Notes: a model not told the origin generated them from the sequence alone. Counted from the whole stretch's first letter, positions 1 through 51,032 are shown. The stretch: 51,032 nucleotides of DNA, filler included, from an uncultured virus (IMG/VR IMGVR_UViG_2061766007_000659) (2 parts of one record of this genome joined end to end with filler, not necessarily neighbours in it); one strand, 5' to 3'. Numbers and translations are program-made.

Positions 1-428
1 GTCTCACTTAATTTTCCTGGGGATACTAGGGATAAAGGCCCTGAAAAGATTATTCATAGAACTGATATAGGGGAAATAATGCTTGGTATTGTAACATGGT
101 GTTTAAATAATTTTATTACTCCAAGTATCGACTGCTGCTACTTTCCATGCTTATTTGAGAATAAAGAAGAATTAAAGATTATTCAGAAANNNNNNNNNNN
201 NNNNNNNNNNNNNNNNNNNNNNNNNNNNNNNNNNNNNNNNNNNNNNNNNNNNNCCTTTAAAAGACAAATTATCAATAAATTTTAATGATTATCATTCCAA
301 AAATGAAGTTCAAAAAGCACTAGTTTCAGAATATAAGATTGTAAAAAGCTTAATAGAAGTTCCAGAGGAATGTAAGGAATGTGATTTCTTTAAATGTGGC
401 ATGTGTGAAGGCCCTTGTTTAGGATTCT
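1..428 (+). CDS. Radical SAM/SPASM protein, C-terminal part (truncated by window edge and N-gaps)
   Basis: Frame 1 is open from base 1 (VSLNFPGD...IDCCYFPCLF). After the gap it reads PLKDKLS...PEECKECDFFKCGMCEGPCLGF, a SPASM-type CxxC...CxGxC terminus. The SAM-binding CxxxCxxC would lie outside the window. Confidence 0.6.
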
Positions 429-853
429 NNNNNNNNNNNNNNNNNNNNNNNNNNNNNNNNNNNNNNNNNNNNNNNNNNNNNNNNNNNNNNNNNNNNNNNN
501 NNNNNNNNNNNNNNNNNNNNNNNNNNNNNNNNNNNNNNNNNNNNNNNNNNNNNNNNNNNNNNNNNNNNNNNNNNNNNNNNNNNNNNNNNNNNNNNNNNNN
601 NNNNNNNNNNNNNNNNNNNNNNNNNNNNNNNNNNNNNNNNNNNNNNNNNNNNNNNNNNNNNNNNNNNNNNNNNNNNNNNNNNNNNNNNNNNNNNNNNNNN
701 NNNNNNNNNNNNNNNNNNNNNNNNNNNNNNNNNNNNNNNNNNNNNNNNNNNNNNNNNNNNNNNNNNNNNNNNNNNNNNNNNNNNNNNNNNNNNNNNNNNN
801 NNNNNNNNNNNNNNNNNNNNNNNNNNNNNNNNNNNNNNNNNNNNNNNNNNNNN

Positions 854-1151
854 AACATATTCTATGGCCTCATATCCGTTATAGACTCCCCACCAGCTCC
901 ATTGTCTCTGGAAGTCATCACAATCCCTTCCTGATTCCTTTGTATCATCAAAGAACTTATTGGGGTCTGCGGTATGGTCAAAAAGGCCTCCGAAGGGGTC
1001 AGATTTATATTCAAAGGAATTTATTCTTTCTTGAAAATTTATGGATAAACGATTGTATTCTTGTCTTATTTNNNNNNNNNNNNNNNNNNNNNNNNNNNNN
1101 NNNNNNNNNCAGATACCCTTTCATCAAGGCTTTAACTACTCTCTTATTCAT
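854..1151 (-). CDS. Transglutaminase-like/cysteine-protease-fold protein, partial
   Basis: Manual translation of the minus strand gives MNKRVVKALMKGYL-gap-IRQEYNRLSINFQERINSFEYKSDPFGGLFDHTADPNKFFDDTKESGRDCDDFQRQW. DCDDF matches the GDCDD(F/Y) motif of transglutaminase-like proteins. The 3' end is lost in a gap. Confidence 0.45.
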
Positions 1152-1189
1152 ATTAAAATTAGTCATTTTGAACTTTATATTATAGGTGT

Positions 1190-3321
1190 ATGTCAGACTT
1201 CAGTTTCGGAAAGATAAGTGTTAATTCAAGAAAGCAAGTCCTTAATCTGAAAACACATAGCACACCTCTCCTTGTGGATAAGGGTGAGGTGAAGGCCAAA
1301 TATGACCTTCCTGTTATCATTCTCGTTGAGGACCAGTTTGAACCCAAGTATCTTGAATATATAGGAAGATGGCTCCTCAGCTTAGGTTGCTACAAGTATA
1401 AGATTCTCAATGTCCTTTCATGTGAATGGTCAGAGAAGGACGCCAAGGAAGGACTCATCAAGTTCTACAAGAATAACAAGTCCAATTTCATGGATTTCGT
1501 TCCAGTCGGTGCCCCCATCATTACAAGCGGACCTGCCCTTTATTCCCTCTTACAAGAGGACGATATCTACCCGAATCATGTCAATCAGATTATCTTCGGT
1601 AAGAGTAATTTCTGGTTCTCCCTTGATTTGACAAGGGAAGGACTACATAGGATATTCCCCATCGCCTCAATCAAGGATTGTATCTTCGGTTACGGAATGT
1701 ATGAGAAATGGTGCACTGGTGCAGTGGATTCCTACAAGACCAAGCTGGCCTCCATACAGATACAGAACGCCATAAAGTCGGAGAGTTCTCCTATTCCAAG
1801 ATACCCCAATCTCACAAAGGTGTTCATCAAGACCCAAGAGGAATTTGATGACTTGTTCTATGAGCCTAACAAGGACAGACATGATGAGATACTGGCATGG
1901 GATATTGAGACCTCTGGTCTTAACTTCATGAGGGATACAATTGGTTGCATCACATTGAGTTTTGACGGAAGGACGGGATACTACATTCCGTGGAAACTCC
2001 TTGATGATGAGAGAAAGAAGAAATTAGGACATATCTTCAAGAACAACAAGCAGTTGGGCGCCAACCTTAAATTCGATGTGAAGTTCCTTTGGAAGAACGG
2101 AGTGCCTGAGGCTCAGATAGATGAGGATATAATCCTCATGGGACATACTCTTGACGAGACCCGCTCCAATTCCCTTAAATCACTTGCCTTCTATTACACA
2201 TTGTATGGCGGATATGAAAGAGCTCTTGACAAGTACAAGGAGAAGATGGGAAACAAGGAAGTCAATTACCTTGAAATTCCTGAAGATATCCTCAAAGAGT
2301 ATGCTGTCATGGATGCCATTGTCACAAGGCAGGTATGGGACAACATAATGAAGCATTGCAGGGAACTTGACAAGAAGTATCCCAATGAGTTCTCAGAGCA
2401 TGGAATGGAGTATTATTACTACACTTTCCGTATCCCTGCCGCAAGGACATACGCCAAGATGGAGTATGAGGGTGTCTACATTGACAGAGATATGCTTGAT
2501 GCTCTCCGTAAGGATATGCAGCAGGCCATCGCTGACTTGAAGAAGAAACTCTGTATCGCATTTGCAGTTCCGCCTGATTTCAAGTGGGAGAGCGGACAGG
2601 AACTCGGTAAACTCCTTGAAAAGAAGGGCTGGGAAGACTGGGGAAGGACATCTTCGGGTGAGTTGGCAACCGGTGATTTTCAGATATCAAGATGGAAGAA
2701 ATCTCACCCTGAGGCCAAGGATATTGAACAGCTCAAGTCCTTCAACACACTTCTCAATACCTTCGTTGGAAATGAGACACAAAACTCACTTATGGCTGAT
2801 TTCTTCGGCAGTAATGACGAGGAAGGTGACAAGGGTTGGACTCAATATATCCAGTATCATAAGGAAGATGGAACATGGCGTATGCACCCCAACTTCCTCG
2901 CTATGATGACAGATTCCGGAAGAAGCAGATGTAATTCACCGAATATGCAGCAGGTCCCTACAAGGGGTAAATTCGCCAAGGAAATCAAGAGTTGTCTCAA
3001 AACCCCTGATGACGAGAATTACTATCTCTGTACCGTTGACTATTCCTCACTTCAGATGAGATTGGCCGCCATAGATNNNNNNNNNNNNNNNNNNNNNNNN
3101 NNNNNNNNNNNNNNNNNNNNNNNNNNNNNNNNNNNNNNNNNNNNNNNNNNNNNNNNNNNNNNNNNNNNNNNNNNNNNNNNNNNNNNNAGCAGGACGGAAA
3201 GACCTATGAGTTCCTTGGTGGTCAGGCAATAACCGTCAAGAGATTGAATCAAGAAGGTGTCGAGGAAGTGGCTGAGATTCCGGCCTGTGAGATAAGAGAA
3301 TCAGATACTTTGATTGTATAA
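1190..3321 (+). CDS. polA: DNA polymerase I (family A), N-terminal part: UDG-like domain, 3'-5' exonuclease, thumb, motif A
   Basis: ExoI WDIETSG, ExoII GANLKFD, ExoIII YAVMDA, TDSGRSRCNSPNMQQVP, motif A VDYSSLQMR. After the 3077-3187 gap the plausible continuation is EQDGKTYEFLGGQ...DTLIV* with TAA at 3319-3321; the frame offset is attributed to gap length. Confidence 0.9.
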
Positions 3322-3396
3322 TATAAGAAGGGNNNNNNNNNNNNNNNNNNNNNNNNNNNNNNNNNNNNNNNNNNNNNNNNNNNNNNNNNNNTGAAA

Positions 3397-3792
3397 TTGT
3401 TTCAGAATATGAACAACGTTGTCAAGGTCGAGGATTTGAGAGACGATGAATTCTATCAGAAAAAGGATATTGATTTCGCTGTCTATACAACCAATAACAA
3501 GAAAGCGAATGTCGAGGTCAAGACAGACTATCTTGCTGAAAAGACCGGAAACATCGTATATGAGAGAGTATCAAACGCCCAGTATTCAAGTACAGGATGT
3601 TTTGATAAGACCGAAGCTGATTATATCTTCTATGTCATAATGGGAAANNNNNNNNNNNNNNNNNNNNNNNNNNNNNNNNNNAATAACGGAAATTTCAGAT
3701 ATTGCAAGATGGGAGATAACGCAGAGGGATTCGTTATTCCCATTCAAAGTCTTTATGATAATGGTATAATAAGAAAAGAGTACGAAATTTAA
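3397..3792 (+). CDS. PD-(D/E)XK-like nuclease inserted between the two polA parts (candidate homing endonuclease); start hidden in gap
   Basis: DIDF...VEVKTD...TGNIVYE...ADYIFY motif pattern, located between polA motifs A and B. Confidence 0.55.
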   Translation: MFQNMNNVVKVEDLRDDEFYQKKDIDFAVYTTNNKKANVEVKTDYLAEKTGNIVYERVSNAQYSSTGCFDKTEADYIFYVIMGXXXXXXXXXXXXNNGNFRYCKMGDNAEGFVIPIQSLYDNGIIRKEYEI

Positions 3793-3793
3793 T

Positions 3794-4714
3794 ATGGCTT
3801 NNNNNNNNNNNNNNNNNNNNNNNAGAAACAGAAGGGATACGGAGATTACAAGAAGTTCAGACAGATTGCCAAGGCACAGAACTTCTCGTTGATTTTCGGT
3901 GGTTCAGAGAGCGTATTCAGCCAGTACTCCCTTGAAATCTACTGGACACTTAATGATGTCAATCAGTATCTTGAGGATAATGATTGCGGTGTTGAACTTG
4001 AAGAAGTACAGAAGAAATATAAAAACTTTACAGAGGAGCACCAAAGATTCGTAGCTGCAGCATCAAGAATGAGAAAGGGATTTTTCAAAGGATATCCTGG
4101 ACTTCTTGTAAGATGTGACAGAGAAGTGAAATATGCCGCTGAACATGGATATTGCCGTTCCGTATTCGGTGGAACAAGAAATCTTATTGAATTGTTCCTC
4201 AGAGGTGCTTACGATGATAAGTATGAATCCGGAACATTGAAGAACCTTGAGAATATCTCAAAGAACTACTTAGCTCAGCAGTTGGAAGCCTGTATCCGTG
4301 GAAGGGCCATGAGGGAGATTGCTGAGTGGTTGATAAACAATGGATACAAGTCAAGGGTATGGAATGAGATTCACGATAGTATTGACTACTATCTTTACAA
4401 NNNNNNNNNNNNNNNNNNNNNNNNNNNNNNAGATTCCGGAGTTGAAGGAGTTCTGGGTGCCCCTCCCTGCCGATTGTAACATAAGTGACCATAGTAAAGG
4501 TCAGTACTACAAGGAAGAGAACAGCGCTGAATCATTCGGTATTCCCTGGGGTGATAACCTTGAATTCCAAGACCCAGACCCGTTCGGAGTAGAATTAGCT
4601 CCAGAATTTGAGACGGAATACTTTGATAACAGAGCTAAATGGTGGGCAAGTAAGGGATTACCTGACCCATTGGCAAGAAAGATTTACAGATACAGGAAGG
4701 AAAAGGGCGTCTGA
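3794..4714 (+). CDS. polA: DNA polymerase I (family A), C-terminal part: motifs B and C
   Basis: ATG at 3794, then a gap, then KQKGYGDYKKFRQIAKAQNFSLIFG (motif B), NYLAQ, WNEIHDSID (motif C). It continues after the 4401-4430 gap as IPELKEFWVPLPAD...KGV*. Confidence 0.85.
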
Positions 4715-4734
4715 AAGATGCCCTTTAATTTTTT
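4702..4734 (+). terminator. Rho-independent terminator after polA
   Basis: AAAGGGCGTCT-GAA-AGATGCCCTTT hairpin followed by AATTTTTT. Confidence 0.7.
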
Positions 4735-4839
4735 AATCAACAATAATTATTGACACTGCAAATATTTAACTAATATAGATGTAACTTTTGGAAAAACGAT
4801 ACAATCTTAATATTATAATATATCTGTNNNNNNNNNNAG

Positions 4840-6429
4840 GACTTTGAGGAAGCCGCTAGCGGTATCCCCCAGCAGTTCCGTGAATCACAGAGAAGAATAC
4901 CAGATTACTCCTTGATGAATTATGAACCTATTGTGGGAAAACACCCCCATGAAGATTTCCAGCGTATCTCCATAAGCAAGGGAATAAACATATCCTCACA
5001 CGCTTTCTTCTTCGGTCAGGGAACAGGTAAATCATATATTGCTTCAGCAATAATCGCCCATAGGGTCTACAAGTATCATGATTGCAACAAGGTCTTATTT
5101 GTAACCACAAATATCGGTGTGAGAAACCTTTATCATGAGTTGTTCAAGTTCATAAAGGACTTGAATCCAGATAAAGTCAAGATTGCAGACAAGAATTACA
5201 GGAATCCCTTTGATGACCCCAACACAGATATCGTCATCACAAGTTATAATTCATTCAGACTTGTATGCAATTATTACAAGAAACAGAAAGGAATCACGGC
5301 AACCTCCCCAAGAAAGCCATTCTTACCTTTGGAGAAATGGTTCAACGGAAGGGGAATGTTGATTCTTGATGAATCCCATTGTGTGGCCAATCCCCAAAGT
5401 CAGCAAGGTTATCTGATGGCCTTACATTCTGGACTATTCACATACAAGTATCTTTTCTCCGGTACACCTGCTGACAATATAGAGAAATTATATAACCAAT
5501 ACAAGATAATGGACCCTTGGTTGGTCTATAACCTCTCATTCACACAATGGAAGGACAAATTGGCTTTTCTCGGTGACAGATTCAGTATGTTCTCAATAAG
5601 GGAATGGAAGAAAGACGAGGTTGAGAAACAGAATCAGAGATTCCTCAAGTCCTATGGTGAATACTTCAAGACAGAGGACTTGATTGAGCTTCCGGACTTC
5701 AATGAGAAGAAGATATATATAGAAATGACTCCTTCCCATAGGAGAATCTATGAATCCTTCATCATGGACGATTTGAAGAAGAACTCTCAGACCGTAAGGG
5801 ACATTGTGAACAGATTCCCCTACATGATGTTAGCAACAGATGACCCTACATTGTTGAAGAAACATGAGGAAAAATTCGATTATGACTTGAACCTCATGCT
5901 TGAGAAATTCAACACAAAGGATTTGGAGAAATACAATGCCCTTGAGGATATCATGAATGACCTTGAGGATAAGGAAAAGGCTATCGTATGGGTCATTCAC
6001 CCCTCCACTGCCAAGAGAATCTGTGAGAGATTCAGTAAATACAAGCCAATCTGTATCATCGGTGAGACCCCTCAGGATGACAGATTCAAGATGGTCGAGG
6101 ATTTCAAGAAAGGTGATTCCAGAATGCTTGTGGCGGTCATACAGACCTTGGCAACTTCAGTGACCATACTTGAAGCCCATGTATCAGTCTATTTTGAAAG
6201 AGGGTTCAACTTCACTGATATATCACAGAGCCTTAACAGAAACTACCGATTGGGTCAGGATAAGGTAATCACAAGATATATGCTGATTTATGATAAATCA
6301 CTGGATTGCCTTGTGGACAAGAACCTTGACAGCAAGGGTACTCTGGTAAAAGGACTTTGTAGTAGGGACTTCCTCACACAAGCTGAATGGCAAAAAATAT
6401 TCAATTGCAGTGAAAACACTCAAATTTAG
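4840..6429 (+). CDS. SNF2-family (SF2) helicase; true start lies in the upstream gap
   Basis: Walker A GQGTGKS, motif II LILDESH, motif III SGTP, motif VI QSLNRNYRLGQ. The frame is open upstream of 4912 back to the gap. Confidence 0.85.
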   Translation, partial: DFEEAASGIPQQFRESQRRIPDYSLMNYEPIVGKHPHEDFQRISISKGINISSHAFFFGQGTGKSYIASAIIAHRVYKYHDCNKVLFVTTNIGVRNLYHELFKFIKDLNPDKVKIADKNYRNPFDDPNTDIVITSYNSFRLVCNYYKKQKGITATSPRKPFLPLEKWFNGRGMLILDESHCVANPQSQQGYLMALHSGLFTYKYLFSGTPADNIEKLYNQYKIMDPWLVYNLSFTQWKDKLAFLGDRFSMFSIREWKKDEVEKQNQRFLKSYGEYFKTEDLIELPDFNEKKIYIEMTPSHRRIYESFIMDDLKKNSQTVRDIVNRFPYMMLATDDPTLLKKHEEKFDYDLNLMLEKFNTKDLEKYNALEDIMNDLEDKEKAIVWVIHPSTAKRICERFSKYKPICIIGETPQDDRFKMVEDFKKGDSRMLVAVIQTLATSVTILEAHVSVYFERGFNFTDISQSLNRNYRLGQDKVITRYMLIYDKSLDCLVDKNLDSKGTLVKGLCSRDFLTQAEWQKIFNCSENTQI

Positions 6430-6479
6430 ACTTATATTATATATGTGAAATTAATTTCCAATAAGGAGAAATATTATAA

Positions 6480-7360
6480 ATGAATAGTGAACAGATTGAG
6501 ATTACAATGGGTGTATCTCTTATTCTCAGGGATATCATAAATGAGATTCTTTATGCAAGAAAGACCACTTCTGATGGAAAGGAGTATATTGTTGACAGAG
6601 AACTCCCTTTCAGACTCAGATATAGATTGAATAAAAACAGACTTCTCTTTGAGANNNNNNNNNNNNAAGGATTTTTGCCCTTGCCAAGTATGGTGAAGCC
6701 ACCCCTGATGGAAAGAATGTAGTTATCAATGACCCTAAGAAGCAGGAACTTTTCAAGCAGGAAATCTCCAGTATCATTGATACTCCTGTAACACATTCCA
6801 TCGTGAGACTGGAGCCTGAGGATATTGAACTTGTATCTGATACAGACATCAATATTGCCCCAGATGCAATGGCTCTGTTCATCGGTTATATGACCAATGA
6901 CCCCGAGCTTCAGAAAGATTTGGATACCAAGATTAACATAAGGCTCAATACTCCTAAGACAGAAGATGCCCCCAAGGTAGAAGAGACTCCTGTTGTTGAG
7001 GAAACTCCAGTTGTTGAAGAAACCAAAGTAGAGGAGAAGGCAGAAGAATCACCTGCTCCTGTCAAGAAAACCACAACAAAGAAATCCACTACAACCAAGA
7101 AGTCCACAACCACAAAGACCCAGAAGAAGCTTCAGAACATCGCTGAGGGAAAGCCTGTCCTTGATGGTGTAGAGGAAGTCAAGACAGAGGAAACTCCTAA
7201 GGAGACTCCTAAGAAAACCACAACCAAGAAGTCCACAACCTCAAAGAAAACCACAACAAAGAAGGTGGAGGCCCCTGAAACAGCAGAGGAAGCCCCCAAG
7301 AAAACCACAACAAGAAAGCCTAGAACCAAAAAGGTGACAGAGGAGACAGTCAATGGCTGA
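6480..7360 (+). CDS. Hypothetical protein with DUF1617-like N-terminus and Lys/Thr-rich low-complexity tail (joined across gap)
   Basis: ELPFRLRYRLNKNRLLFE resembles the next gene. RBS AAGGAG. The tail has KKTTTKKSTT repeats. Confidence 0.6.
7063..7330 (+). repeat. Coding repeats (KKTTTKKSTT)n
   Basis: AAGAAAACCACAAC(A/C)AAGAA... recurs near 7063, 7211, 7245 and 7298. Confidence 0.75.
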
Positions 7361-7808
7361 TAAGATTACCATCGCTACCAGTGTGGCTCTCTGTAAGCTT
7401 CTTGAAAGTATGCTCTTTGATGTGGATTCAAAGTCATTCAAGGAGAATGACCTTCCTTTCAATGTAAGATACAAGATTCAGAGAAACCTTGATTTGCTCG
7501 CCAAAGACAAGGCCTACTTTGAAATGGAAAGGCAGAACCTCATAAAGAAATATGGAGCCAAGGAAGAAAATGACCCTCAAAAAATCAAGGTCACTGAAGA
7601 AAATATGCAGGATTTCCAGGATGAAATCCTTAAAATCATGGCNNNNNNNNNNNNNNNNNNNNNNNNNNNNNNNNNNNNNGAGGAAGTATTCCTTATCAAG
7701 GATGTCAAGGCACAGGCCTATGAAATGGATTTGTTCATAGGTGTCCTTGTAGAGGACCCTGACAGAGAGGAAGACCTTAACACTCCGATTGAACCCAAGA
7801 AGGACTGA
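7353..7808 (+). CDS. Hypothetical protein, paralog of the 6480 gene N-terminus (DUF1617-like)
   Basis: DLPFNVRYKIQRNLDLLAKDKAYFEMERQNLIKKYG; overlaps the upstream stop. Confidence 0.65.
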   Translation: MADKITIATSVALCKLLESMLFDVDSKSFKENDLPFNVRYKIQRNLDLLAKDKAYFEMERQNLIKKYGAKEENDPQKIKVTEENMQDFQDEILKIMXXXXXXXXXXXXXEEVFLIKDVKAQAYEMDLFIGVLVEDPDREEDLNTPIEPKKD

Positions 7809-7889
7809 CATAATACTCCTCCTTATAATTAANNNNNNNNNNNNNNNNNNNNNNNNNNNNNNNNNNNNNNNNNNNNNNNNNNNNNNNNN

Positions 7890-8303
7890 ATGTATTCTAC
7901 TCCCAAAAACATATTGCAACTTAAAATCAATGAAGCTTTAGGACAGAATGAAGAGAATATGATTTCCGATTTAATCAAGCTCTGTCTGATGAAACCAGCT
8001 TCAAAGAACCAGGATTATCTGGTCTATACGGAAATATACAACCTTTTAGGCCTTGAGAAATTCACAGACCTCATATCGCTCCTTGACGGAAGAACAGTCA
8101 AGTTCCCCACAAAAGAGGAATTCAAGGATACCATCATAACTGTTCTCTGCTATTATTACAGGAATGTCCTTAACCTTGAGTGGGATGAAATCAAGGAGAA
8201 ACTTGGTATTCCTGATATCAACACAATCCGCCAAGGCATAAGGTCAAGTCAATATGAGGCCTTCTTGAAGGAACTTATAAACAAGAGAATCAAAAATGAA
8301 TGA
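7890..8303 (+). CDS. Hypothetical protein (possibly Mor-like/HTH)
   Basis: 137-aa ORF with LLGLEKFTDLISLLDGRTVKFPT and a C-terminal helical segment; function uncertain. Confidence 0.55.
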   Translation: MYSTPKNILQLKINEALGQNEENMISDLIKLCLMKPASKNQDYLVYTEIYNLLGLEKFTDLISLLDGRTVKFPTKEEFKDTIITVLCYYYRNVLNLEWDEIKEKLGIPDINTIRQGIRSSQYEAFLKELINKRIKNE

Positions 8304-8787
8304 GAATTTAAATGAGCTTATAAAACTGAGAGACAGATTAGATAGCCCAGAGTCTAGCCTTGTGGTGCAGAACTCACAGATTACAGACCCTGCAAGAGAG
8401 GTCGAGGGGGCTCTCACCACTTTCATAACCTCCCGTATTGAAAGGATTGAGAGGGATTCTCAGTTCGCTGATTTGGTCAAGATGCAGATAAGGGGAAGAT
8501 TCTCTGAGTTCACCATTGACCAGCTTCTTGAACTCAACAATCAGGTCACAAGAAACAACAACAAGGGTGTCGAGACCCTTATCCCGCTTATGGTCGGTGA
8601 TTCCAGTGGAAAGACTACATTTGAACACCTCAGGGACGCACCAATTGACAACGCCGCCAAGAACCTTTATCAGACTGCTGACAAGGATATGCTACAAGCT
8701 GTAAGTTACCTCAGCAGTGTCATGGCAAGGATTGCTCAGAATCCTAAGGGTAATCAGATAATAGAAGAAGCAGAAACAACTAATTAA
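8296..8787 (+). CDS. Hypothetical protein
   Basis: 163-aa ORF overlapping the upstream stop. Confidence 0.65.
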   Translation: MNENLNELIKLRDRLDSPESSLVVQNSQITDPAREVEGALTTFITSRIERIERDSQFADLVKMQIRGRFSEFTIDQLLELNNQVTRNNNKGVETLIPLMVGDSSGKTTFEHLRDAPIDNAAKNLYQTADKDMLQAVSYLSSVMARIAQNPKGNQIIEEAETTN

Positions 8788-8814
8788 GAGAGAATATAAT
8801 AGGAGTTATCACCA

Positions 8815-9162
8815 ATGACCTATTTTACAATGAGCTATGGAAATATAGGTACAGTTTCCTCAGAAGATATAAAGAAAGCAGTTGAAGAAGTCGCTCCTTC
8901 TCTCATTGAAGAAGCAGTCGGAACTGTTGTCGATAATAAGATAGACGATAAAATCAGTACTGTAACAGAGCAGGGTAATGCTGATGATGTCAGAACATTT
9001 GATACATTCAGTTCATTCCCTGCAACAGGTGTTGAGGATGTCGAATATGTCGCTCTTGATACCGGTTATGAGTACGCTTGGGATGGAACTTCATACGTTC
9101 TTCTCAATGAGCACGAACGCCTTGATGATGAGGATATAAATGGCCTCGGAAACTGGGACTAA
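8815..9162 (+). CDS. Hypothetical protein, probable virion component
   Basis: RBS AGGAG. SFPATG...YVALDTG..YAWDG is typical of phage fibre/decoration proteins. Preceded by AACTAATTAA. Confidence 0.6.
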   Translation: MTYFTMSYGNIGTVSSEDIKKAVEEVAPSLIEEAVGTVVDNKIDDKISTVTEQGNADDVRTFDTFSSFPATGVEDVEYVALDTGYEYAWDGTSYVLLNEHERLDDEDINGLGNWD

Positions 9163-9295
9163 TAATGAGAACAATGGGAAAAAGTTCGTGACCCTTGAAG
9201 GATTACGGTATTTCCTAGAAAAATTGAGATATGAATTCGCTCATAATGGGCCAAAAAGTGAGAATCAAGAAAATACTTCAGCAAATGAAGAATAG
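9140..9295 (+). CDS. 51-aa small protein homologous to the N-terminus of the downstream 579-aa protein (not in ORF track)
   Basis: GAGGA RBS, ATG at 9140. KKFVTLEGLRYFLEKLRYEFAHN aligns with KKYVDREGLNLFLGKLKDSYAHN. Confidence 0.55.
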   Translation: MASETGTNNENNGKKFVTLEGLRYFLEKLRYEFAHNGPKSENQENTSANEE

Positions 9296-9325
9296 ATAAA
9301 AAAATCATAGAAAAAGGAAAAGTAT

Positions 9326-11065
9326 ATGTCAGAAGATATCATGAAAAAGTATGTAGACCGTGAAGGTCTTAATCTCTTTCTTGGAAAGTTAAAAGATTCC
9401 TATGCTCATAATACTTCCACCAAATTCGTGGTCAATCATGCCTTAGAGGCCGGTAAGACTGTCGGAACTCTCACAATCAAGAACTCAGAGAATGTCACAA
9501 TTCTTGATGCTTGGGATGGAAGTTCCAATGCTGTAATCACAGTCAGCTCCGCCGCTCCAGCACCTGCAGTTGAGGGCGTTCTCAAGTTCAAGGGTGTTGT
9601 GACAAGCCAGGGATTCCCTCAGGATTATGAAGGACCAGAAGAGGGTGATGTTGTTGTCTGTACAGAGGATTACACATTTGAGGCCACAAGTTTCAAGGCC
9701 GGTTCTGAATATCTCTATGCTGATAATGGTTGGGTAGAACTCGGAAGTGTTGTCACTCCTGTTGACCTCACCAACTATTACACAAAGGATGAAGTTGATG
9801 GTCTTATTGATGGTCTTGCAAATACCTATGCAACAAAGGCTGAACTTGCTGACTATGAGACAACAGCTCATGCAGCTGAGACTTATGCAACAAAGTCTGA
9901 ACTCAGTGATTATGTCACTTCTGCAAGTCTTGCAACTACTCTTGGAAATTATTATGACAAGACAGCCGCTGACCAGAAGTTCCTCTCCAGTGAACAGGCC
10001 GCTTCTGTTTATGAGACAAAGGTCCATGCTGAAGCAACATATGTCGCTAAGAAAGACCATGTGACAGAACCTGAAATCAGCAAGATGTTCCCAGTTGACT
10101 TTGTAGTTGAAGAAGGTGCAACACCTTCCGAAGTAACTACAGCTTTCGGTAATGCTGTTACTGCTCTTGGTGATGGTGGAGCTCTTAATGTTGATACAGA
10201 TGTTATCACTCCGACAGCTGGCGTTTATGGTATGGTAATCGGTAGTTCCGATGGTAACACTCCTGTTGATGTTACATTCAATCTTGGTGAGGACGCATCT
10301 CTCACAGCTACAAATGGTGCTAGAGTATTCTCCGTCAATCCTAACTCAAAGGTTGAGATTATTGGTGCTACAAATCCTGAGGATCCTAAGCCTACCGTTA
10401 CTGGTACTGCTGATGAGCCTTCAATCTTCATTGCAAACAACTCTTCTGTTACACTTGAAGGTGTTGAACTTTATGGTGAGAACTACTCAGCTCTCCAGTC
10501 CAATGGACTTAACGAGAATTCTGACTTCTACCTCAAGAATTGTATAATTAACGGACCTTGTTACATGCCTGCTTGTGGAAACCTCATCATTGAGAATTGT
10601 GAATTCCATGCATCTACTAATCCCGATGCTGATGCTGGCGCTCTCTATGTCAAGTCTGGTTCAATCACAATCAGAAATTCCAAGTTCTATGGAGCTACTG
10701 CAGAACACGCTGGAGTCAGCGGACCTTGGAAGCACAACAACAATGGTTGGAACGGAATCGCTACAGCTCTTGTTCTTGAGAACTGTAACTATGGTAATCA
10801 TGGCAACCTCAAGATTGACATTGATGCCGCTTCTCAGTTCTTCCCTGGATACTGTGATACAACATCTGAGGCTGGAAAGCAGTATGATAATGTTGGAATC
10901 CTTGTTATCAACTATAAGGGAAATCATTGTGCAGAAGGCGATTGCAACATCGCTCAGAACTTCTATGAGATTGATGTCACAGAATCCACAATCGGTAAGC
11001 ACTACTTCACACTTGATGGTAGAGATGGTACAGAACAGCTCACACTCGTTGAGTATCAGGGTTGA
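9326..11065 (+). CDS. Probable tail fibre/spike-type structural protein with YATK repeats and C-terminal beta-helix (pectin-lyase-like)
   Basis: 579 aa. DLTNYYTKDEVD, YATKAEL and YATKSEL repeats; parallel beta-helix-like turns (LKNCIIN, IENCEF, IRNSKF); followed by a terminator. Confidence 0.65.
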   Translation: MSEDIMKKYVDREGLNLFLGKLKDSYAHNTSTKFVVNHALEAGKTVGTLTIKNSENVTILDAWDGSSNAVITVSSAAPAPAVEGVLKFKGVVTSQGFPQDYEGPEEGDVVVCTEDYTFEATSFKAGSEYLYADNGWVELGSVVTPVDLTNYYTKDEVDGLIDGLANTYATKAELADYETTAHAAETYATKSELSDYVTSASLATTLGNYYDKTAADQKFLSSEQAASVYETKVHAEATYVAKKDHVTEPEISKMFPVDFVVEEGATPSEVTTAFGNAVTALGDGGALNVDTDVITPTAGVYGMVIGSSDGNTPVDVTFNLGEDASLTATNGARVFSVNPNSKVEIIGATNPEDPKPTVTGTADEPSIFIANNSSVTLEGVELYGENYSALQSNGLNENSDFYLKNCIINGPCYMPACGNLIIENCEFHASTNPDADAGALYVKSGSITIRNSKFYGATAEHAGVSGPWKHNNNGWNGIATALVLENCNYGNHGNLKIDIDAASQFFPGYCDTTSEAGKQYDNVGILVINYKGNHCAEGDCNIAQNFYEIDVTESTIGKHYFTLDGRDGTEQLTLVEYQG

Positions 11066-11082
11066 TTCTGATAGATTCCATG

Positions 11083-11113
11083 AAAAGTCCCCTCTTTTGA
11101 GGGGATTTTTTTT
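11083..11113 (+). terminator. Rho-independent terminator
   Basis: AAAGTCCCCTC-TTTT-GAGGGGATTTT followed by a T-run. Confidence 0.8.
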
Positions 11114-11167
11114 ATGCTCTCCCATCATTTTCTTTATAATAGAAGTATAGGAGAACATTAGAAAAAA

Positions 11168-11784
11168 ATGTCCAAGAAAAATAAGATTCATGTAGGTGAG
11201 ATACTGAAAAAGCACAATGCTCTTTTCAATTATATCAAAGACCCCTATGGATTCCGTATAGGTGTGGTTGTGATGATGGCAGGNNNNNNNNNNNNNNNNN
11301 NNNNNNNNNNNNNNNNNNNNNNNNNNNNNNNNNNNNNNNNNNNNNNNNNNNNNNNNNNNNNNNNNNNNNNNNNNNNNNNNNNNNNNNNNAGACCTGTGAG
11401 GTATTCAACAAGCATAGAGACCCTGATGAGCAGACAGACCCCAGCATGCTGGATATTTACAATGATGTCGAGACCTTAAGAAATCTGAAAGTCGGAAGTC
11501 CTGAGACAAGAGGATTCCATAATGATTCCATTACAAGTAAGGGAAAGGCTGACCTTGTTTCCCTTGCTATCAAGAGGGCCAATATGGACAGAGACAATTA
11601 TTTCGCCTGTAAGTCAGAGAACCCCAATGACAGATGTGACCAGAGTGAGGTCGAGTGGGATTTGAACTGGATTCCGATTAACAGACCTGATGACAGTCTA
11701 ATCGTGAAAAGTCAGATTCTTACACAAACTATAAAGAGAGCTGTAAGAGAAGCTGAATACAGGGCTTGGAGATACTTCAAGTAA
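11168..11784 (+). CDS. Hypothetical protein (two ORF pieces joined across gap)
   Basis: MSKKNKIH...GFRIGVVVMMA-gap-...MLDIYNDVETL...AWRYFK*. Confidence 0.5.
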
Positions 11785-11796
11785 AGGAGAGAACAA

Positions 11797-12461
11797 TGGA
11801 CTGGAGAAAGAACGCCAGCAACGGATATGAGGCATACGCTTATATACAGAAAAGACCTATCAGTTTCCAGGTGACCCTTGACGGAAGGTATCTTGGATGG
11901 ATTTCCAACTATGACCCTAATACAAGAAGCTCAAGGCCTGAACTCTATATCTCAGGCAAATGCTCCACAGACGAGGAGGCCATGTCCTACATCAACGGAC
12001 TCGTTGAGAAGCTGAATAATCCTGCTCTGGTCAAGAAGTCTGAGGAATCCTCTCCTCATACAGAGGAAGATGTTTATGTCGAGAAGCTGACAAAGGATTT
12101 GGATAACTTTGAGGATGCACCCGTTGAGGAGATTCCAGTTGAGGAGCCTATCGTGGAGACCGTCACAGAGGAAAATTCTGACCCACAGGACAACTTAACG
12201 GATGCTGAGGAAACTGATATAGTTGAGGAGGAAGAATCAGCAGGTGACCCGATTTCCTTTATTGTAGATGGAAATACACTTACCATCCGCTCCACAAGAG
12301 AGGGTGTTCTCAAATACACCACAAACGGAAGGGATGTCAATGTGTCCTCCAAGATTTACAGGGAGCCTTTCTCAATTGAAGGTGTGGAGATTGTCAAAGT
12401 CAGGCTTTATGATGCTGATAAAAATGTCCTTTCAGAGAATGAATATAAACCTTTCAACTAA
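11797..12461 (+). CDS. Hypothetical protein with acidic linker and C-terminal Fn3-like (chitobiase/CHB_HEX_C-type) domain
   Basis: RBS AAGGAG before MDWRK; C-terminal LKYTTNGRD...IYREPFSI...VKVRLY. Confidence 0.6.
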
Positions 12462-12493
12462 TTAAATATCCTAAACTTAAATAGGCTAATAAG

Positions 12494-13261
12494 ATGGATT
12501 ATATAAAGGCTTTGGAAGAGGAAATATCAGACCATTTTACGGAAGACTTCCGTGATTTCTACGGAAGGAATCCCAGATTGACTGAGAAGGATGCTCTGCA
12601 TAACTGGGCTGAAAGATATTCTGCCCTCTATAATAACCCCTCATATATCAACGGATTTGTGGAAGAGGTTCTCAAACCGAAGTTCGGTATCAATTATCAG
12701 ACCTTGTTGGAGACATTGAGGTCTTCCGGAACCACTTTCACAAAGTATGTTGAGAGCCTTCTTGAATCAAGATTGCAGGAAGGAACCATCCTTGGTGATG
12801 AGGAAGGTGATGAATCACAGAATCAAGAAGATGCTGAAGAACTCAAAAGAAAAGCAATAGAGCAGTCCATAGGTGCTGATGAAGGCACATTGGATTCCCT
12901 TGATGATGAGTCTCTTGACAATCTCCTTGGGAGTGTTGAACTCAAAGGTGATGATGGCGAGGATGTTGAATCAGAAGTTGATGATGATGCTGATGTAAAA
13001 GATAAGGCCAATCAGAAGAAGTCAGCTTTAATCAAAAAGATGCTCGGAAGTGAGGATGTAGATTTGTCCGATGAAGATGGTGAGGAACTTGATTCCATCA
13101 TGGGCAGATTGTCTGGTCTTACGAATGTATCTGAAAAGGTCTATTTCATAAGGGACACCTTCAAGGAAAAGGATTCTGATACCTTACAGAAGCTTATCTC
13201 AAAGGGAACAGGAATGACCCTTGAGGAATCCAAGATGGTTTTGGAGATGCTGGATGAGTGA
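12494..13261 (+). CDS. Acidic hypothetical protein, possible head/scaffold-associated
   Basis: 255 aa, D/E-rich, internal repeat; preceded by AACTAATTAA. Confidence 0.6.
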   Translation: MDYIKALEEEISDHFTEDFRDFYGRNPRLTEKDALHNWAERYSALYNNPSYINGFVEEVLKPKFGINYQTLLETLRSSGTTFTKYVESLLESRLQEGTILGDEEGDESQNQEDAEELKRKAIEQSIGADEGTLDSLDDESLDNLLGSVELKGDDGEDVESEVDDDADVKDKANQKKSALIKKMLGSEDVDLSDEDGEELDSIMGRLSGLTNVSEKVYFIRDTFKEKDSDTLQKLISKGTGMTLEESKMVLEMLDE

Positions 13262-13553
13262 GAGAAACAACAGCTGCAGGTATTGCGGTAGGGAAAATGT
13301 TCATGGTCCTGGATGTATGTTCTCACCAGATGGTATGCACTCTGAAATAGGTGATGCTGACCATTGTATCTACTGTGGAAGCACCAACTATGGGACAGGG
13401 TGTATGTTCAGCCCCGAGAAGGGAAAAGTACATAAGCATGGTCATGGCAAGGCTGAGGACGGAAAGATGCATTGCGTATGGTGCGGAATGGTATTGGAGA
13501 AATCAGGCGGAACCGGATGTATGTTCTCTCCCAACGGCAAGCATCAGTTATAA
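13254..13553 (+). CDS. Cys/His-rich triple-repeat metal-binding protein
   Basis: Three units of CxxCG-x(n)-GxGCMFSP-x(1-3)-G-x-H. Confidence 0.7.
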   Translation: MSERNNSCRYCGRENVHGPGCMFSPDGMHSEIGDADHCIYCGSTNYGTGCMFSPEKGKVHKHGHGKAEDGKMHCVWCGMVLEKSGGTGCMFSPNGKHQL

Positions 13554-13574
13554 TTATAATCCATCTTAGAAATC

Positions 13575-13604
13575 ATCTTCGCAATTGTTGCGAAGATTTT
13601 TTTT
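13575..13604 (+). terminator. Rho-independent terminator
   Basis: ATCTTCGCAA-TTG-TTGCGAAGAT followed by a T-run. Confidence 0.7.
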
Positions 13605-13610
13605 GCCCTA

Positions 13611-13655
13611 TTGACAAAATCTCAGTTATGTTGTATCATAATAATGTAAGGAGAA
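13611..13655 (+). promoter_or_regulatory. sigma70-type early promoter plus RBS
   Basis: TTGACA-17-TATCAT, then AATGTAAGGAG. Confidence 0.8.
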
Positions 13656-13663
13656 AGAGAAAC

Positions 13664-14008
13664 ATGAGAGAAGAGAAGNNNNNNNNNNNNNNNNNNNNNN
13701 NNNNGGAGTTCGCCAAGGGCGAGAAGTTCGGAGAGTGGGATACAAATGGTAGAGAAATCAAAAATGCCTTGAAGTCACTGGCCATCGCAATCGAGGACTC
13801 AGAGAAGAGAGCTGAGAAAAGATATGTCGGTGTCTTCTACAATGTCAAGACCAGAGAGGAGTATGAGATTCCTTTCTACTCAAAGTACAGAGTGGGTAGC
13901 TTCATGAATAAGAATGATTCTTGGAGTGCTCAGTATCAGTACTGTAAGGAGAACGGTCTTAAGTATGAAGATGTTAAGTTCGAAGAGGCTTACAGAGAGA
14001 GGGCATAA
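13664..14008 (+). CDS. Hypothetical early protein
   Basis: ATG after TAAGGAG RBS; MREEK...AYRERA. Confidence 0.6.
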   Translation: MREEKXXXXXXXXXEFAKGEKFGEWDTNGREIKNALKSLAIAIEDSEKRAEKRYVGVFYNVKTREEYEIPFYSKYRVGSFMNKNDSWSAQYQYCKENGLKYEDVKFEEAYRERA

Positions 14009-14010
14009 TT

Positions 14011-14187
14011 ATGAATCTTATAGGAAGAGAAGTAACCATTACAACAAGAGACTCTTGGGCATATGACCAGTGGGGAATCGTTAAGATGTTTGACGGAGAG
14101 TACTATCATATCGCAATCTACAATGACCCTGTAACAACTCTGGTCTTCACAAGAGACGAGTTCAGAGTTCCAAGAAAGAGAGGCTGA
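14011..14187 (+). CDS. Hypothetical 58-aa early protein (not in ORF track)
   Basis: MNLIGREVTITTRDSWAYDQWGIVKMFDGEYYHIAIYNDPVTTLVFTRDEFRVPRKRG; tightly packed between neighbours. Confidence 0.55.
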   Translation: MNLIGREVTITTRDSWAYDQWGIVKMFDGEYYHIAIYNDPVTTLVFTRDEFRVPRKRG

Positions 14188-14191
14188 CTTT

Positions 14192-14398
14192 ATGAAAGAT
14201 AGCCTTTTAAAATGGAAGAAACTGGACGCAGGTGAGTATGAAAGCCTTGACGGAAGATTCTATATACTCAAATGTTGGGACAGAATGTACGGAAATCATT
14301 GGGAACTTCATGACAGAAATGAATCAGATTGGTACAAAGGTACTTATTATGAAAAGACTTTAACTGATTGTAAGGTCAGAGCATTGTCTCTTGATTAA
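14192..14398 (+). CDS. Hypothetical early protein
   Basis: 68-aa ORF in the operon, GAGG RBS. Confidence 0.55.
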   Translation: MKDSLLKWKKLDAGEYESLDGRFYILKCWDRMYGNHWELHDRNESDWYKGTYYEKTLTDCKVRALSLD

Positions 14399-14422
14399 AG
14401 TGGATAAAATCTGAATAAGCTA

Positions 14423-14465
14423 TTGACAAAGTACCTCATATATGGTACTCTATATATGTAAGGAG
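14423..14465 (+). promoter_or_regulatory. sigma70-type early promoter plus RBS
   Basis: TTGACA-17-TACTCT with TG extension, then ATGTAAGGAG. Confidence 0.7.
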
Positions 14466-14473
14466 AAAGAGAT

Positions 14474-14668
14474 ATGGCAGATTGGACAATCAGAGTAACA
14501 GACCCAGAGGGTCACAAGACTTGTTTTTTCACCACTTGGGCAACCAAGAGAGACGCTATGGATTATGCACAGAGACTTCAGACAGCTTTCGGTCACAAGG
14601 GATACAAGCATGAAGTCTTGAACAGAAAGACCAAGAAGGCCACAATGGTCTTCGGAGAGGAGATTTGA
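14474..14668 (+). CDS. Hypothetical early protein
   Basis: 64-aa ORF after promoter and RBS. Confidence 0.6.
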   Translation: MADWTIRVTDPEGHKTCFFTTWATKRDAMDYAQRLQTAFGHKGYKHEVLNRKTKKATMVFGEEI

Positions 14669-14670
14669 TT

Positions 14671-15003
14671 ATGGTTAAGGAAATCAAGAACAAGGCACTT
14701 AAAAACGAGCTTATGAGGATTGACCCTTCCCTTGAGCACCTGATGCTCATGAAGGATTCAGACAACGGATACTTCTATCTGTCGAGCGATAATGAAGATG
14801 GTGATGTATGGGGAGACAGAATCTCATCCCTTTATTACAATCACATTCTGGTGAACTCCTTCAAGGATATGACCATTGAGGAATGGGTATCAGAGATACT
14901 TGATGTCCTTCTCCAGGAGGAGACTGACTATGAGGATTGGCAGTATAAGCTGATGGATGATGCCTATGGACAGGATAGGGCAATGGGAGACGAGCGCTTC
15001 TGA
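14671..15003 (+). CDS. Hypothetical acidic early protein
   Basis: ORF with GAGGAG RBS (MVKEIKNK...). Confidence 0.55.
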   Translation: MVKEIKNKALKNELMRIDPSLEHLMLMKDSDNGYFYLSSDNEDGDVWGDRISSLYYNHILVNSFKDMTIEEWVSEILDVLLQEETDYEDWQYKLMDDAYGQDRAMGDERF

Positions 15004-15182
15004 TAAGGAAATAAAGAATGTATATCAAGAAAAGCCTTTTGGATTATTACGCTTACAAATGGTATGACAAACCCTTTGACGAGCTGACAAAGGAGCAGCA
15101 GGAAGATATCAGAATCTACATCGAAGAATCTTTGCTGTAATATCATAAACCCATTATATTAAATGTAGGGAGAAATGCACAA

Positions 15183-16248
15183 ATGCACGATATCAGAGTA
15201 ATTGAAAAATCAGATAAGTATGGTTATGAGGTAGCCATTGACGGACAGAACAAGTATTTCAAGAGCAAGGAATACAATTATATCTTTGACATGAAAACCG
15301 GAAGGATGATTTCATGGGGAAGAACCTTTGAGGATGACCCTGTTATCAGTCCGATAAACAATATTCTTGACCTTGAAATCACCACCATCTGTAAGCACGG
15401 ATGCCCCTTCTGCTATAAGTCCAACACCAGAAACGGTGTGAATATGTCCTTTGACACATTCAAGAAAATCATTGATGTACAGAGCAGAGGACTCACACAG
15501 GTCGCTCTTGGTGCTGACTATGACCTTACCGCCAACCCTGATATCTGGAAGATGATGCAGTATGCAAGGGAAAACCTCATCATTCCCAACATTACTCTCG
15601 GATATTGTGATGATGATACCGCTGACAAGCTGGCCAAGTATTGTGGTGCTGTCGCTGTATCAAGATATGAGGACAAGGATGCCTGCTATGATACCATCAA
15701 GAGATTGACTGACAGAGGTATGGAGCAGGTCAATATGCATTACATGATTTCCATGGAGACATATGACAGATGCCTTGAAACCCTCAATGATATCGTGACC
15801 GACCCAAGACTCTCAAAACTCAATGCAATCGTTCTCCTCGGACTCAAGACCAAGGGTAGAGGAATCGGATTCCATACTCTCACACAGGAGAAGTTCGATG
15901 TCCTCTGTGATTTCGCCAAGAAGCATAACATTGGTATCGGATTTGATTCATGTAACTCCCTCAAGGCTCTGAGGTCATTCGGTCAGCATATCCAGGGAAG
16001 TGTTCTTGATTGTGAGGCCGCAGGTCTCCAGAGTTCCTACATCAATGTCAAGGGTGAGTACTATCCTTGTTCCTTCGCTGAGGGCTGTGACACTCCTGTG
16101 GATTGGACTACCGGACTCAATGTTCTTGAGTGCAATAATACAGAGGAGTTCCTTGAAAAGATTTGGAGAAATCCCAAGACCCTTCTNNNNNNNNNNNTGT
16201 GAGCACAACGAGTGTCACTGCAGAACCTGCCCATTCTATGAGGTATGA
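15183..16248 (+). CDS. Radical SAM protein with SPASM/twitch-type C-terminus
   Basis: LEITTICKHGCPFCY (CxxxCxxC), DCEAAGLQSSYINVKGEYYPCSF, and terminal CRTCPFY after the gap. Confidence 0.85.
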
Positions 16249-17120
16249 TTATGGCTGAAAGTCTTATTTGGTCAGAAAAAGAACTTAAAGAGTTCTATGA
16301 CATGATAAATATGGAAAGGGATTTATCCGATGTTGATTTCTTCTGTCTTGCTTCAAGGAAGAAGTATCTTACTGAAAAGGAGAAGGCTGAAATCAAGATG
16401 GGAGATACCGTCATGCTCTGTAAGACCGTTCTCAAGGACTATAACTGGCCGAAGTTCCTCAGTAAGATTAAGCAGGCTGATGCTATGGCTGAATTTGTCC
16501 TTGACTCCAATGACAACTACATCCCCAAGAAGTGCTTTGTCATGTACATGAATGTAAATCACACAAGTGTAGTCAGAGCCATCAAGGAATTCAAGGAAAC
16601 TATGGCTGGATGGGATGCTGATACCATGACCCTTCTTGAATATGGAAATACTGAAAAGAGAGCTAATCTTCTCAGGCAGTACAAGTCATGTACAGAAGGT
16701 ATTCTCAAGGCTTTCCAGAACCCCAAGAACGGAAGGGATGATTGGATTGATATTGATTGTGATATCGAAGGCGATGAATCTCATAGGGAAGATTTGGCTA
16801 AGATGATGCTTAATCATTTCCATGATAAGTTCTATGCTGAATTTCTTGGTAGTGTCTTCTCAAGTGTTGCCATTCTTACCCATGGTGGAATTCATTTCCT
16901 CATGAAGAAGAGTGCCATCAGTACTTACAACAGAGAGGTAAGTCAGACCCATTTCCGTGAGGATGTGAAAAATTATATCCTTACACCAGAAAGAGTTCTT
17001 AATGAGATTAAGGAGCTCTTGAAGGATGAGAAGTCAAAGGAAATAGTGATTAATCCCAATAAAATGGTGCCGATTCCAGGAACTCTCCAAGGTGGATTTA
17101 AGGTCAGGATGCTCTCCTGA
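16245..17120 (+). CDS. Hypothetical protein, possibly archaeo-eukaryotic primase (AEP) superfamily
   Basis: WIDIDCD (hhDhD), THGGIH (motif II-like), and C-terminal VPIPGT. Confidence 0.45.
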   Translation: MIMAESLIWSEKELKEFYDMINMERDLSDVDFFCLASRKKYLTEKEKAEIKMGDTVMLCKTVLKDYNWPKFLSKIKQADAMAEFVLDSNDNYIPKKCFVMYMNVNHTSVVRAIKEFKETMAGWDADTMTLLEYGNTEKRANLLRQYKSCTEGILKAFQNPKNGRDDWIDIDCDIEGDESHREDLAKMMLNHFHDKFYAEFLGSVFSSVAILTHGGIHFLMKKSAISTYNREVSQTHFREDVKNYILTPERVLNEIKELLKDEKSKEIVINPNKMVPIPGTLQGGFKVRMLS

Positions 17121-17152
17121 CCTTAACTTATTTATATAAGGAGATTTTAAAA

Positions 17153-17416
17153 ATGAGCGCTTATAATGTCGGAATCATTCTCGTGATGCTTAAACTTGCA
17201 CAGTTCCTTCTGGAGATTCTCTTTGATACGGACTTTCCTCCAATGCTGTCACTTTTCCTCTTGGGACTTTTCGGAGGCGGAGTGACCCTTATAATCATTG
17301 ATATTCTTATGGTGGGNNNNNNNNNNNNNNNNNNNNNNNNNNNNNNNNNNNNNNNNNNNNNNNNNNNNNNNNNNNNNNNNNNNNNNNNNNNNNNNNNNNN
17401 NNNNNNNNNNNNTTAG
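17153..17416 (+). CDS. Small membrane protein (3' end in gap)
   Basis: AAGGAG RBS, two hydrophobic segments. Confidence 0.5.
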   Translation: MSAYNVGIILVMLKLAQFLLEILFDTDFPPMLSLFLLGLFGGGVTLIIIDILMVXXXXXXXXXXXXXXXXXXXXXXXXXXXXXXXXX

Positions 17417-17439
17417 ATATATAAGGAAAATGCAATCAA

Positions 17440-17649
17440 ATGAAGAAAATAATTTTTACTATTCTTATTGTCATTCTATTGGCCTTCATCGTTCATTGGA
17501 CAGGTATCCCTATCGGAACATATATTGATATGGGACTTGATTGGGTGTTCAGATGGACAAGTGGAATCATCCCTAAACTCACTGAGATTCTGCCCAAGTG
17601 GGGAGAGAAGGTAAGACAGACTGTAAGCGGATGGACTTCATCCCTTTAA
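17440..17649 (+). CDS. Small membrane/secreted protein
   Basis: MKKIIFTILIVILLAFIV hydrophobic N-terminus. Confidence 0.55.
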   Translation: MKKIIFTILIVILLAFIVHWTGIPIGTYIDMGLDWVFRWTSGIIPKLTEILPKWGEKVRQTVSGWTSSL

Positions 17650-17660
17650 GAAGAAACAGA

Positions 17661-18305
17661 ATGAAAATAAGAAACGGATTTGTCAGTAACAGTTCAAGTT
17701 CCTCTTTTGTAGTGATTGGAAGGGATGAGTCTCAGAAGATAGACTTGATTCCTTCCAATCTGATTACAAAGAAAGTCTATGAATGGTTTCCAAATTATGA
17801 ACATTGTGAACTTCACTTACCAATAACATATGCACAGATGGAGTTCGGTTGGGAGTTTGAGAGATATGAAACATTTGAGGACAGACTTAACTATGTTGTC
17901 GCACAGATAATGCGTTTGGATTATAATCCTGGTTTGAAGTATGTCTATGAGGAAATGTTTAGAAATGTTCTCAGAAAACACATGAAGGACAATGAGTTTC
18001 TGTCTGTTAAATTTGACTACAATTACTTCTTCTGTGACAGCATATCTGAGGATATGTGTTATGTTGACCATCAGTCCTCTTATCATGAGTACAAACCAGA
18101 ATATCACTATCTGTTCCTTTCGGAAGAGAACTTGGAGAACTTTTTGTTCAATGATGGTTCTTATGTACAGTGCGGAAATGACAATGAGGACCCAACATCA
18201 GAATGGATAGAATCTTATAATATATCAGAGGATTGTACAAAGGGATGCTTTGGTGAGAGTAACAGTTTAGAGGAAGAGAATGACACAGATTCAGAAGAAG
18301 CATAA
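17661..18305 (+). CDS. MKIRNGFVSNSSSSSF-family protein 1
   Basis: ATG at 17661 begins the motif; paralogous to the 40604 gene (EFGWE, LNY, DHQS, GNDN). Confidence 0.75.
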   Translation: MKIRNGFVSNSSSSSFVVIGRDESQKIDLIPSNLITKKVYEWFPNYEHCELHLPITYAQMEFGWEFERYETFEDRLNYVVAQIMRLDYNPGLKYVYEEMFRNVLRKHMKDNEFLSVKFDYNYFFCDSISEDMCYVDHQSSYHEYKPEYHYLFLSEENLENFLFNDGSYVQCGNDNEDPTSEWIESYNISEDCTKGCFGESNSLEEENDTDSEEA

Positions 18306-18480
18306 TCTTCAGGAAGACTTGAAGAGTGAGTATGGTTGGTGTTTTGTCAAGGATGATGATGGTAGTTTTGGAGACCAGTATTTAGACCTTGCACAAAGTG
18401 AATATGAGAAAGAATGTGACCTCATGGACAGAAAATGTGAGGATTGGGTTAATGACAAAGTAGGAGAGAAACCAGAATGA
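18280..18480 (+). CDS. Hypothetical protein
   Basis: 66-aa ORF overlapping both neighbours, GAGG RBS. Confidence 0.5.
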   Translation: MTQIQKKHNLQEDLKSEYGWCFVKDDDGSFGDQYLDLAQSEYEKECDLMDRKCEDWVNDKVGEKPE

Positions 18481-19169
18481 AAATAAGAAACGGATTTGTA
18501 AGCAACAGTTCCAGTTCCTCATTTGTTCTTGCCTATGATGATAGGAATGTCATAACCGACCCAAAGGATATTGCAGATTATATCAGCAATAATATCAGAG
18601 AGGATATCCTTTTCTGGGGTCCTGGTGGAGAAGGTGATGATATCTTTGAGCTTGGAATGAATCAGAAGAACTTCCTTCTTAAAAGAACAAAGAGATTCAT
18701 TCAGTTCTGTAAGGGCACTTTCAAGGATGATGTCTGTGTTAAGGATGATTCAGAGCAGGGATATCATTGGGAGGCTGTTGAGAAGCCCTATGTGAAGGCC
18801 ATTCCTCATCCCTATGCTTTCCATGAGTCTGGACTTGACTATATCAAAGAATCACCAGATATGTCTGATGTCCCGGAACCCAAAGATGGGGAAAGCTGGG
18901 GATCCTATTATAGGATTCAGGCAGATAGGGAACGTGACTTTTGGGACAAGAAGAAAAAGGAATGTATCAATAAGGTAAGGGAGAATCTCATCCGTGAGGG
19001 TGTAGATGCTGAACACCTTAAGATTGAGACTGTATTGGTGGATAACAACTCATGTGACCCTGATAACTGGAGTGAGTCAGAGTTCGCTCCAAGGTACTTC
19101 GGACTGCAGGATACCACATACGATAGGGATATCAGAAAGATGGACTTCCTTGATGAGGATAATAAATGA
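18477..19169 (+). CDS. MKIRNGFVSNSSSSSF-family protein 2
   Basis: Same 16-aa N-terminus; the remainder is not obviously related to the other two. Confidence 0.75.
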   Translation: MKIRNGFVSNSSSSSFVLAYDDRNVITDPKDIADYISNNIREDILFWGPGGEGDDIFELGMNQKNFLLKRTKRFIQFCKGTFKDDVCVKDDSEQGYHWEAVEKPYVKAIPHPYAFHESGLDYIKESPDMSDVPEPKDGESWGSYYRIQADRERDFWDKKKKECINKVRENLIREGVDAEHLKIETVLVDNNSCDPDNWSESEFAPRYFGLQDTTYDRDIRKMDFLDEDNK

Positions 19170-19459
19170 AAACCTTTACATATTATCTAATAGGCAGTGG
19201 AATCTGTCCTTCAAAAATGATTATCAATGTCAATGATGACTACACCTTTGAAAATGTAACTTTCTTCGGTGGATGTGCAGGAAACCATGAGGGCATAAAT
19301 GTTCTCTGTAAGGGAATGAAGGCTCAGGATATCATTGACAAACTCAAAAATGTCAGATGCGGAGCAAGAAAAAACTCCTGTCCAAGCGAGTTAGCTGTCG
19401 GACTGGAGTATATGCTGAAGCATTGGGAAGAATTGCAGACTGTGGAGCCTGCAAAGTAA
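19166..19459 (+). CDS. TSCPD-domain protein (TIGR03905-type, 4 Cys)
   Basis: GIC...FFGGCAGNHEGI..LCKGM...LKNVRCGARKNSCPSELA. Confidence 0.85.
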   Translation: MKTFTYYLIGSGICPSKMIINVNDDYTFENVTFFGGCAGNHEGINVLCKGMKAQDIIDKLKNVRCGARKNSCPSELAVGLEYMLKHWEELQTVEPAK

Positions 19460-19474
19460 AAGGAGTCTGATTTA

Positions 19475-20068
19475 ATGACTATTACAGAAGCTAAAAAGAT
19501 TATTGAAATGTGTGTGGATGCCGTCAAGAAAGGTGATGGTGATGATGCAAAGATTTATGTGAACAAGGAGTATGTACTGTCAATTCTTGATATGGTGGAG
19601 AATTCCTCACAAGGATTTCAGCCTGGGATTGACCCAATAACAACTCCTGTCTGGCCTCCTACATGGCCACAGGTCTGGTACAAGGACCATACTGATGCTC
19701 CTGAGACTGAGAGTCCAGGTCCTGGATTTGAGAAGGTACCTTGGTGGGTATGGTACAAGAATCCATGGGGTGACTTCACCTGTGATGTAAACTCAACAGG
19801 TTCAAAGCCCCAGGATGCTGATGTTGTAATGACCTCAGCAGGAACAACTGACCCGTTGAAGAATACCGCTAAACCTGGATTTTTTGCCAATATCACCGAT
19901 GATTGCAAGCAGGCCCCTCTCACAGATGAACTCAAGAGATTCCGTGAGAATCAGAGCGCCAACAGTAAGACCTTTGATGCATCACCTAAGAGGACAGACT
20001 ACATTGATGATTGGGCAGGTGGAAGCACAACTGGTGGCGGGAGNNNNNNNNNNNNATATGAAAACTAA
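19475..20068 (+). CDS. Hypothetical Pro/Trp-rich protein
   Basis: AAGGAG RBS, 197-aa ORF. Confidence 0.55.
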   Translation: MTITEAKKIIEMCVDAVKKGDGDDAKIYVNKEYVLSILDMVENSSQGFQPGIDPITTPVWPPTWPQVWYKDHTDAPETESPGPGFEKVPWWVWYKNPWGDFTCDVNSTGSKPQDADVVMTSAGTTDPLKNTAKPGFFANITDDCKQAPLTDELKRFRENQSANSKTFDASPKRTDYIDDWAGGSTTGGGXXXXXYEN

Positions 20069-20070
20069 TT

Positions 20071-20099
20071 AAGGAAGTGATTCTTTCACTTCCTTTTTT
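20071..20099 (+). terminator. Rho-independent terminator
   Basis: AAGGAAGTGA-TTCTT-TCACTTCCTT followed by a T-run. Confidence 0.75.
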
Positions 20100-20109
20100 A
20101 TATAAGGTA

Positions 20110-20138
20110 TTGACAAATAACAGGATTCATGTTACCAT
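20110..20138 (+). promoter_or_regulatory. sigma70-type promoter
   Basis: TTGACA-17-TACCAT with TG extension. Confidence 0.7.
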
Positions 20139-20159
20139 AATCATAGATGGAGGCTATAA

Positions 20160-21701
20160 ATGGCTGATATAGAGAGAAGAAATTTGAAGGATGAGTTCTT
20201 TTCCATTCTTTCCCCCAAGGATTGTGCAAGGTATTCCAAGACTGCCAAGAGCAATCTTGAGGATGCAGTATCCAGAATGGAACATACCCTCTGGAATCTT
20301 GATGATAGACTCAACAACAGAGGATACTCAAGTCACAAGCCCGAAGTCGATGATAAGGTAATCGGATACTATGAGTCAATTATCGGCGCTTACAAGTCAG
20401 CTTTGAAGAATTTTGTGAATTCAGGTGAATGGTCATTCACAGCTCCCTCAACCTCACAGGCCACAAAGGACAAGTTTGAGGCCTTTATGGTGGAGGATAC
20501 CAAGTATGGAAGTTGGGGTGACGGAAGAATCGAGAAGGTAAATGACAGCTTCGGAAAGCTTGTCAAGAATCTCAAAAAGAATGGATTCAATGCCGCAGAC
20601 CTTTCAAAGAAGAAAGCCGATGAGGAAGAGGCCAAGAAGCCCAAGATTGAGAAAGTCAGCTATGAGAGATTCGATACCTATGATTCCAAGAGAATGACTG
20701 ACTATAAAACAAGTGGCCGTGGTGAGAAGATGGCCATTGAGTNNNNNNNNNNNNNNNNNNNNNCCAAGTATCCTGAGATTGCTGAATATCTTGACAAGGT
20801 GTTCAATGCATTTGATAATGCTTGGTTCTCATATGTCAGCGGAACAACAAAGAGTCTTGACCTCTCCGAAGCAGAGAGCATTTACAGAGATTATACAGGC
20901 AAATACTCTACTGTAAAGAACTTTGATAACAAGGTCTGTAATGTCCATATGTCCTATGGTGGAACATACACCTTCTGGGACTGCAAGGATGATTTGTATA
21001 GGGCTGAAAGGGCAAGAGAAAAGGTAGTCAAGGAAATCACAATGGAAAAGGAAGATACCTACTCATTGTGGGAGAAATCCGTTGATGCTATTCTCAACGA
21101 TGAAGGAAAACCCTCTCTCAATGCCTATCTTGAAAAATGGGTTGAGGATGTTGTGGCCTATTTTACAAATAAGGACAACATCAAAAGATGGACGGACTTT
21201 GACACCAGGATTAAGGCTGAAATCAAAGACCTTGACAATAAGATGAAGGCCATTGAAGACGATTGGAAGGCCACCAAGAAGGCTACATGGTGGGAGACCA
21301 ACCACGGATTTGAGAACCTTCCTGAGTATAGCAAACTGAACAATGAAAAAAAGGCCAAAAACAGCTTGAAGGCTTCCAATGACAAGGAACTCAATATCTC
21401 CAAGATGGGTGAGAAGAAGATCAGGGAACTGTTCAAGCAGCAGGCAGCAGATGCCAAGAAGGCCTTTGTCACCGCAGTCTGTGAGAAGGCAGGCGTTCTG
21501 AAAGACGGAGTGTTCTACTGGTCAGCACAGCACACCGGACATCTGAATGGTACAGTTGTGGGTGCAGATGGAGCTAAATGGAGAATCACATCATTCTTCG
21601 CTGGCGGGTGGAATATTGTCAGATTGCATACCCGAACAAAAATTANNNNNNNNNNNNNNNNNNNNNNNNNNNNNNNNNNNNNNNNNNNNTTAATTAATTA
21701 A
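20160..21701 (+). CDS. Large hypothetical protein (about 500 aa)
   Basis: GGAGG RBS, own promoter, C-terminal LNG.V.G..G...AGGWNI.RLH motif; end uncertain because of a gap. Confidence 0.7.
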   Translation: MADIERRNLKDEFFSILSPKDCARYSKTAKSNLEDAVSRMEHTLWNLDDRLNNRGYSSHKPEVDDKVIGYYESIIGAYKSALKNFVNSGEWSFTAPSTSQATKDKFEAFMVEDTKYGSWGDGRIEKVNDSFGKLVKNLKKNGFNAADLSKKKADEEEAKKPKIEKVSYERFDTYDSKRMTDYKTSGRGEKMAIEXXXXXXXXKYPEIAEYLDKVFNAFDNAWFSYVSGTTKSLDLSEAESIYRDYTGKYSTVKNFDNKVCNVHMSYGGTYTFWDCKDDLYRAERAREKVVKEITMEKEDTYSLWEKSVDAILNDEGKPSLNAYLEKWVEDVVAYFTNKDNIKRWTDFDTRIKAEIKDLDNKMKAIEDDWKATKKATWWETNHGFENLPEYSKLNNEKKAKNSLKASNDKELNISKMGEKKIRELFKQQAADAKKAFVTAVCEKAGVLKDGVFYWSAQHTGHLNGTVVGADGAKWRITSFFAGGWNIVRLHTRTKIXXXXXXXXXXXXXXXLIN

Positions 21702-21925
21702 NNNNNNNNNNNNNNNNNNNNNNNNNNNNNNNNNNNNNNNNNNNNAAAAATGGGATTATTGCCATAATAGGTGTGCTGACCTATATAGGTCTTTCCGTTT
21801 ATGTTATTTATGATTCTGTATATACAGTATTTCGGTTTATCATTCATATAATAATTAGTTGAAAATTTAGTGGGTGGTTACAATATCTAATGACCATTAG
21901 GCCATTTCTTCTTTATATTATATGT

Positions 21926-22735
21926 ATGACTACGAAAGAATATATTGAGATATATCATAAGTGTCCTGAAAAAGACCATCAATATGAGGGCTGGGAAAAA
22001 GACCTTGAAGCCATGAGGAACTTCAACAAGGAGCTTATCAGAAAGTATCCATGGCTTGAACCCCGCAATAACTGGTCAGGTAAGAAGATATCTGTATGTG
22101 CAGGACATGATGGGGAAGAAGGGTTCTGGCCTGGTGACCCCAAATTACACCCTGAATACAATTATGAGTACACTGTTCTGGACGATATGCCAGAGGGGTG
22201 GAGAATTGCCTTCGGTGATAAGATGTGTGAGGAGATAGACCAGGAACTCAGAAGATTCGATTATCAGGACAAGTATGAGATAACTGAGATAAAGGAAAAG
22301 TATGGAAGTCTCAGATGGTATGATAATGGAACCCCTTACAAGCTGTCTGAGAAGCCTGCCAAAGAGTTTGAGATACATAGATTTGATGTTCTTGAAAGAG
22401 ACTGGGATTCAGATAAATATGCACTTAGGTCACTCTGGTCTGACCATTACATAAACCCATTTGACAATAACGTGGACATGACCCAAGAGGAGATAGATAA
22501 GTACAACAAGGATGCAATCCATCACTATGCACTCTATGAGATAATTGATGAGTGTAAGGTGCAGGATATCATAGACAAATATACTGAGCTCTCAAAAAAT
22601 ATCTGTATAAATTGCGGAAAGCCCGCCAAGTATATGTCAAAGGGATGGATAAGTCCTTATTGTGAGAATTGCGCCAAAGAAATGATGAAAGGAAGTAAAT
22701 ATAATCTGAAGGATTCCTTCACACCTATAGACTGA
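21926..22735 (+). CDS. Conserved phage hypothetical protein (KEKYGSLRWY motif, C-terminal CxxC...CxxC)
   Basis: EGW...IKEKYGSLRWY...CINCG...CENC. Confidence 0.65.
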   Translation: MTTKEYIEIYHKCPEKDHQYEGWEKDLEAMRNFNKELIRKYPWLEPRNNWSGKKISVCAGHDGEEGFWPGDPKLHPEYNYEYTVLDDMPEGWRIAFGDKMCEEIDQELRRFDYQDKYEITEIKEKYGSLRWYDNGTPYKLSEKPAKEFEIHRFDVLERDWDSDKYALRSLWSDHYINPFDNNVDMTQEEIDKYNKDAIHHYALYEIIDECKVQDIIDKYTELSKNICINCGKPAKYMSKGWISPYCENCAKEMMKGSKYNLKDSFTPID

Positions 22736-23116
22736 TTTCAATGAAATGCAGGAATGAAAAAGAGAGTATTGCATTGCTGAGTGCCCTTAATCAGATACTC
22801 AGTGATGATTATCATAGGAGAACTTCGTGATGAACGGATTAATTTGGATATTTTTCATAACATTGGCTATTTCAGCCTTCTGTGCCGCAATGGCTGCGGT
22901 TTTCTACCTTGTGAAGAAAGCCTTCTTCCTGGTATGGGGANNNNNNNNNNNNNNNNNNNNNNNNNNNNNNNNNNNNNNNNNNNNNNNNNNNNNNNNNNNN
23001 NNNNNNNNNNNNNNNNNNNNNNNNNNNNNNNNNNNNNNNNNNNNNNNNNNNNNNNNNNNNNNNNNNNNNNNNNNNNNNNNNNNNNNNNNNNNNNNNNNNN
23101 NNNNNNNNNNNNNNNN

Positions 23117-23142
23117 ACCCTCCGTTTCGGAGGGTTTTTTTT
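23117..23142. terminator. Terminator between convergent transcription units
   Basis: ACCCTCCG-TTT-CGGAGGGT followed by a T-run; lies just beyond the stop of the minus-strand operon. Confidence 0.7.
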
Positions 23143-23162
23143 ATATCTTCCATCATAAGATT

Positions 23163-24230
23163 TTATGAAAGGATTATATTGGCCCCAGAAGGTCTGGTCC
23201 AACTTGCATCATTCTTACCAGTATTGGCACAAGTACTTGTGCATGAAGTCTGACAAAGGGAACTGCAATTCTCTGAACAACTTTCCTCACAGAATACAGT
23301 ACACTCCTCAGTACAGGAAGATTTTGTACATGAAGTTCCACAGGTACTCTGTCCACAGTGATTGTTACAATCATTTGCGCAAGTCTGGTCTTTACAGGCA
23401 GCGGAACAAGTTTCTTTACAACCATCATTGCACTCATCTTTACATCCTGTCTGACAAGTTGATGACCCGCAATTAGCAGCACAAGCTCCTTCAGAGCAAA
23501 TGGCACTGCAAGCTCCATAGCAATGTGAAGTGCACCCCTCACTTGTACAGTCATTTGAACAATTGCTTCCGCAAGCCTTAGTGCAACTGTTATAACAATC
23601 TCCTTTGCATCCATCCTTACAGCTAGATTCACAAGTTGTTCCGCACATGACAGTACATCCGCTTGTGCAATGAGCAGTACATCCTGTTAAGCAGGTGGAA
23701 GTGCAGTCTGAGGTACATCCATAGATATTACACATAGATGAACAGACATTAACACATTCAGAAGAGCAAACTCCACTGCATCCTCCAGAACAGGAAGTAG
23801 AATCCCCACAAGAATTACTGCAAGTACTATCATAGCAGGTAGATTTACACCCTGATTCACAAGCCCCGTAGCAATCCCTGGAACAAGCAGAATAACAACT
23901 ACTAGTTGTTCCACAATTTGTGCTACAGGTGCTGTTATAGCAACTTCCATAGCAAGCATTTGTGCATCCCTTACAAGTATCAGACGCACAAGTACTACTG
24001 CAATTGCTTTTACATCCTCCACCACCAGTGCAACTTGTACCGCAAGTTTGATAGCACCCTGTTCCACAGCCTCCAGTACATGCACTTGATGCACAAGTTG
24101 CATCACAATTCCCTAAGCAAGCACCACTACATCCGATACAAAGTCCTGTGCATGCTGATGATTTACAAGTTTGTGCACGGCATCCGCTAGTACAAGAAGT
24201 ACAGCTATTAGCACCAGTACAAGAAGCCAT
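23163..24230 (-). CDS. Cys-rich CxxxC-repeat protein A (355 aa, about 79 Cys), putative radical SAM substrate
   Basis: Cys every 4-5 residues from residue 4 to about 334; AAGGAG RBS; in an operon with a SPASM radical SAM gene. Confidence 0.85.
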   Translation of the reverse strand: MASCTGANSCTSCTSGCRAQTCKSSACTGLCIGCSGACLGNCDATCASSACTGGCGTGCYQTCGTSCTGGGGCKSNCSSTCASDTCKGCTNACYGSCYNSTCSTNCGTTSSCYSACSRDCYGACESGCKSTCYDSTCSNSCGDSTSCSGGCSGVCSSECVNVCSSMCNIYGCTSDCTSTCLTGCTAHCTSGCTVMCGTTCESSCKDGCKGDCYNSCTKACGSNCSNDCTSEGCTSHCYGACSAICSEGACAANCGSSTCQTGCKDECNDGCKETCSAACKDQTCANDCNNHCGQSTCGTSCTKSSCTEECTVFCEESCSENCSSLCQTSCTSTCANTGKNDASWTRPSGANIILS

Positions 24231-24245
24231 ATTTATTTTCTCCTT

Positions 24246-24467
24246 TTAAAGGGAATTAACAAGAAATTGGAATTTACATACATCTGAAATGTTCCTATAT
24301 ATAAATTCAGAAAAGTCATTTATCATACTTAAATCCAATTTATCAATGTCCAGACAGGATAATGCATTTACAAGACTTGTAATTGCATTAGACTTGGCTT
24401 TGGATATCGAGGAATTTAGAGTTTCTATATTATTTAATTTTGTTATTTTGTCTTCTGTCATATTCAT
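24246..24467 (-). CDS. Small hypothetical protein of the Cys-repeat operon
   Basis: 73-aa ORF overlapping the radical SAM stop and filling the space before protein A. Confidence 0.55.
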   Translation of the reverse strand: MNMTEDKITKLNNIETLNSSISKAKSNAITSLVNALSCLDIDKLDLSMINDFSEFIYRNISDVCKFQFLVNSL

Positions 24468-25620
24468 CCCAATATATTTTTGTCCATTTACATTGTAATT
24501 TCACAATCTCACATATATAAGTAGTTCTTCTGAACTCTCCGAATTCAGCATAGCACCCTCCTATACAGTAAGGACAAGCGGGCTCATAGATGCAATCAAG
24601 ACACTTGGGGTCTTTTGTACAGTTGGCACGGATAGCTCCATCAGTAACTTTCTTGAAGTTTTCCTTATGATTGAATCCATCCCATACATTACCTACACAC
24701 ATTGCACCTTCACCACCATTCTGTGTGTGAGGAAGCCATCTGAAACAAGGATAAATATTTCCCTGGATACTCAATGTAGGCATACAACCGGAACCGCATC
24801 TTCCATCTGTATGGAATTTACTCTTATTTTCTATATATTGAGGGTCATTCTCATCTATATAGAAGTTGTTTCTATCCAGCATAGACCAATACATTTCATC
24901 ACTATGGTCAAGGACATATTCCACACACTTCTCAAGCTGTTTGTCAAGAAGCTTATAATCCTCCTCGGTACAACCAGTATCCTCCATAATGAAGTTCTGA
25001 TGAATCCAGTAAAGACCCAATTCCTCATGCATCCATTTCAAGGAATCATAAAGATAAGGAATAGTATTTCTGGCACAAGTAGCTTTGGTCTGTCGGGATT
25101 CTCTTGGAAACCATTTTCTGAACCAATCCCAGTTCTTCATGATTTCAGGCATTGATGGACTACCATCAGGAAATATCCTGTTTGCATCATGAATTTCTGG
25201 ACATCCATCTATGGAGACACCAGGACAAAGATTATCATGCCATTTCTCACAGAAGGCTCTTACCTCAGGCTTGCTGAAAAGAGTACCATTTGTGGATATG
25301 GAAGCTCTCCACCCATTTTTAGGCTTCTCTTTAAGCATACCCCATTTGGTATTGNNNNNNNNNNNNNCATGAAGGAATCTCCCCCTATGAAGTCGATTAT
25401 TCTTCCGTCATAAACCCACTCCATATCTGTACCTCTGACTCCAACTGGGTCAGGGTCATCCAAAATAAGGTCTATGAATCTNNNNNNNNNNNNNNNNNNN
25501 NNNNNNNNNNTTCACAGGTTTCTTGTTAATCTCATAGCAGTACTTGCATCTGAGATTGCAGTCTTCTGTGGTATTTATTGTGCAATTAAGTCCTTCAAAA
25601 GAAGGGATATCATCTATCAT
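24430..25620 (-). CDS. Radical SAM/SPASM peptide maturase, CXXX-repeat-target type (joined across two gaps)
   Basis: Manual N-terminus MIDDIPSFEGLNCTINTTEDCNLRCKYCYE; IDFIGGDSF; SISTNGTL; VSIDG; SPASM CGSG...IYPCFRW...CLDC...CPYCIGGC...IC. Confidence 0.9.
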
Positions 25621-25647
25621 TTATACTTCCTTCTAAATATTATTTTA

Positions 25648-27441
25648 TTATAAATAAGGATGCTCATCCATATAAGCTTCGGCATCTGACTTTTTAAAAA
25701 ATGAACCTATATATTCATACTTTACTGGACTAGACCCTATTACTTTATATTTTACTTGATATACATTTTCCTCTGAATCATAATATATTCCTACTGCTTT
25801 TAAAGTATATTCTGTCTGAGGTTCACCTGTAGCTTGATGACTACAAGAATCACCACACTGAAGGTCGCAAACGCTAGCACATTCCTCACTACAACTCGTT
25901 TTACAAGCTGCTGAGCAGTTATTGGAGCAACTGGTAGCTGAATAACAACCTTCCTTGCATGCAGAAGAGCAATCCTGTCCACAACCTGTCTGACAAGTTG
26001 TCTGACAACCATTTTTACAAGTACTGGATGAGCAAGTAAGACTACAATTGCTGCCTTCACATTTATTACTCTTACAAGTGTATGTGCAATCATTTGTACA
26101 TCCAGTGGATACGCAAGAACTCAAGCATCTTCCTGTACAATCTGAGCCGCAATCTGAGGAGCATACCTCAGTACATGATGAACTGGCACAAGTGGCAGCA
26201 CAACTACTGGTACAATTACTTCCAGACTGGCATGCAGCATCGCATCCTTTTGAACAACTGCCTCCGCAGTCATTGGAAGTACAGTGTCCACCACATGAGC
26301 CATCCTCACAATAAGACTTGCAAGTTGTACCACATGAACCACTGCTACAGGTACCATCACAAGCAGTGGAACAACCCATTCCACAAGTTGATGTGCAATT
26401 TCCACCGCAACTGGTATGTGCTCCACAAGAGGTATAGCAATCAGAAGAACATTCCTTACCACAACTTGACCCGCAGCTTCCCTGACAAGTGGATGAAAGA
26501 CAGTTAGAATCACAGGATTCATCGCAACTTCCTTCACAGGATTTTGTGCACCCTTGCCCAGTACACTCACTTCCACAGGTTCCTGTGAAACAAGAGGTAT
26601 CACATTTGTTGTCACATTTTTTTCCACAAGTATCTGCACAATATCCGGAACAGTTTGTCGAGCATCTTGCAGATGAACATACTACACCGCAACTTCCAGT
26701 ACAACTGTTTCTACAAGTTTCATCCCTACAGGTATTGTCACAGTATACATTGCACCCACTCTTACATCCTCCTGAGGTACAAGTATCCTTGCATCCTCCG
26801 CATGCAGATTTACAATTTGTAGTACAGACACTGTTTCCGCAATCACCCTTACAGGAAGATGATGCGCAGGTGCTGGAACAATCATCCCAGCAACCTCCTC
26901 CGCAGCTGGCTCCACAAGTTTCATCAGAGCAACTGGAAGCTGTGCAGCTACCATAGCAACCCTCTTCGCATCGGGCTTTATTCCTGATATCATTGGTCAG
27001 AAGCCTGATATCATTAAGATAGTCTTTGAGAATATATGAACCAGAGGATGCGTCAGATGAACCAGGAAATGAAGAAGTATCACTATATTTTACTTTTTGA
27101 CTATTGATGACTTCATTAAGACCTACAAATCCGGATGGGAGAGCAGTCTTTCTGAATTCCTCCATAATTCTGTTATACTGGGTGTCATCCAATTCAAGAC
27201 CCTTTAAGTCAGCATCATCAGAATCTGTAATTCCGATATCATGAAGCATCTGCTTGAAGCTTCTGGGACTCCTATATGTACTTACAGTTCTATAGGGGTC
27301 AGCTTCCCATCCTCTGACATCTTTTCTAGCAGACAACAAGTCTCCCCAAGCCTTAGCAAGTGAACCTAAATCAGAGATATTTGAGATTTTTATTTCAAGG
27401 TCATCCTCAATGAAATTGTATTTATCAGGACTGCTCGCCAT
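25648..27441 (-). CDS. Cys-rich CxxxC-repeat protein B (597 aa, about 89 Cys) with Cys-free N- and C-terminal domains
   Basis: About 156-aa Cys-free N-terminus, about 380-aa Cys repeat, about 60-aa Cys-free C-terminus. Confidence 0.85.
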   Translation of the reverse strand: MASSPDKYNFIEDDLEIKISNISDLGSLAKAWGDLLSARKDVRGWEADPYRTVSTYRSPRSFKQMLHDIGITDSDDADLKGLELDDTQYNRIMEEFRKTALPSGFVGLNEVINSQKVKYSDTSSFPGSSDASSGSYILKDYLNDIRLLTNDIRNKARCEEGCYGSCTASSCSDETCGASCGGGCWDDCSSTCASSSCKGDCGNSVCTTNCKSACGGCKDTCTSGGCKSGCNVYCDNTCRDETCRNSCTGSCGVVCSSARCSTNCSGYCADTCGKKCDNKCDTSCFTGTCGSECTGQGCTKSCEGSCDESCDSNCLSSTCQGSCGSSCGKECSSDCYTSCGAHTSCGGNCTSTCGMGCSTACDGTCSSGSCGTTCKSYCEDGSCGGHCTSNDCGGSCSKGCDAACQSGSNCTSSCAATCASSSCTEVCSSDCGSDCTGRCLSSCVSTGCTNDCTYTCKSNKCEGSNCSLTCSSSTCKNGCQTTCQTGCGQDCSSACKEGCYSATSCSNNCSAACKTSCSEECASVCDLQCGDSCSHQATGEPQTEYTLKAVGIYYDSEENVYQVKYKVIGSSPVKYEYIGSFFKKSDAEAYMDEHPYL

Positions 27442-27709
27442 CGTCTAAAAGTATCCTTCCGTCATCAAAAGCGAAGGCATAAGGAACACCATATTTCTTG
27501 GAGATTTCACATCTGAGTTTATGTTCCTGAACCTTGGCTTCTTTCTGTTTTTTCATAAGGCCTTCATAATATTCCTCGACTCTCTTGATGTCCATATCTA
27601 CCGGAAGTGGTCTTACGATATAATCATGAACGGTGTTAAGAGAAGTGATGACATAAATGAAGTCCAGCTTCTCACTTTCAGTTAATTGAACATTTGTCTC
27701 TTTAAGCAT
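27425..27709 (-). CDS. Small accessory protein resembling the CXXX-repeat peptide modification system protein (TIGR04116-like)
   Basis: 94 aa. The VQLTESEK...YYEGL...ISKKYG...FDDGRILL pattern is recalled from that family; GGAG RBS; first gene of the operon. Confidence 0.55.
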   Translation of the reverse strand: MLKETNVQLTESEKLDFIYVITSLNTVHDYIVRPLPVDMDIKRVEEYYEGLMKKQKEAKVQEHKLRCEISKKYGVPYAFAFDDGRILLDDGEQS

Positions 27710-27798
27710 TTTTTAATTCTCCATATATATTTATTGANNNNNNNNNNNNNNNNNNNNNNNNNNNNNNNNNNNNNNNNNNNNNNNNNNGAATCTAAATT

Positions 27799-28103
27799 AT
27801 GTTTAAGACAAAGAAAGATGCAACGGCTAATAATCTTGAAAGGCTTATCGAACTTTACGCAGATTACAGACAGATGCAGTATGATATCTTCAAGCAGTAC
27901 AACCTGCTTCTGGAAGACCCCAAGTTTGATACTCTTTACATGGACATCACCCCTCTCANNNNNNNNNNGATGATTTGAATGGAACTGATGAGCACTCCAG
28001 CACCACAGATATCATCAAGGAGTTCAAGAAGCTCAAGGAAACCTATTTCAACCTTCTGGCCTCGTACAATAATCAAGGTAAGGACATTGACGCCCTTAAC
28101 TGA
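27799..28103 (+). CDS. Hypothetical protein (joined across gap)
   Basis: MFKTKKDATANNLERLIELYADY...KDIDALN* by manual translation. Confidence 0.5.
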
Positions 28104-28119
28104 TTTTTTCAAATGCCTA

Positions 28120-28162
28120 TTGACAAAGTTCCTTACATATGGTATATTATCAATGTAAGGAG
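28120..28162 (+). promoter_or_regulatory. sigma70-type early promoter plus RBS
   Basis: TTGACA-17-TATATT with TG extension, then AATGTAAGGAG. Confidence 0.8.
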
Positions 28163-28172
28163 ATTTGAGACC

Positions 28173-28616
28173 ATGAAGAAGATTTGGGCACTTGAAAAGA
28201 AGTACACACAGAAGGACATTGACAGCATCAGAACCCTCACTCAGGAAATGATTGATGAGGGTCATATCCCCGCAGAAATGGCCCAGCAGGCAATGGACAA
28301 GGTTAACAGCCACAAGGTTGGTGACTGGTATCCGTTCAAGGTCTTCAACAACTATTACAAATTCTGTGGAGAGGTCAAGAGATATCTGGCTCTTGAGGAC
28401 CAGAAGGCCATCAAGGCTCTCAAGGAAGAGCTCGGAAAGGTCTCCTTCACTTCCGAAATCAATGCCAAGTTCAGAGAGGCTCATCTGTCTGTTTTCAACT
28501 CCTACAGGGTTGTTGAGGGAGAGGTTGAGGACCAGAAGGCTGGTATTGATATGTACAACTACAACCTTGTCAAGGTCAATGATGGCGTCTACAAGTATCT
28601 GTGGAACAGCAAATGA
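28173..28616 (+). CDS. Hypothetical early protein
   Basis: ATG after RBS (MKKIWALEKK...). Confidence 0.65.
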   Translation: MKKIWALEKKYTQKDIDSIRTLTQEMIDEGHIPAEMAQQAMDKVNSHKVGDWYPFKVFNNYYKFCGEVKRYLALEDQKAIKALKEELGKVSFTSEINAKFREAHLSVFNSYRVVEGEVEDQKAGIDMYNYNLVKVNDGVYKYLWNSK

Positions 28617-28813
28617 CATACCCTATATTCACACTCACATTCGATAGTCCGTATATCTGGATTATGATAATAGGGGCATTAATACTTCTTATAGCCCAGA
28701 CATTAAGCAGTGACAGAGTTCTTCTTTATGGGATTCTGATGGCCGTAGGTCTCCTTATGATAATAATACCTGTGATGATTCAGGTGATTGAAGTAATCAG
28801 ATTTTTAATCTGA
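28613..28813 (+). CDS. Small two-TM membrane protein
   Basis: ATGA overlap; two hydrophobic segments. Confidence 0.55.
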   Translation: MTYPIFTLTFDSPYIWIMIIGALILLIAQTLSSDRVLLYGILMAVGLLMIIIPVMIQVIEVIRFLI

Positions 28814-28892
28814 TTATTTTTTTGCTATAACTGTAACAAATGAATAGGGTTTATGTTATATTAGGGGTATAAAAACTCTAAGGAGAGGATAT

Positions 28893-29894
28893 ATGAATCC
28901 TAGAACACTGAGAAACCTTATTATTGGTGCAGTTATCGTAGTCCTTGTTATCGTACTCGGATTTTCGTCATTTACGGTTATTTCACCCACAGAGAGAGGA
29001 GTGAAAGTCACAATGGGAAAGGCGGGAGATACAGTTCTGAATCCAGGTATGCAGATTAAGGCTCCATTCTTCCAGACCGTCAGAACATATGACCTAAGCC
29101 CAAAAGCCTTGAATATGTCATTCAGTATGGGACAGGACGCAGCAGTTACCTCTGATATGCAGTCTGTTGCCTGTGATTTGGTTGCTTATTGGACATACGA
29201 TGAAACTAGGATTCTTGATATTGTCAATGGTTATGCCGATGCCACAATCAAGAGTCTTGTCAGAGACAACACACTTGGTGCTATCAAAGAGGTAATTGGT
29301 AAATACTCTATATATGATATTGTAGAGAAGCAGGAAGAGGTCACAGAGCAGGTCAGAGCGTCACTTGTCAACAGGCTCTCCCAGTATCCTGTGGTTATCA
29401 GTTCACTTACAATCAACAACTGGGATTGGAGTTCTGAGTTCGACGCACAGATTGCCAATACCATGAAGATGGCTCAGCAGGTCAAGGTAGCTCAGCAGGA
29501 ACTTGAGGTTACTAAACAGCAGGCTCAGAAACAGGTCGCAGAAGCCAACGCCGCTAAGGAGAAGGCAGAGATTGAGGCTCAGATGAGGGTCGCAGTCGCA
29601 GCACAGGAGGCCCTCGCCAAAGAGAAGGAAGCCGAAGGTAAGGCTAATGCAGCTAAGGTTACCGCAGACGCTGAAGCTTATAAGGCAAAGGTAGAGGCCG
29701 ATGCAAAGGCTTATGCAAGAGAGGTTGAAGGAAAGGCAGAAGCTGAATATTACAAGAACCTTTCAAGTCAGGCTGAGATTATCGAACTTCTCAGAACCCT
29801 TGACATTGAGTCCACAAGAGCTGGTAAGTGGAATGGAGTTGAGGTATCAACCTATCTGCCCCTTACAGCCAATGGAGTTCTGGTCAACCTCTGA
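28893..29894 (+). CDS. SPFH/prohibitin (band 7) family protein
   Basis: N-terminal TM, ISPTERGVKVTMGK..LNPG, AVTSDMQ, Ala/Glu-rich coiled coil. Confidence 0.9.
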   Translation: MNPRTLRNLIIGAVIVVLVIVLGFSSFTVISPTERGVKVTMGKAGDTVLNPGMQIKAPFFQTVRTYDLSPKALNMSFSMGQDAAVTSDMQSVACDLVAYWTYDETRILDIVNGYADATIKSLVRDNTLGAIKEVIGKYSIYDIVEKQEEVTEQVRASLVNRLSQYPVVISSLTINNWDWSSEFDAQIANTMKMAQQVKVAQQELEVTKQQAQKQVAEANAAKEKAEIEAQMRVAVAAQEALAKEKEAEGKANAAKVTADAEAYKAKVEADAKAYAREVEGKAEAEYYKNLSSQAEIIELLRTLDIESTRAGKWNGVEVSTYLPLTANGVLVNL

Positions 29895-29913
29895 TAAAAT
29901 GACCATACAAGAG

Positions 29914-29944
29914 AGCAGGCACCTTATGGTGTCTGTTTTTTTTT
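29914..29944 (+). terminator. Rho-independent terminator
   Basis: AGCAGGCACC-TTAT-GGTGTCTGTT followed by a T-run. Confidence 0.75.
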
Positions 29945-29953
29945 ATCTGAGTA

Positions 29954-29982
29954 TTGACAATCTCCATCAATAGTGGTATATT
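29954..29982 (+). promoter_or_regulatory. sigma70-type promoter
   Basis: TTGACA-17-TATATT with TG extension. Confidence 0.75.
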
Positions 29983-30204
29983 ATANNNNNNNNNNNNNNN
30001 NNNNNNNNNNNTAACGATTTTGAAGTCGGTAGTAACGTTGTTTCAAAGTATGACCCTGAGGGAACAAAGGGTGTTATCGTAAGTATCTTCTGGGAACAGT
30101 CCAATGAGGAAGTTCCTCCCACAATCTATGTGAAGTGGGATGATACAGGTGATGTTGAGGTCTGTGATGCCTATGACATCATTATGGCTTGATAGGAGGC
30201 TCAT

Positions 30205-30453
30205 ATGAAGTTCTATGAGTATCAGGTAAGAAATACAAACAATGCAAAGTACTTCCAGAATCAGCAGAATGCTGTTGATTCTGCAACAAAGGATACCATT
30301 GAATATTACAGAATATTTAAAGATGTGGAGCTTGAGTTGTATATGACGGATGTTCCCGTCCATGAAACAGGCGTTAATCTCTATTTCAGGAAGAAGGGAG
30401 ATAAGGACACTTATGTTGTTTCCTACATACAAATTAGGAAAACAGAGGATTGA
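30205..30453 (+). CDS. Hypothetical protein
   Basis: AGGAGG RBS, 82 aa. Confidence 0.6.
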   Translation: MKFYEYQVRNTNNAKYFQNQQNAVDSATKDTIEYYRIFKDVELELYMTDVPVHETGVNLYFRKKGDKDTYVVSYIQIRKTED

Positions 30454-30471
30454 GGAAGTAGATTTAAGATA

Positions 30472-30795
30472 ATGGAGACTAAAGCAACAACAATTGATAT
30501 TTTGAAACATATATTTGATACGGTATGTCTGTATCCAGATGTTGAATCCTGTGAGAACATTGATGTCTTTACAAAAGGACACTACTTCGGTCCAGGATTC
30601 GTCATGTCATTTGACTTCAAGGATGGTGATGATTTCGTAGAGAGCTCCATTATCTTTGATAAGGATAAGAACTATGTCGGAACGATGTCTTGGATTAACA
30701 AGAGGTCAAATGACGGATGGTTCAATGATGTAAATCCGAAATGGATGGATGATGAAGTAATTTGGGCCAACATAAAGAGGTTTGAAGAAAAATGA
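30472..30795 (+). CDS. Hypothetical protein
   Basis: 107-aa ORF, ATGA-coupled to rtcB. Confidence 0.6.
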   Translation: METKATTIDILKHIFDTVCLYPDVESCENIDVFTKGHYFGPGFVMSFDFKDGDDFVESSIIFDKDKNYVGTMSWINKRSNDGWFNDVNPKWMDDEVIWANIKRFEEK

Positions 30796-32023
30796 TAGAA
30801 ATTAGGGGACAGTACAATTCAGCAATCATATATCAGTCAGAGATTGATGATGCAACCCGTGACCAGGTTCAGACAATTGTGAATCAGCCCTTTGTCGAGG
30901 GTGAGACAATCAGAATCATGCCTGATTGCCACGCTGGAGCAGGGTGTGTCATTGGAACAACTATGACAATCAACAACGGAAGAGTCTGCCCCAATCTTGT
31001 GGGAGTAGATATCGGTTGTGGAATGTTACTGGTTGAACTGAAAGGAATCAGAAAAGAAGACATAGACTTCGATGATTTTGACAAGTTCATATCCACTCAC
31101 ATACCTGTTGGTAAAGAGGTCTACGAAGCCCGTCAGGTGCATTTTCCGGAAATACTCAATCTCAAATGTTACAGAGAAATGAAAGATGCAGGAAGATTCG
31201 AAAGAGCCATAGGTACTCTTGGTGGTGGAAATCACTTTATGGAACTTGATGAGGGTTCTGATGGTAGAATCTATTTTGTTGTCCATACTGGCTCAAGAAA
31301 CATGGGTAAGCAGGTCGCTGATTACTACCAGGATTTGGCTGATGGAATCTGCAACAGAGGACTTGACACATATTTCATAGAGAAGGCAAATCTCATTGAG
31401 ACCTATAAGGCTGAGGGAAGAAAGTCAGAGATTCAGAACGCTCTGAAAGAACTCCAGAAGAGGTATAAGGAGAATACTGAGAAAGTACCGAAAGACCTCG
31501 CATGGCTTGAGGGTCAGCACCTTGAGGATTATCTTTATGACATGAGAATCTGTCAGTGGTACGCTTCTCTCAACAGAAAGACAATCTGTGAGAAGATTGT
31601 CAAGTACTTCAATCTGGACTGGTTCAATCTGTACAAGTGTGAGACTATACACAACTACATAGACTTTGAACAGAAGATTCTGAGAAAGGGTTCTATTGAC
31701 TGTTCTTTCGGTAAGACAGTTCTGATTCCCATAAACATGAGGGATGGGTCCATACTTGCAGAAGGTAAGGGAAACAAGGATTACAATTTCTCGGGACCTC
31801 ATGGAGCTGGAAGGCTTCTGTCGAGAAATGCAGCCAAAGAGACCATATCTTTGGATGATTTCAAGAAGTCAATGGACGGAATCTATACTTCATGTGTATC
31901 AGAGGATACTCTTGATGNNNNNNNNNNNNNNNNNNNNNNNAGTCAGTTCTTCCTTGGATAGAGGAGACAGCAGATGTTGTAGATATAATCAAGCCCATCT
32001 GGAATTATAAGGCAACTGAGTGA
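30792..32023 (+). CDS. rtcB: RtcB-family RNA ligase
   Basis: IMPDCHAG, VGVDIGCG, GTLGGGNHF, HTGSR, HNY, RKG, PHGAGR; C-terminus after the gap ...IKPIWNYKATE*. Confidence 0.95.
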
Positions 32024-32030
32024 TTGCCTA

Positions 32031-32060
32031 TTGACAAATAATAACGGTTTGTGTTATTAT
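32031..32060 (+). promoter_or_regulatory. sigma70-type promoter
   Basis: TTGACA-18-TATTAT with TG extension; AAAGGAG RBS downstream. Confidence 0.65.
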
Positions 32061-32082
32061 TTAATTGAAAGGAGAGAGAAAT

Positions 32083-32380
32083 ATGAGAGATTCGAATATC
32101 GAGAAGATTGGACTTGTGGTCTTACTGATACTGGNNNNNNNNNNNNNNNNTGACGGCACTTATCATTTTTGGAGTTTGGGTAACACCCATGTGGTTCAAT
32201 ATTGTTTTAAGTGTCCTTCTTGGACTTTCATGTGGAGTCAAGTGTTCCATTATCAAGTTGGCCAGAGTTATCATGACAATTCTTATTCTTGTGGGTGCAT
32301 GGGTTGCTCCCCTTTGGGTCAAGATTGTACTGGTTGTCCTTATGGTCACTGGTATTGGAAATGATTCATCAGATGTCTGA
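32083..32380 (+). CDS. Multi-pass membrane protein (joined across gap)
   Basis: MRDSNIEKIGLVVLLIL-gap-...MWFNIVLSVLLG...IVLVVLMVTG. Confidence 0.5.
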
Positions 32381-32409
32381 TTAAACAGACTCCTTTAAAA
32401 GAGGCGATT

Positions 32410-33305
32410 ATGGCAATTCAGAGTTTAAGTATTGTAGTTCCCGGAAAGAAGTGTATAAACAATTGTAAGTTCTGTGTGTCAAGGACACATGAGGATATTA
32501 TCTATGAGGACAGGATATCAGAGGAAGTCAAATGCTATCCTGAGCAGAAACATTTCAGCACAATTTATGGTGACAAGTACAGGACAGCTCTCAGATATGC
32601 AAGAGACTTAGGATGTACAACTCTGATGCTGACTGGTGAGTGCGAGCCACAGCAGAATATGCCCTTCCTNNNNNNNNNNNNNNNNNNNNNNNNNNNCCTG
32701 AGCATCTGTTCAACAACATTGAGATACAGACAACTGGAAGGGGTCTTTATAAGGACATCATATTTGGCCTTGCACACAGAGGAATAAACACCTTCTCAAT
32801 CTCAGTGTCCAGCTTTGATGATAAGGAGAACAACAGAATCATAGGAAACAATGACTCCCTTAATCAGATAAAGCTGGTTAACCTCTGTGAGAGCATCAAG
32901 GAAGCAGGATGCCTGTTAAGGCTATCTCTGAATCTGAATGATTCTTTCTATCACATTCAGGATACTGCAGGACTTCTGAGAGTGTGTAAGCAGGTCTATG
33001 GTGCAGACCAGGTGACCTTGAGAAAGCTTTATAAGTCTGGAAAGGATTGTGAGCAGGACAAATGGATTACCAATCATTGTAATGTATATAAGGATGATGA
33101 TTACTTCCAGTACATCAGAATGAACGGTACTGCTCTGGAGACACTTCCCTATGGAATGACAAAATATTCTCTTGAGGGAGTCGGAACTGTTGCAGACAAT
33201 GACTGTATGGCCAAGAAGAACACAGAGGAAATCAGGTATCTGATTCTGAGACCGGACTGCCATCTGTATACCAGATGGGATGACCCTGCAAGTATCATTT
33301 TCTAA
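32410..33305 (+). CDS. Radical SAM protein without SPASM domain (joined across gap)
   Basis: SIVVPGKKCINNCKFCVS, LTGECEP, IEIQTTG, RYLILRPDCHLYTRWD. Confidence 0.85.
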
Positions 33306-33753
33306 AAGGAGATAATAAGTGACTACAATCAAAGAACTTTATGAATGGGCAAAGAGAACAGGCATTGAGGATTATGTGATAGTTGTACCAGATGATTCTG
33401 TTCATGGCACCACAAATTCAGTCAGTATTGAGTCTGATGATACCTGTAGAGAAGTTCTTATATCTTCTGAGGAGTGACAATAACATGAAGANNNNNNNNN
33501 NNNNNNNNNNNNNNNNNNNNNNNNNNNNNNAAAAGGTCCAGTATTTGGAAATTTACTTCTTTTGAAACTCTCACACAGACCAGGAATCTGTCTTGGAGCG
33601 AAATGTGCAGATTACAGAAGAAAAGAGGTCTTTCAAATAACAGAGGAATCAGATTCAGAAGCAGTAGCAGACAGATTAGGTGTGCAAGTCAAAATGTTGC
33701 ACAGATGAACAGTCAAAGAAATCAAGAGTTTCAGAAATGGGAAGATAAAATAA

Positions 33754-33936
33754 GTGAAGAACATAGAAGGAAAGATCATTGAATCAGAATGGTCTGAGAT
33801 AAATAAGGATACAGGTGTTGAGAAGGTACATGAACATAAGATGTACTTTCTGAATGATGATGGAGAAGAAGTCATACTTGACAGATACAAGGACAAGACA
33901 AAGCCTATTGTCTGGACCAAGGTAAGTGACATTTAA
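33754..33936 (+). CDS. Hypothetical protein (start uncertain)
   Basis: Short ORF directly upstream of pncB. Confidence 0.4.
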   Translation: MKNIEGKIIESEWSEINKDTGVEKVHEHKMYFLNDDGEEVILDRYKDKTKPIVWTKVSDI

Positions 33937-33947
33937 GGAGAACAGAT

Positions 33948-35157
33948 ATGAAGCAGATTATCACACATCTTACAGACACAGATTTTTACAAGTTCAGTAT
34001 GGGACAGGCAATTTTCCATCAGTTCAACTCTGATGAGACCACTTGGACCTTCAAGTGCAGGAACAAGGATGTCAAGTTCACTCCTGAAATGGTTGAGGAG
34101 ATTACAAGACAGATAAAGATGTACTGTGACCTCAGATTCACAGAAGAGGAGCTGAGATATCTGTCAACCATCAAGTGGTTGAAAAAGGACTACATTGACT
34201 TCCTCAGATTCTGGCATCCAAGATTTGAGGAGTTTGACATCAGTACATATGGAGACTGTGGATTGTCAATCGAGACAAAGGGAACATGGTTGAACACCTC
34301 CATGTATGAGATTCCCACTCTGGCGATTGTCAATGAGGTCTATTTCACAATGAAATACCACATCAACTCTCTTGAGGACCAGTTGATAAACGGTACTGCA
34401 TATAAGATTAATGGTCTCAGACTCAGAGGACATGAGTTCCACACTCTTTATAACATCCCCTTCTCTGAGTTCGGAACAAGAAGAAGACTCAGCAAGTCTT
34501 CTCAGGAGAGGATGCTGACAATGTTCAGAGATGCAAGCATTCCTGGATTTGTCGGAACATCCAATGTCTACTTTGCCATGAAGTTGGGACTCAAGCCAGT
34601 AGGAACAATGGCTCATNNNNNNNNNNNNNNNNNNNNNNNNNNNNNNACACCATGAATATAATCCAGCTTACTCCAACAAGTTCGCCCTTGATTCTTGGGT
34701 CAAGGAGTATGGAATCCTCAATGGAATCGCTCTTACGGATACAATCACAACTGACTGCTTCCTCAAGGATTTCAGATTGACATTTGCCACTCTGTTCAGT
34801 GGAGTCAGACATGACAGCGGAGACCCTATGATTTGGGGAGACAAGATGATTGAGCACTACAAATCCCTTGGAATCGACCCCAAGACAAAGACACTTCTGT
34901 TCTCTGACAGTCTTGATTTCCATAGGGCAGTGGATATTGTGAAGTACTTTGATGGACGGGCAAAAGTCGCCTTCGGAATCGGAACTTGGCTGTCAAATGA
35001 CTGTGGAATCACTCCTCTCAACATCGTCATGAAGGTCACTGAGGCCAACGGTCAGCCCGTGGCCAAGATTTCGGATGCAAGTGGTAAGGGAATGTGCAAG
35101 GATGAAGCCTATGTGGACTACCTCACAAGGGCCATCAACTGGAGAATGACCCACTGA
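33948..35157 (+). CDS. pncB: Nicotinate phosphoribosyltransferase (joined across gap)
   Basis: [66 protein letters not shown]. Confidence 0.95.
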
Positions 35158-35173
35158 TTAGAAGGAAAAACAG

Positions 35174-35374
35174 ATGAACCCAAATAAAATATATAACAGA
35201 ATTTTAGATTTTTCAGGCTTTGTAATGACAGTTCTCTTTGTCATTGGAAAGATACTAAACTGGTTTGATGCATCTTGGTGGTTGATTTTGTTTCCAATAC
35301 TTGCACCATCTTGTTTTCATGCTGATGAAAGTGAAGATGATGACAATGACAATAATAATTACAGGTGGGCCTAA
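35174..35374 (+). CDS. Small membrane protein
   Basis: LFVIGKILNWFDASWWLILFP hydrophobic pattern. Confidence 0.55.
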   Translation: MNPNKIYNRILDFSGFVMTVLFVIGKILNWFDASWWLILFPILAPSCFHADESEDDDNDNNNYRWA

Positions 35375-35562
35375 TGGACAAGAGAGTTAATCAAGTCCTT
35401 AAAGACAAATGTAAATGGGTTTCAGCTTTCAGTAAGAAGAACCTTCTGTTCAAGGAAGTTGTCAAAGATTACCCTATGCCATTGCCGAAAGAGAATATAC
35501 CCATTATTAAAATGGAATATAAAANNNNNNNNNNNNNNNNNNNNNNNNNNNNNNNNNNNNNN

Positions 35563-36417
35563 TTGAAATAAGATACTAAGCTGCTTGGAACATATATGGC
35601 TTCTATTGAATTTACATTTGTAAATGCATTGGCATTACTGACACTGGGACACCTTGTTACATTTCTTAAATCTATGACTTTAAGTGAAGTCATATTACTG
35701 AAAGCATAGTTACCTACATTTGTTAAAGCACCTTGGATTCTAAGGTGGGTTACTCCCTGCATATACATAAAGGAATAGGCACCAATGGAAGTTATGCCAG
35801 CATCCACCACAATTTCTTTGACAGCGGTGTTTGGAGAAGATGTCTTACTGTTGAAGTAACTCTTACTGCTTGTTCCTGAAATTGTTTTACTTCCACCGAT
35901 TCCAACATATCCTGATGTAGGTAATGTACTTGTGGTTATAGGTGTCAAATCAAAATCAGCACCATGATAAGGATAGGTTCTGCCATCAGGACCATAGCTT
36001 GAGAATGGATAGGTTATTGTATTGTCATTCTCATCCTTCCAACCAGTTATATACAGACTGTTATATGAGCTGTCAGTAGGATATTCAATATCAATAAAAT
36101 GATTTATTGTATAGAGAGTAGCATAAACTGTAACTGTGTAGTTCATGGTGACAGTGGTATTATAGGCAGTGTAACTNNNNNNNNNNTGCCTGACTCATAG
36201 AACCCGATATAATCTGATATGTGAATTTAGGACTATCATAGTCCATTATGTCAGCAAGTCCGTTATTATAGTGAGCAGATAAAATCATGCCAGCCAAGTC
36301 TAAGGATTGACCTACTGAGAACTCTGTTACATCAGGCTCAGATACCATGCTTAGAGATACTGGATAGATACTTGCTCCACCACCTGATGTCTGATATTGG
36401 ATTGCATTTATAATCAT
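35563..36417 (-). CDS. Ig-like (Big_3-type) plus BspA/TpLRR leucine-rich-repeat protein; probably one gene across the 36177-36186 gap, 3' end in gap
   Basis: SLSMVSEPDVTEFSVGQSLDLAGMILSAHYNNG (Big_3-like); GITSIGAYSF, LTNVGNYAFSNMTSLKVI, NAF...IYVPSSLVSY (LRR_5 repeats and cap). Confidence 0.7.
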
Positions 36418-36427
36418 ATTTGAACCC

Positions 36428-36838
36428 TCAGTTGATAATGATAATATTGACAGTTATTGAAGCTGTTGGAGTCTGGCTGACCTGGAAAGTAAGAGAACCT
36501 GAAGTCTGTGCAGAACAATAGAATCCAGCATTAGCTGCCACACTTATACTTGCAGGAGCTGGTGACACTATTATTGTATTTGAGGCAGTGACTCCAGTAA
36601 CTTGTTTGGTACATGAATTGTTTGACCAGTCATTGACTGCTATTGTCACTGTAGCTTCCGTGGGTAATTTACCATTGATAAAGTTCGATACTGCTGAGGA
36701 GGTGGGAACATTTCCCGAAGAAGGTGAAATTAAACTTATGGTATCTTCTACAAGGTCCTCGATAAGGTCATCCATATAGCCTTGTATCTGGGTATTATAT
36801 GTAACCAACCCATTATAATCCAAGAACGATTTTGGCAT
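36428..36838 (-). CDS. Probable tail-fibre-associated structural protein
   Basis: SFLDYNGL N-terminus; VTIAVNDW...QVTGVTASNTIIVSP...LTF...PTASITVNI. Confidence 0.6.
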   Translation of the reverse strand: MPKSFLDYNGLVTYNTQIQGYMDDLIEDLVEDTISLISPSSGNVPTSSAVSNFINGKLPTEATVTIAVNDWSNNSCTKQVTGVTASNTIIVSPAPASISVAANAGFYCSAQTSGSLTFQVSQTPTASITVNIIIIN

Positions 36839-36936
36839 TTCATTTCCTCATTTAGTAGATATTACAGACAATCTAGTTAGTCTAATGTTGCCTATTCAAT
36901 CAAATTGTAACGGAGTAATTTTTTTTATCAGCCCTA

Positions 36937-36965
36937 TTGAAAAAAAGTGTGTAAAGCAGTATATT
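36937..36965 (+). promoter_or_regulatory. sigma70-type promoter (variant -35)
   Basis: CTATTGAAA-17-TATATT, then ATGTAAAGGA. Confidence 0.55.
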
Positions 36966-37000
36966 ATATATGTAAAGGAANNNNNNNNNNNNNNNNNNNN

Positions 37001-37420
37001 GAAATACTCAAAAATAAAGAAGTTGATATTATCTGTTATGACAGATATATAGATGAAACTACCTTGTATTTAGGTGACCATGAGAATGAACTCATCAAGG
37101 CTCTTGATACCATAACTTTTGATGTTCCCATTCTTCTTACAAGGAAGAATCCAGACAACTGGAATGATGAAGCCCTAGAACTTACTCCAAGACTTCTTGA
37201 TTTTCTGAAANNNNNNNNNNNNNNNNNNNNNNNNNNNNNNNNNNNNNACATAAGTAGTATTGACCCTGACCATGAGGATTCCTTCTATGCAGATTCCATT
37301 ACAGAAGATGAATTCATGGATTCTGAAAGGGAAGCTTGGTCTGAAGCTGAGAAACATGAAGGTGAGGTAAATCNNNNNNNNNNNNNNNNNNNNNNNNNNN
37401 NNNGGATTCTGGTCAATTAA
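37001..37420 (+). CDS. Hypothetical protein(s), fragmented by gaps
   Basis: Open frame between three N-gaps. Confidence 0.4.
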   Translation, partial: EILKNKEVDIICYDRYIDETTLYLGDHENELIKALDTITFDVPILLTRKNPDNWNDEALELTPRLLDFLKXXXXXXXXXXXXXISSIDPDHEDSFYADSITEDEFMDSEREAWSEAEKHEGEVNXXXXXXXXXXXILVN

Positions 37421-37462
37421 TGAAGATGGTCAGATAGTTCATGAAACAAGTGAGGAAAATAA

Positions 37463-38896
37463 ATGAATGAGTATATAAAGAAGGTTCTTCCAGAGATTGT
37501 GGAATCTATGGATAAGGAGCTGGAAGACCAAAGAAGTAATCTTAAAATGATTGCTTCAGAGAATTATTGTAGTCCTGCAGTAAGAGAAGCCATGTCTTCT
37601 ATTTTTACTGATAAGTATTCCGAGGGATATCCTTACCACAGATATTATAGTGGTTGTGATAATGTGGATAAGGTAGAGAAACTTGCTCAGGATTTGGCTT
37701 GTGAGCTTTTCGGTGCTGATTATGCTAATGTTCAGCCCCATAGTGGTTCAGATGCTAATCTTATTGCCTATTGGGCAGTCCTTGATGCTTGTGTCCTTAC
37801 TCCTGGGTTTGAGGGTGTAAAGATGGATTTCCAGTCAGATAAGGATAGGGGAATCAATGTAGATGTTCCTAAGTCTTATAGTGATTTGACTGGAGTTGTA
37901 TGGGGCTATCTCAGAAGAAATTGTCATAATAAGAGACTCCTTTCCATGGATTATTATTCTGGAAGTCACCTTACCCATGGATACAGACAAAATATATCCT
38001 CACAGATTTTTGATTGTTATTACTACAAGGTAGGTGACAACGGACTTCTTGATTATGATGCTATTGAGAATCAGGCCATAGAAGTCAAGCCTTTGATTCT
38101 TCTGGCAGGTTATTCAGCTTATCCGAGGAAAATCAATTTCCGAAGATTCAGAGAGATTGCTGACAAGTGTGGAGCTGTTCTTATGGTGGATATGGCTCAC
38201 TTTGCGGGTCTTGTAGCAGGTCATGTCTTTGAGGGTGACTATGACCCTGTTAAGTGGGCTGACATTGTGACTTCTACTACTCATAAGACTTTGAGGGGTC
38301 CAAGAGGTGGTCTGATTCTCTGTAAGGAGTGGCTCAAGGATTCCGTCAATAAGGGTTGTCCTCTGGTGATGGGTGGTCCTTTACAGAATATGATTGCTGC
38401 CAAGGCCATCTGTTTCAAGGAAGATCTATCCACGGAATTTGAATCTTATGCTCATCAGATTGTCTCCAATTCACGAGCTCTTGCTGAATCCCTTAAAGAC
38501 AATGGAATCAAGATTCTGACCGATGGAACAGATAATCACATGGTTCTTGTGGATTTGACTCCTCTTGGACTTACAGGCAGACAAGCAGAGCAAGCCCTCA
38601 GAGATTGCGGAATCACTTGTAATAGGAATACAATTCCCAATGACAAGAATGGTCCCTGGTATACAAGTGGATTGAGACTGGGAACTCCTGCTCTCACTAC
38701 TCTTGGAATGAAGGAGAATGACATGGCTCAGATTGGTCTGTGTATTTCCGAGGTTCTTAAGAGCCTTATTGTAGATTCCAAGGTAAGTAAGACCAAGTAT
38801 TCAATTCCAAAGGATGTAATAGACAGGGTTAGGGGAGTTGTCAAGAGTCTGCTGAGNNNNNNNNNNNNNNNNNACTTTGATGTTTCATTTTTGTAA
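37463..38896 (+). CDS. glyA: Serine hydroxymethyltransferase, long-insert spirochaete-type
   Basis: LKMIASENY, DKYSEGYP..RYY.GC, VQPHSG, HLTHG, DMAHFAGLVAG, TTHKTLRGPRGG (PLP Lys), GTDNH, SGLRLGTPALTT. Confidence 0.97.
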   Translation: MNEYIKKVLPEIVESMDKELEDQRSNLKMIASENYCSPAVREAMSSIFTDKYSEGYPYHRYYSGCDNVDKVEKLAQDLACELFGADYANVQPHSGSDANLIAYWAVLDACVLTPGFEGVKMDFQSDKDRGINVDVPKSYSDLTGVVWGYLRRNCHNKRLLSMDYYSGSHLTHGYRQNISSQIFDCYYYKVGDNGLLDYDAIENQAIEVKPLILLAGYSAYPRKINFRRFREIADKCGAVLMVDMAHFAGLVAGHVFEGDYDPVKWADIVTSTTHKTLRGPRGGLILCKEWLKDSVNKGCPLVMGGPLQNMIAAKAICFKEDLSTEFESYAHQIVSNSRALAESLKDNGIKILTDGTDNHMVLVDLTPLGLTGRQAEQALRDCGITCNRNTIPNDKNGPWYTSGLRLGTPALTTLGMKENDMAQIGLCISEVLKSLIVDSKVSKTKYSIPKDVIDRVRGVVKSLLXXXXXXXFDVSFL

Positions 38897-39046
38897 TGAT
38901 TTCATAACATAATTATTTATCTTATGTAGAGGTAAGATTATGTGCCCTGATGAACGTATTTTGAATGAATATATAGATAGTAAATTAGAGTCCCCATGAA
39001 AACAAAGTGATTTTTCTTTATATTATATGTATAGGAGAATTATTTA

Positions 39047-39292
39047 ATGACAGATAATAGATACGATGAAATGAAGAATCTACTTGAAAAGCTTGAGGAG
39101 GCCTTGGCCAATGGAAGGACTATGATTCATACAATCCAGCCTATTGAAGATTGGGCTAACCTGGATTTGATTGAGGATAGAACCTATGAGGATGGTAAGC
39201 ATGATGGATACCTTATCGGACTCCGTGATGGTATTGAGTCAGCCATGGGAATGGTAGAGCATTTCATTGATACCCTTGAAAGAAGAATATGA
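39047..39292 (+). CDS. Hypothetical protein
   Basis: AGGAG RBS, 81 aa. Confidence 0.55.
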   Translation: MTDNRYDEMKNLLEKLEEALANGRTMIHTIQPIEDWANLDLIEDRTYEDGKHDGYLIGLRDGIESAMGMVEHFIDTLERRI

Positions 39293-39468
39293 CAGTAAGA
39301 GAACTGGCAAAAGCATTGGCTCTGATACCTGAGGAATACCAGAACCTCAAAGTTATTGTTGATTATGACGAAATTAAGGGATTATGGAAACTTTGGGAAG
39401 AATATCCCCTTGGAGATTATGCAAGTCCTGATTGTAAATATGAGGATGTAATTTACATAGAGTGAAAA

Positions 39469-40290
39469 ATGAAGAGACTTATAGTCGGAGATATCCACGG
39501 ACAGTATGATATGCTTAAAGCCCTCCTTGATGATGTAGGATTCAATCCTGCTGAGGGAGATATACTCNNNNNNNNNNNNNNNCAGAATCTGGAAGTCCTC
39601 AGGTACCTCATGTCCTTGAGAGACAGCTTCAAGTCTGTATTCGGTAATCATGACATTTGGATTTGGCAGTATCTTCATGAGCCTATCCCTTATGGCAAGA
39701 CAGTCATTCCCTATATGTCAAGGGATGCAGAGGAGTGCTGGATGTGGAATGGGGGAAGAACCACAAGATATGATATCCATTCCATAGAGGATACCGAAAA
39801 GAGGGCCATCTTCAACTGGATAGGTCAGCTTCCCTATACTATTGACCTTGGAGATTTTGTCCTTGTCCATACTCCTACATTTAAGAACGTGTTTCCTGAG
39901 GATGTTGACCCTAGCACCTTAACTCTTGAAGAAGCAATGGATAAGGATGTCTGCGAGAAGGATTATGATTCGTGGTTCTGGGATAGAGATATCATCGCCT
40001 ATTCCTCTGTTTTCTCGGGAAGAGGAACAAACGTATTGACCGAAGACGATAAGAACAGGTGGGGCTTCGGTAAGAAGGTCCTTATTATAGGACATACTCC
40101 TCTCACACAAGGTCCCCTTTATGATTCATATTTACAGATGATTGCCCTTGATACAGGAGCCTTCGTAAGAAAAGAGATACATAAGGTGGAAGGTAAGCTC
40201 ACCATCCTCAACCTTGATACCATGGAATATAATCAGGTGGATGGGAACTTAAACAAGTTCAATGGTAAAATTGAATTAAAGTCAAATTGA
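39469..40290 (+). CDS. Metallophosphoesterase (PPP Ser/Thr phosphatase-like)
   Basis: GDIHG, GNHD, IIGHTP, LDTGA. Confidence 0.9.
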   Translation: MKRLIVGDIHGQYDMLKALLDDVGFNPAEGDILXXXXXQNLEVLRYLMSLRDSFKSVFGNHDIWIWQYLHEPIPYGKTVIPYMSRDAEECWMWNGGRTTRYDIHSIEDTEKRAIFNWIGQLPYTIDLGDFVLVHTPTFKNVFPEDVDPSTLTLEEAMDKDVCEKDYDSWFWDRDIIAYSSVFSGRGTNVLTEDDKNRWGFGKKVLIIGHTPLTQGPLYDSYLQMIALDTGAFVRKEIHKVEGKLTILNLDTMEYNQVDGNLNKFNGKIELKSN

Positions 40291-40603
40291 TTCAATATAA
40301 AATTTGTATAAGAAATATATTTAATNNNNNNNNNNNNNNNNNNNNNNNNNNNNNNNNNNNNNNNNNNNNNNNNNNNNNNNNNNNNNNNNNNNNNNNNNNN
40401 NNNNNNNNNNNNGCTCAACCCAAGGATTTCAATGACCCCGCTGTAAGAGCTTTTATGAGATTCGTTAATAAGAGAGATTTTGACAGAAGAGTTCAGGATA
40501 TTGTCAGTAACCTTGTTGATTATATGAATGAAAGGGGAATTGATACTCCTTGTGCCCACGGATGTGATGAAAGCTGTGAATTCCATGAAGAGGAGTTCGG
40601 AAA

Positions 40604-41150
40604 ATGAAGATTAGAAACGGATTTGTAAGCAATTCAAGCTCATCAAGCTTTGTGGTGAACAGGAAGACAAATACTGACCTTGTGGGTATCCCCTTGGAAA
40701 TGATGAAGAAGAAGCGTGGATACTATACTATCGTTCTTCCCCAGAAGAATCATGGACGCTCTGAATTCGGTTGGGAAGAGGTAAGGTGGATGGACACTGC
40801 TGACAAGCTCAACTATGCCGCGATTCAGGCTATATATTCTCAGCATAGGTGGGAATATCTCTATACCCTTGAAAAGGCAATTGAAAAGAGATTCCACGAA
40901 ACCTATGGAGAGGATACTGACCTCAATGTATATTGGGATTACAATGCCGTCCTTTACGGAAGCGAGACCCAGTATGCTTCCATTGACCACCAGTCCACAA
41001 TATCAGATTATGAATGTTCTACTTGGGCTCAGAGGAATGGCGAGATTTCCGTTGTCCATGATATCTTTGAGAGCGTGGAGAATATGGAGAACTTCCTTTT
41101 CAACCCTGATGCCTACATTCAGGGTGGAAATGATAACGGCGGTAATGAGT
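40604..41150 (+). CDS. MKIRNGFVSNSSSSSF-family protein 3 (3' end in or after gap)
   Basis: GAGGAG RBS; N-terminal motif; EFGWE, KLNY, IDHQS, ENFLFN, GNDN shared with the 17661 gene. Confidence 0.75.
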
Positions 41151-41163
41151 NNNNNNNNNNNNT

Positions 41164-41523
41164 ATCTATGGAAATATCTACAATATTCACAGAGATAGGG
41201 AAACAGCCTCCTATGACCTTGGTGAAGGTGAGAAGCTTGACCCTTTCTATGAGGGGACCTGTAAGGTCTGTGGTCAGCCTATGGAGTATAGGAGCTTTAC
41301 ACAGAACTACTATGAGACTCCTGAGAATGAGAGGAAGGGCGAGAACTTCTGGGATTCTCTAAGAGATAGAGTCAATGTTCCTCACGGAGACGATGACCCT
41401 TGGTATGATGGATACTATATCTGCTCCAATCCCGATTGTGAGTGTCATAAGAAGGTATTTCCGGTAACTGACTATTCAGCCAAAGATGCTCCTGTCCTTG
41501 ACAGATACAAGGAGTATTGTTGA
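41164..41523 (+). CDS. Zn-ribbon-like protein or C-terminal extension of the upstream gene
   Basis: Frame open from the gap: ...GTCKVCGQPMEY...YICSNPDCECH. Confidence 0.5.
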   Translation: MYGNIYNIHRDRETASYDLGEGEKLDPFYEGTCKVCGQPMEYRSFTQNYYETPENERKGENFWDSLRDRVNVPHGDDDPWYDGYYICSNPDCECHKKVFPVTDYSAKDAPVLDRYKEYC

Positions 41524-41717
41524 TGGAATCGTTCATTGATACTTTCATGAAGAATGTAAAAGACCCCATCAAGTTCGTGGATGAACTCCACAGAAGACTT
41601 GAAGGAATGTATAATGACCTTGAGGAAGTCGGAGCCAAGGACTTCTACCGACATTCGATGCAGTCTGAGGTACTGATTAAGGCTATCCTTGAATGGATGG
41701 AGAGCTACAAGGACTGA
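41523..41717 (+). CDS. Hypothetical protein
   Basis: AAGGAG RBS, short ORF. Confidence 0.5.
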   Translation: MESFIDTFMKNVKDPIKFVDELHRRLEGMYNDLEEVGAKDFYRHSMQSEVLIKAILEWMESYKD

Positions 41718-41733
41718 AATTTTTTCAGGGGTA

Positions 41734-41775
41734 TTGACAAAAAGTCAGGGATGTGGTATATTTTCAATGTAAGGG
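41734..41775 (+). promoter_or_regulatory. sigma70-type early promoter
   Basis: TTGACA-17-TATATT with TG extension, then AATGTAAGGG. Confidence 0.8.
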
Positions 41776-41809
41776 AAATATACCACTTCTCTTATAAAGG
41801 AGACCACAA

Positions 41810-42301
41810 ATGGCAGACACCAAAGAGTGTATCAAGGAAGTCAAGGACGCTGAGAAGCAGGTCGAGAAAGCAAAAATGATGGTTGAGGGTTGTGAGAAGG
41901 CGCTGGAGGACAGCAAGGTTTATCTGTTCAATCAGTGCATCAACGGAAAGACCATCAAGTTCAACAAGCTCACCAAGAAGTATGGTGATGTGAGAATCAG
42001 ATTCTCCGTCAACACAGATGATTTCTATAAGGACAGCTACAAGCCCGCTGAGAAAATCATGGGTAAGGTCTCAATGACCGTTCCTCAGAAGAACGGAATG
42101 AGCATCAAAGAGATGCTTTATGAGATTTCAGACTATGTTGACTTCAATCTTTTCTACGAGCCCTGTCTTGATGGAAGCGAGGTCACCTGTAGTCTTGACA
42201 ACGGAGTTTTCACCATCAATGGTGATGTCATGATTTGGTTCTTCTATCTTACAGATATTGCTGATTATCTGGTCGGCAAGAAGATTACCATTGAGGACTG
42301 A
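41810..42301 (+). CDS. Hypothetical early protein
   Basis: AAAGGAG RBS, 163 aa. Confidence 0.65.
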   Translation: MADTKECIKEVKDAEKQVEKAKMMVEGCEKALEDSKVYLFNQCINGKTIKFNKLTKKYGDVRIRFSVNTDDFYKDSYKPAEKIMGKVSMTVPQKNGMSIKEMLYEISDYVDFNLFYEPCLDGSEVTCSLDNGVFTINGDVMIWFFYLTDIADYLVGKKITIED

Positions 42302-42328
42302 ACATTCGGTAATTATAAGGAGGCTGCT

Positions 42329-42967
42329 ATGGATAAGTGCAGTTTTAGGGAAAATGGTATCATCAGCGATGATAAGGAAAAAGAGACAATTGTTGTGGCA
42401 GTGAACAGCATTGAATGGCCTGACAAGTTCGATTATCTCCCTTGGGACATGACCATGAACCTTGACCTTGAGGGTGGTGACAAGGAAGATACGGATTACA
42501 TCGGTGACATCATAAGCAACAAGCTTTGGTTCATGTTCCATGTCAGACCCTACGCCTTCGGTTGGGATATCCTTGAGGATGAGGACGAGGATGATGAGGA
42601 TACCTGTGACCTTGATTGCGAAAATTGTCCTTATGATGATGAGGACGATGAAGATGAGGATGAAGCTGAGGATGAAGGTACTGATGGTCCGATGCTTGAT
42701 GATTTGATTGATGCAGTCAGCAAGCCAACCATCACCGGAAGAGTCTTCGCTGTCCTTGGAGTAATCGCTGACCATGGACTTCTCCCCTCAGAAGAGGATG
42801 ATACAGACTCAGAGGACGAGGATTGTGATTGCGAGGACGAGGAATCTGAGGAAGATGAGGAAGTCTCTGAGGATGAGTACTTCAAGATGTGTGCTGATTT
42901 CCTCAATGGACTTGCCAATCTTGTAATGGAATCCAAGAAGAAAGATTCAAAGGATACTGACAAGTGA
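42329..42967 (+). CDS. Highly acidic hypothetical protein
   Basis: AAGGAGG RBS; long D/E runs; CDLDCENCPY. Confidence 0.65.
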   Translation: MDKCSFRENGIISDDKEKETIVVAVNSIEWPDKFDYLPWDMTMNLDLEGGDKEDTDYIGDIISNKLWFMFHVRPYAFGWDILEDEDEDDEDTCDLDCENCPYDDEDDEDEDEAEDEGTDGPMLDDLIDAVSKPTITGRVFAVLGVIADHGLLPSEEDDTDSEDEDCDCEDEESEEDEEVSEDEYFKMCADFLNGLANLVMESKKKDSKDTDK

Positions 42968-43455
42968 ATCTTCCTGATTCAGCTGTTTTGGCACTTGGTG
43001 GAATCTTCTATCGTATATACAGACAGACAGATGATACCACCAAGGACGCCATGGCAATATTGAAGATATTCGATTTCAGTTGGAATCAGAGAACTGGAAT
43101 ACTCACTTATGAAAAGAGTGGAGAATCTATTGAGCTCACAAAGGAAATGTGCCTGAAGACTTCTCCATTTGAAATGGTCCCCGTCAAGAACATAAGCAAT
43201 TTTGACCTGGACTGTCTGGAAAAAGTGCTCAACACAAGGATGATGGTAGGGCTGAAATCAGCAGAAGGGCTCTACCCCTTGTTTGAATGTATAGGCTGGA
43301 AGATTTCCCATGATGGTGACACATACAGACTTCACTATCTTGGGGGAGTTGATTACTGGGAAGGTAACCTATGGAATGAACCGTGGGACGATGAAGGCCT
43401 TCCAAACTGGTTGGAAGACCAGAAAATACCTGAAAGATGGGACGAGGTTAACTGA
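42964..43455 (+). CDS. Hypothetical protein
   Basis: GTGA overlap with upstream gene, 163 aa. Confidence 0.6.
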   Translation: MNLPDSAVLALGGIFYRIYRQTDDTTKDAMAILKIFDFSWNQRTGILTYEKSGESIELTKEMCLKTSPFEMVPVKNISNFDLDCLEKVLNTRMMVGLKSAEGLYPLFECIGWKISHDGDTYRLHYLGGVDYWEGNLWNEPWDDEGLPNWLEDQKIPERWDEVN

Positions 43456-43456
43456 A

Positions 43457-43718
43457 ATGACCATTGAAGAACTGAAAGAAAGAATCACGGAATCCTACCC
43501 CGATAATGAGATTATCGTNNNNNNNNNNGGATGCCTTCATCGGTATCTCGGATGATTACAGGGCTGTCTATGACTATGACAAAATGGCTGAGTGTCTTAA
43601 GAAAGAGGACGATATGTCCTATGAGGACGCAATTGAGTTCATCGACTACAACACAATAAGGGCGCTTCCCTATATGGGAGAGAAGGCCCCTATCGTGGTG
43701 TATCCTTTGGAGGGTTGA
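43457..43718 (+). CDS. Conserved phage hypothetical protein (joined across gap)
   Basis: MTIEELKE...DAFIG...RAVYDYDKM...MSYEDAIEFIDYNT...YMGEKAPI. Confidence 0.6.
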
Positions 43719-43720
43719 CC

Positions 43721-44291
43721 ATGATTCAGCTTTGGATTGATACTGAAACCACCGGAACAAATGAGCAGAGAGATTCCATTGTCCAGCTCTCATGTATCGT
43801 GAGAGTAAACAACAAGGAAGTCGAGAGACACAAGTGGGACATCAAGCCTTACAAAATCAACGGAATGGACCCTGGGGCGNNNNNNNNNNNNNNNNNNNNN
43901 NNNNNNNNNCGACCAAAAAATCGCTTTCACAGAGTTCATCGAAATGTGCGACAGACTTGAACTCGGACCTGACAACAAGGCCTACTTCTGCGGATACAAC
44001 TCCAACTTTGACCTTCAGATGGTCAAGCAGTGGTTCCAGCATAACAGAAGATTTGATTTGTGGTCAAAAATTTACACCCCTGACATGGATGTGATGAGGA
44101 TGGCCATTCTTCCGTTCGCTGTGATGAAGGTGAGAGAGCACATGCCCAACTTCAAGCTTTCCACCGTTTATGAGACACTTTTCAATGAATCCCTTGAAGG
44201 CGCCCACGATTCAATGGCTGACATCGTTGGAACACTCAGGATTTATGATACCCTGATTGAGAAGTATTTCCCAGAAACCTTAGTTAACTAG
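43721..44291 (+). CDS. DEDDh 3'-5' exonuclease (DnaQ-like; joined across gap)
   Basis: WIDTETTG, CGYNSNFD, AHDSMAD. Confidence 0.9.
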
Positions 44292-44309
44292 GGCTTATAT
44301 TATATATAG

Positions 44310-46334
44310 ATGTTTATTTTCAAGAAGATTCACATAGAGAACTTCATGTCCCTCAGTTCAGTGGATTTGGAGTTGAATGACCAGCAGATTTCCGCTATAA
44401 CAGGACAGAACGGACAAGGAAAGTCCGCAATCATTGACGCCATTGCTTTCGCCATCACCAACCACAGAAAAGGCGAGAGCTTCAAGAATTATGTAAAGAC
44501 AGGAACAGAGAAACTCATCATTCACCTTGAGGCCTTGTTCAAGGACAAGCCTATCATCTATGACATTGAGGTATACAACGAAAATGTCAAGGGCCATGCC
44601 TTGTCCCCTGTTTCAAGAACGGTCAAATATGACGGAAAGACCTACTTCAACAGCGAGTATTCCCAGTTCATCGCCACACATAAGTTGGACAAACTGGAGG
44701 AACTCATGTTCCTCTATCAGAACTCCAACAATCTCATTGAGTGCAGACCCAAAGAGCGTGCCACACTTCTCAAAGAAATTTTCGGATATGATTTCTCTGA
44801 CTGCATCAAGTCCTTGAATGACGCCCTTGAATCAGAGAAGATGGCGCTTGTCGAGCATCAGGTCCGTATAGATGAGATGAACAAGCAGGTGTTTACAACC
44901 CAGCCTCTAATCAGAAGCACTCCCGAAGAGGGTATCGTCCTCATGGAAGAGAGACTCAAGGAGATTGACAAGGACCTCAACAAGATAGGTCAGGTCAATG
45001 GGGATGAAATCACAAAATGTGACAACAACATCACCCAGCTTCAGAGGACCATCAGTTCATCAAGGACAGGTATCTCCAACACAAAGAACAATCTGTCAAA
45101 GGCTGAGACCCAGCTTGAGGATATCAACAGATATATCGAGCAGACGGATGTTGACTTCATCAAGAAAGAAATTGACAGACTGAACACTGACATCGAGGCC
45201 CACAGCCTTGAGCATCAGAGAGATACAGAGACCAACAACACCCTCAACAAGGAGTTGAGTGTCCTTCAGTATAAACTCAAGGAAAAGGAAGCCCAGTATG
45301 AGATAAGCAAGACCGGAAAGTGTCATGCCTGCGGTCAGCCTATTGAGGAATCCCATGTCCTTAAGCTTGAATCTGAGATTAAGGAAACAGAGGATAAGAT
45401 AACCCTCAAGAAAAAGGAGATATCTGACCTCGGATTTGACCCCAAGGACACCAAGGGCAAGAAACTCAAAGATGAGCTGAAGCATAATACGGACAGATTG
45501 AAGGACTTTGAGGGGTGGACGAAGAACAAGGCAGACCTTGAAGGAAGAATCAAGGAACTCAAGGAACTGATTGAGGGAATGGAGACATCCCTTAATGAGC
45601 TTGATTCCAAGATGGACTTGCTCCAGAATCAGAGAAAGAGACTTGCTGATGCTGAGAGACTTGTGGAAACCAAGAACTCACTCACCAAGGAGAAGAACGA
45701 GATCAAGCAGAGAATCCAGACCGCAAGGGAACAGAACGCAAGAAACGCTGAGAGAGTCCTCAACAATCAGAAGATTGAGGCTCAGAAGATTGAGAGGGAT
45801 TCCAAGGTGAGGGAACTCATGGAGAAGTCCAATGACCTTTCACTTGTGGTCAACAGAAGAAAGCAGGAGATTGACATCTTTGAGAGCAAATTCCCCAACT
45901 ATATGGTCATACAGGCCTGCACCCATCTTGAACAGATGATTAATGAGATTGTCCAGAGAGTGTTCCCCTATTGTCAGGTTCTTCTCAAACCAGATAAGGG
46001 TGGAGTCAACTTCGTCTATACAACTGAGTCAAGTTCGGAGGAATGGATTTCAGTCAGTATGGCTTCCGGTGCTCAGAGAACAGTTCTCGGATTGGCTTAC
46101 TTCATCGCACTCGCAAGACTGAGTAATGTTGATTGTATCTTCCTTGATGAGATTGACGCGGCCTGTTCTCCTGAGAACTCAGAGATAATCTATAACTTCA
46201 TCGCTGAACTTGATTATTTCCCGCAGGTGTTCTTCATCTCACACAGACCCGAGGCACACCAGGTTGTAAAGGACAAGAACGAGAATCTTGTCACCTATCA
46301 TGTCATGCAGGGAACGGTATTTGAAGAGGATTAA
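44310..46334 (+). CDS. Rad50/SbcC (T4 gp46-like) ATPase, recombination nuclease subunit
   Basis: Walker A GQNGQGKS, coiled coils with central Zn-hook CHACGQ, signature ASGAQ, Walker B IFLDEID, H-loop ISH. Confidence 0.93.
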   Translation: MFIFKKIHIENFMSLSSVDLELNDQQISAITGQNGQGKSAIIDAIAFAITNHRKGESFKNYVKTGTEKLIIHLEALFKDKPIIYDIEVYNENVKGHALSPVSRTVKYDGKTYFNSEYSQFIATHKLDKLEELMFLYQNSNNLIECRPKERATLLKEIFGYDFSDCIKSLNDALESEKMALVEHQVRIDEMNKQVFTTQPLIRSTPEEGIVLMEERLKEIDKDLNKIGQVNGDEITKCDNNITQLQRTISSSRTGISNTKNNLSKAETQLEDINRYIEQTDVDFIKKEIDRLNTDIEAHSLEHQRDTETNNTLNKELSVLQYKLKEKEAQYEISKTGKCHACGQPIEESHVLKLESEIKETEDKITLKKKEISDLGFDPKDTKGKKLKDELKHNTDRLKDFEGWTKNKADLEGRIKELKELIEGMETSLNELDSKMDLLQNQRKRLADAERLVETKNSLTKEKNEIKQRIQTAREQNARNAERVLNNQKIEAQKIERDSKVRELMEKSNDLSLVVNRRKQEIDIFESKFPNYMVIQACTHLEQMINEIVQRVFPYCQVLLKPDKGGVNFVYTTESSSEEWISVSMASGAQRTVLGLAYFIALARLSNVDCIFLDEIDAACSPENSEIIYNFIAELDYFPQVFFISHRPEAHQVVKDKNENLVTYHVMQGTVFEED

Positions 46335-46383
46335 TTTAACTAATTAAGATACAACCTGAAATTATTTTTTGGAGTAAAATATA

Positions 46384-46830
46384 TGACAAAAAACGAATTG
46401 GCGGATAAGCTTGACCTTGGTGACTATGGTACTGAAATTGATAACGGCTACANNNNNNNNNNNNNNNNNNNNNNNNNNNNNNGATATAATCAAATTCATC
46501 AGTGAGCATGTTGATGAAGTCAATGATACAATCGCTGAATTCGGTTGGGAAGGTTGTGGAAGCGACCTCTACAAGGCCGGACAGATGGCTGAATATGTAA
46601 TGATTGAAAGAGATATGGAGGATCACATTCCTGATATCGTTGTCTATGGTGCCCTTTGTGACAAGTATGGAGACGAGATTCCCGAAGATGTTGTTGAGGT
46701 ATGTTTACAGGCCCTCCGTGACGGAGAGATTGATGATGATTGGAACGGAAGAATAGACACTCACTATGATGAAGTCTATGACATCATTGAGAGAGAACTC
46801 GGTTCTGATGAGGAAGAAGAAGATGAATAA
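46384..46830 (+). CDS. Acidic hypothetical protein (joined across gap)
   Basis: GGAG RBS, MTKNELADKLDLGDYG...EEEDE; preceded by AACTAATTAA. Confidence 0.55.
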
Positions 46831-47116
46831 GACTTGGAAAAGCAATAATAAGCTGAATGAATCTGGCAGAAGATTCCAGGAGGATTACGGTTGGGAAGTC
46901 CCTTATGACAATATCTGGGACCTCTATGAGGAAATGAAGGAAGCCTTCGGTGCTGAGGAGCTCCTGGAGAGCATCGTCAGAGCCATGGGAACAGATAACC
47001 TGGGTGATACTCTCGCCTATATCTGCAGAATGAATGACTTTGATTCTCAATATCTTGCTGGTAATGAAGATGATGAGGATGAAGAAGAAGATGAGGATGA
47101 AGAGGACGAAGAGTAA
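46823..47116 (+). CDS. Acidic protein with MNKTWKSNNKLNE leader (candidate internal head protein)
   Basis: N-terminus resembles the three convergent minus-strand genes. Confidence 0.6.
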   Translation: MNKTWKSNNKLNESGRRFQEDYGWEVPYDNIWDLYEEMKEAFGAEELLESIVRAMGTDNLGDTLAYICRMNDFDSQYLAGNEDDEDEEEDEDEEDEE

Positions 47117-47134
47117 TTCTGATTCCTTAAAAGA

Positions 47135-47166
47135 AAAAGACCACTGAAAAGTGGTCTTTTATTTTT
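47135..47166. terminator. Bidirectional Rho-independent terminator
   Basis: AAAAGACCACT-GAAA-AGTGGTCTTTT between convergent genes. Confidence 0.8.
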
Positions 47167-47494
47167 ATTCCTTAGAGAATATATAGACTTCATTGAACCC
47201 TGACATTGAGCTGTCCCAGGTTCTGCTGTATGACCATCCGTATCTTCCCAAGTCCATCCATGAGTCCTTGAGGTCTCCTTCTGATACAGGGCATCTGCTT
47301 GCTCTTATCTTGAACCTGTCATATCCTGTCTTTTCGAGACCTGCGACGAATCCTCTGATGCTCCTGATTCCAGGCATCATATTATATCTTGGAGGTTCCT
47401 TATAGTCTATACCTTTGACCTCTGGAATATCGGAGTAATCCTCGCCATAATTCTCTCTGAGTATCATGTTGTTGTCTTTCCAGGCTTTCTTCAT
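47165..47494 (-). CDS. MKKAWKDNNMILRE-leader protein 1
   Basis: Shared 14-aa N-terminus. Confidence 0.7.
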   Translation of the reverse strand: MKKAWKDNNMILRENYGEDYSDIPEVKGIDYKEPPRYNMMPGIRSIRGFVAGLEKTGYDRFKIRASRCPVSEGDLKDSWMDLGRYGWSYSRTWDSSMSGFNEVYIFSKE

Positions 47495-47495
47495 T

Positions 47496-47720
47496 TTATC
47501 TGACCACTCCTTTTCTTACTGTTCTGAGCTTATATATCTCCTCATAGGAAGCGCCCTCAAGACTTATACCCTCTGATATCTCTATTGAGTTACGTGCATC
47601 TATGAGATTGTCACCCATGGCATAATAGGTCTTTCCGTCCTTGATGAACTTATAATGGGTGTTGCCGCTTGTCTTTCCTTCCCTAAGCAACATATTGTTG
47701 TCTTTCCAAGCTTTCTTCAT
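47496..47720 (-). CDS. MKKAWKDNNMLLRE-leader protein 2
   Basis: True start at MKKAW with GAGG RBS. Confidence 0.7.
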   Translation of the reverse strand: MKKAWKDNNMLLREGKTSGNTHYKFIKDGKTYYAMGDNLIDARNSIEISEGISLEGASYEEIYKLRTVRKGVVR

Positions 47721-47730
47721 TTTTTCATCC

Positions 47731-48327
47731 TCAATACTGTAAAGCATCTTCCATTATGGCATTCTTATCCAATCTCTTATATCCAAGGAATCTTTTCCAA
47801 AGACCTTCAAATCCAAGATAGTACTTATCAAACCAATCAAGAGCTTCATCAAGGGCTTCTTCATTCCTTAAAACAAAGTCAATGCATCCCTTATCCTCAG
47901 CCCTGTCAAACAAAATAGACTTACCTGAATCTTCCTTTACCTTTGAAATGAACTTGTTTATGACTTCCTGAGAAAGCTTATTCAACTTACCGTTCCCATA
48001 GTAATCTTCACTGCTATTAGGAAGATATAATTCTATTATAGGAACAGCTGCATAGGACATGGGAATGAATTGGCCATTATACTTCAATTTTCTTGATAAG
48101 GAAATCTTAAGACCCTCAGACTGGTCATCAACCCAATCCAAGGTATCCCTCCATTTTTCTTTAGGGTCTATTTCTGAGCCAGCATAACAGAACTCATATA
48201 TCTCAGGCCATTTATGGGAGTGCTTATTCAAATACCCGAATAATCTATCAACTTTAGAGGATATCTTTTTACTGACTCCACCCTCTCTAAGCAGCATATT
48301 GTTGTCTTTCCAAGCTTTCATAGTCAT
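47731..48327 (-). CDS. MKAWKDNNMLLRE-leader protein 3
   Basis: Shared leader; AAGGA RBS; upstream AACTAATTAA on the minus strand. Confidence 0.7.
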   Translation of the reverse strand: MTMKAWKDNNMLLREGGVSKKISSKVDRLFGYLNKHSHKWPEIYEFCYAGSEIDPKEKWRDTLDWVDDQSEGLKISLSRKLKYNGQFIPMSYAAVPIIELYLPNSSEDYYGNGKLNKLSQEVINKFISKVKEDSGKSILFDRAEDKGCIDFVLRNEEALDEALDWFDKYYLGFEGLWKRFLGYKRLDKNAIMEDALQY

Positions 48328-48348
48328 TATTCCTTGTCTTTTAATTAG

Positions 48349-48848
48349 TTAGATGACAAATCCCACACCCACTCCAATGCTGAACGGGAAATTGACCCCT
48401 ACGGTCAATAGGGTCTTGTTGAACAGGAACATACCTGCTGATATTCCGAATCCATAGGTATCCTTGAAGTTATAGGTCACAGAGCCGCTCACGAATCCCT
48501 TGAAGNNNNNNNNNNNNNNNNNNNNNNNNNNNNNNNNNCCACTTCCTTGACAAGATTATCATAGTCTGCCAATATTTTGAGATACTTATCTCTAAGTTCC
48601 CTGTTGGCCTCAATATAGGAATTGACGGATTTATCAAGTTCCTCAGCCTTAATCAGCAGTTCCTCATGCTCATGATTCAGCTCATAATAGTTCTTGGCAA
48701 CTATGAGCAGGACTTCTTCGGCTGTGTATCCGTCTGGAATCACAACCTGCTCCTTTCCATATTTTGTGTCTATGTCAAAAGTTGTGGTTGCCCACAAACA
48801 CCCCACCATACATAACAGGAGGGTCATTACAATCATTTTCCTTAACAT
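48349..48848 (-). CDS. Signal peptide, coiled coil and C-terminal amphipathic beta-strands (candidate outer-membrane spanin component; joined across gap)
   Basis: MLRKMIVMTLLLCMVGCLWA signal; heptad region; after the gap FKGFVSGSVTYNFKDTYGFGISAGMFLFNKTLLTVGVNFPFSIGVGVGFVI*. Confidence 0.55.
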
Positions 48849-48852
48849 ATAT

Positions 48853-49203
48853 TTACCTTTTCAATCCTGGAAGAAAGTCAGCCAATTCCTCTTTTTTCTG
48901 TTCCTGTGAGGATTTGTCCTTCTCTATCTCCTCTTTGAGCTCTTCCTCTTTCTTTTCCAGTTCTTTTTCCTTTTTCTCGACTTCCTTGGATTCCTTCTCT
49001 ATCTCCTTCTTCTCTTCCTTTATCTCCTTTTTATCCTCTTTAATCTCCTTCTTGGCATCTTTCCTTTTGGATACAGAGATAAGGGTAATGAGGGCTACAA
49101 CGGGAATGAAAAGCTTCTTGATGACATTCCACACCCCTACGAAGAAGTCCTTCAATTTCTCCAGAAAAGTCTTTTCCTCTTTCTTCTCTTCATTATTTTC
49201 CAT
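48853..49203 (-). CDS. Single-TM coiled-coil protein (candidate i-spanin)
   Basis: LFIPVVALITLISVS TM followed by a K/E-rich coiled coil. Confidence 0.55.
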   Translation of the reverse strand: MENNEEKKEEKTFLEKLKDFFVGVWNVIKKLFIPVVALITLISVSKRKDAKKEIKEDKKEIKEEKKEIEKESKEVEKKEKELEKKEEELKEEIEKDKSSQEQKKEELADFLPGLKR

Positions 49204-49223
49204 GAAAAAATTAGTCAGGGCTA

Positions 49224-49266
49224 TTGACAATTAAAATGAGATATGATATTATGAGAATGTAAGGAG
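49224..49266 (+). promoter_or_regulatory. sigma70-type early promoter plus RBS
   Basis: TTGACA-17-TATTAT with TG extension, then AATGTAAGGAG. Confidence 0.8.
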
Positions 49267-49275
49267 ATAAGACCT

Positions 49276-49602
49276 ATGAAGAACTATTGGAGAACAGTCG
49301 GCGGTGAAATGGAGAATGTCCTGACAGATAAGGGATACGGAGTCAATAATCTCTCTGTCGGAGACAAGGTATGGATAGCTGACATGAGTTATTTCCATCA
49401 CACAGTCACAGAGGGAATTGTCCTTAAGATCACCAAGAGAACAGCCCATATCCAGATGGTGAATGACCCCGCCAAGAATGTGTCAATCTTCTACAAGTGC
49501 AATTACAGCAAGTATCATCCAGACCACAAGTATGTGACTTATATGGACACTGATTTCGGATACAGCATTTTCAACGGGGATAGATTCCCTGTGGAAAACT
49601 GA
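49276..49602 (+). CDS. Hypothetical early protein (SH3/KOW-like pattern)
   Basis: LSVGDKVWI...GIVLKITKRTAHI. Confidence 0.6.
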   Translation: MKNYWRTVGGEMENVLTDKGYGVNNLSVGDKVWIADMSYFHHTVTEGIVLKITKRTAHIQMVNDPAKNVSIFYKCNYSKYHPDHKYVTYMDTDFGYSIFNGDRFPVEN

Positions 49603-49612
49603 AATTTCTCTA

Positions 49613-49654
49613 TTGACAAAATTTGTCAAATATGATAATATCATAATGTAAGGA
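49613..49654 (+). promoter_or_regulatory. sigma70-type early promoter with palindrome over the -35
   Basis: TTGACA-17-TAATAT; TTGACAAA-A-TTTGTCAA inverted repeat; AATGTAAGGA. Confidence 0.75.
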
Positions 49655-49662
49655 AAAAAGAT

Positions 49663-49998
49663 ATGAAGGTAGCAAAGATTTCAAAGGAAAAGAACTCAGT
49701 AGTAAGAATTACAGAGGTTCAGGAGTATTTCAATAAGAAGCCCTTTGTAGGTCCTGTAGCTGAGGAACTTGTCAAGCAGTTCAAGACAAATGGAGAAGTC
49801 TGTCTTTCTTCAAAGGAAATTAAGGAACTGGTGAAGTATGGTCACCTCACTACTTCCTCAAAGGCTCTTCAGNNNNNNNNNNNGGAAAGGGAAGCGAGTC
49901 CTATCTCAATAAGGGAATCGCTCTTGCCATTTCAGCCCTCAGACAGAGCAAGTGCCTTATTGATTGTGGAAGAAAGTACAGAATCAATGAGGAAATGA
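49663..49998 (+). CDS. Hypothetical early protein
   Basis: ORF after promoter; contains a gap, so the C-terminus is uncertain. Confidence 0.5.
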   Translation: MKVAKISKEKNSVVRITEVQEYFNKKPFVGPVAEELVKQFKTNGEVCLSSKEIKELVKYGHLTTSSKALQXXXXEREASPISIRESLLPFQPSDRASALLIVEESTESMRK

Positions 49999-50192
49999 GT
50001 TGGTATCTTACTCACGATTCAGATAAGCACTACAGAGAGATTGTCAGGAACTTTGACAGGAAGACTTTCATCAATCTTCCAGAGGAGTACTCAAAGGCTT
50101 ATCCCCCTAAGACAAGGGTTGTCCTCATCAAGAAGAGCGGTGAGAGACAGACTTCTTATGTGGATTCTGATGTTCTCAACAGAATTGCATAA
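49995..50192 (+). CDS. Hypothetical protein
   Basis: 65-aa ORF, GAGG RBS. Confidence 0.5.
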   Translation: MSWYLTHDSDKHYREIVRNFDRKTFINLPEEYSKAYPPKTRVVLIKKSGERQTSYVDSDVLNRIA

Positions 50193-50276
50193 AAAGTATT
50201 ATATTAGTATTGTCACTTGGGAATTGTGGAGCCTGTGCTCCTATCCCTTGGACGTAATTACAAGAGAGGACCTTAT

Positions 50277-50603
50277 ATGGTCAGATTCAATACAGAAATG
50301 GTTATCACCCTTCCCACAGAGAGAGAGGAAGACTACCTCATGAATGTTCACGAAGAGGTAAAGAAGTTCACAGGCAAGTTCTCGACAAAGCCTTTTACAC
50401 CCACAGTCACCTATGATGCCAAGGCCAAGAAGAACAACATCACTTTCCAGTGGAATGATGCTCAGTATCAGGGTAAAGAGACAGGTGACGAAAGAGCCCG
50501 GTACCTTCTCGGCAGAATGACTTTCTGGTTCAATCACTGCAAGTTCTTCCGCAAGCATCAGGTCTCAGAGATTATTTCTTCCTACTCAATCAAGGAGGAG
50601 TAA
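50277..50603 (+). CDS. Hypothetical protein
   Basis: GAGG RBS before MVRFNTE. Confidence 0.55.
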   Translation: MVRFNTEMVITLPTEREEDYLMNVHEEVKKFTGKFSTKPFTPTVTYDAKAKKNNITFQWNDAQYQGKETGDERARYLLGRMTFWFNHCKFFRKHQVSEIISSYSIKEE

Positions 50604-50609
50604 TCGCCT

Positions 50610-50951
50610 ATGATGATGAGCGAGACCTACCACACATTTGACAAAATGGTGGAGTTCTATACTGAGCTGTATTATACAGACCATGAACTTCCCTATATAG
50701 TTCAAGGGAGACCATCAAGTATAGAGTGCACCAACATGACCTTGATTGTGGGAAATCACTCCTACTATATAGGAGCCACCAAGGACAAGGCCACAATCTA
50801 TGAGTTGGGTATCAAGACATTTCCGAATCTTATGATAGATTTGAACGATATCAAGCTTGTGGAGTACACAAGAGAATCAATCATGATTCACTATGGTGAC
50901 CATGAACTTTATCTTGATTTGATTGATTCAAACAACAGTTCACTGAACTGA
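50610..50951 (+). CDS. Hypothetical protein
   Basis: AGGAG RBS, 113 aa, followed by a terminator. Confidence 0.6.
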   Translation: MMMSETYHTFDKMVEFYTELYYTDHELPYIVQGRPSSIECTNMTLIVGNHSYYIGATKDKATIYELGIKTFPNLMIDLNDIKLVEYTRESIMIHYGDHELYLDLIDSNNSSLN

Positions 50952-50956
50952 AAAAG

Positions 50957-50986
50957 AGGGGTCTGGAGACAGACCCCTTAATTTTT
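50957..50986 (+). terminator. Rho-independent terminator
   Basis: AGGGGTCTG-GAGA-CAGACCCCT followed by TAATTTTT. Confidence 0.75.
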
Positions 50987-51032
50987 AACTAATTTCTAAT
51001 ACAGAGGAAAATTATGACTGAACTCGATAAAT

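Follow-up and report, generated by a model that had tools for sequence, protein, structure and literature searches.

On balance, we favour the reading that five minus-strand genes at positions 23163-27709 of a 51,032-nucleotide window (the whole stretch of uncultured-virus DNA that was analysed, filler included) form a maturation cassette of a large anoxic-gut phage, in which a radical SAM enzyme would close thioether rings in two cysteine-rich proteins, A and B, to give a stapled rod that is part of the virion. Enzymatic thioether stapling is known chiefly from short antibiotic-like peptides. If this reading is true, viruses share this chemistry and apply it to substrates that could each hold roughly 80-90 cross-links, and phages employ RiPP-type enzymes for building their own proteins. 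The system is compact: besides the enzyme it comprises two small partner proteins and a pair of substrates, of which one has a leader-like domain and the other has none.

Layout and authenticity of the cassette

The cassette runs opposite to the surrounding plus-strand genes in the order 94-aa helper, protein B, radical SAM/SPASM enzyme, 73-aa protein and protein A, and all five open reading frames lie where the first-pass annotation, made by a model from the sequence, had placed them. They are closely packed: in the ORF map neighbours overlap twice (by 17 and 38 nt) and the other two intervals are short. GC skew is negative across 23-28 kb and positive on either side. PHROG matches to DNA polymerase, helicase, RtcB and SbcC agree with the phage origin proposed earlier for the window; the habitat of the host is the anoxic gut. 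The genes neighbouring the cassette in the window are replication and metabolism genes, with no tail genes among them.

A terminator had been proposed after protein A. We found a G+C-rich stem-loop at 23117-23135, 27 nt beyond the stop of A and between convergent genes, which was called on the plus strand and is assigned to neither strand; its minus-strand tail falls within a run of N and is unreadable. The first-pass annotation had also raised the possibility of a chimeric join with a bacterial contig, a reading of the island that we rejected because contigs of an independent sample span both of its junctions.

Cysteine ladders of proteins A and B

Protein A (23163-24230, minus strand; 355 aa) is leaderless and carries 79 Cys at residues 4-334, followed by a 21-residue tail. 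Protein B (25648-27441, minus strand; 597 aa) can be divided by its ORF and Cys spacing into a leader-like N-terminal domain (residues 1-157; 26971-27441), delimited by alignment to the N-domains of its relatives, a Cys ladder with 89 Cys (residues 158-533; 25843-26970) and a C-terminal 64-residue non-Cys domain with the stop codon (25648-25842). The Cys counts of the first-pass annotation proved exact for both proteins. Cys makes up 22-24% of A and B, the ladder spacers consist mainly of S, T and G, and no signal peptide was found in either protein.

Successive Cys residues are separated by gaps of 4 (58 times), 5 (13), 6 (4) and 3 (3) in A, and of 4 (66), 5 (18), 6 (3) and 3 (1) in B. When each ladder region was shuffled 2000 times by residue, gaps of 4 numbered on average 8.3 in A and 9.3 in B, with maxima of 20 and 21, so the mostly CxxxC spacing noted earlier is far from what composition would give. 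As no DNA tandem repeat was found within the ladders, the Cys period is a constraint at the protein level. No spacer position is conserved in either ladder; the third position holds Asp or Glu in 8 of the 58 units of A and 10 of the 66 of B, whereas Gly stands there 10 times in A and 8 times in B. In the alignment of the ladder of B with that of its closest relative, 25 of 29 Cys columns are retained and 27 of 82 non-Cys positions are identical. An alignment of the N-domain of B with those of ladder proteins from 20 related loci (individual loci are given here by L numbers) shows Y119 and D151 to be invariant, together with the first three Cys of the ladder; P126 is nearly invariant. Both the preferential retention of cysteines between close relatives and this Y...P...D...C block, which comes before every ladder, support a link between enzyme and substrate. 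The AF2 model of the N-domain is helical and of low confidence (pLDDT 63.9). The C-terminal domain of B has no relatives in the Atlas, its counterpart in L013 is longer and different, and the independent sample has 152 other letters in place of window positions 25625-25802, at the C-terminus of B.

No NCBIfam or Pfam family was matched by A or B up to E 10, with the caveats that PF27846 may be missing from the Pfam copy searched and that HMMER composition filters may conceal matches to TIGR04114 or PF27846. Among related loci, L001 passes TIGR04114 (21.3 bits, cut-off 20) and a 64-aa peptide of L011 fails it (17.6 bits). The Atlas clusters nearest to B, which are mostly viral, bear PF27846; at a score of 0.86 (below 0.9) we treat this as a lead only.

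The lack of an HMM match, together with long alternative-frame ORFs that overlap A and B, could suggest that the ladder ORFs are spurious products of low complexity or shadow frames, or else that the island is an assembly chimera. We give these explanations next to no weight: the Cys positions and the N-domain are kept across at least 20 loci, the ladders contain no DNA repeat, and both junctions are bridged, so that this reading is refuted as far as sequence data allow.

The radical SAM/SPASM enzyme

The enzyme gene (24430-25620, minus strand; about 401 aa), recognised by its motifs, TIGR04115 and the CteB profile, contains two runs of N and appears as three pieces in two frames. Indels in aligned contigs at both N runs yield one frame of 401 codons, and the relatives of the enzyme are unbroken proteins of 390-420 aa. 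The gene is whole, and its split is an artefact of the two N runs. The radical SAM motif CX3CX2C is present as CNLRCKYC, as is a GGDSFM motif, and the C-terminus is Cys-rich and of SPASM type. Nine Cys in the C-terminal 302 residues are invariant in an alignment of 30 relatives and align with cysteines of CteB; the TIGR04085 SPASM model gives 18.6 bits (cut-off 27).

TIGR04115, the CXXX-repeat maturase family, was the top NCBIfam match of all seven enzymes scanned, and its alignment is end to end (residues 12-383 of P0001, a full-length relative 87% identical to the window's enzyme, cover positions 3-354 of 359). All scores are under the cut-off of 350 bits: 137.5 for the 302-aa piece in the window, 198.2 for P0001, 200.9-229.6 for five further clade members and 300.6 for the faecal-phage enzyme of L001. 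Thus TIGR04115 is the best-scoring family, as had been expected, but at 137-198 bits membership of it cannot be claimed for the enzyme. The runner-up, PapB (NF047865), gives 126 bits for P0001, 72 bits under TIGR04115, and 87.2 bits for the window piece (range 87-146, under the cut-off of 340); CcpM, QhpD-type and SCIFF maturases come next in the ranking. The model of the RumMC sactipeptide maturase gives just 39 bits. TIGR04463, the CrpC family, gives 29-42 bits for L003, L010 and L011 (cut-off 525) and is absent among the 25 best families listed for P0001. A profile of the enzyme matched residues 101-442 of CteB (5WGG/5WHY) with E 4.9e-28. The earlier description of the enzyme as a SPASM-type radical SAM peptide or protein maturase therefore holds, on its CX3CX2C motif, its C-terminal Cys and its best match to TIGR04115.

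An enzyme of this type might alter Cys by another radical reaction, such as formylglycine-like oxidation or the formation of C-C or other cross-links. SPASM enzymes include anaerobic sulfatase maturases, whose models match weakly here (E 1e-5 to 1e-7), and no acceptor residue is conserved in the ladders; the 126 bits of PapB and the CteB profile match nevertheless compare with 30 bits for sulfatase maturases, and we regard such a reaction as quite unlikely. Judged by its family relationships, the enzyme probably installs many internal S-C (thioether) links in A and B.

Small partner proteins

The first gene of the cassette encodes the 94-aa helper, or accessory protein (27425-27709, minus strand), an ORF whose family recurs in related loci: hmmsearch placed 42 ORFs of these loci upstream of the ladder gene, and 12 close homologues were found in a set of 5.8 billion proteins. 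Its AF2 model (pLDDT 93.8) consists of a strand, two long helices and a hairpin, with which Foldseek searches of PDB and BFVD gave nothing down to the E threshold of 0.001; the best VIA Z was 7.5, to generic helical hairpins, and an RRE (a PqqD-like winged helix of three strands and three helices) was not recognised in it. No curated family was matched by the helper up to E 10, by the helpers of L003, L010, L004 and L081 up to E 0.01, or by that of L001 up to E 1. The first-pass annotation had named TIGR04114 and TIGR04116, the latter presumably the curated accessory of the CXXX system; with neither A and B nor the 94-aa protein giving a match even at E 10, these assignments did not stand.

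The 73-aa protein (24246-24467, minus strand), called from its ORF and its conservation, overlaps the end of the enzyme gene by 38 nt and lies ahead of A. It has homologues with 46-68% identity in L012, L013 and L015; in L014 and L022-24 the similarity is local, with 32-42% identity across 38 residues. In L022-24 the gene of the homologue is flanked by that of the enzyme on one side and by a downstream ladder gene on the other. No profile link of the 73-aa protein to the helper or to the N-domain of B was found.

Distribution among related loci

The relatives identified for the enzyme number 439. Of the 74 related loci whose DNA extends upstream of the enzyme gene, 63 have a Cys ladder immediately upstream on the same strand, which corresponds to 25 of the 33 clusters formed at 90% identity. 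The recurrent gene order is helper, ladder, enzyme. The cassette is common and not a one-off, and the co-occurrence that the first-pass annotation had proposed to survey is borne out. Its two giant Cys proteins are present, but they are not unique, as the ladders of relatives contain 10 to 94 Cys, and downstream leaderless ladders besides A occur in L013, L015, L022-24 and L098. Cys spacing within one enzyme clade may be 3/4, 4 or 5; the ladder of L011/L080 has period 5 (35 of 45 gaps). One monophyletic branch of the enzyme family is without any ladder, and the family can therefore accept other substrates.

Most members of the enzyme clade are encoded by viral or prophage DNA, a distribution that does not bear out the proposal that a phage repurposed a bacterial system. 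It also argues against products that are not phage parts but are released to act on bacteria or on the host, as RiPP- or bacteriocin-like peptides or proteins. The closest curated enzyme families are RiPP maturases, and the cassette resembles a movable accessory island, inverted here and with surroundings that differ from relative to relative; however, the substrates are as large as 355 and 597 aa, no signal peptide was found, and the genes within about 8 kb of the cassette include no recognised transporter or peptidase, in agreement with the earlier observation that the operon has neither. Like the first-pass annotation, which had argued against an exported bacteriocin, we consider such an effector very unlikely.

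Comparison with known systems

In the catalogued CXXX-repeat system (TIGR04115, with targets TIGR04114, TIGR04117 and PF27846) the target gene likewise adjoins the enzyme gene and has Cys at every fourth residue. The phage cassette differs in that its enzyme scores far under the trusted cut-off, A, B and the helper match no model, the ladders hold 79-89 Cys within proteins of 355-597 aa, and B is joined by another substrate, A, which is leaderless and has a 73-aa partner of its own. We found no characterised member of the catalogued system in the literature searched, and nothing in the literature on the chemistry of this enzyme family.

The closest solved structure is that of the SCIFF maturase CteB (5WGG/5WHY), with which the radical SAM and SPASM parts align, including the cluster Cys; the phage enzyme begins at CteB residue 101 and is without the roughly 100-residue N-terminal part, which we take to be the RRE. 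In the maturation of quinohemoprotein amine dehydrogenase by QhpD/QhpC (TIGR03906; 64-76 bits for clade members), a radical SAM/SPASM enzyme likewise forms Cys cross-links within a protein subunit, but these are few and lie in a small subunit of a cellular enzyme. The curated CefB (NF038107) has a period-5 Cys substrate, as does the L011/L080 ladder. Since the L011 enzyme is TIGR04115-like (217.6 bits) and not CefB-like (47.7 bits), the Cys period has changed within the clade.

PapB/freyrasin is likewise a SPASM enzyme that forms repeated Cys thioethers in a repeat substrate, with a specificity reported as Cys-Asp/Glu (PMC9413430). The phage substrates are protein-sized rather than short peptides, an Asp/Glu at fixed offset is missing from most units of A and B, and the residue four past each such Cys is the next Cys. 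To judge from a report of September 2026 (PMC13692751), the first experimental case of a protein-sized Cys-repeat substrate, and the nearest precedent, is CrpC/CrpA of Methanococcus voltae, in which the SPASM radical SAM enzyme CrpC forms ranthionine thioethers on the 28.8-kDa CrpA, engagement being aided by the N-terminal domain of CrpA and CrpB being possibly chaperone-like. CrpC belongs to another family (TIGR04463 gives at most 42 bits here) and has a fused RRE, while CrpA has a 17-residue C-X-X-Q/D repeat and is archaeal and cellular, not of phage. Given the lack of any conserved spacer position, neither the PapB rule (Cys-X3-Asp/Glu) nor that of CrpA (C-X-X-Q/D) holds here.

Proposed mechanism and role of the products

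In the mechanism that we propose, the enzyme would cleave SAM to a 5'-deoxyadenosyl radical, the radical would take a hydrogen from a spacer residue, and the resulting carbon would bond the adjacent ladder Cys. Repetition along the ladder would produce dozens of small thioether rings, up to 89 in B and 79 in A. Protein B would be presented to the enzyme by its conserved N-terminal domain and the 94-aa helper, and the leaderless A by the 73-aa protein. The product would be a covalently stapled rod resistant to protease and redox. The cassette could reveal processive radical SAM action along a long repeat, and stapled rods, if formed, could serve as highly stable protein materials.

Proteins A and B might instead be metal- or Fe-S-binding thiol scaffolds inside the infected cell (a metal sponge, Fe-S reservoir or redox buffer), with an enzyme that modifies few sites or serves otherwise. 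Their Cys content of 22-24%, their lack of a signal peptide, their position amid metabolic genes and the anoxic gut habitat would all fit, and CrpA is itself suspected of binding metal by those who described it (PMC13692751). Nonetheless, Cys spacings of 3/4, 4 and 5 within one clade are ill-suited to a fixed metal site, several relatives lie in tail modules, and the strict pairing with a thioether-type maturase is left unexplained, and we find this explanation unlikely.

For the stapled rod, the most likely role would be that of a structural or surface component of the virus particle, which is the weakest step of the proposal; for B it is suggested because the protein is laid out as anchor, shaft and tip. 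A more specific version is possible but doubtful: phage poly(Cys-X3) regions of 330-380 residues would be converted by a dedicated radical SAM enzyme into an unbroken series of as many as about 80-90 thioether rings, giving a laddered rod without counterpart among known structural proteins that forms the shaft of a virion appendage, with length and Cys period (3/4, 4 or 5) tuned by lineage, and with the 94- and 73-aa proteins acting in trans in place of a fused leader-recognition domain, even for the leaderless protein.

Observations on genomic context point in both directions. The position of the window's cassette amid replication and metabolism genes, not tail genes, speaks against a structural role, and recognised tail neighbours are also absent at L003, L024, L080, L083 and L017. 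A structural role is supported by relatives adjacent to tail genes and by the C-terminus of B, which is swapped between strains and relatives. Among 11 relatives surveyed, three (L010, L081 and L041) have the cassette immediately after tail or baseplate genes; the L001 cassette lies amid genes judged by eye to be tail-fibre-like, and that of phiEaH2 amid genes annotated 'putative virion structural protein'.

Organisation of the cassette and its cysteine ladders

ORF calling in the window places five minus-strand genes at 23163-27709, opposed to plus-strand neighbours, and a negative GC skew extends across 23-28 kb; both results bear out the orientation of the island described in the first-pass annotation. 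In transcription order, the cassette comprises a 94-aa protein to which we refer as the helper (27425-27709), protein B of 597 aa (25648-27441), the radical SAM gene (24430-25620), a 73-aa ORF (24246-24467) which overlaps the end of the enzyme gene by 38 nt, and protein A of 355 aa (23163-24230). A stem-loop lies past A at 23117-23135, with its minus-strand tail masked by an N run.

The approximate cysteine counts of the first-pass annotation proved exact: B has 89 Cys, all inside residues 158-533, and A has 79 inside residues 4-334. The mostly four-residue period with interspersed fives was likewise recovered, as the Cys-to-Cys distance is 4 in 66 of the 88 gaps of B and 58 of the 78 gaps of A, and mostly 5 in the remainder. 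Shuffling the residues (2000 trials) gave a mean of about 9 gaps of 4 for B and about 8 for A, with a maximum of 21. The spacers of both ladders are enriched in S, T and G. Tandem Repeats Finder detected no DNA repeat within the ladders; thus, the period is maintained at the protein level.

Integrity of the enzyme gene and authenticity of the island

The enzyme gene appears in the window as three pieces in two frames because two N runs fall inside it. Contigs aligned to this region differ in length at both N runs, by an insertion in one and a deletion in the second; with the contig-derived lengths, the three pieces join into a single frame of 401 codons, the length of P0001, a relative with 87% identity. 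The consensus of 30 relatives is unbroken through CNLRCKYC, DFIGGDS and GWRASISSNGTLF. The enzyme gene is whole.

The first-pass annotation had raised the possibility that the island is a chimeric join from a bacterial contig. An independent sample (X3) contains a contig that connects the left neighbour with A and the enzyme gene (22511-22940 plus 23117-25039), and a second that connects B and the helper with the right flank (27229-27737 plus 27794-28105). Since both junctions are bridged, an assembly chimera is ruled out as far as assemblies can show.

Relationship of the enzyme to known maturases

The top NCBIfam model for the enzyme is TIGR04115, 'radical SAM peptide maturase, CXXX-repeat target family', in keeping with the kinship suggested at first inspection, but membership in the family did not hold: the window's 302-aa enzyme piece scores 137.5 bits, full-length P0001 scores 198.2 bits in an end-to-end alignment and five further clade members score 200.9-229.6 bits, all well short of the 350 bits set as the curated cut-off. 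We regard the enzyme as a divergent sister lineage of TIGR04115 that lies outside the family by the curators' criterion. The next-best families are PapB (126 bits), followed by CcpM, QhpD type and SCIFF maturase; the sactipeptide maturase RumMC reaches 39 bits. Among solved structures, CteB (5WGG/5WHY) is closest (profile E = 4.9e-28), and the alignment takes in the radical SAM and SPASM cysteines but is restricted to chain residues 101-442. Because the alignment starts at residue 101, the phage enzyme lacks a counterpart of the preceding CteB residues, that is, an N-terminal domain before the radical SAM core.

The CXXX-repeat system is already catalogued in NCBIfam and, by Atlas cluster names, in Pfam (PF27846). 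Our literature search on the system, its accessions and its use by phages found no experimental or descriptive paper. The window's copy stands out in having two very long substrates with 168 ladder Cys in total, a leaderless substrate that is paired with a small protein of its own, divergent components that fall below model thresholds, and a non-tail context.

A second radical SAM gene in the window (15183-16202, plus strand; Pfam PF04055, phrog_7293) has a weak NCBIfam match to TIGR04317 (30.6 bits). It was rejected as a part of the ladder cassette.

Distribution and variation of the cassette

A collection of 5.8 billion proteins yielded 439 enzyme relatives at E <=1e-10, and the 100 related loci that we retrieved, designated here by L numbers, comprise 9 viral, 75 metagenomic and 16 genomic ones. 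The ladder census took in the 74 loci whose DNA continues for 300 nt or more upstream of the enzyme gene. The pairing of maturase and Cys-repeat ORF, on which the initial interpretation depended, recurs widely: a ladder with 8 or more Cys lies on the same strand directly upstream of the enzyme in 63 of 74 loci, and in 25 of 33 clusters at 90% identity. The 11 loci that missed are L009, L067, L068, L070, L071, L075, L077, L034, L048, L084 and L098, two of which (L009 and L075) represent one contig. A monophyletic group without a ladder is formed by L009, L067, L069 and L071, whose enzymes are C-extended or intein-bearing, and L070 falls in the L069 cluster at 90% identity. L077, also without a ladder, was left out of the enzyme tree; in L034 a helper lies downstream, followed by the contig end; L084 is a match of 29% identity; and L098 has ladders downstream of the enzyme.

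The ladder-less, C-extended branch is monophyletic with 100/99 support and adjoins proteins whose C-terminal ends repeat the motif G[IL]TP[YF]D (L067 6152-7621; L075 5598-7109 and 11054-11530); these proteins may be a different substrate. In L009 (6191-8236, equivalent to L075 7191-9236), a 681-aa enzyme relative carries an intein-like insert that splits the CX3CX2C motif, with CNLRCKY before the insert, an insert ending in ...VHN, and then CYE.

Across the related loci, ladders contain from 10 to 94 Cys. The period is mostly 4, with a period of 5 in L011/L080 and alternation of 3 and 4 in the L004 group; on the enzyme tree, loci with different periods are intermingled. When the ladders of the window are aligned with those of its closest relative, whose enzyme shares 87% identity, the Cys coincide at 25/29 and 38/47 positions, and non-Cys residues are identical at only 27/82 and 29/119. 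Strong constraint in the ladders acts on the cysteines only.

Domains of protein B and small partner proteins

None of A, B, the 94-aa and the 73-aa proteins has a match in NCBIfam, Pfam or PHROGs. B also gave no match by tblastn against 50,697 phage records with the low-complexity filter on. Residues 1-157 of B can be aligned to the N-terminal domains of a further 20 ladder proteins. In this alignment Y119, D151 and the first three ladder Cys do not vary at all and P126 hardly varies; this N-domain includes a leader-like block at a fixed distance from the ladder. Its structure model is weak (pLDDT 63.9), and a search of BFVD with that model found no match. A profile search of the domain against PDB gave 0 matches, and a word-index search with residues 1-160 among proteins of 328-1045 aa found none. 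The single phmmer match among 1.84 billion representatives (E = 5.6e-4) was rejected as an unrelated repeat protein.

The C-terminal 68 residues of B have no usable Atlas match. The C-terminus of B appears, from comparison of sequences, to be a variable module. In an independent sample, window positions 25625-25802 (the last ~51 codons of B and the B-enzyme spacer) are replaced by 152 other letters. Ladder proteins of L004/L079, L020, L030, L058, L085, L019, L086, L027, L081, L082 and L044 end in [ST]-[SA]-R-[IL]-G-(G), 8-13 residues past the last Cys and in several cases exactly ...RIGG; the window's A and B have no clean end of this type.

The helper family adjoins a ladder gene, with 42 ORFs across related loci (alignment A4). 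The AF2 model of the helper (pLDDT 93.8) consists of a strand, two long helices and a hairpin, and found no significant fold match in PDB Foldseek, VIA wide or BFVD. Helpers of other clades have an N-terminal CxxCG and a C-terminal C-x-H, resembling a split zinc ribbon; the window's helper clade is without both, which we read as lost.

The 73-aa ORF is conserved in L012, L013 and L015 at 46-68% identity, and a 38-residue local match at 32-42% identity occurs in L022-24 and L014. The L022-24 loci have it after the enzyme gene and ahead of a leaderless ladder gene, the same arrangement as in the window, and L013 and L015 likewise have downstream ladders. A relationship of this family to the helper or to the B N-domain was rejected, as hhalign found none.

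Proposed chemistry

The findings on the enzyme and the ladder proteins are consistent with a dedicated enzyme-substrate pair. Judging from its nearest characterised counterparts, PapB, CteB and CrpC, the most likely reaction would be repeated Cys-to-carbon thioether formation. PapB is reported to link Cys to Asp or Glu (PMC9413430), and a 2026 study demonstrated that CrpC forms ranthionine links on CrpA, a repeat protein of 28.8 kDa, with assistance from the CrpA N-terminal domain and perhaps also from CrpB (PMC13692751). The ladder units of A and B have no conserved spacer position: the third position is Asp or Glu in 8/58 units of A and 10/66 of B, and Gly in 10/58 and 8/66, respectively. 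The acceptor might either float in position, or the enzyme might attack the backbone alpha-carbon. As no recognition domain precedes its core, we propose that the enzyme depends on other parts of the cassette for substrate delivery; gene order suggests that the helper and the B N-domain would deliver B, and the 73-aa protein would deliver A.

Genomic context and possible role of the ladder products

PHROG genes of the window include DNA polymerase, helicase, RtcB, an SbcC-like nuclease and methyltransferase/SHMT, and the window also encodes NAPRTase and an SPFH protein. No close cultured relative of the window was found. Its source is probably a jumbo phage, since enzyme relatives are situated on viral contigs of 158-285 kb. 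Sequencing runs in which this DNA occurs carry the labels of bovine or other gut metagenomes, and none of those listed is of RNA. Twelve of the 16 genomic loci with the enzyme clade (L088-L103) are titled Spirochaetota (Treponema, Sphaerochaeta, Pleomorphochaeta and others), a hint of host range; several of these lie on contigs of 99-286 kb and are therefore likely to be prophages.

The neighbours of the cassette in the window are replication and metabolism genes. Auxiliary genes around the island (28893-29894, 30792-31961, 33948-34655, 37463-38896, 35469-36146 on the minus strand, and 11766-12461) comprise SPFH/Band 7, RtcB ligase, NAPRTase, serine hydroxymethyltransferase, BspA-type LRR and a chitobiase/hexosaminidase C-terminal Ig-like domain. 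Our survey of neighbours in 11 relatives covered 93 of 160 ORFs. Tail or baseplate genes directly precede the cassette in L010, L081 and L041, and a tail-fibre-like gene lies at 3.6 kb in L019; among the surveyed ORFs, no tail neighbours were seen in L003, L024, L080, L083 or L017. L083 has primase and DnaB as neighbours, those of L027 and L082 are unannotated, and in L080, a 235-kb contig, three further radical SAM genes (727-4042) lie upstream of the period-5 ladder cassette.

The neighbours of L001 resemble tail fibres, as judged by eye, and in Erwinia phage phiEaH2 (L087, JX316028) two ladder peptides and two radical SAM genes lie amid 'putative virion structural protein' genes; both records hint at a structural setting. 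B itself has an anchor-shaft-tip layout, and its C-terminal part is replaced between strains and between relatives. Both features of B favour a structural role for the ladder products, to which we give somewhat less than an even chance; its main rival is an intracellular thiol or metal function.

In L003, two glycosyltransferases lie upstream of the cassette (2375-4422 and 5052-6674), and the ladder blocks of the 540-aa protein are separated by two S/T/P/G-rich linkers, each 60-70 residues long; for these reasons, this protein may be glycosylated and exposed. The ladder peptides of phiEaH2 (3988-4212, 21 Cys; 4386-4616, 20 Cys) are off-frame with respect to the annotated small CDSs, for which the deposited translations are Cys-poor and shadow-frame-like.
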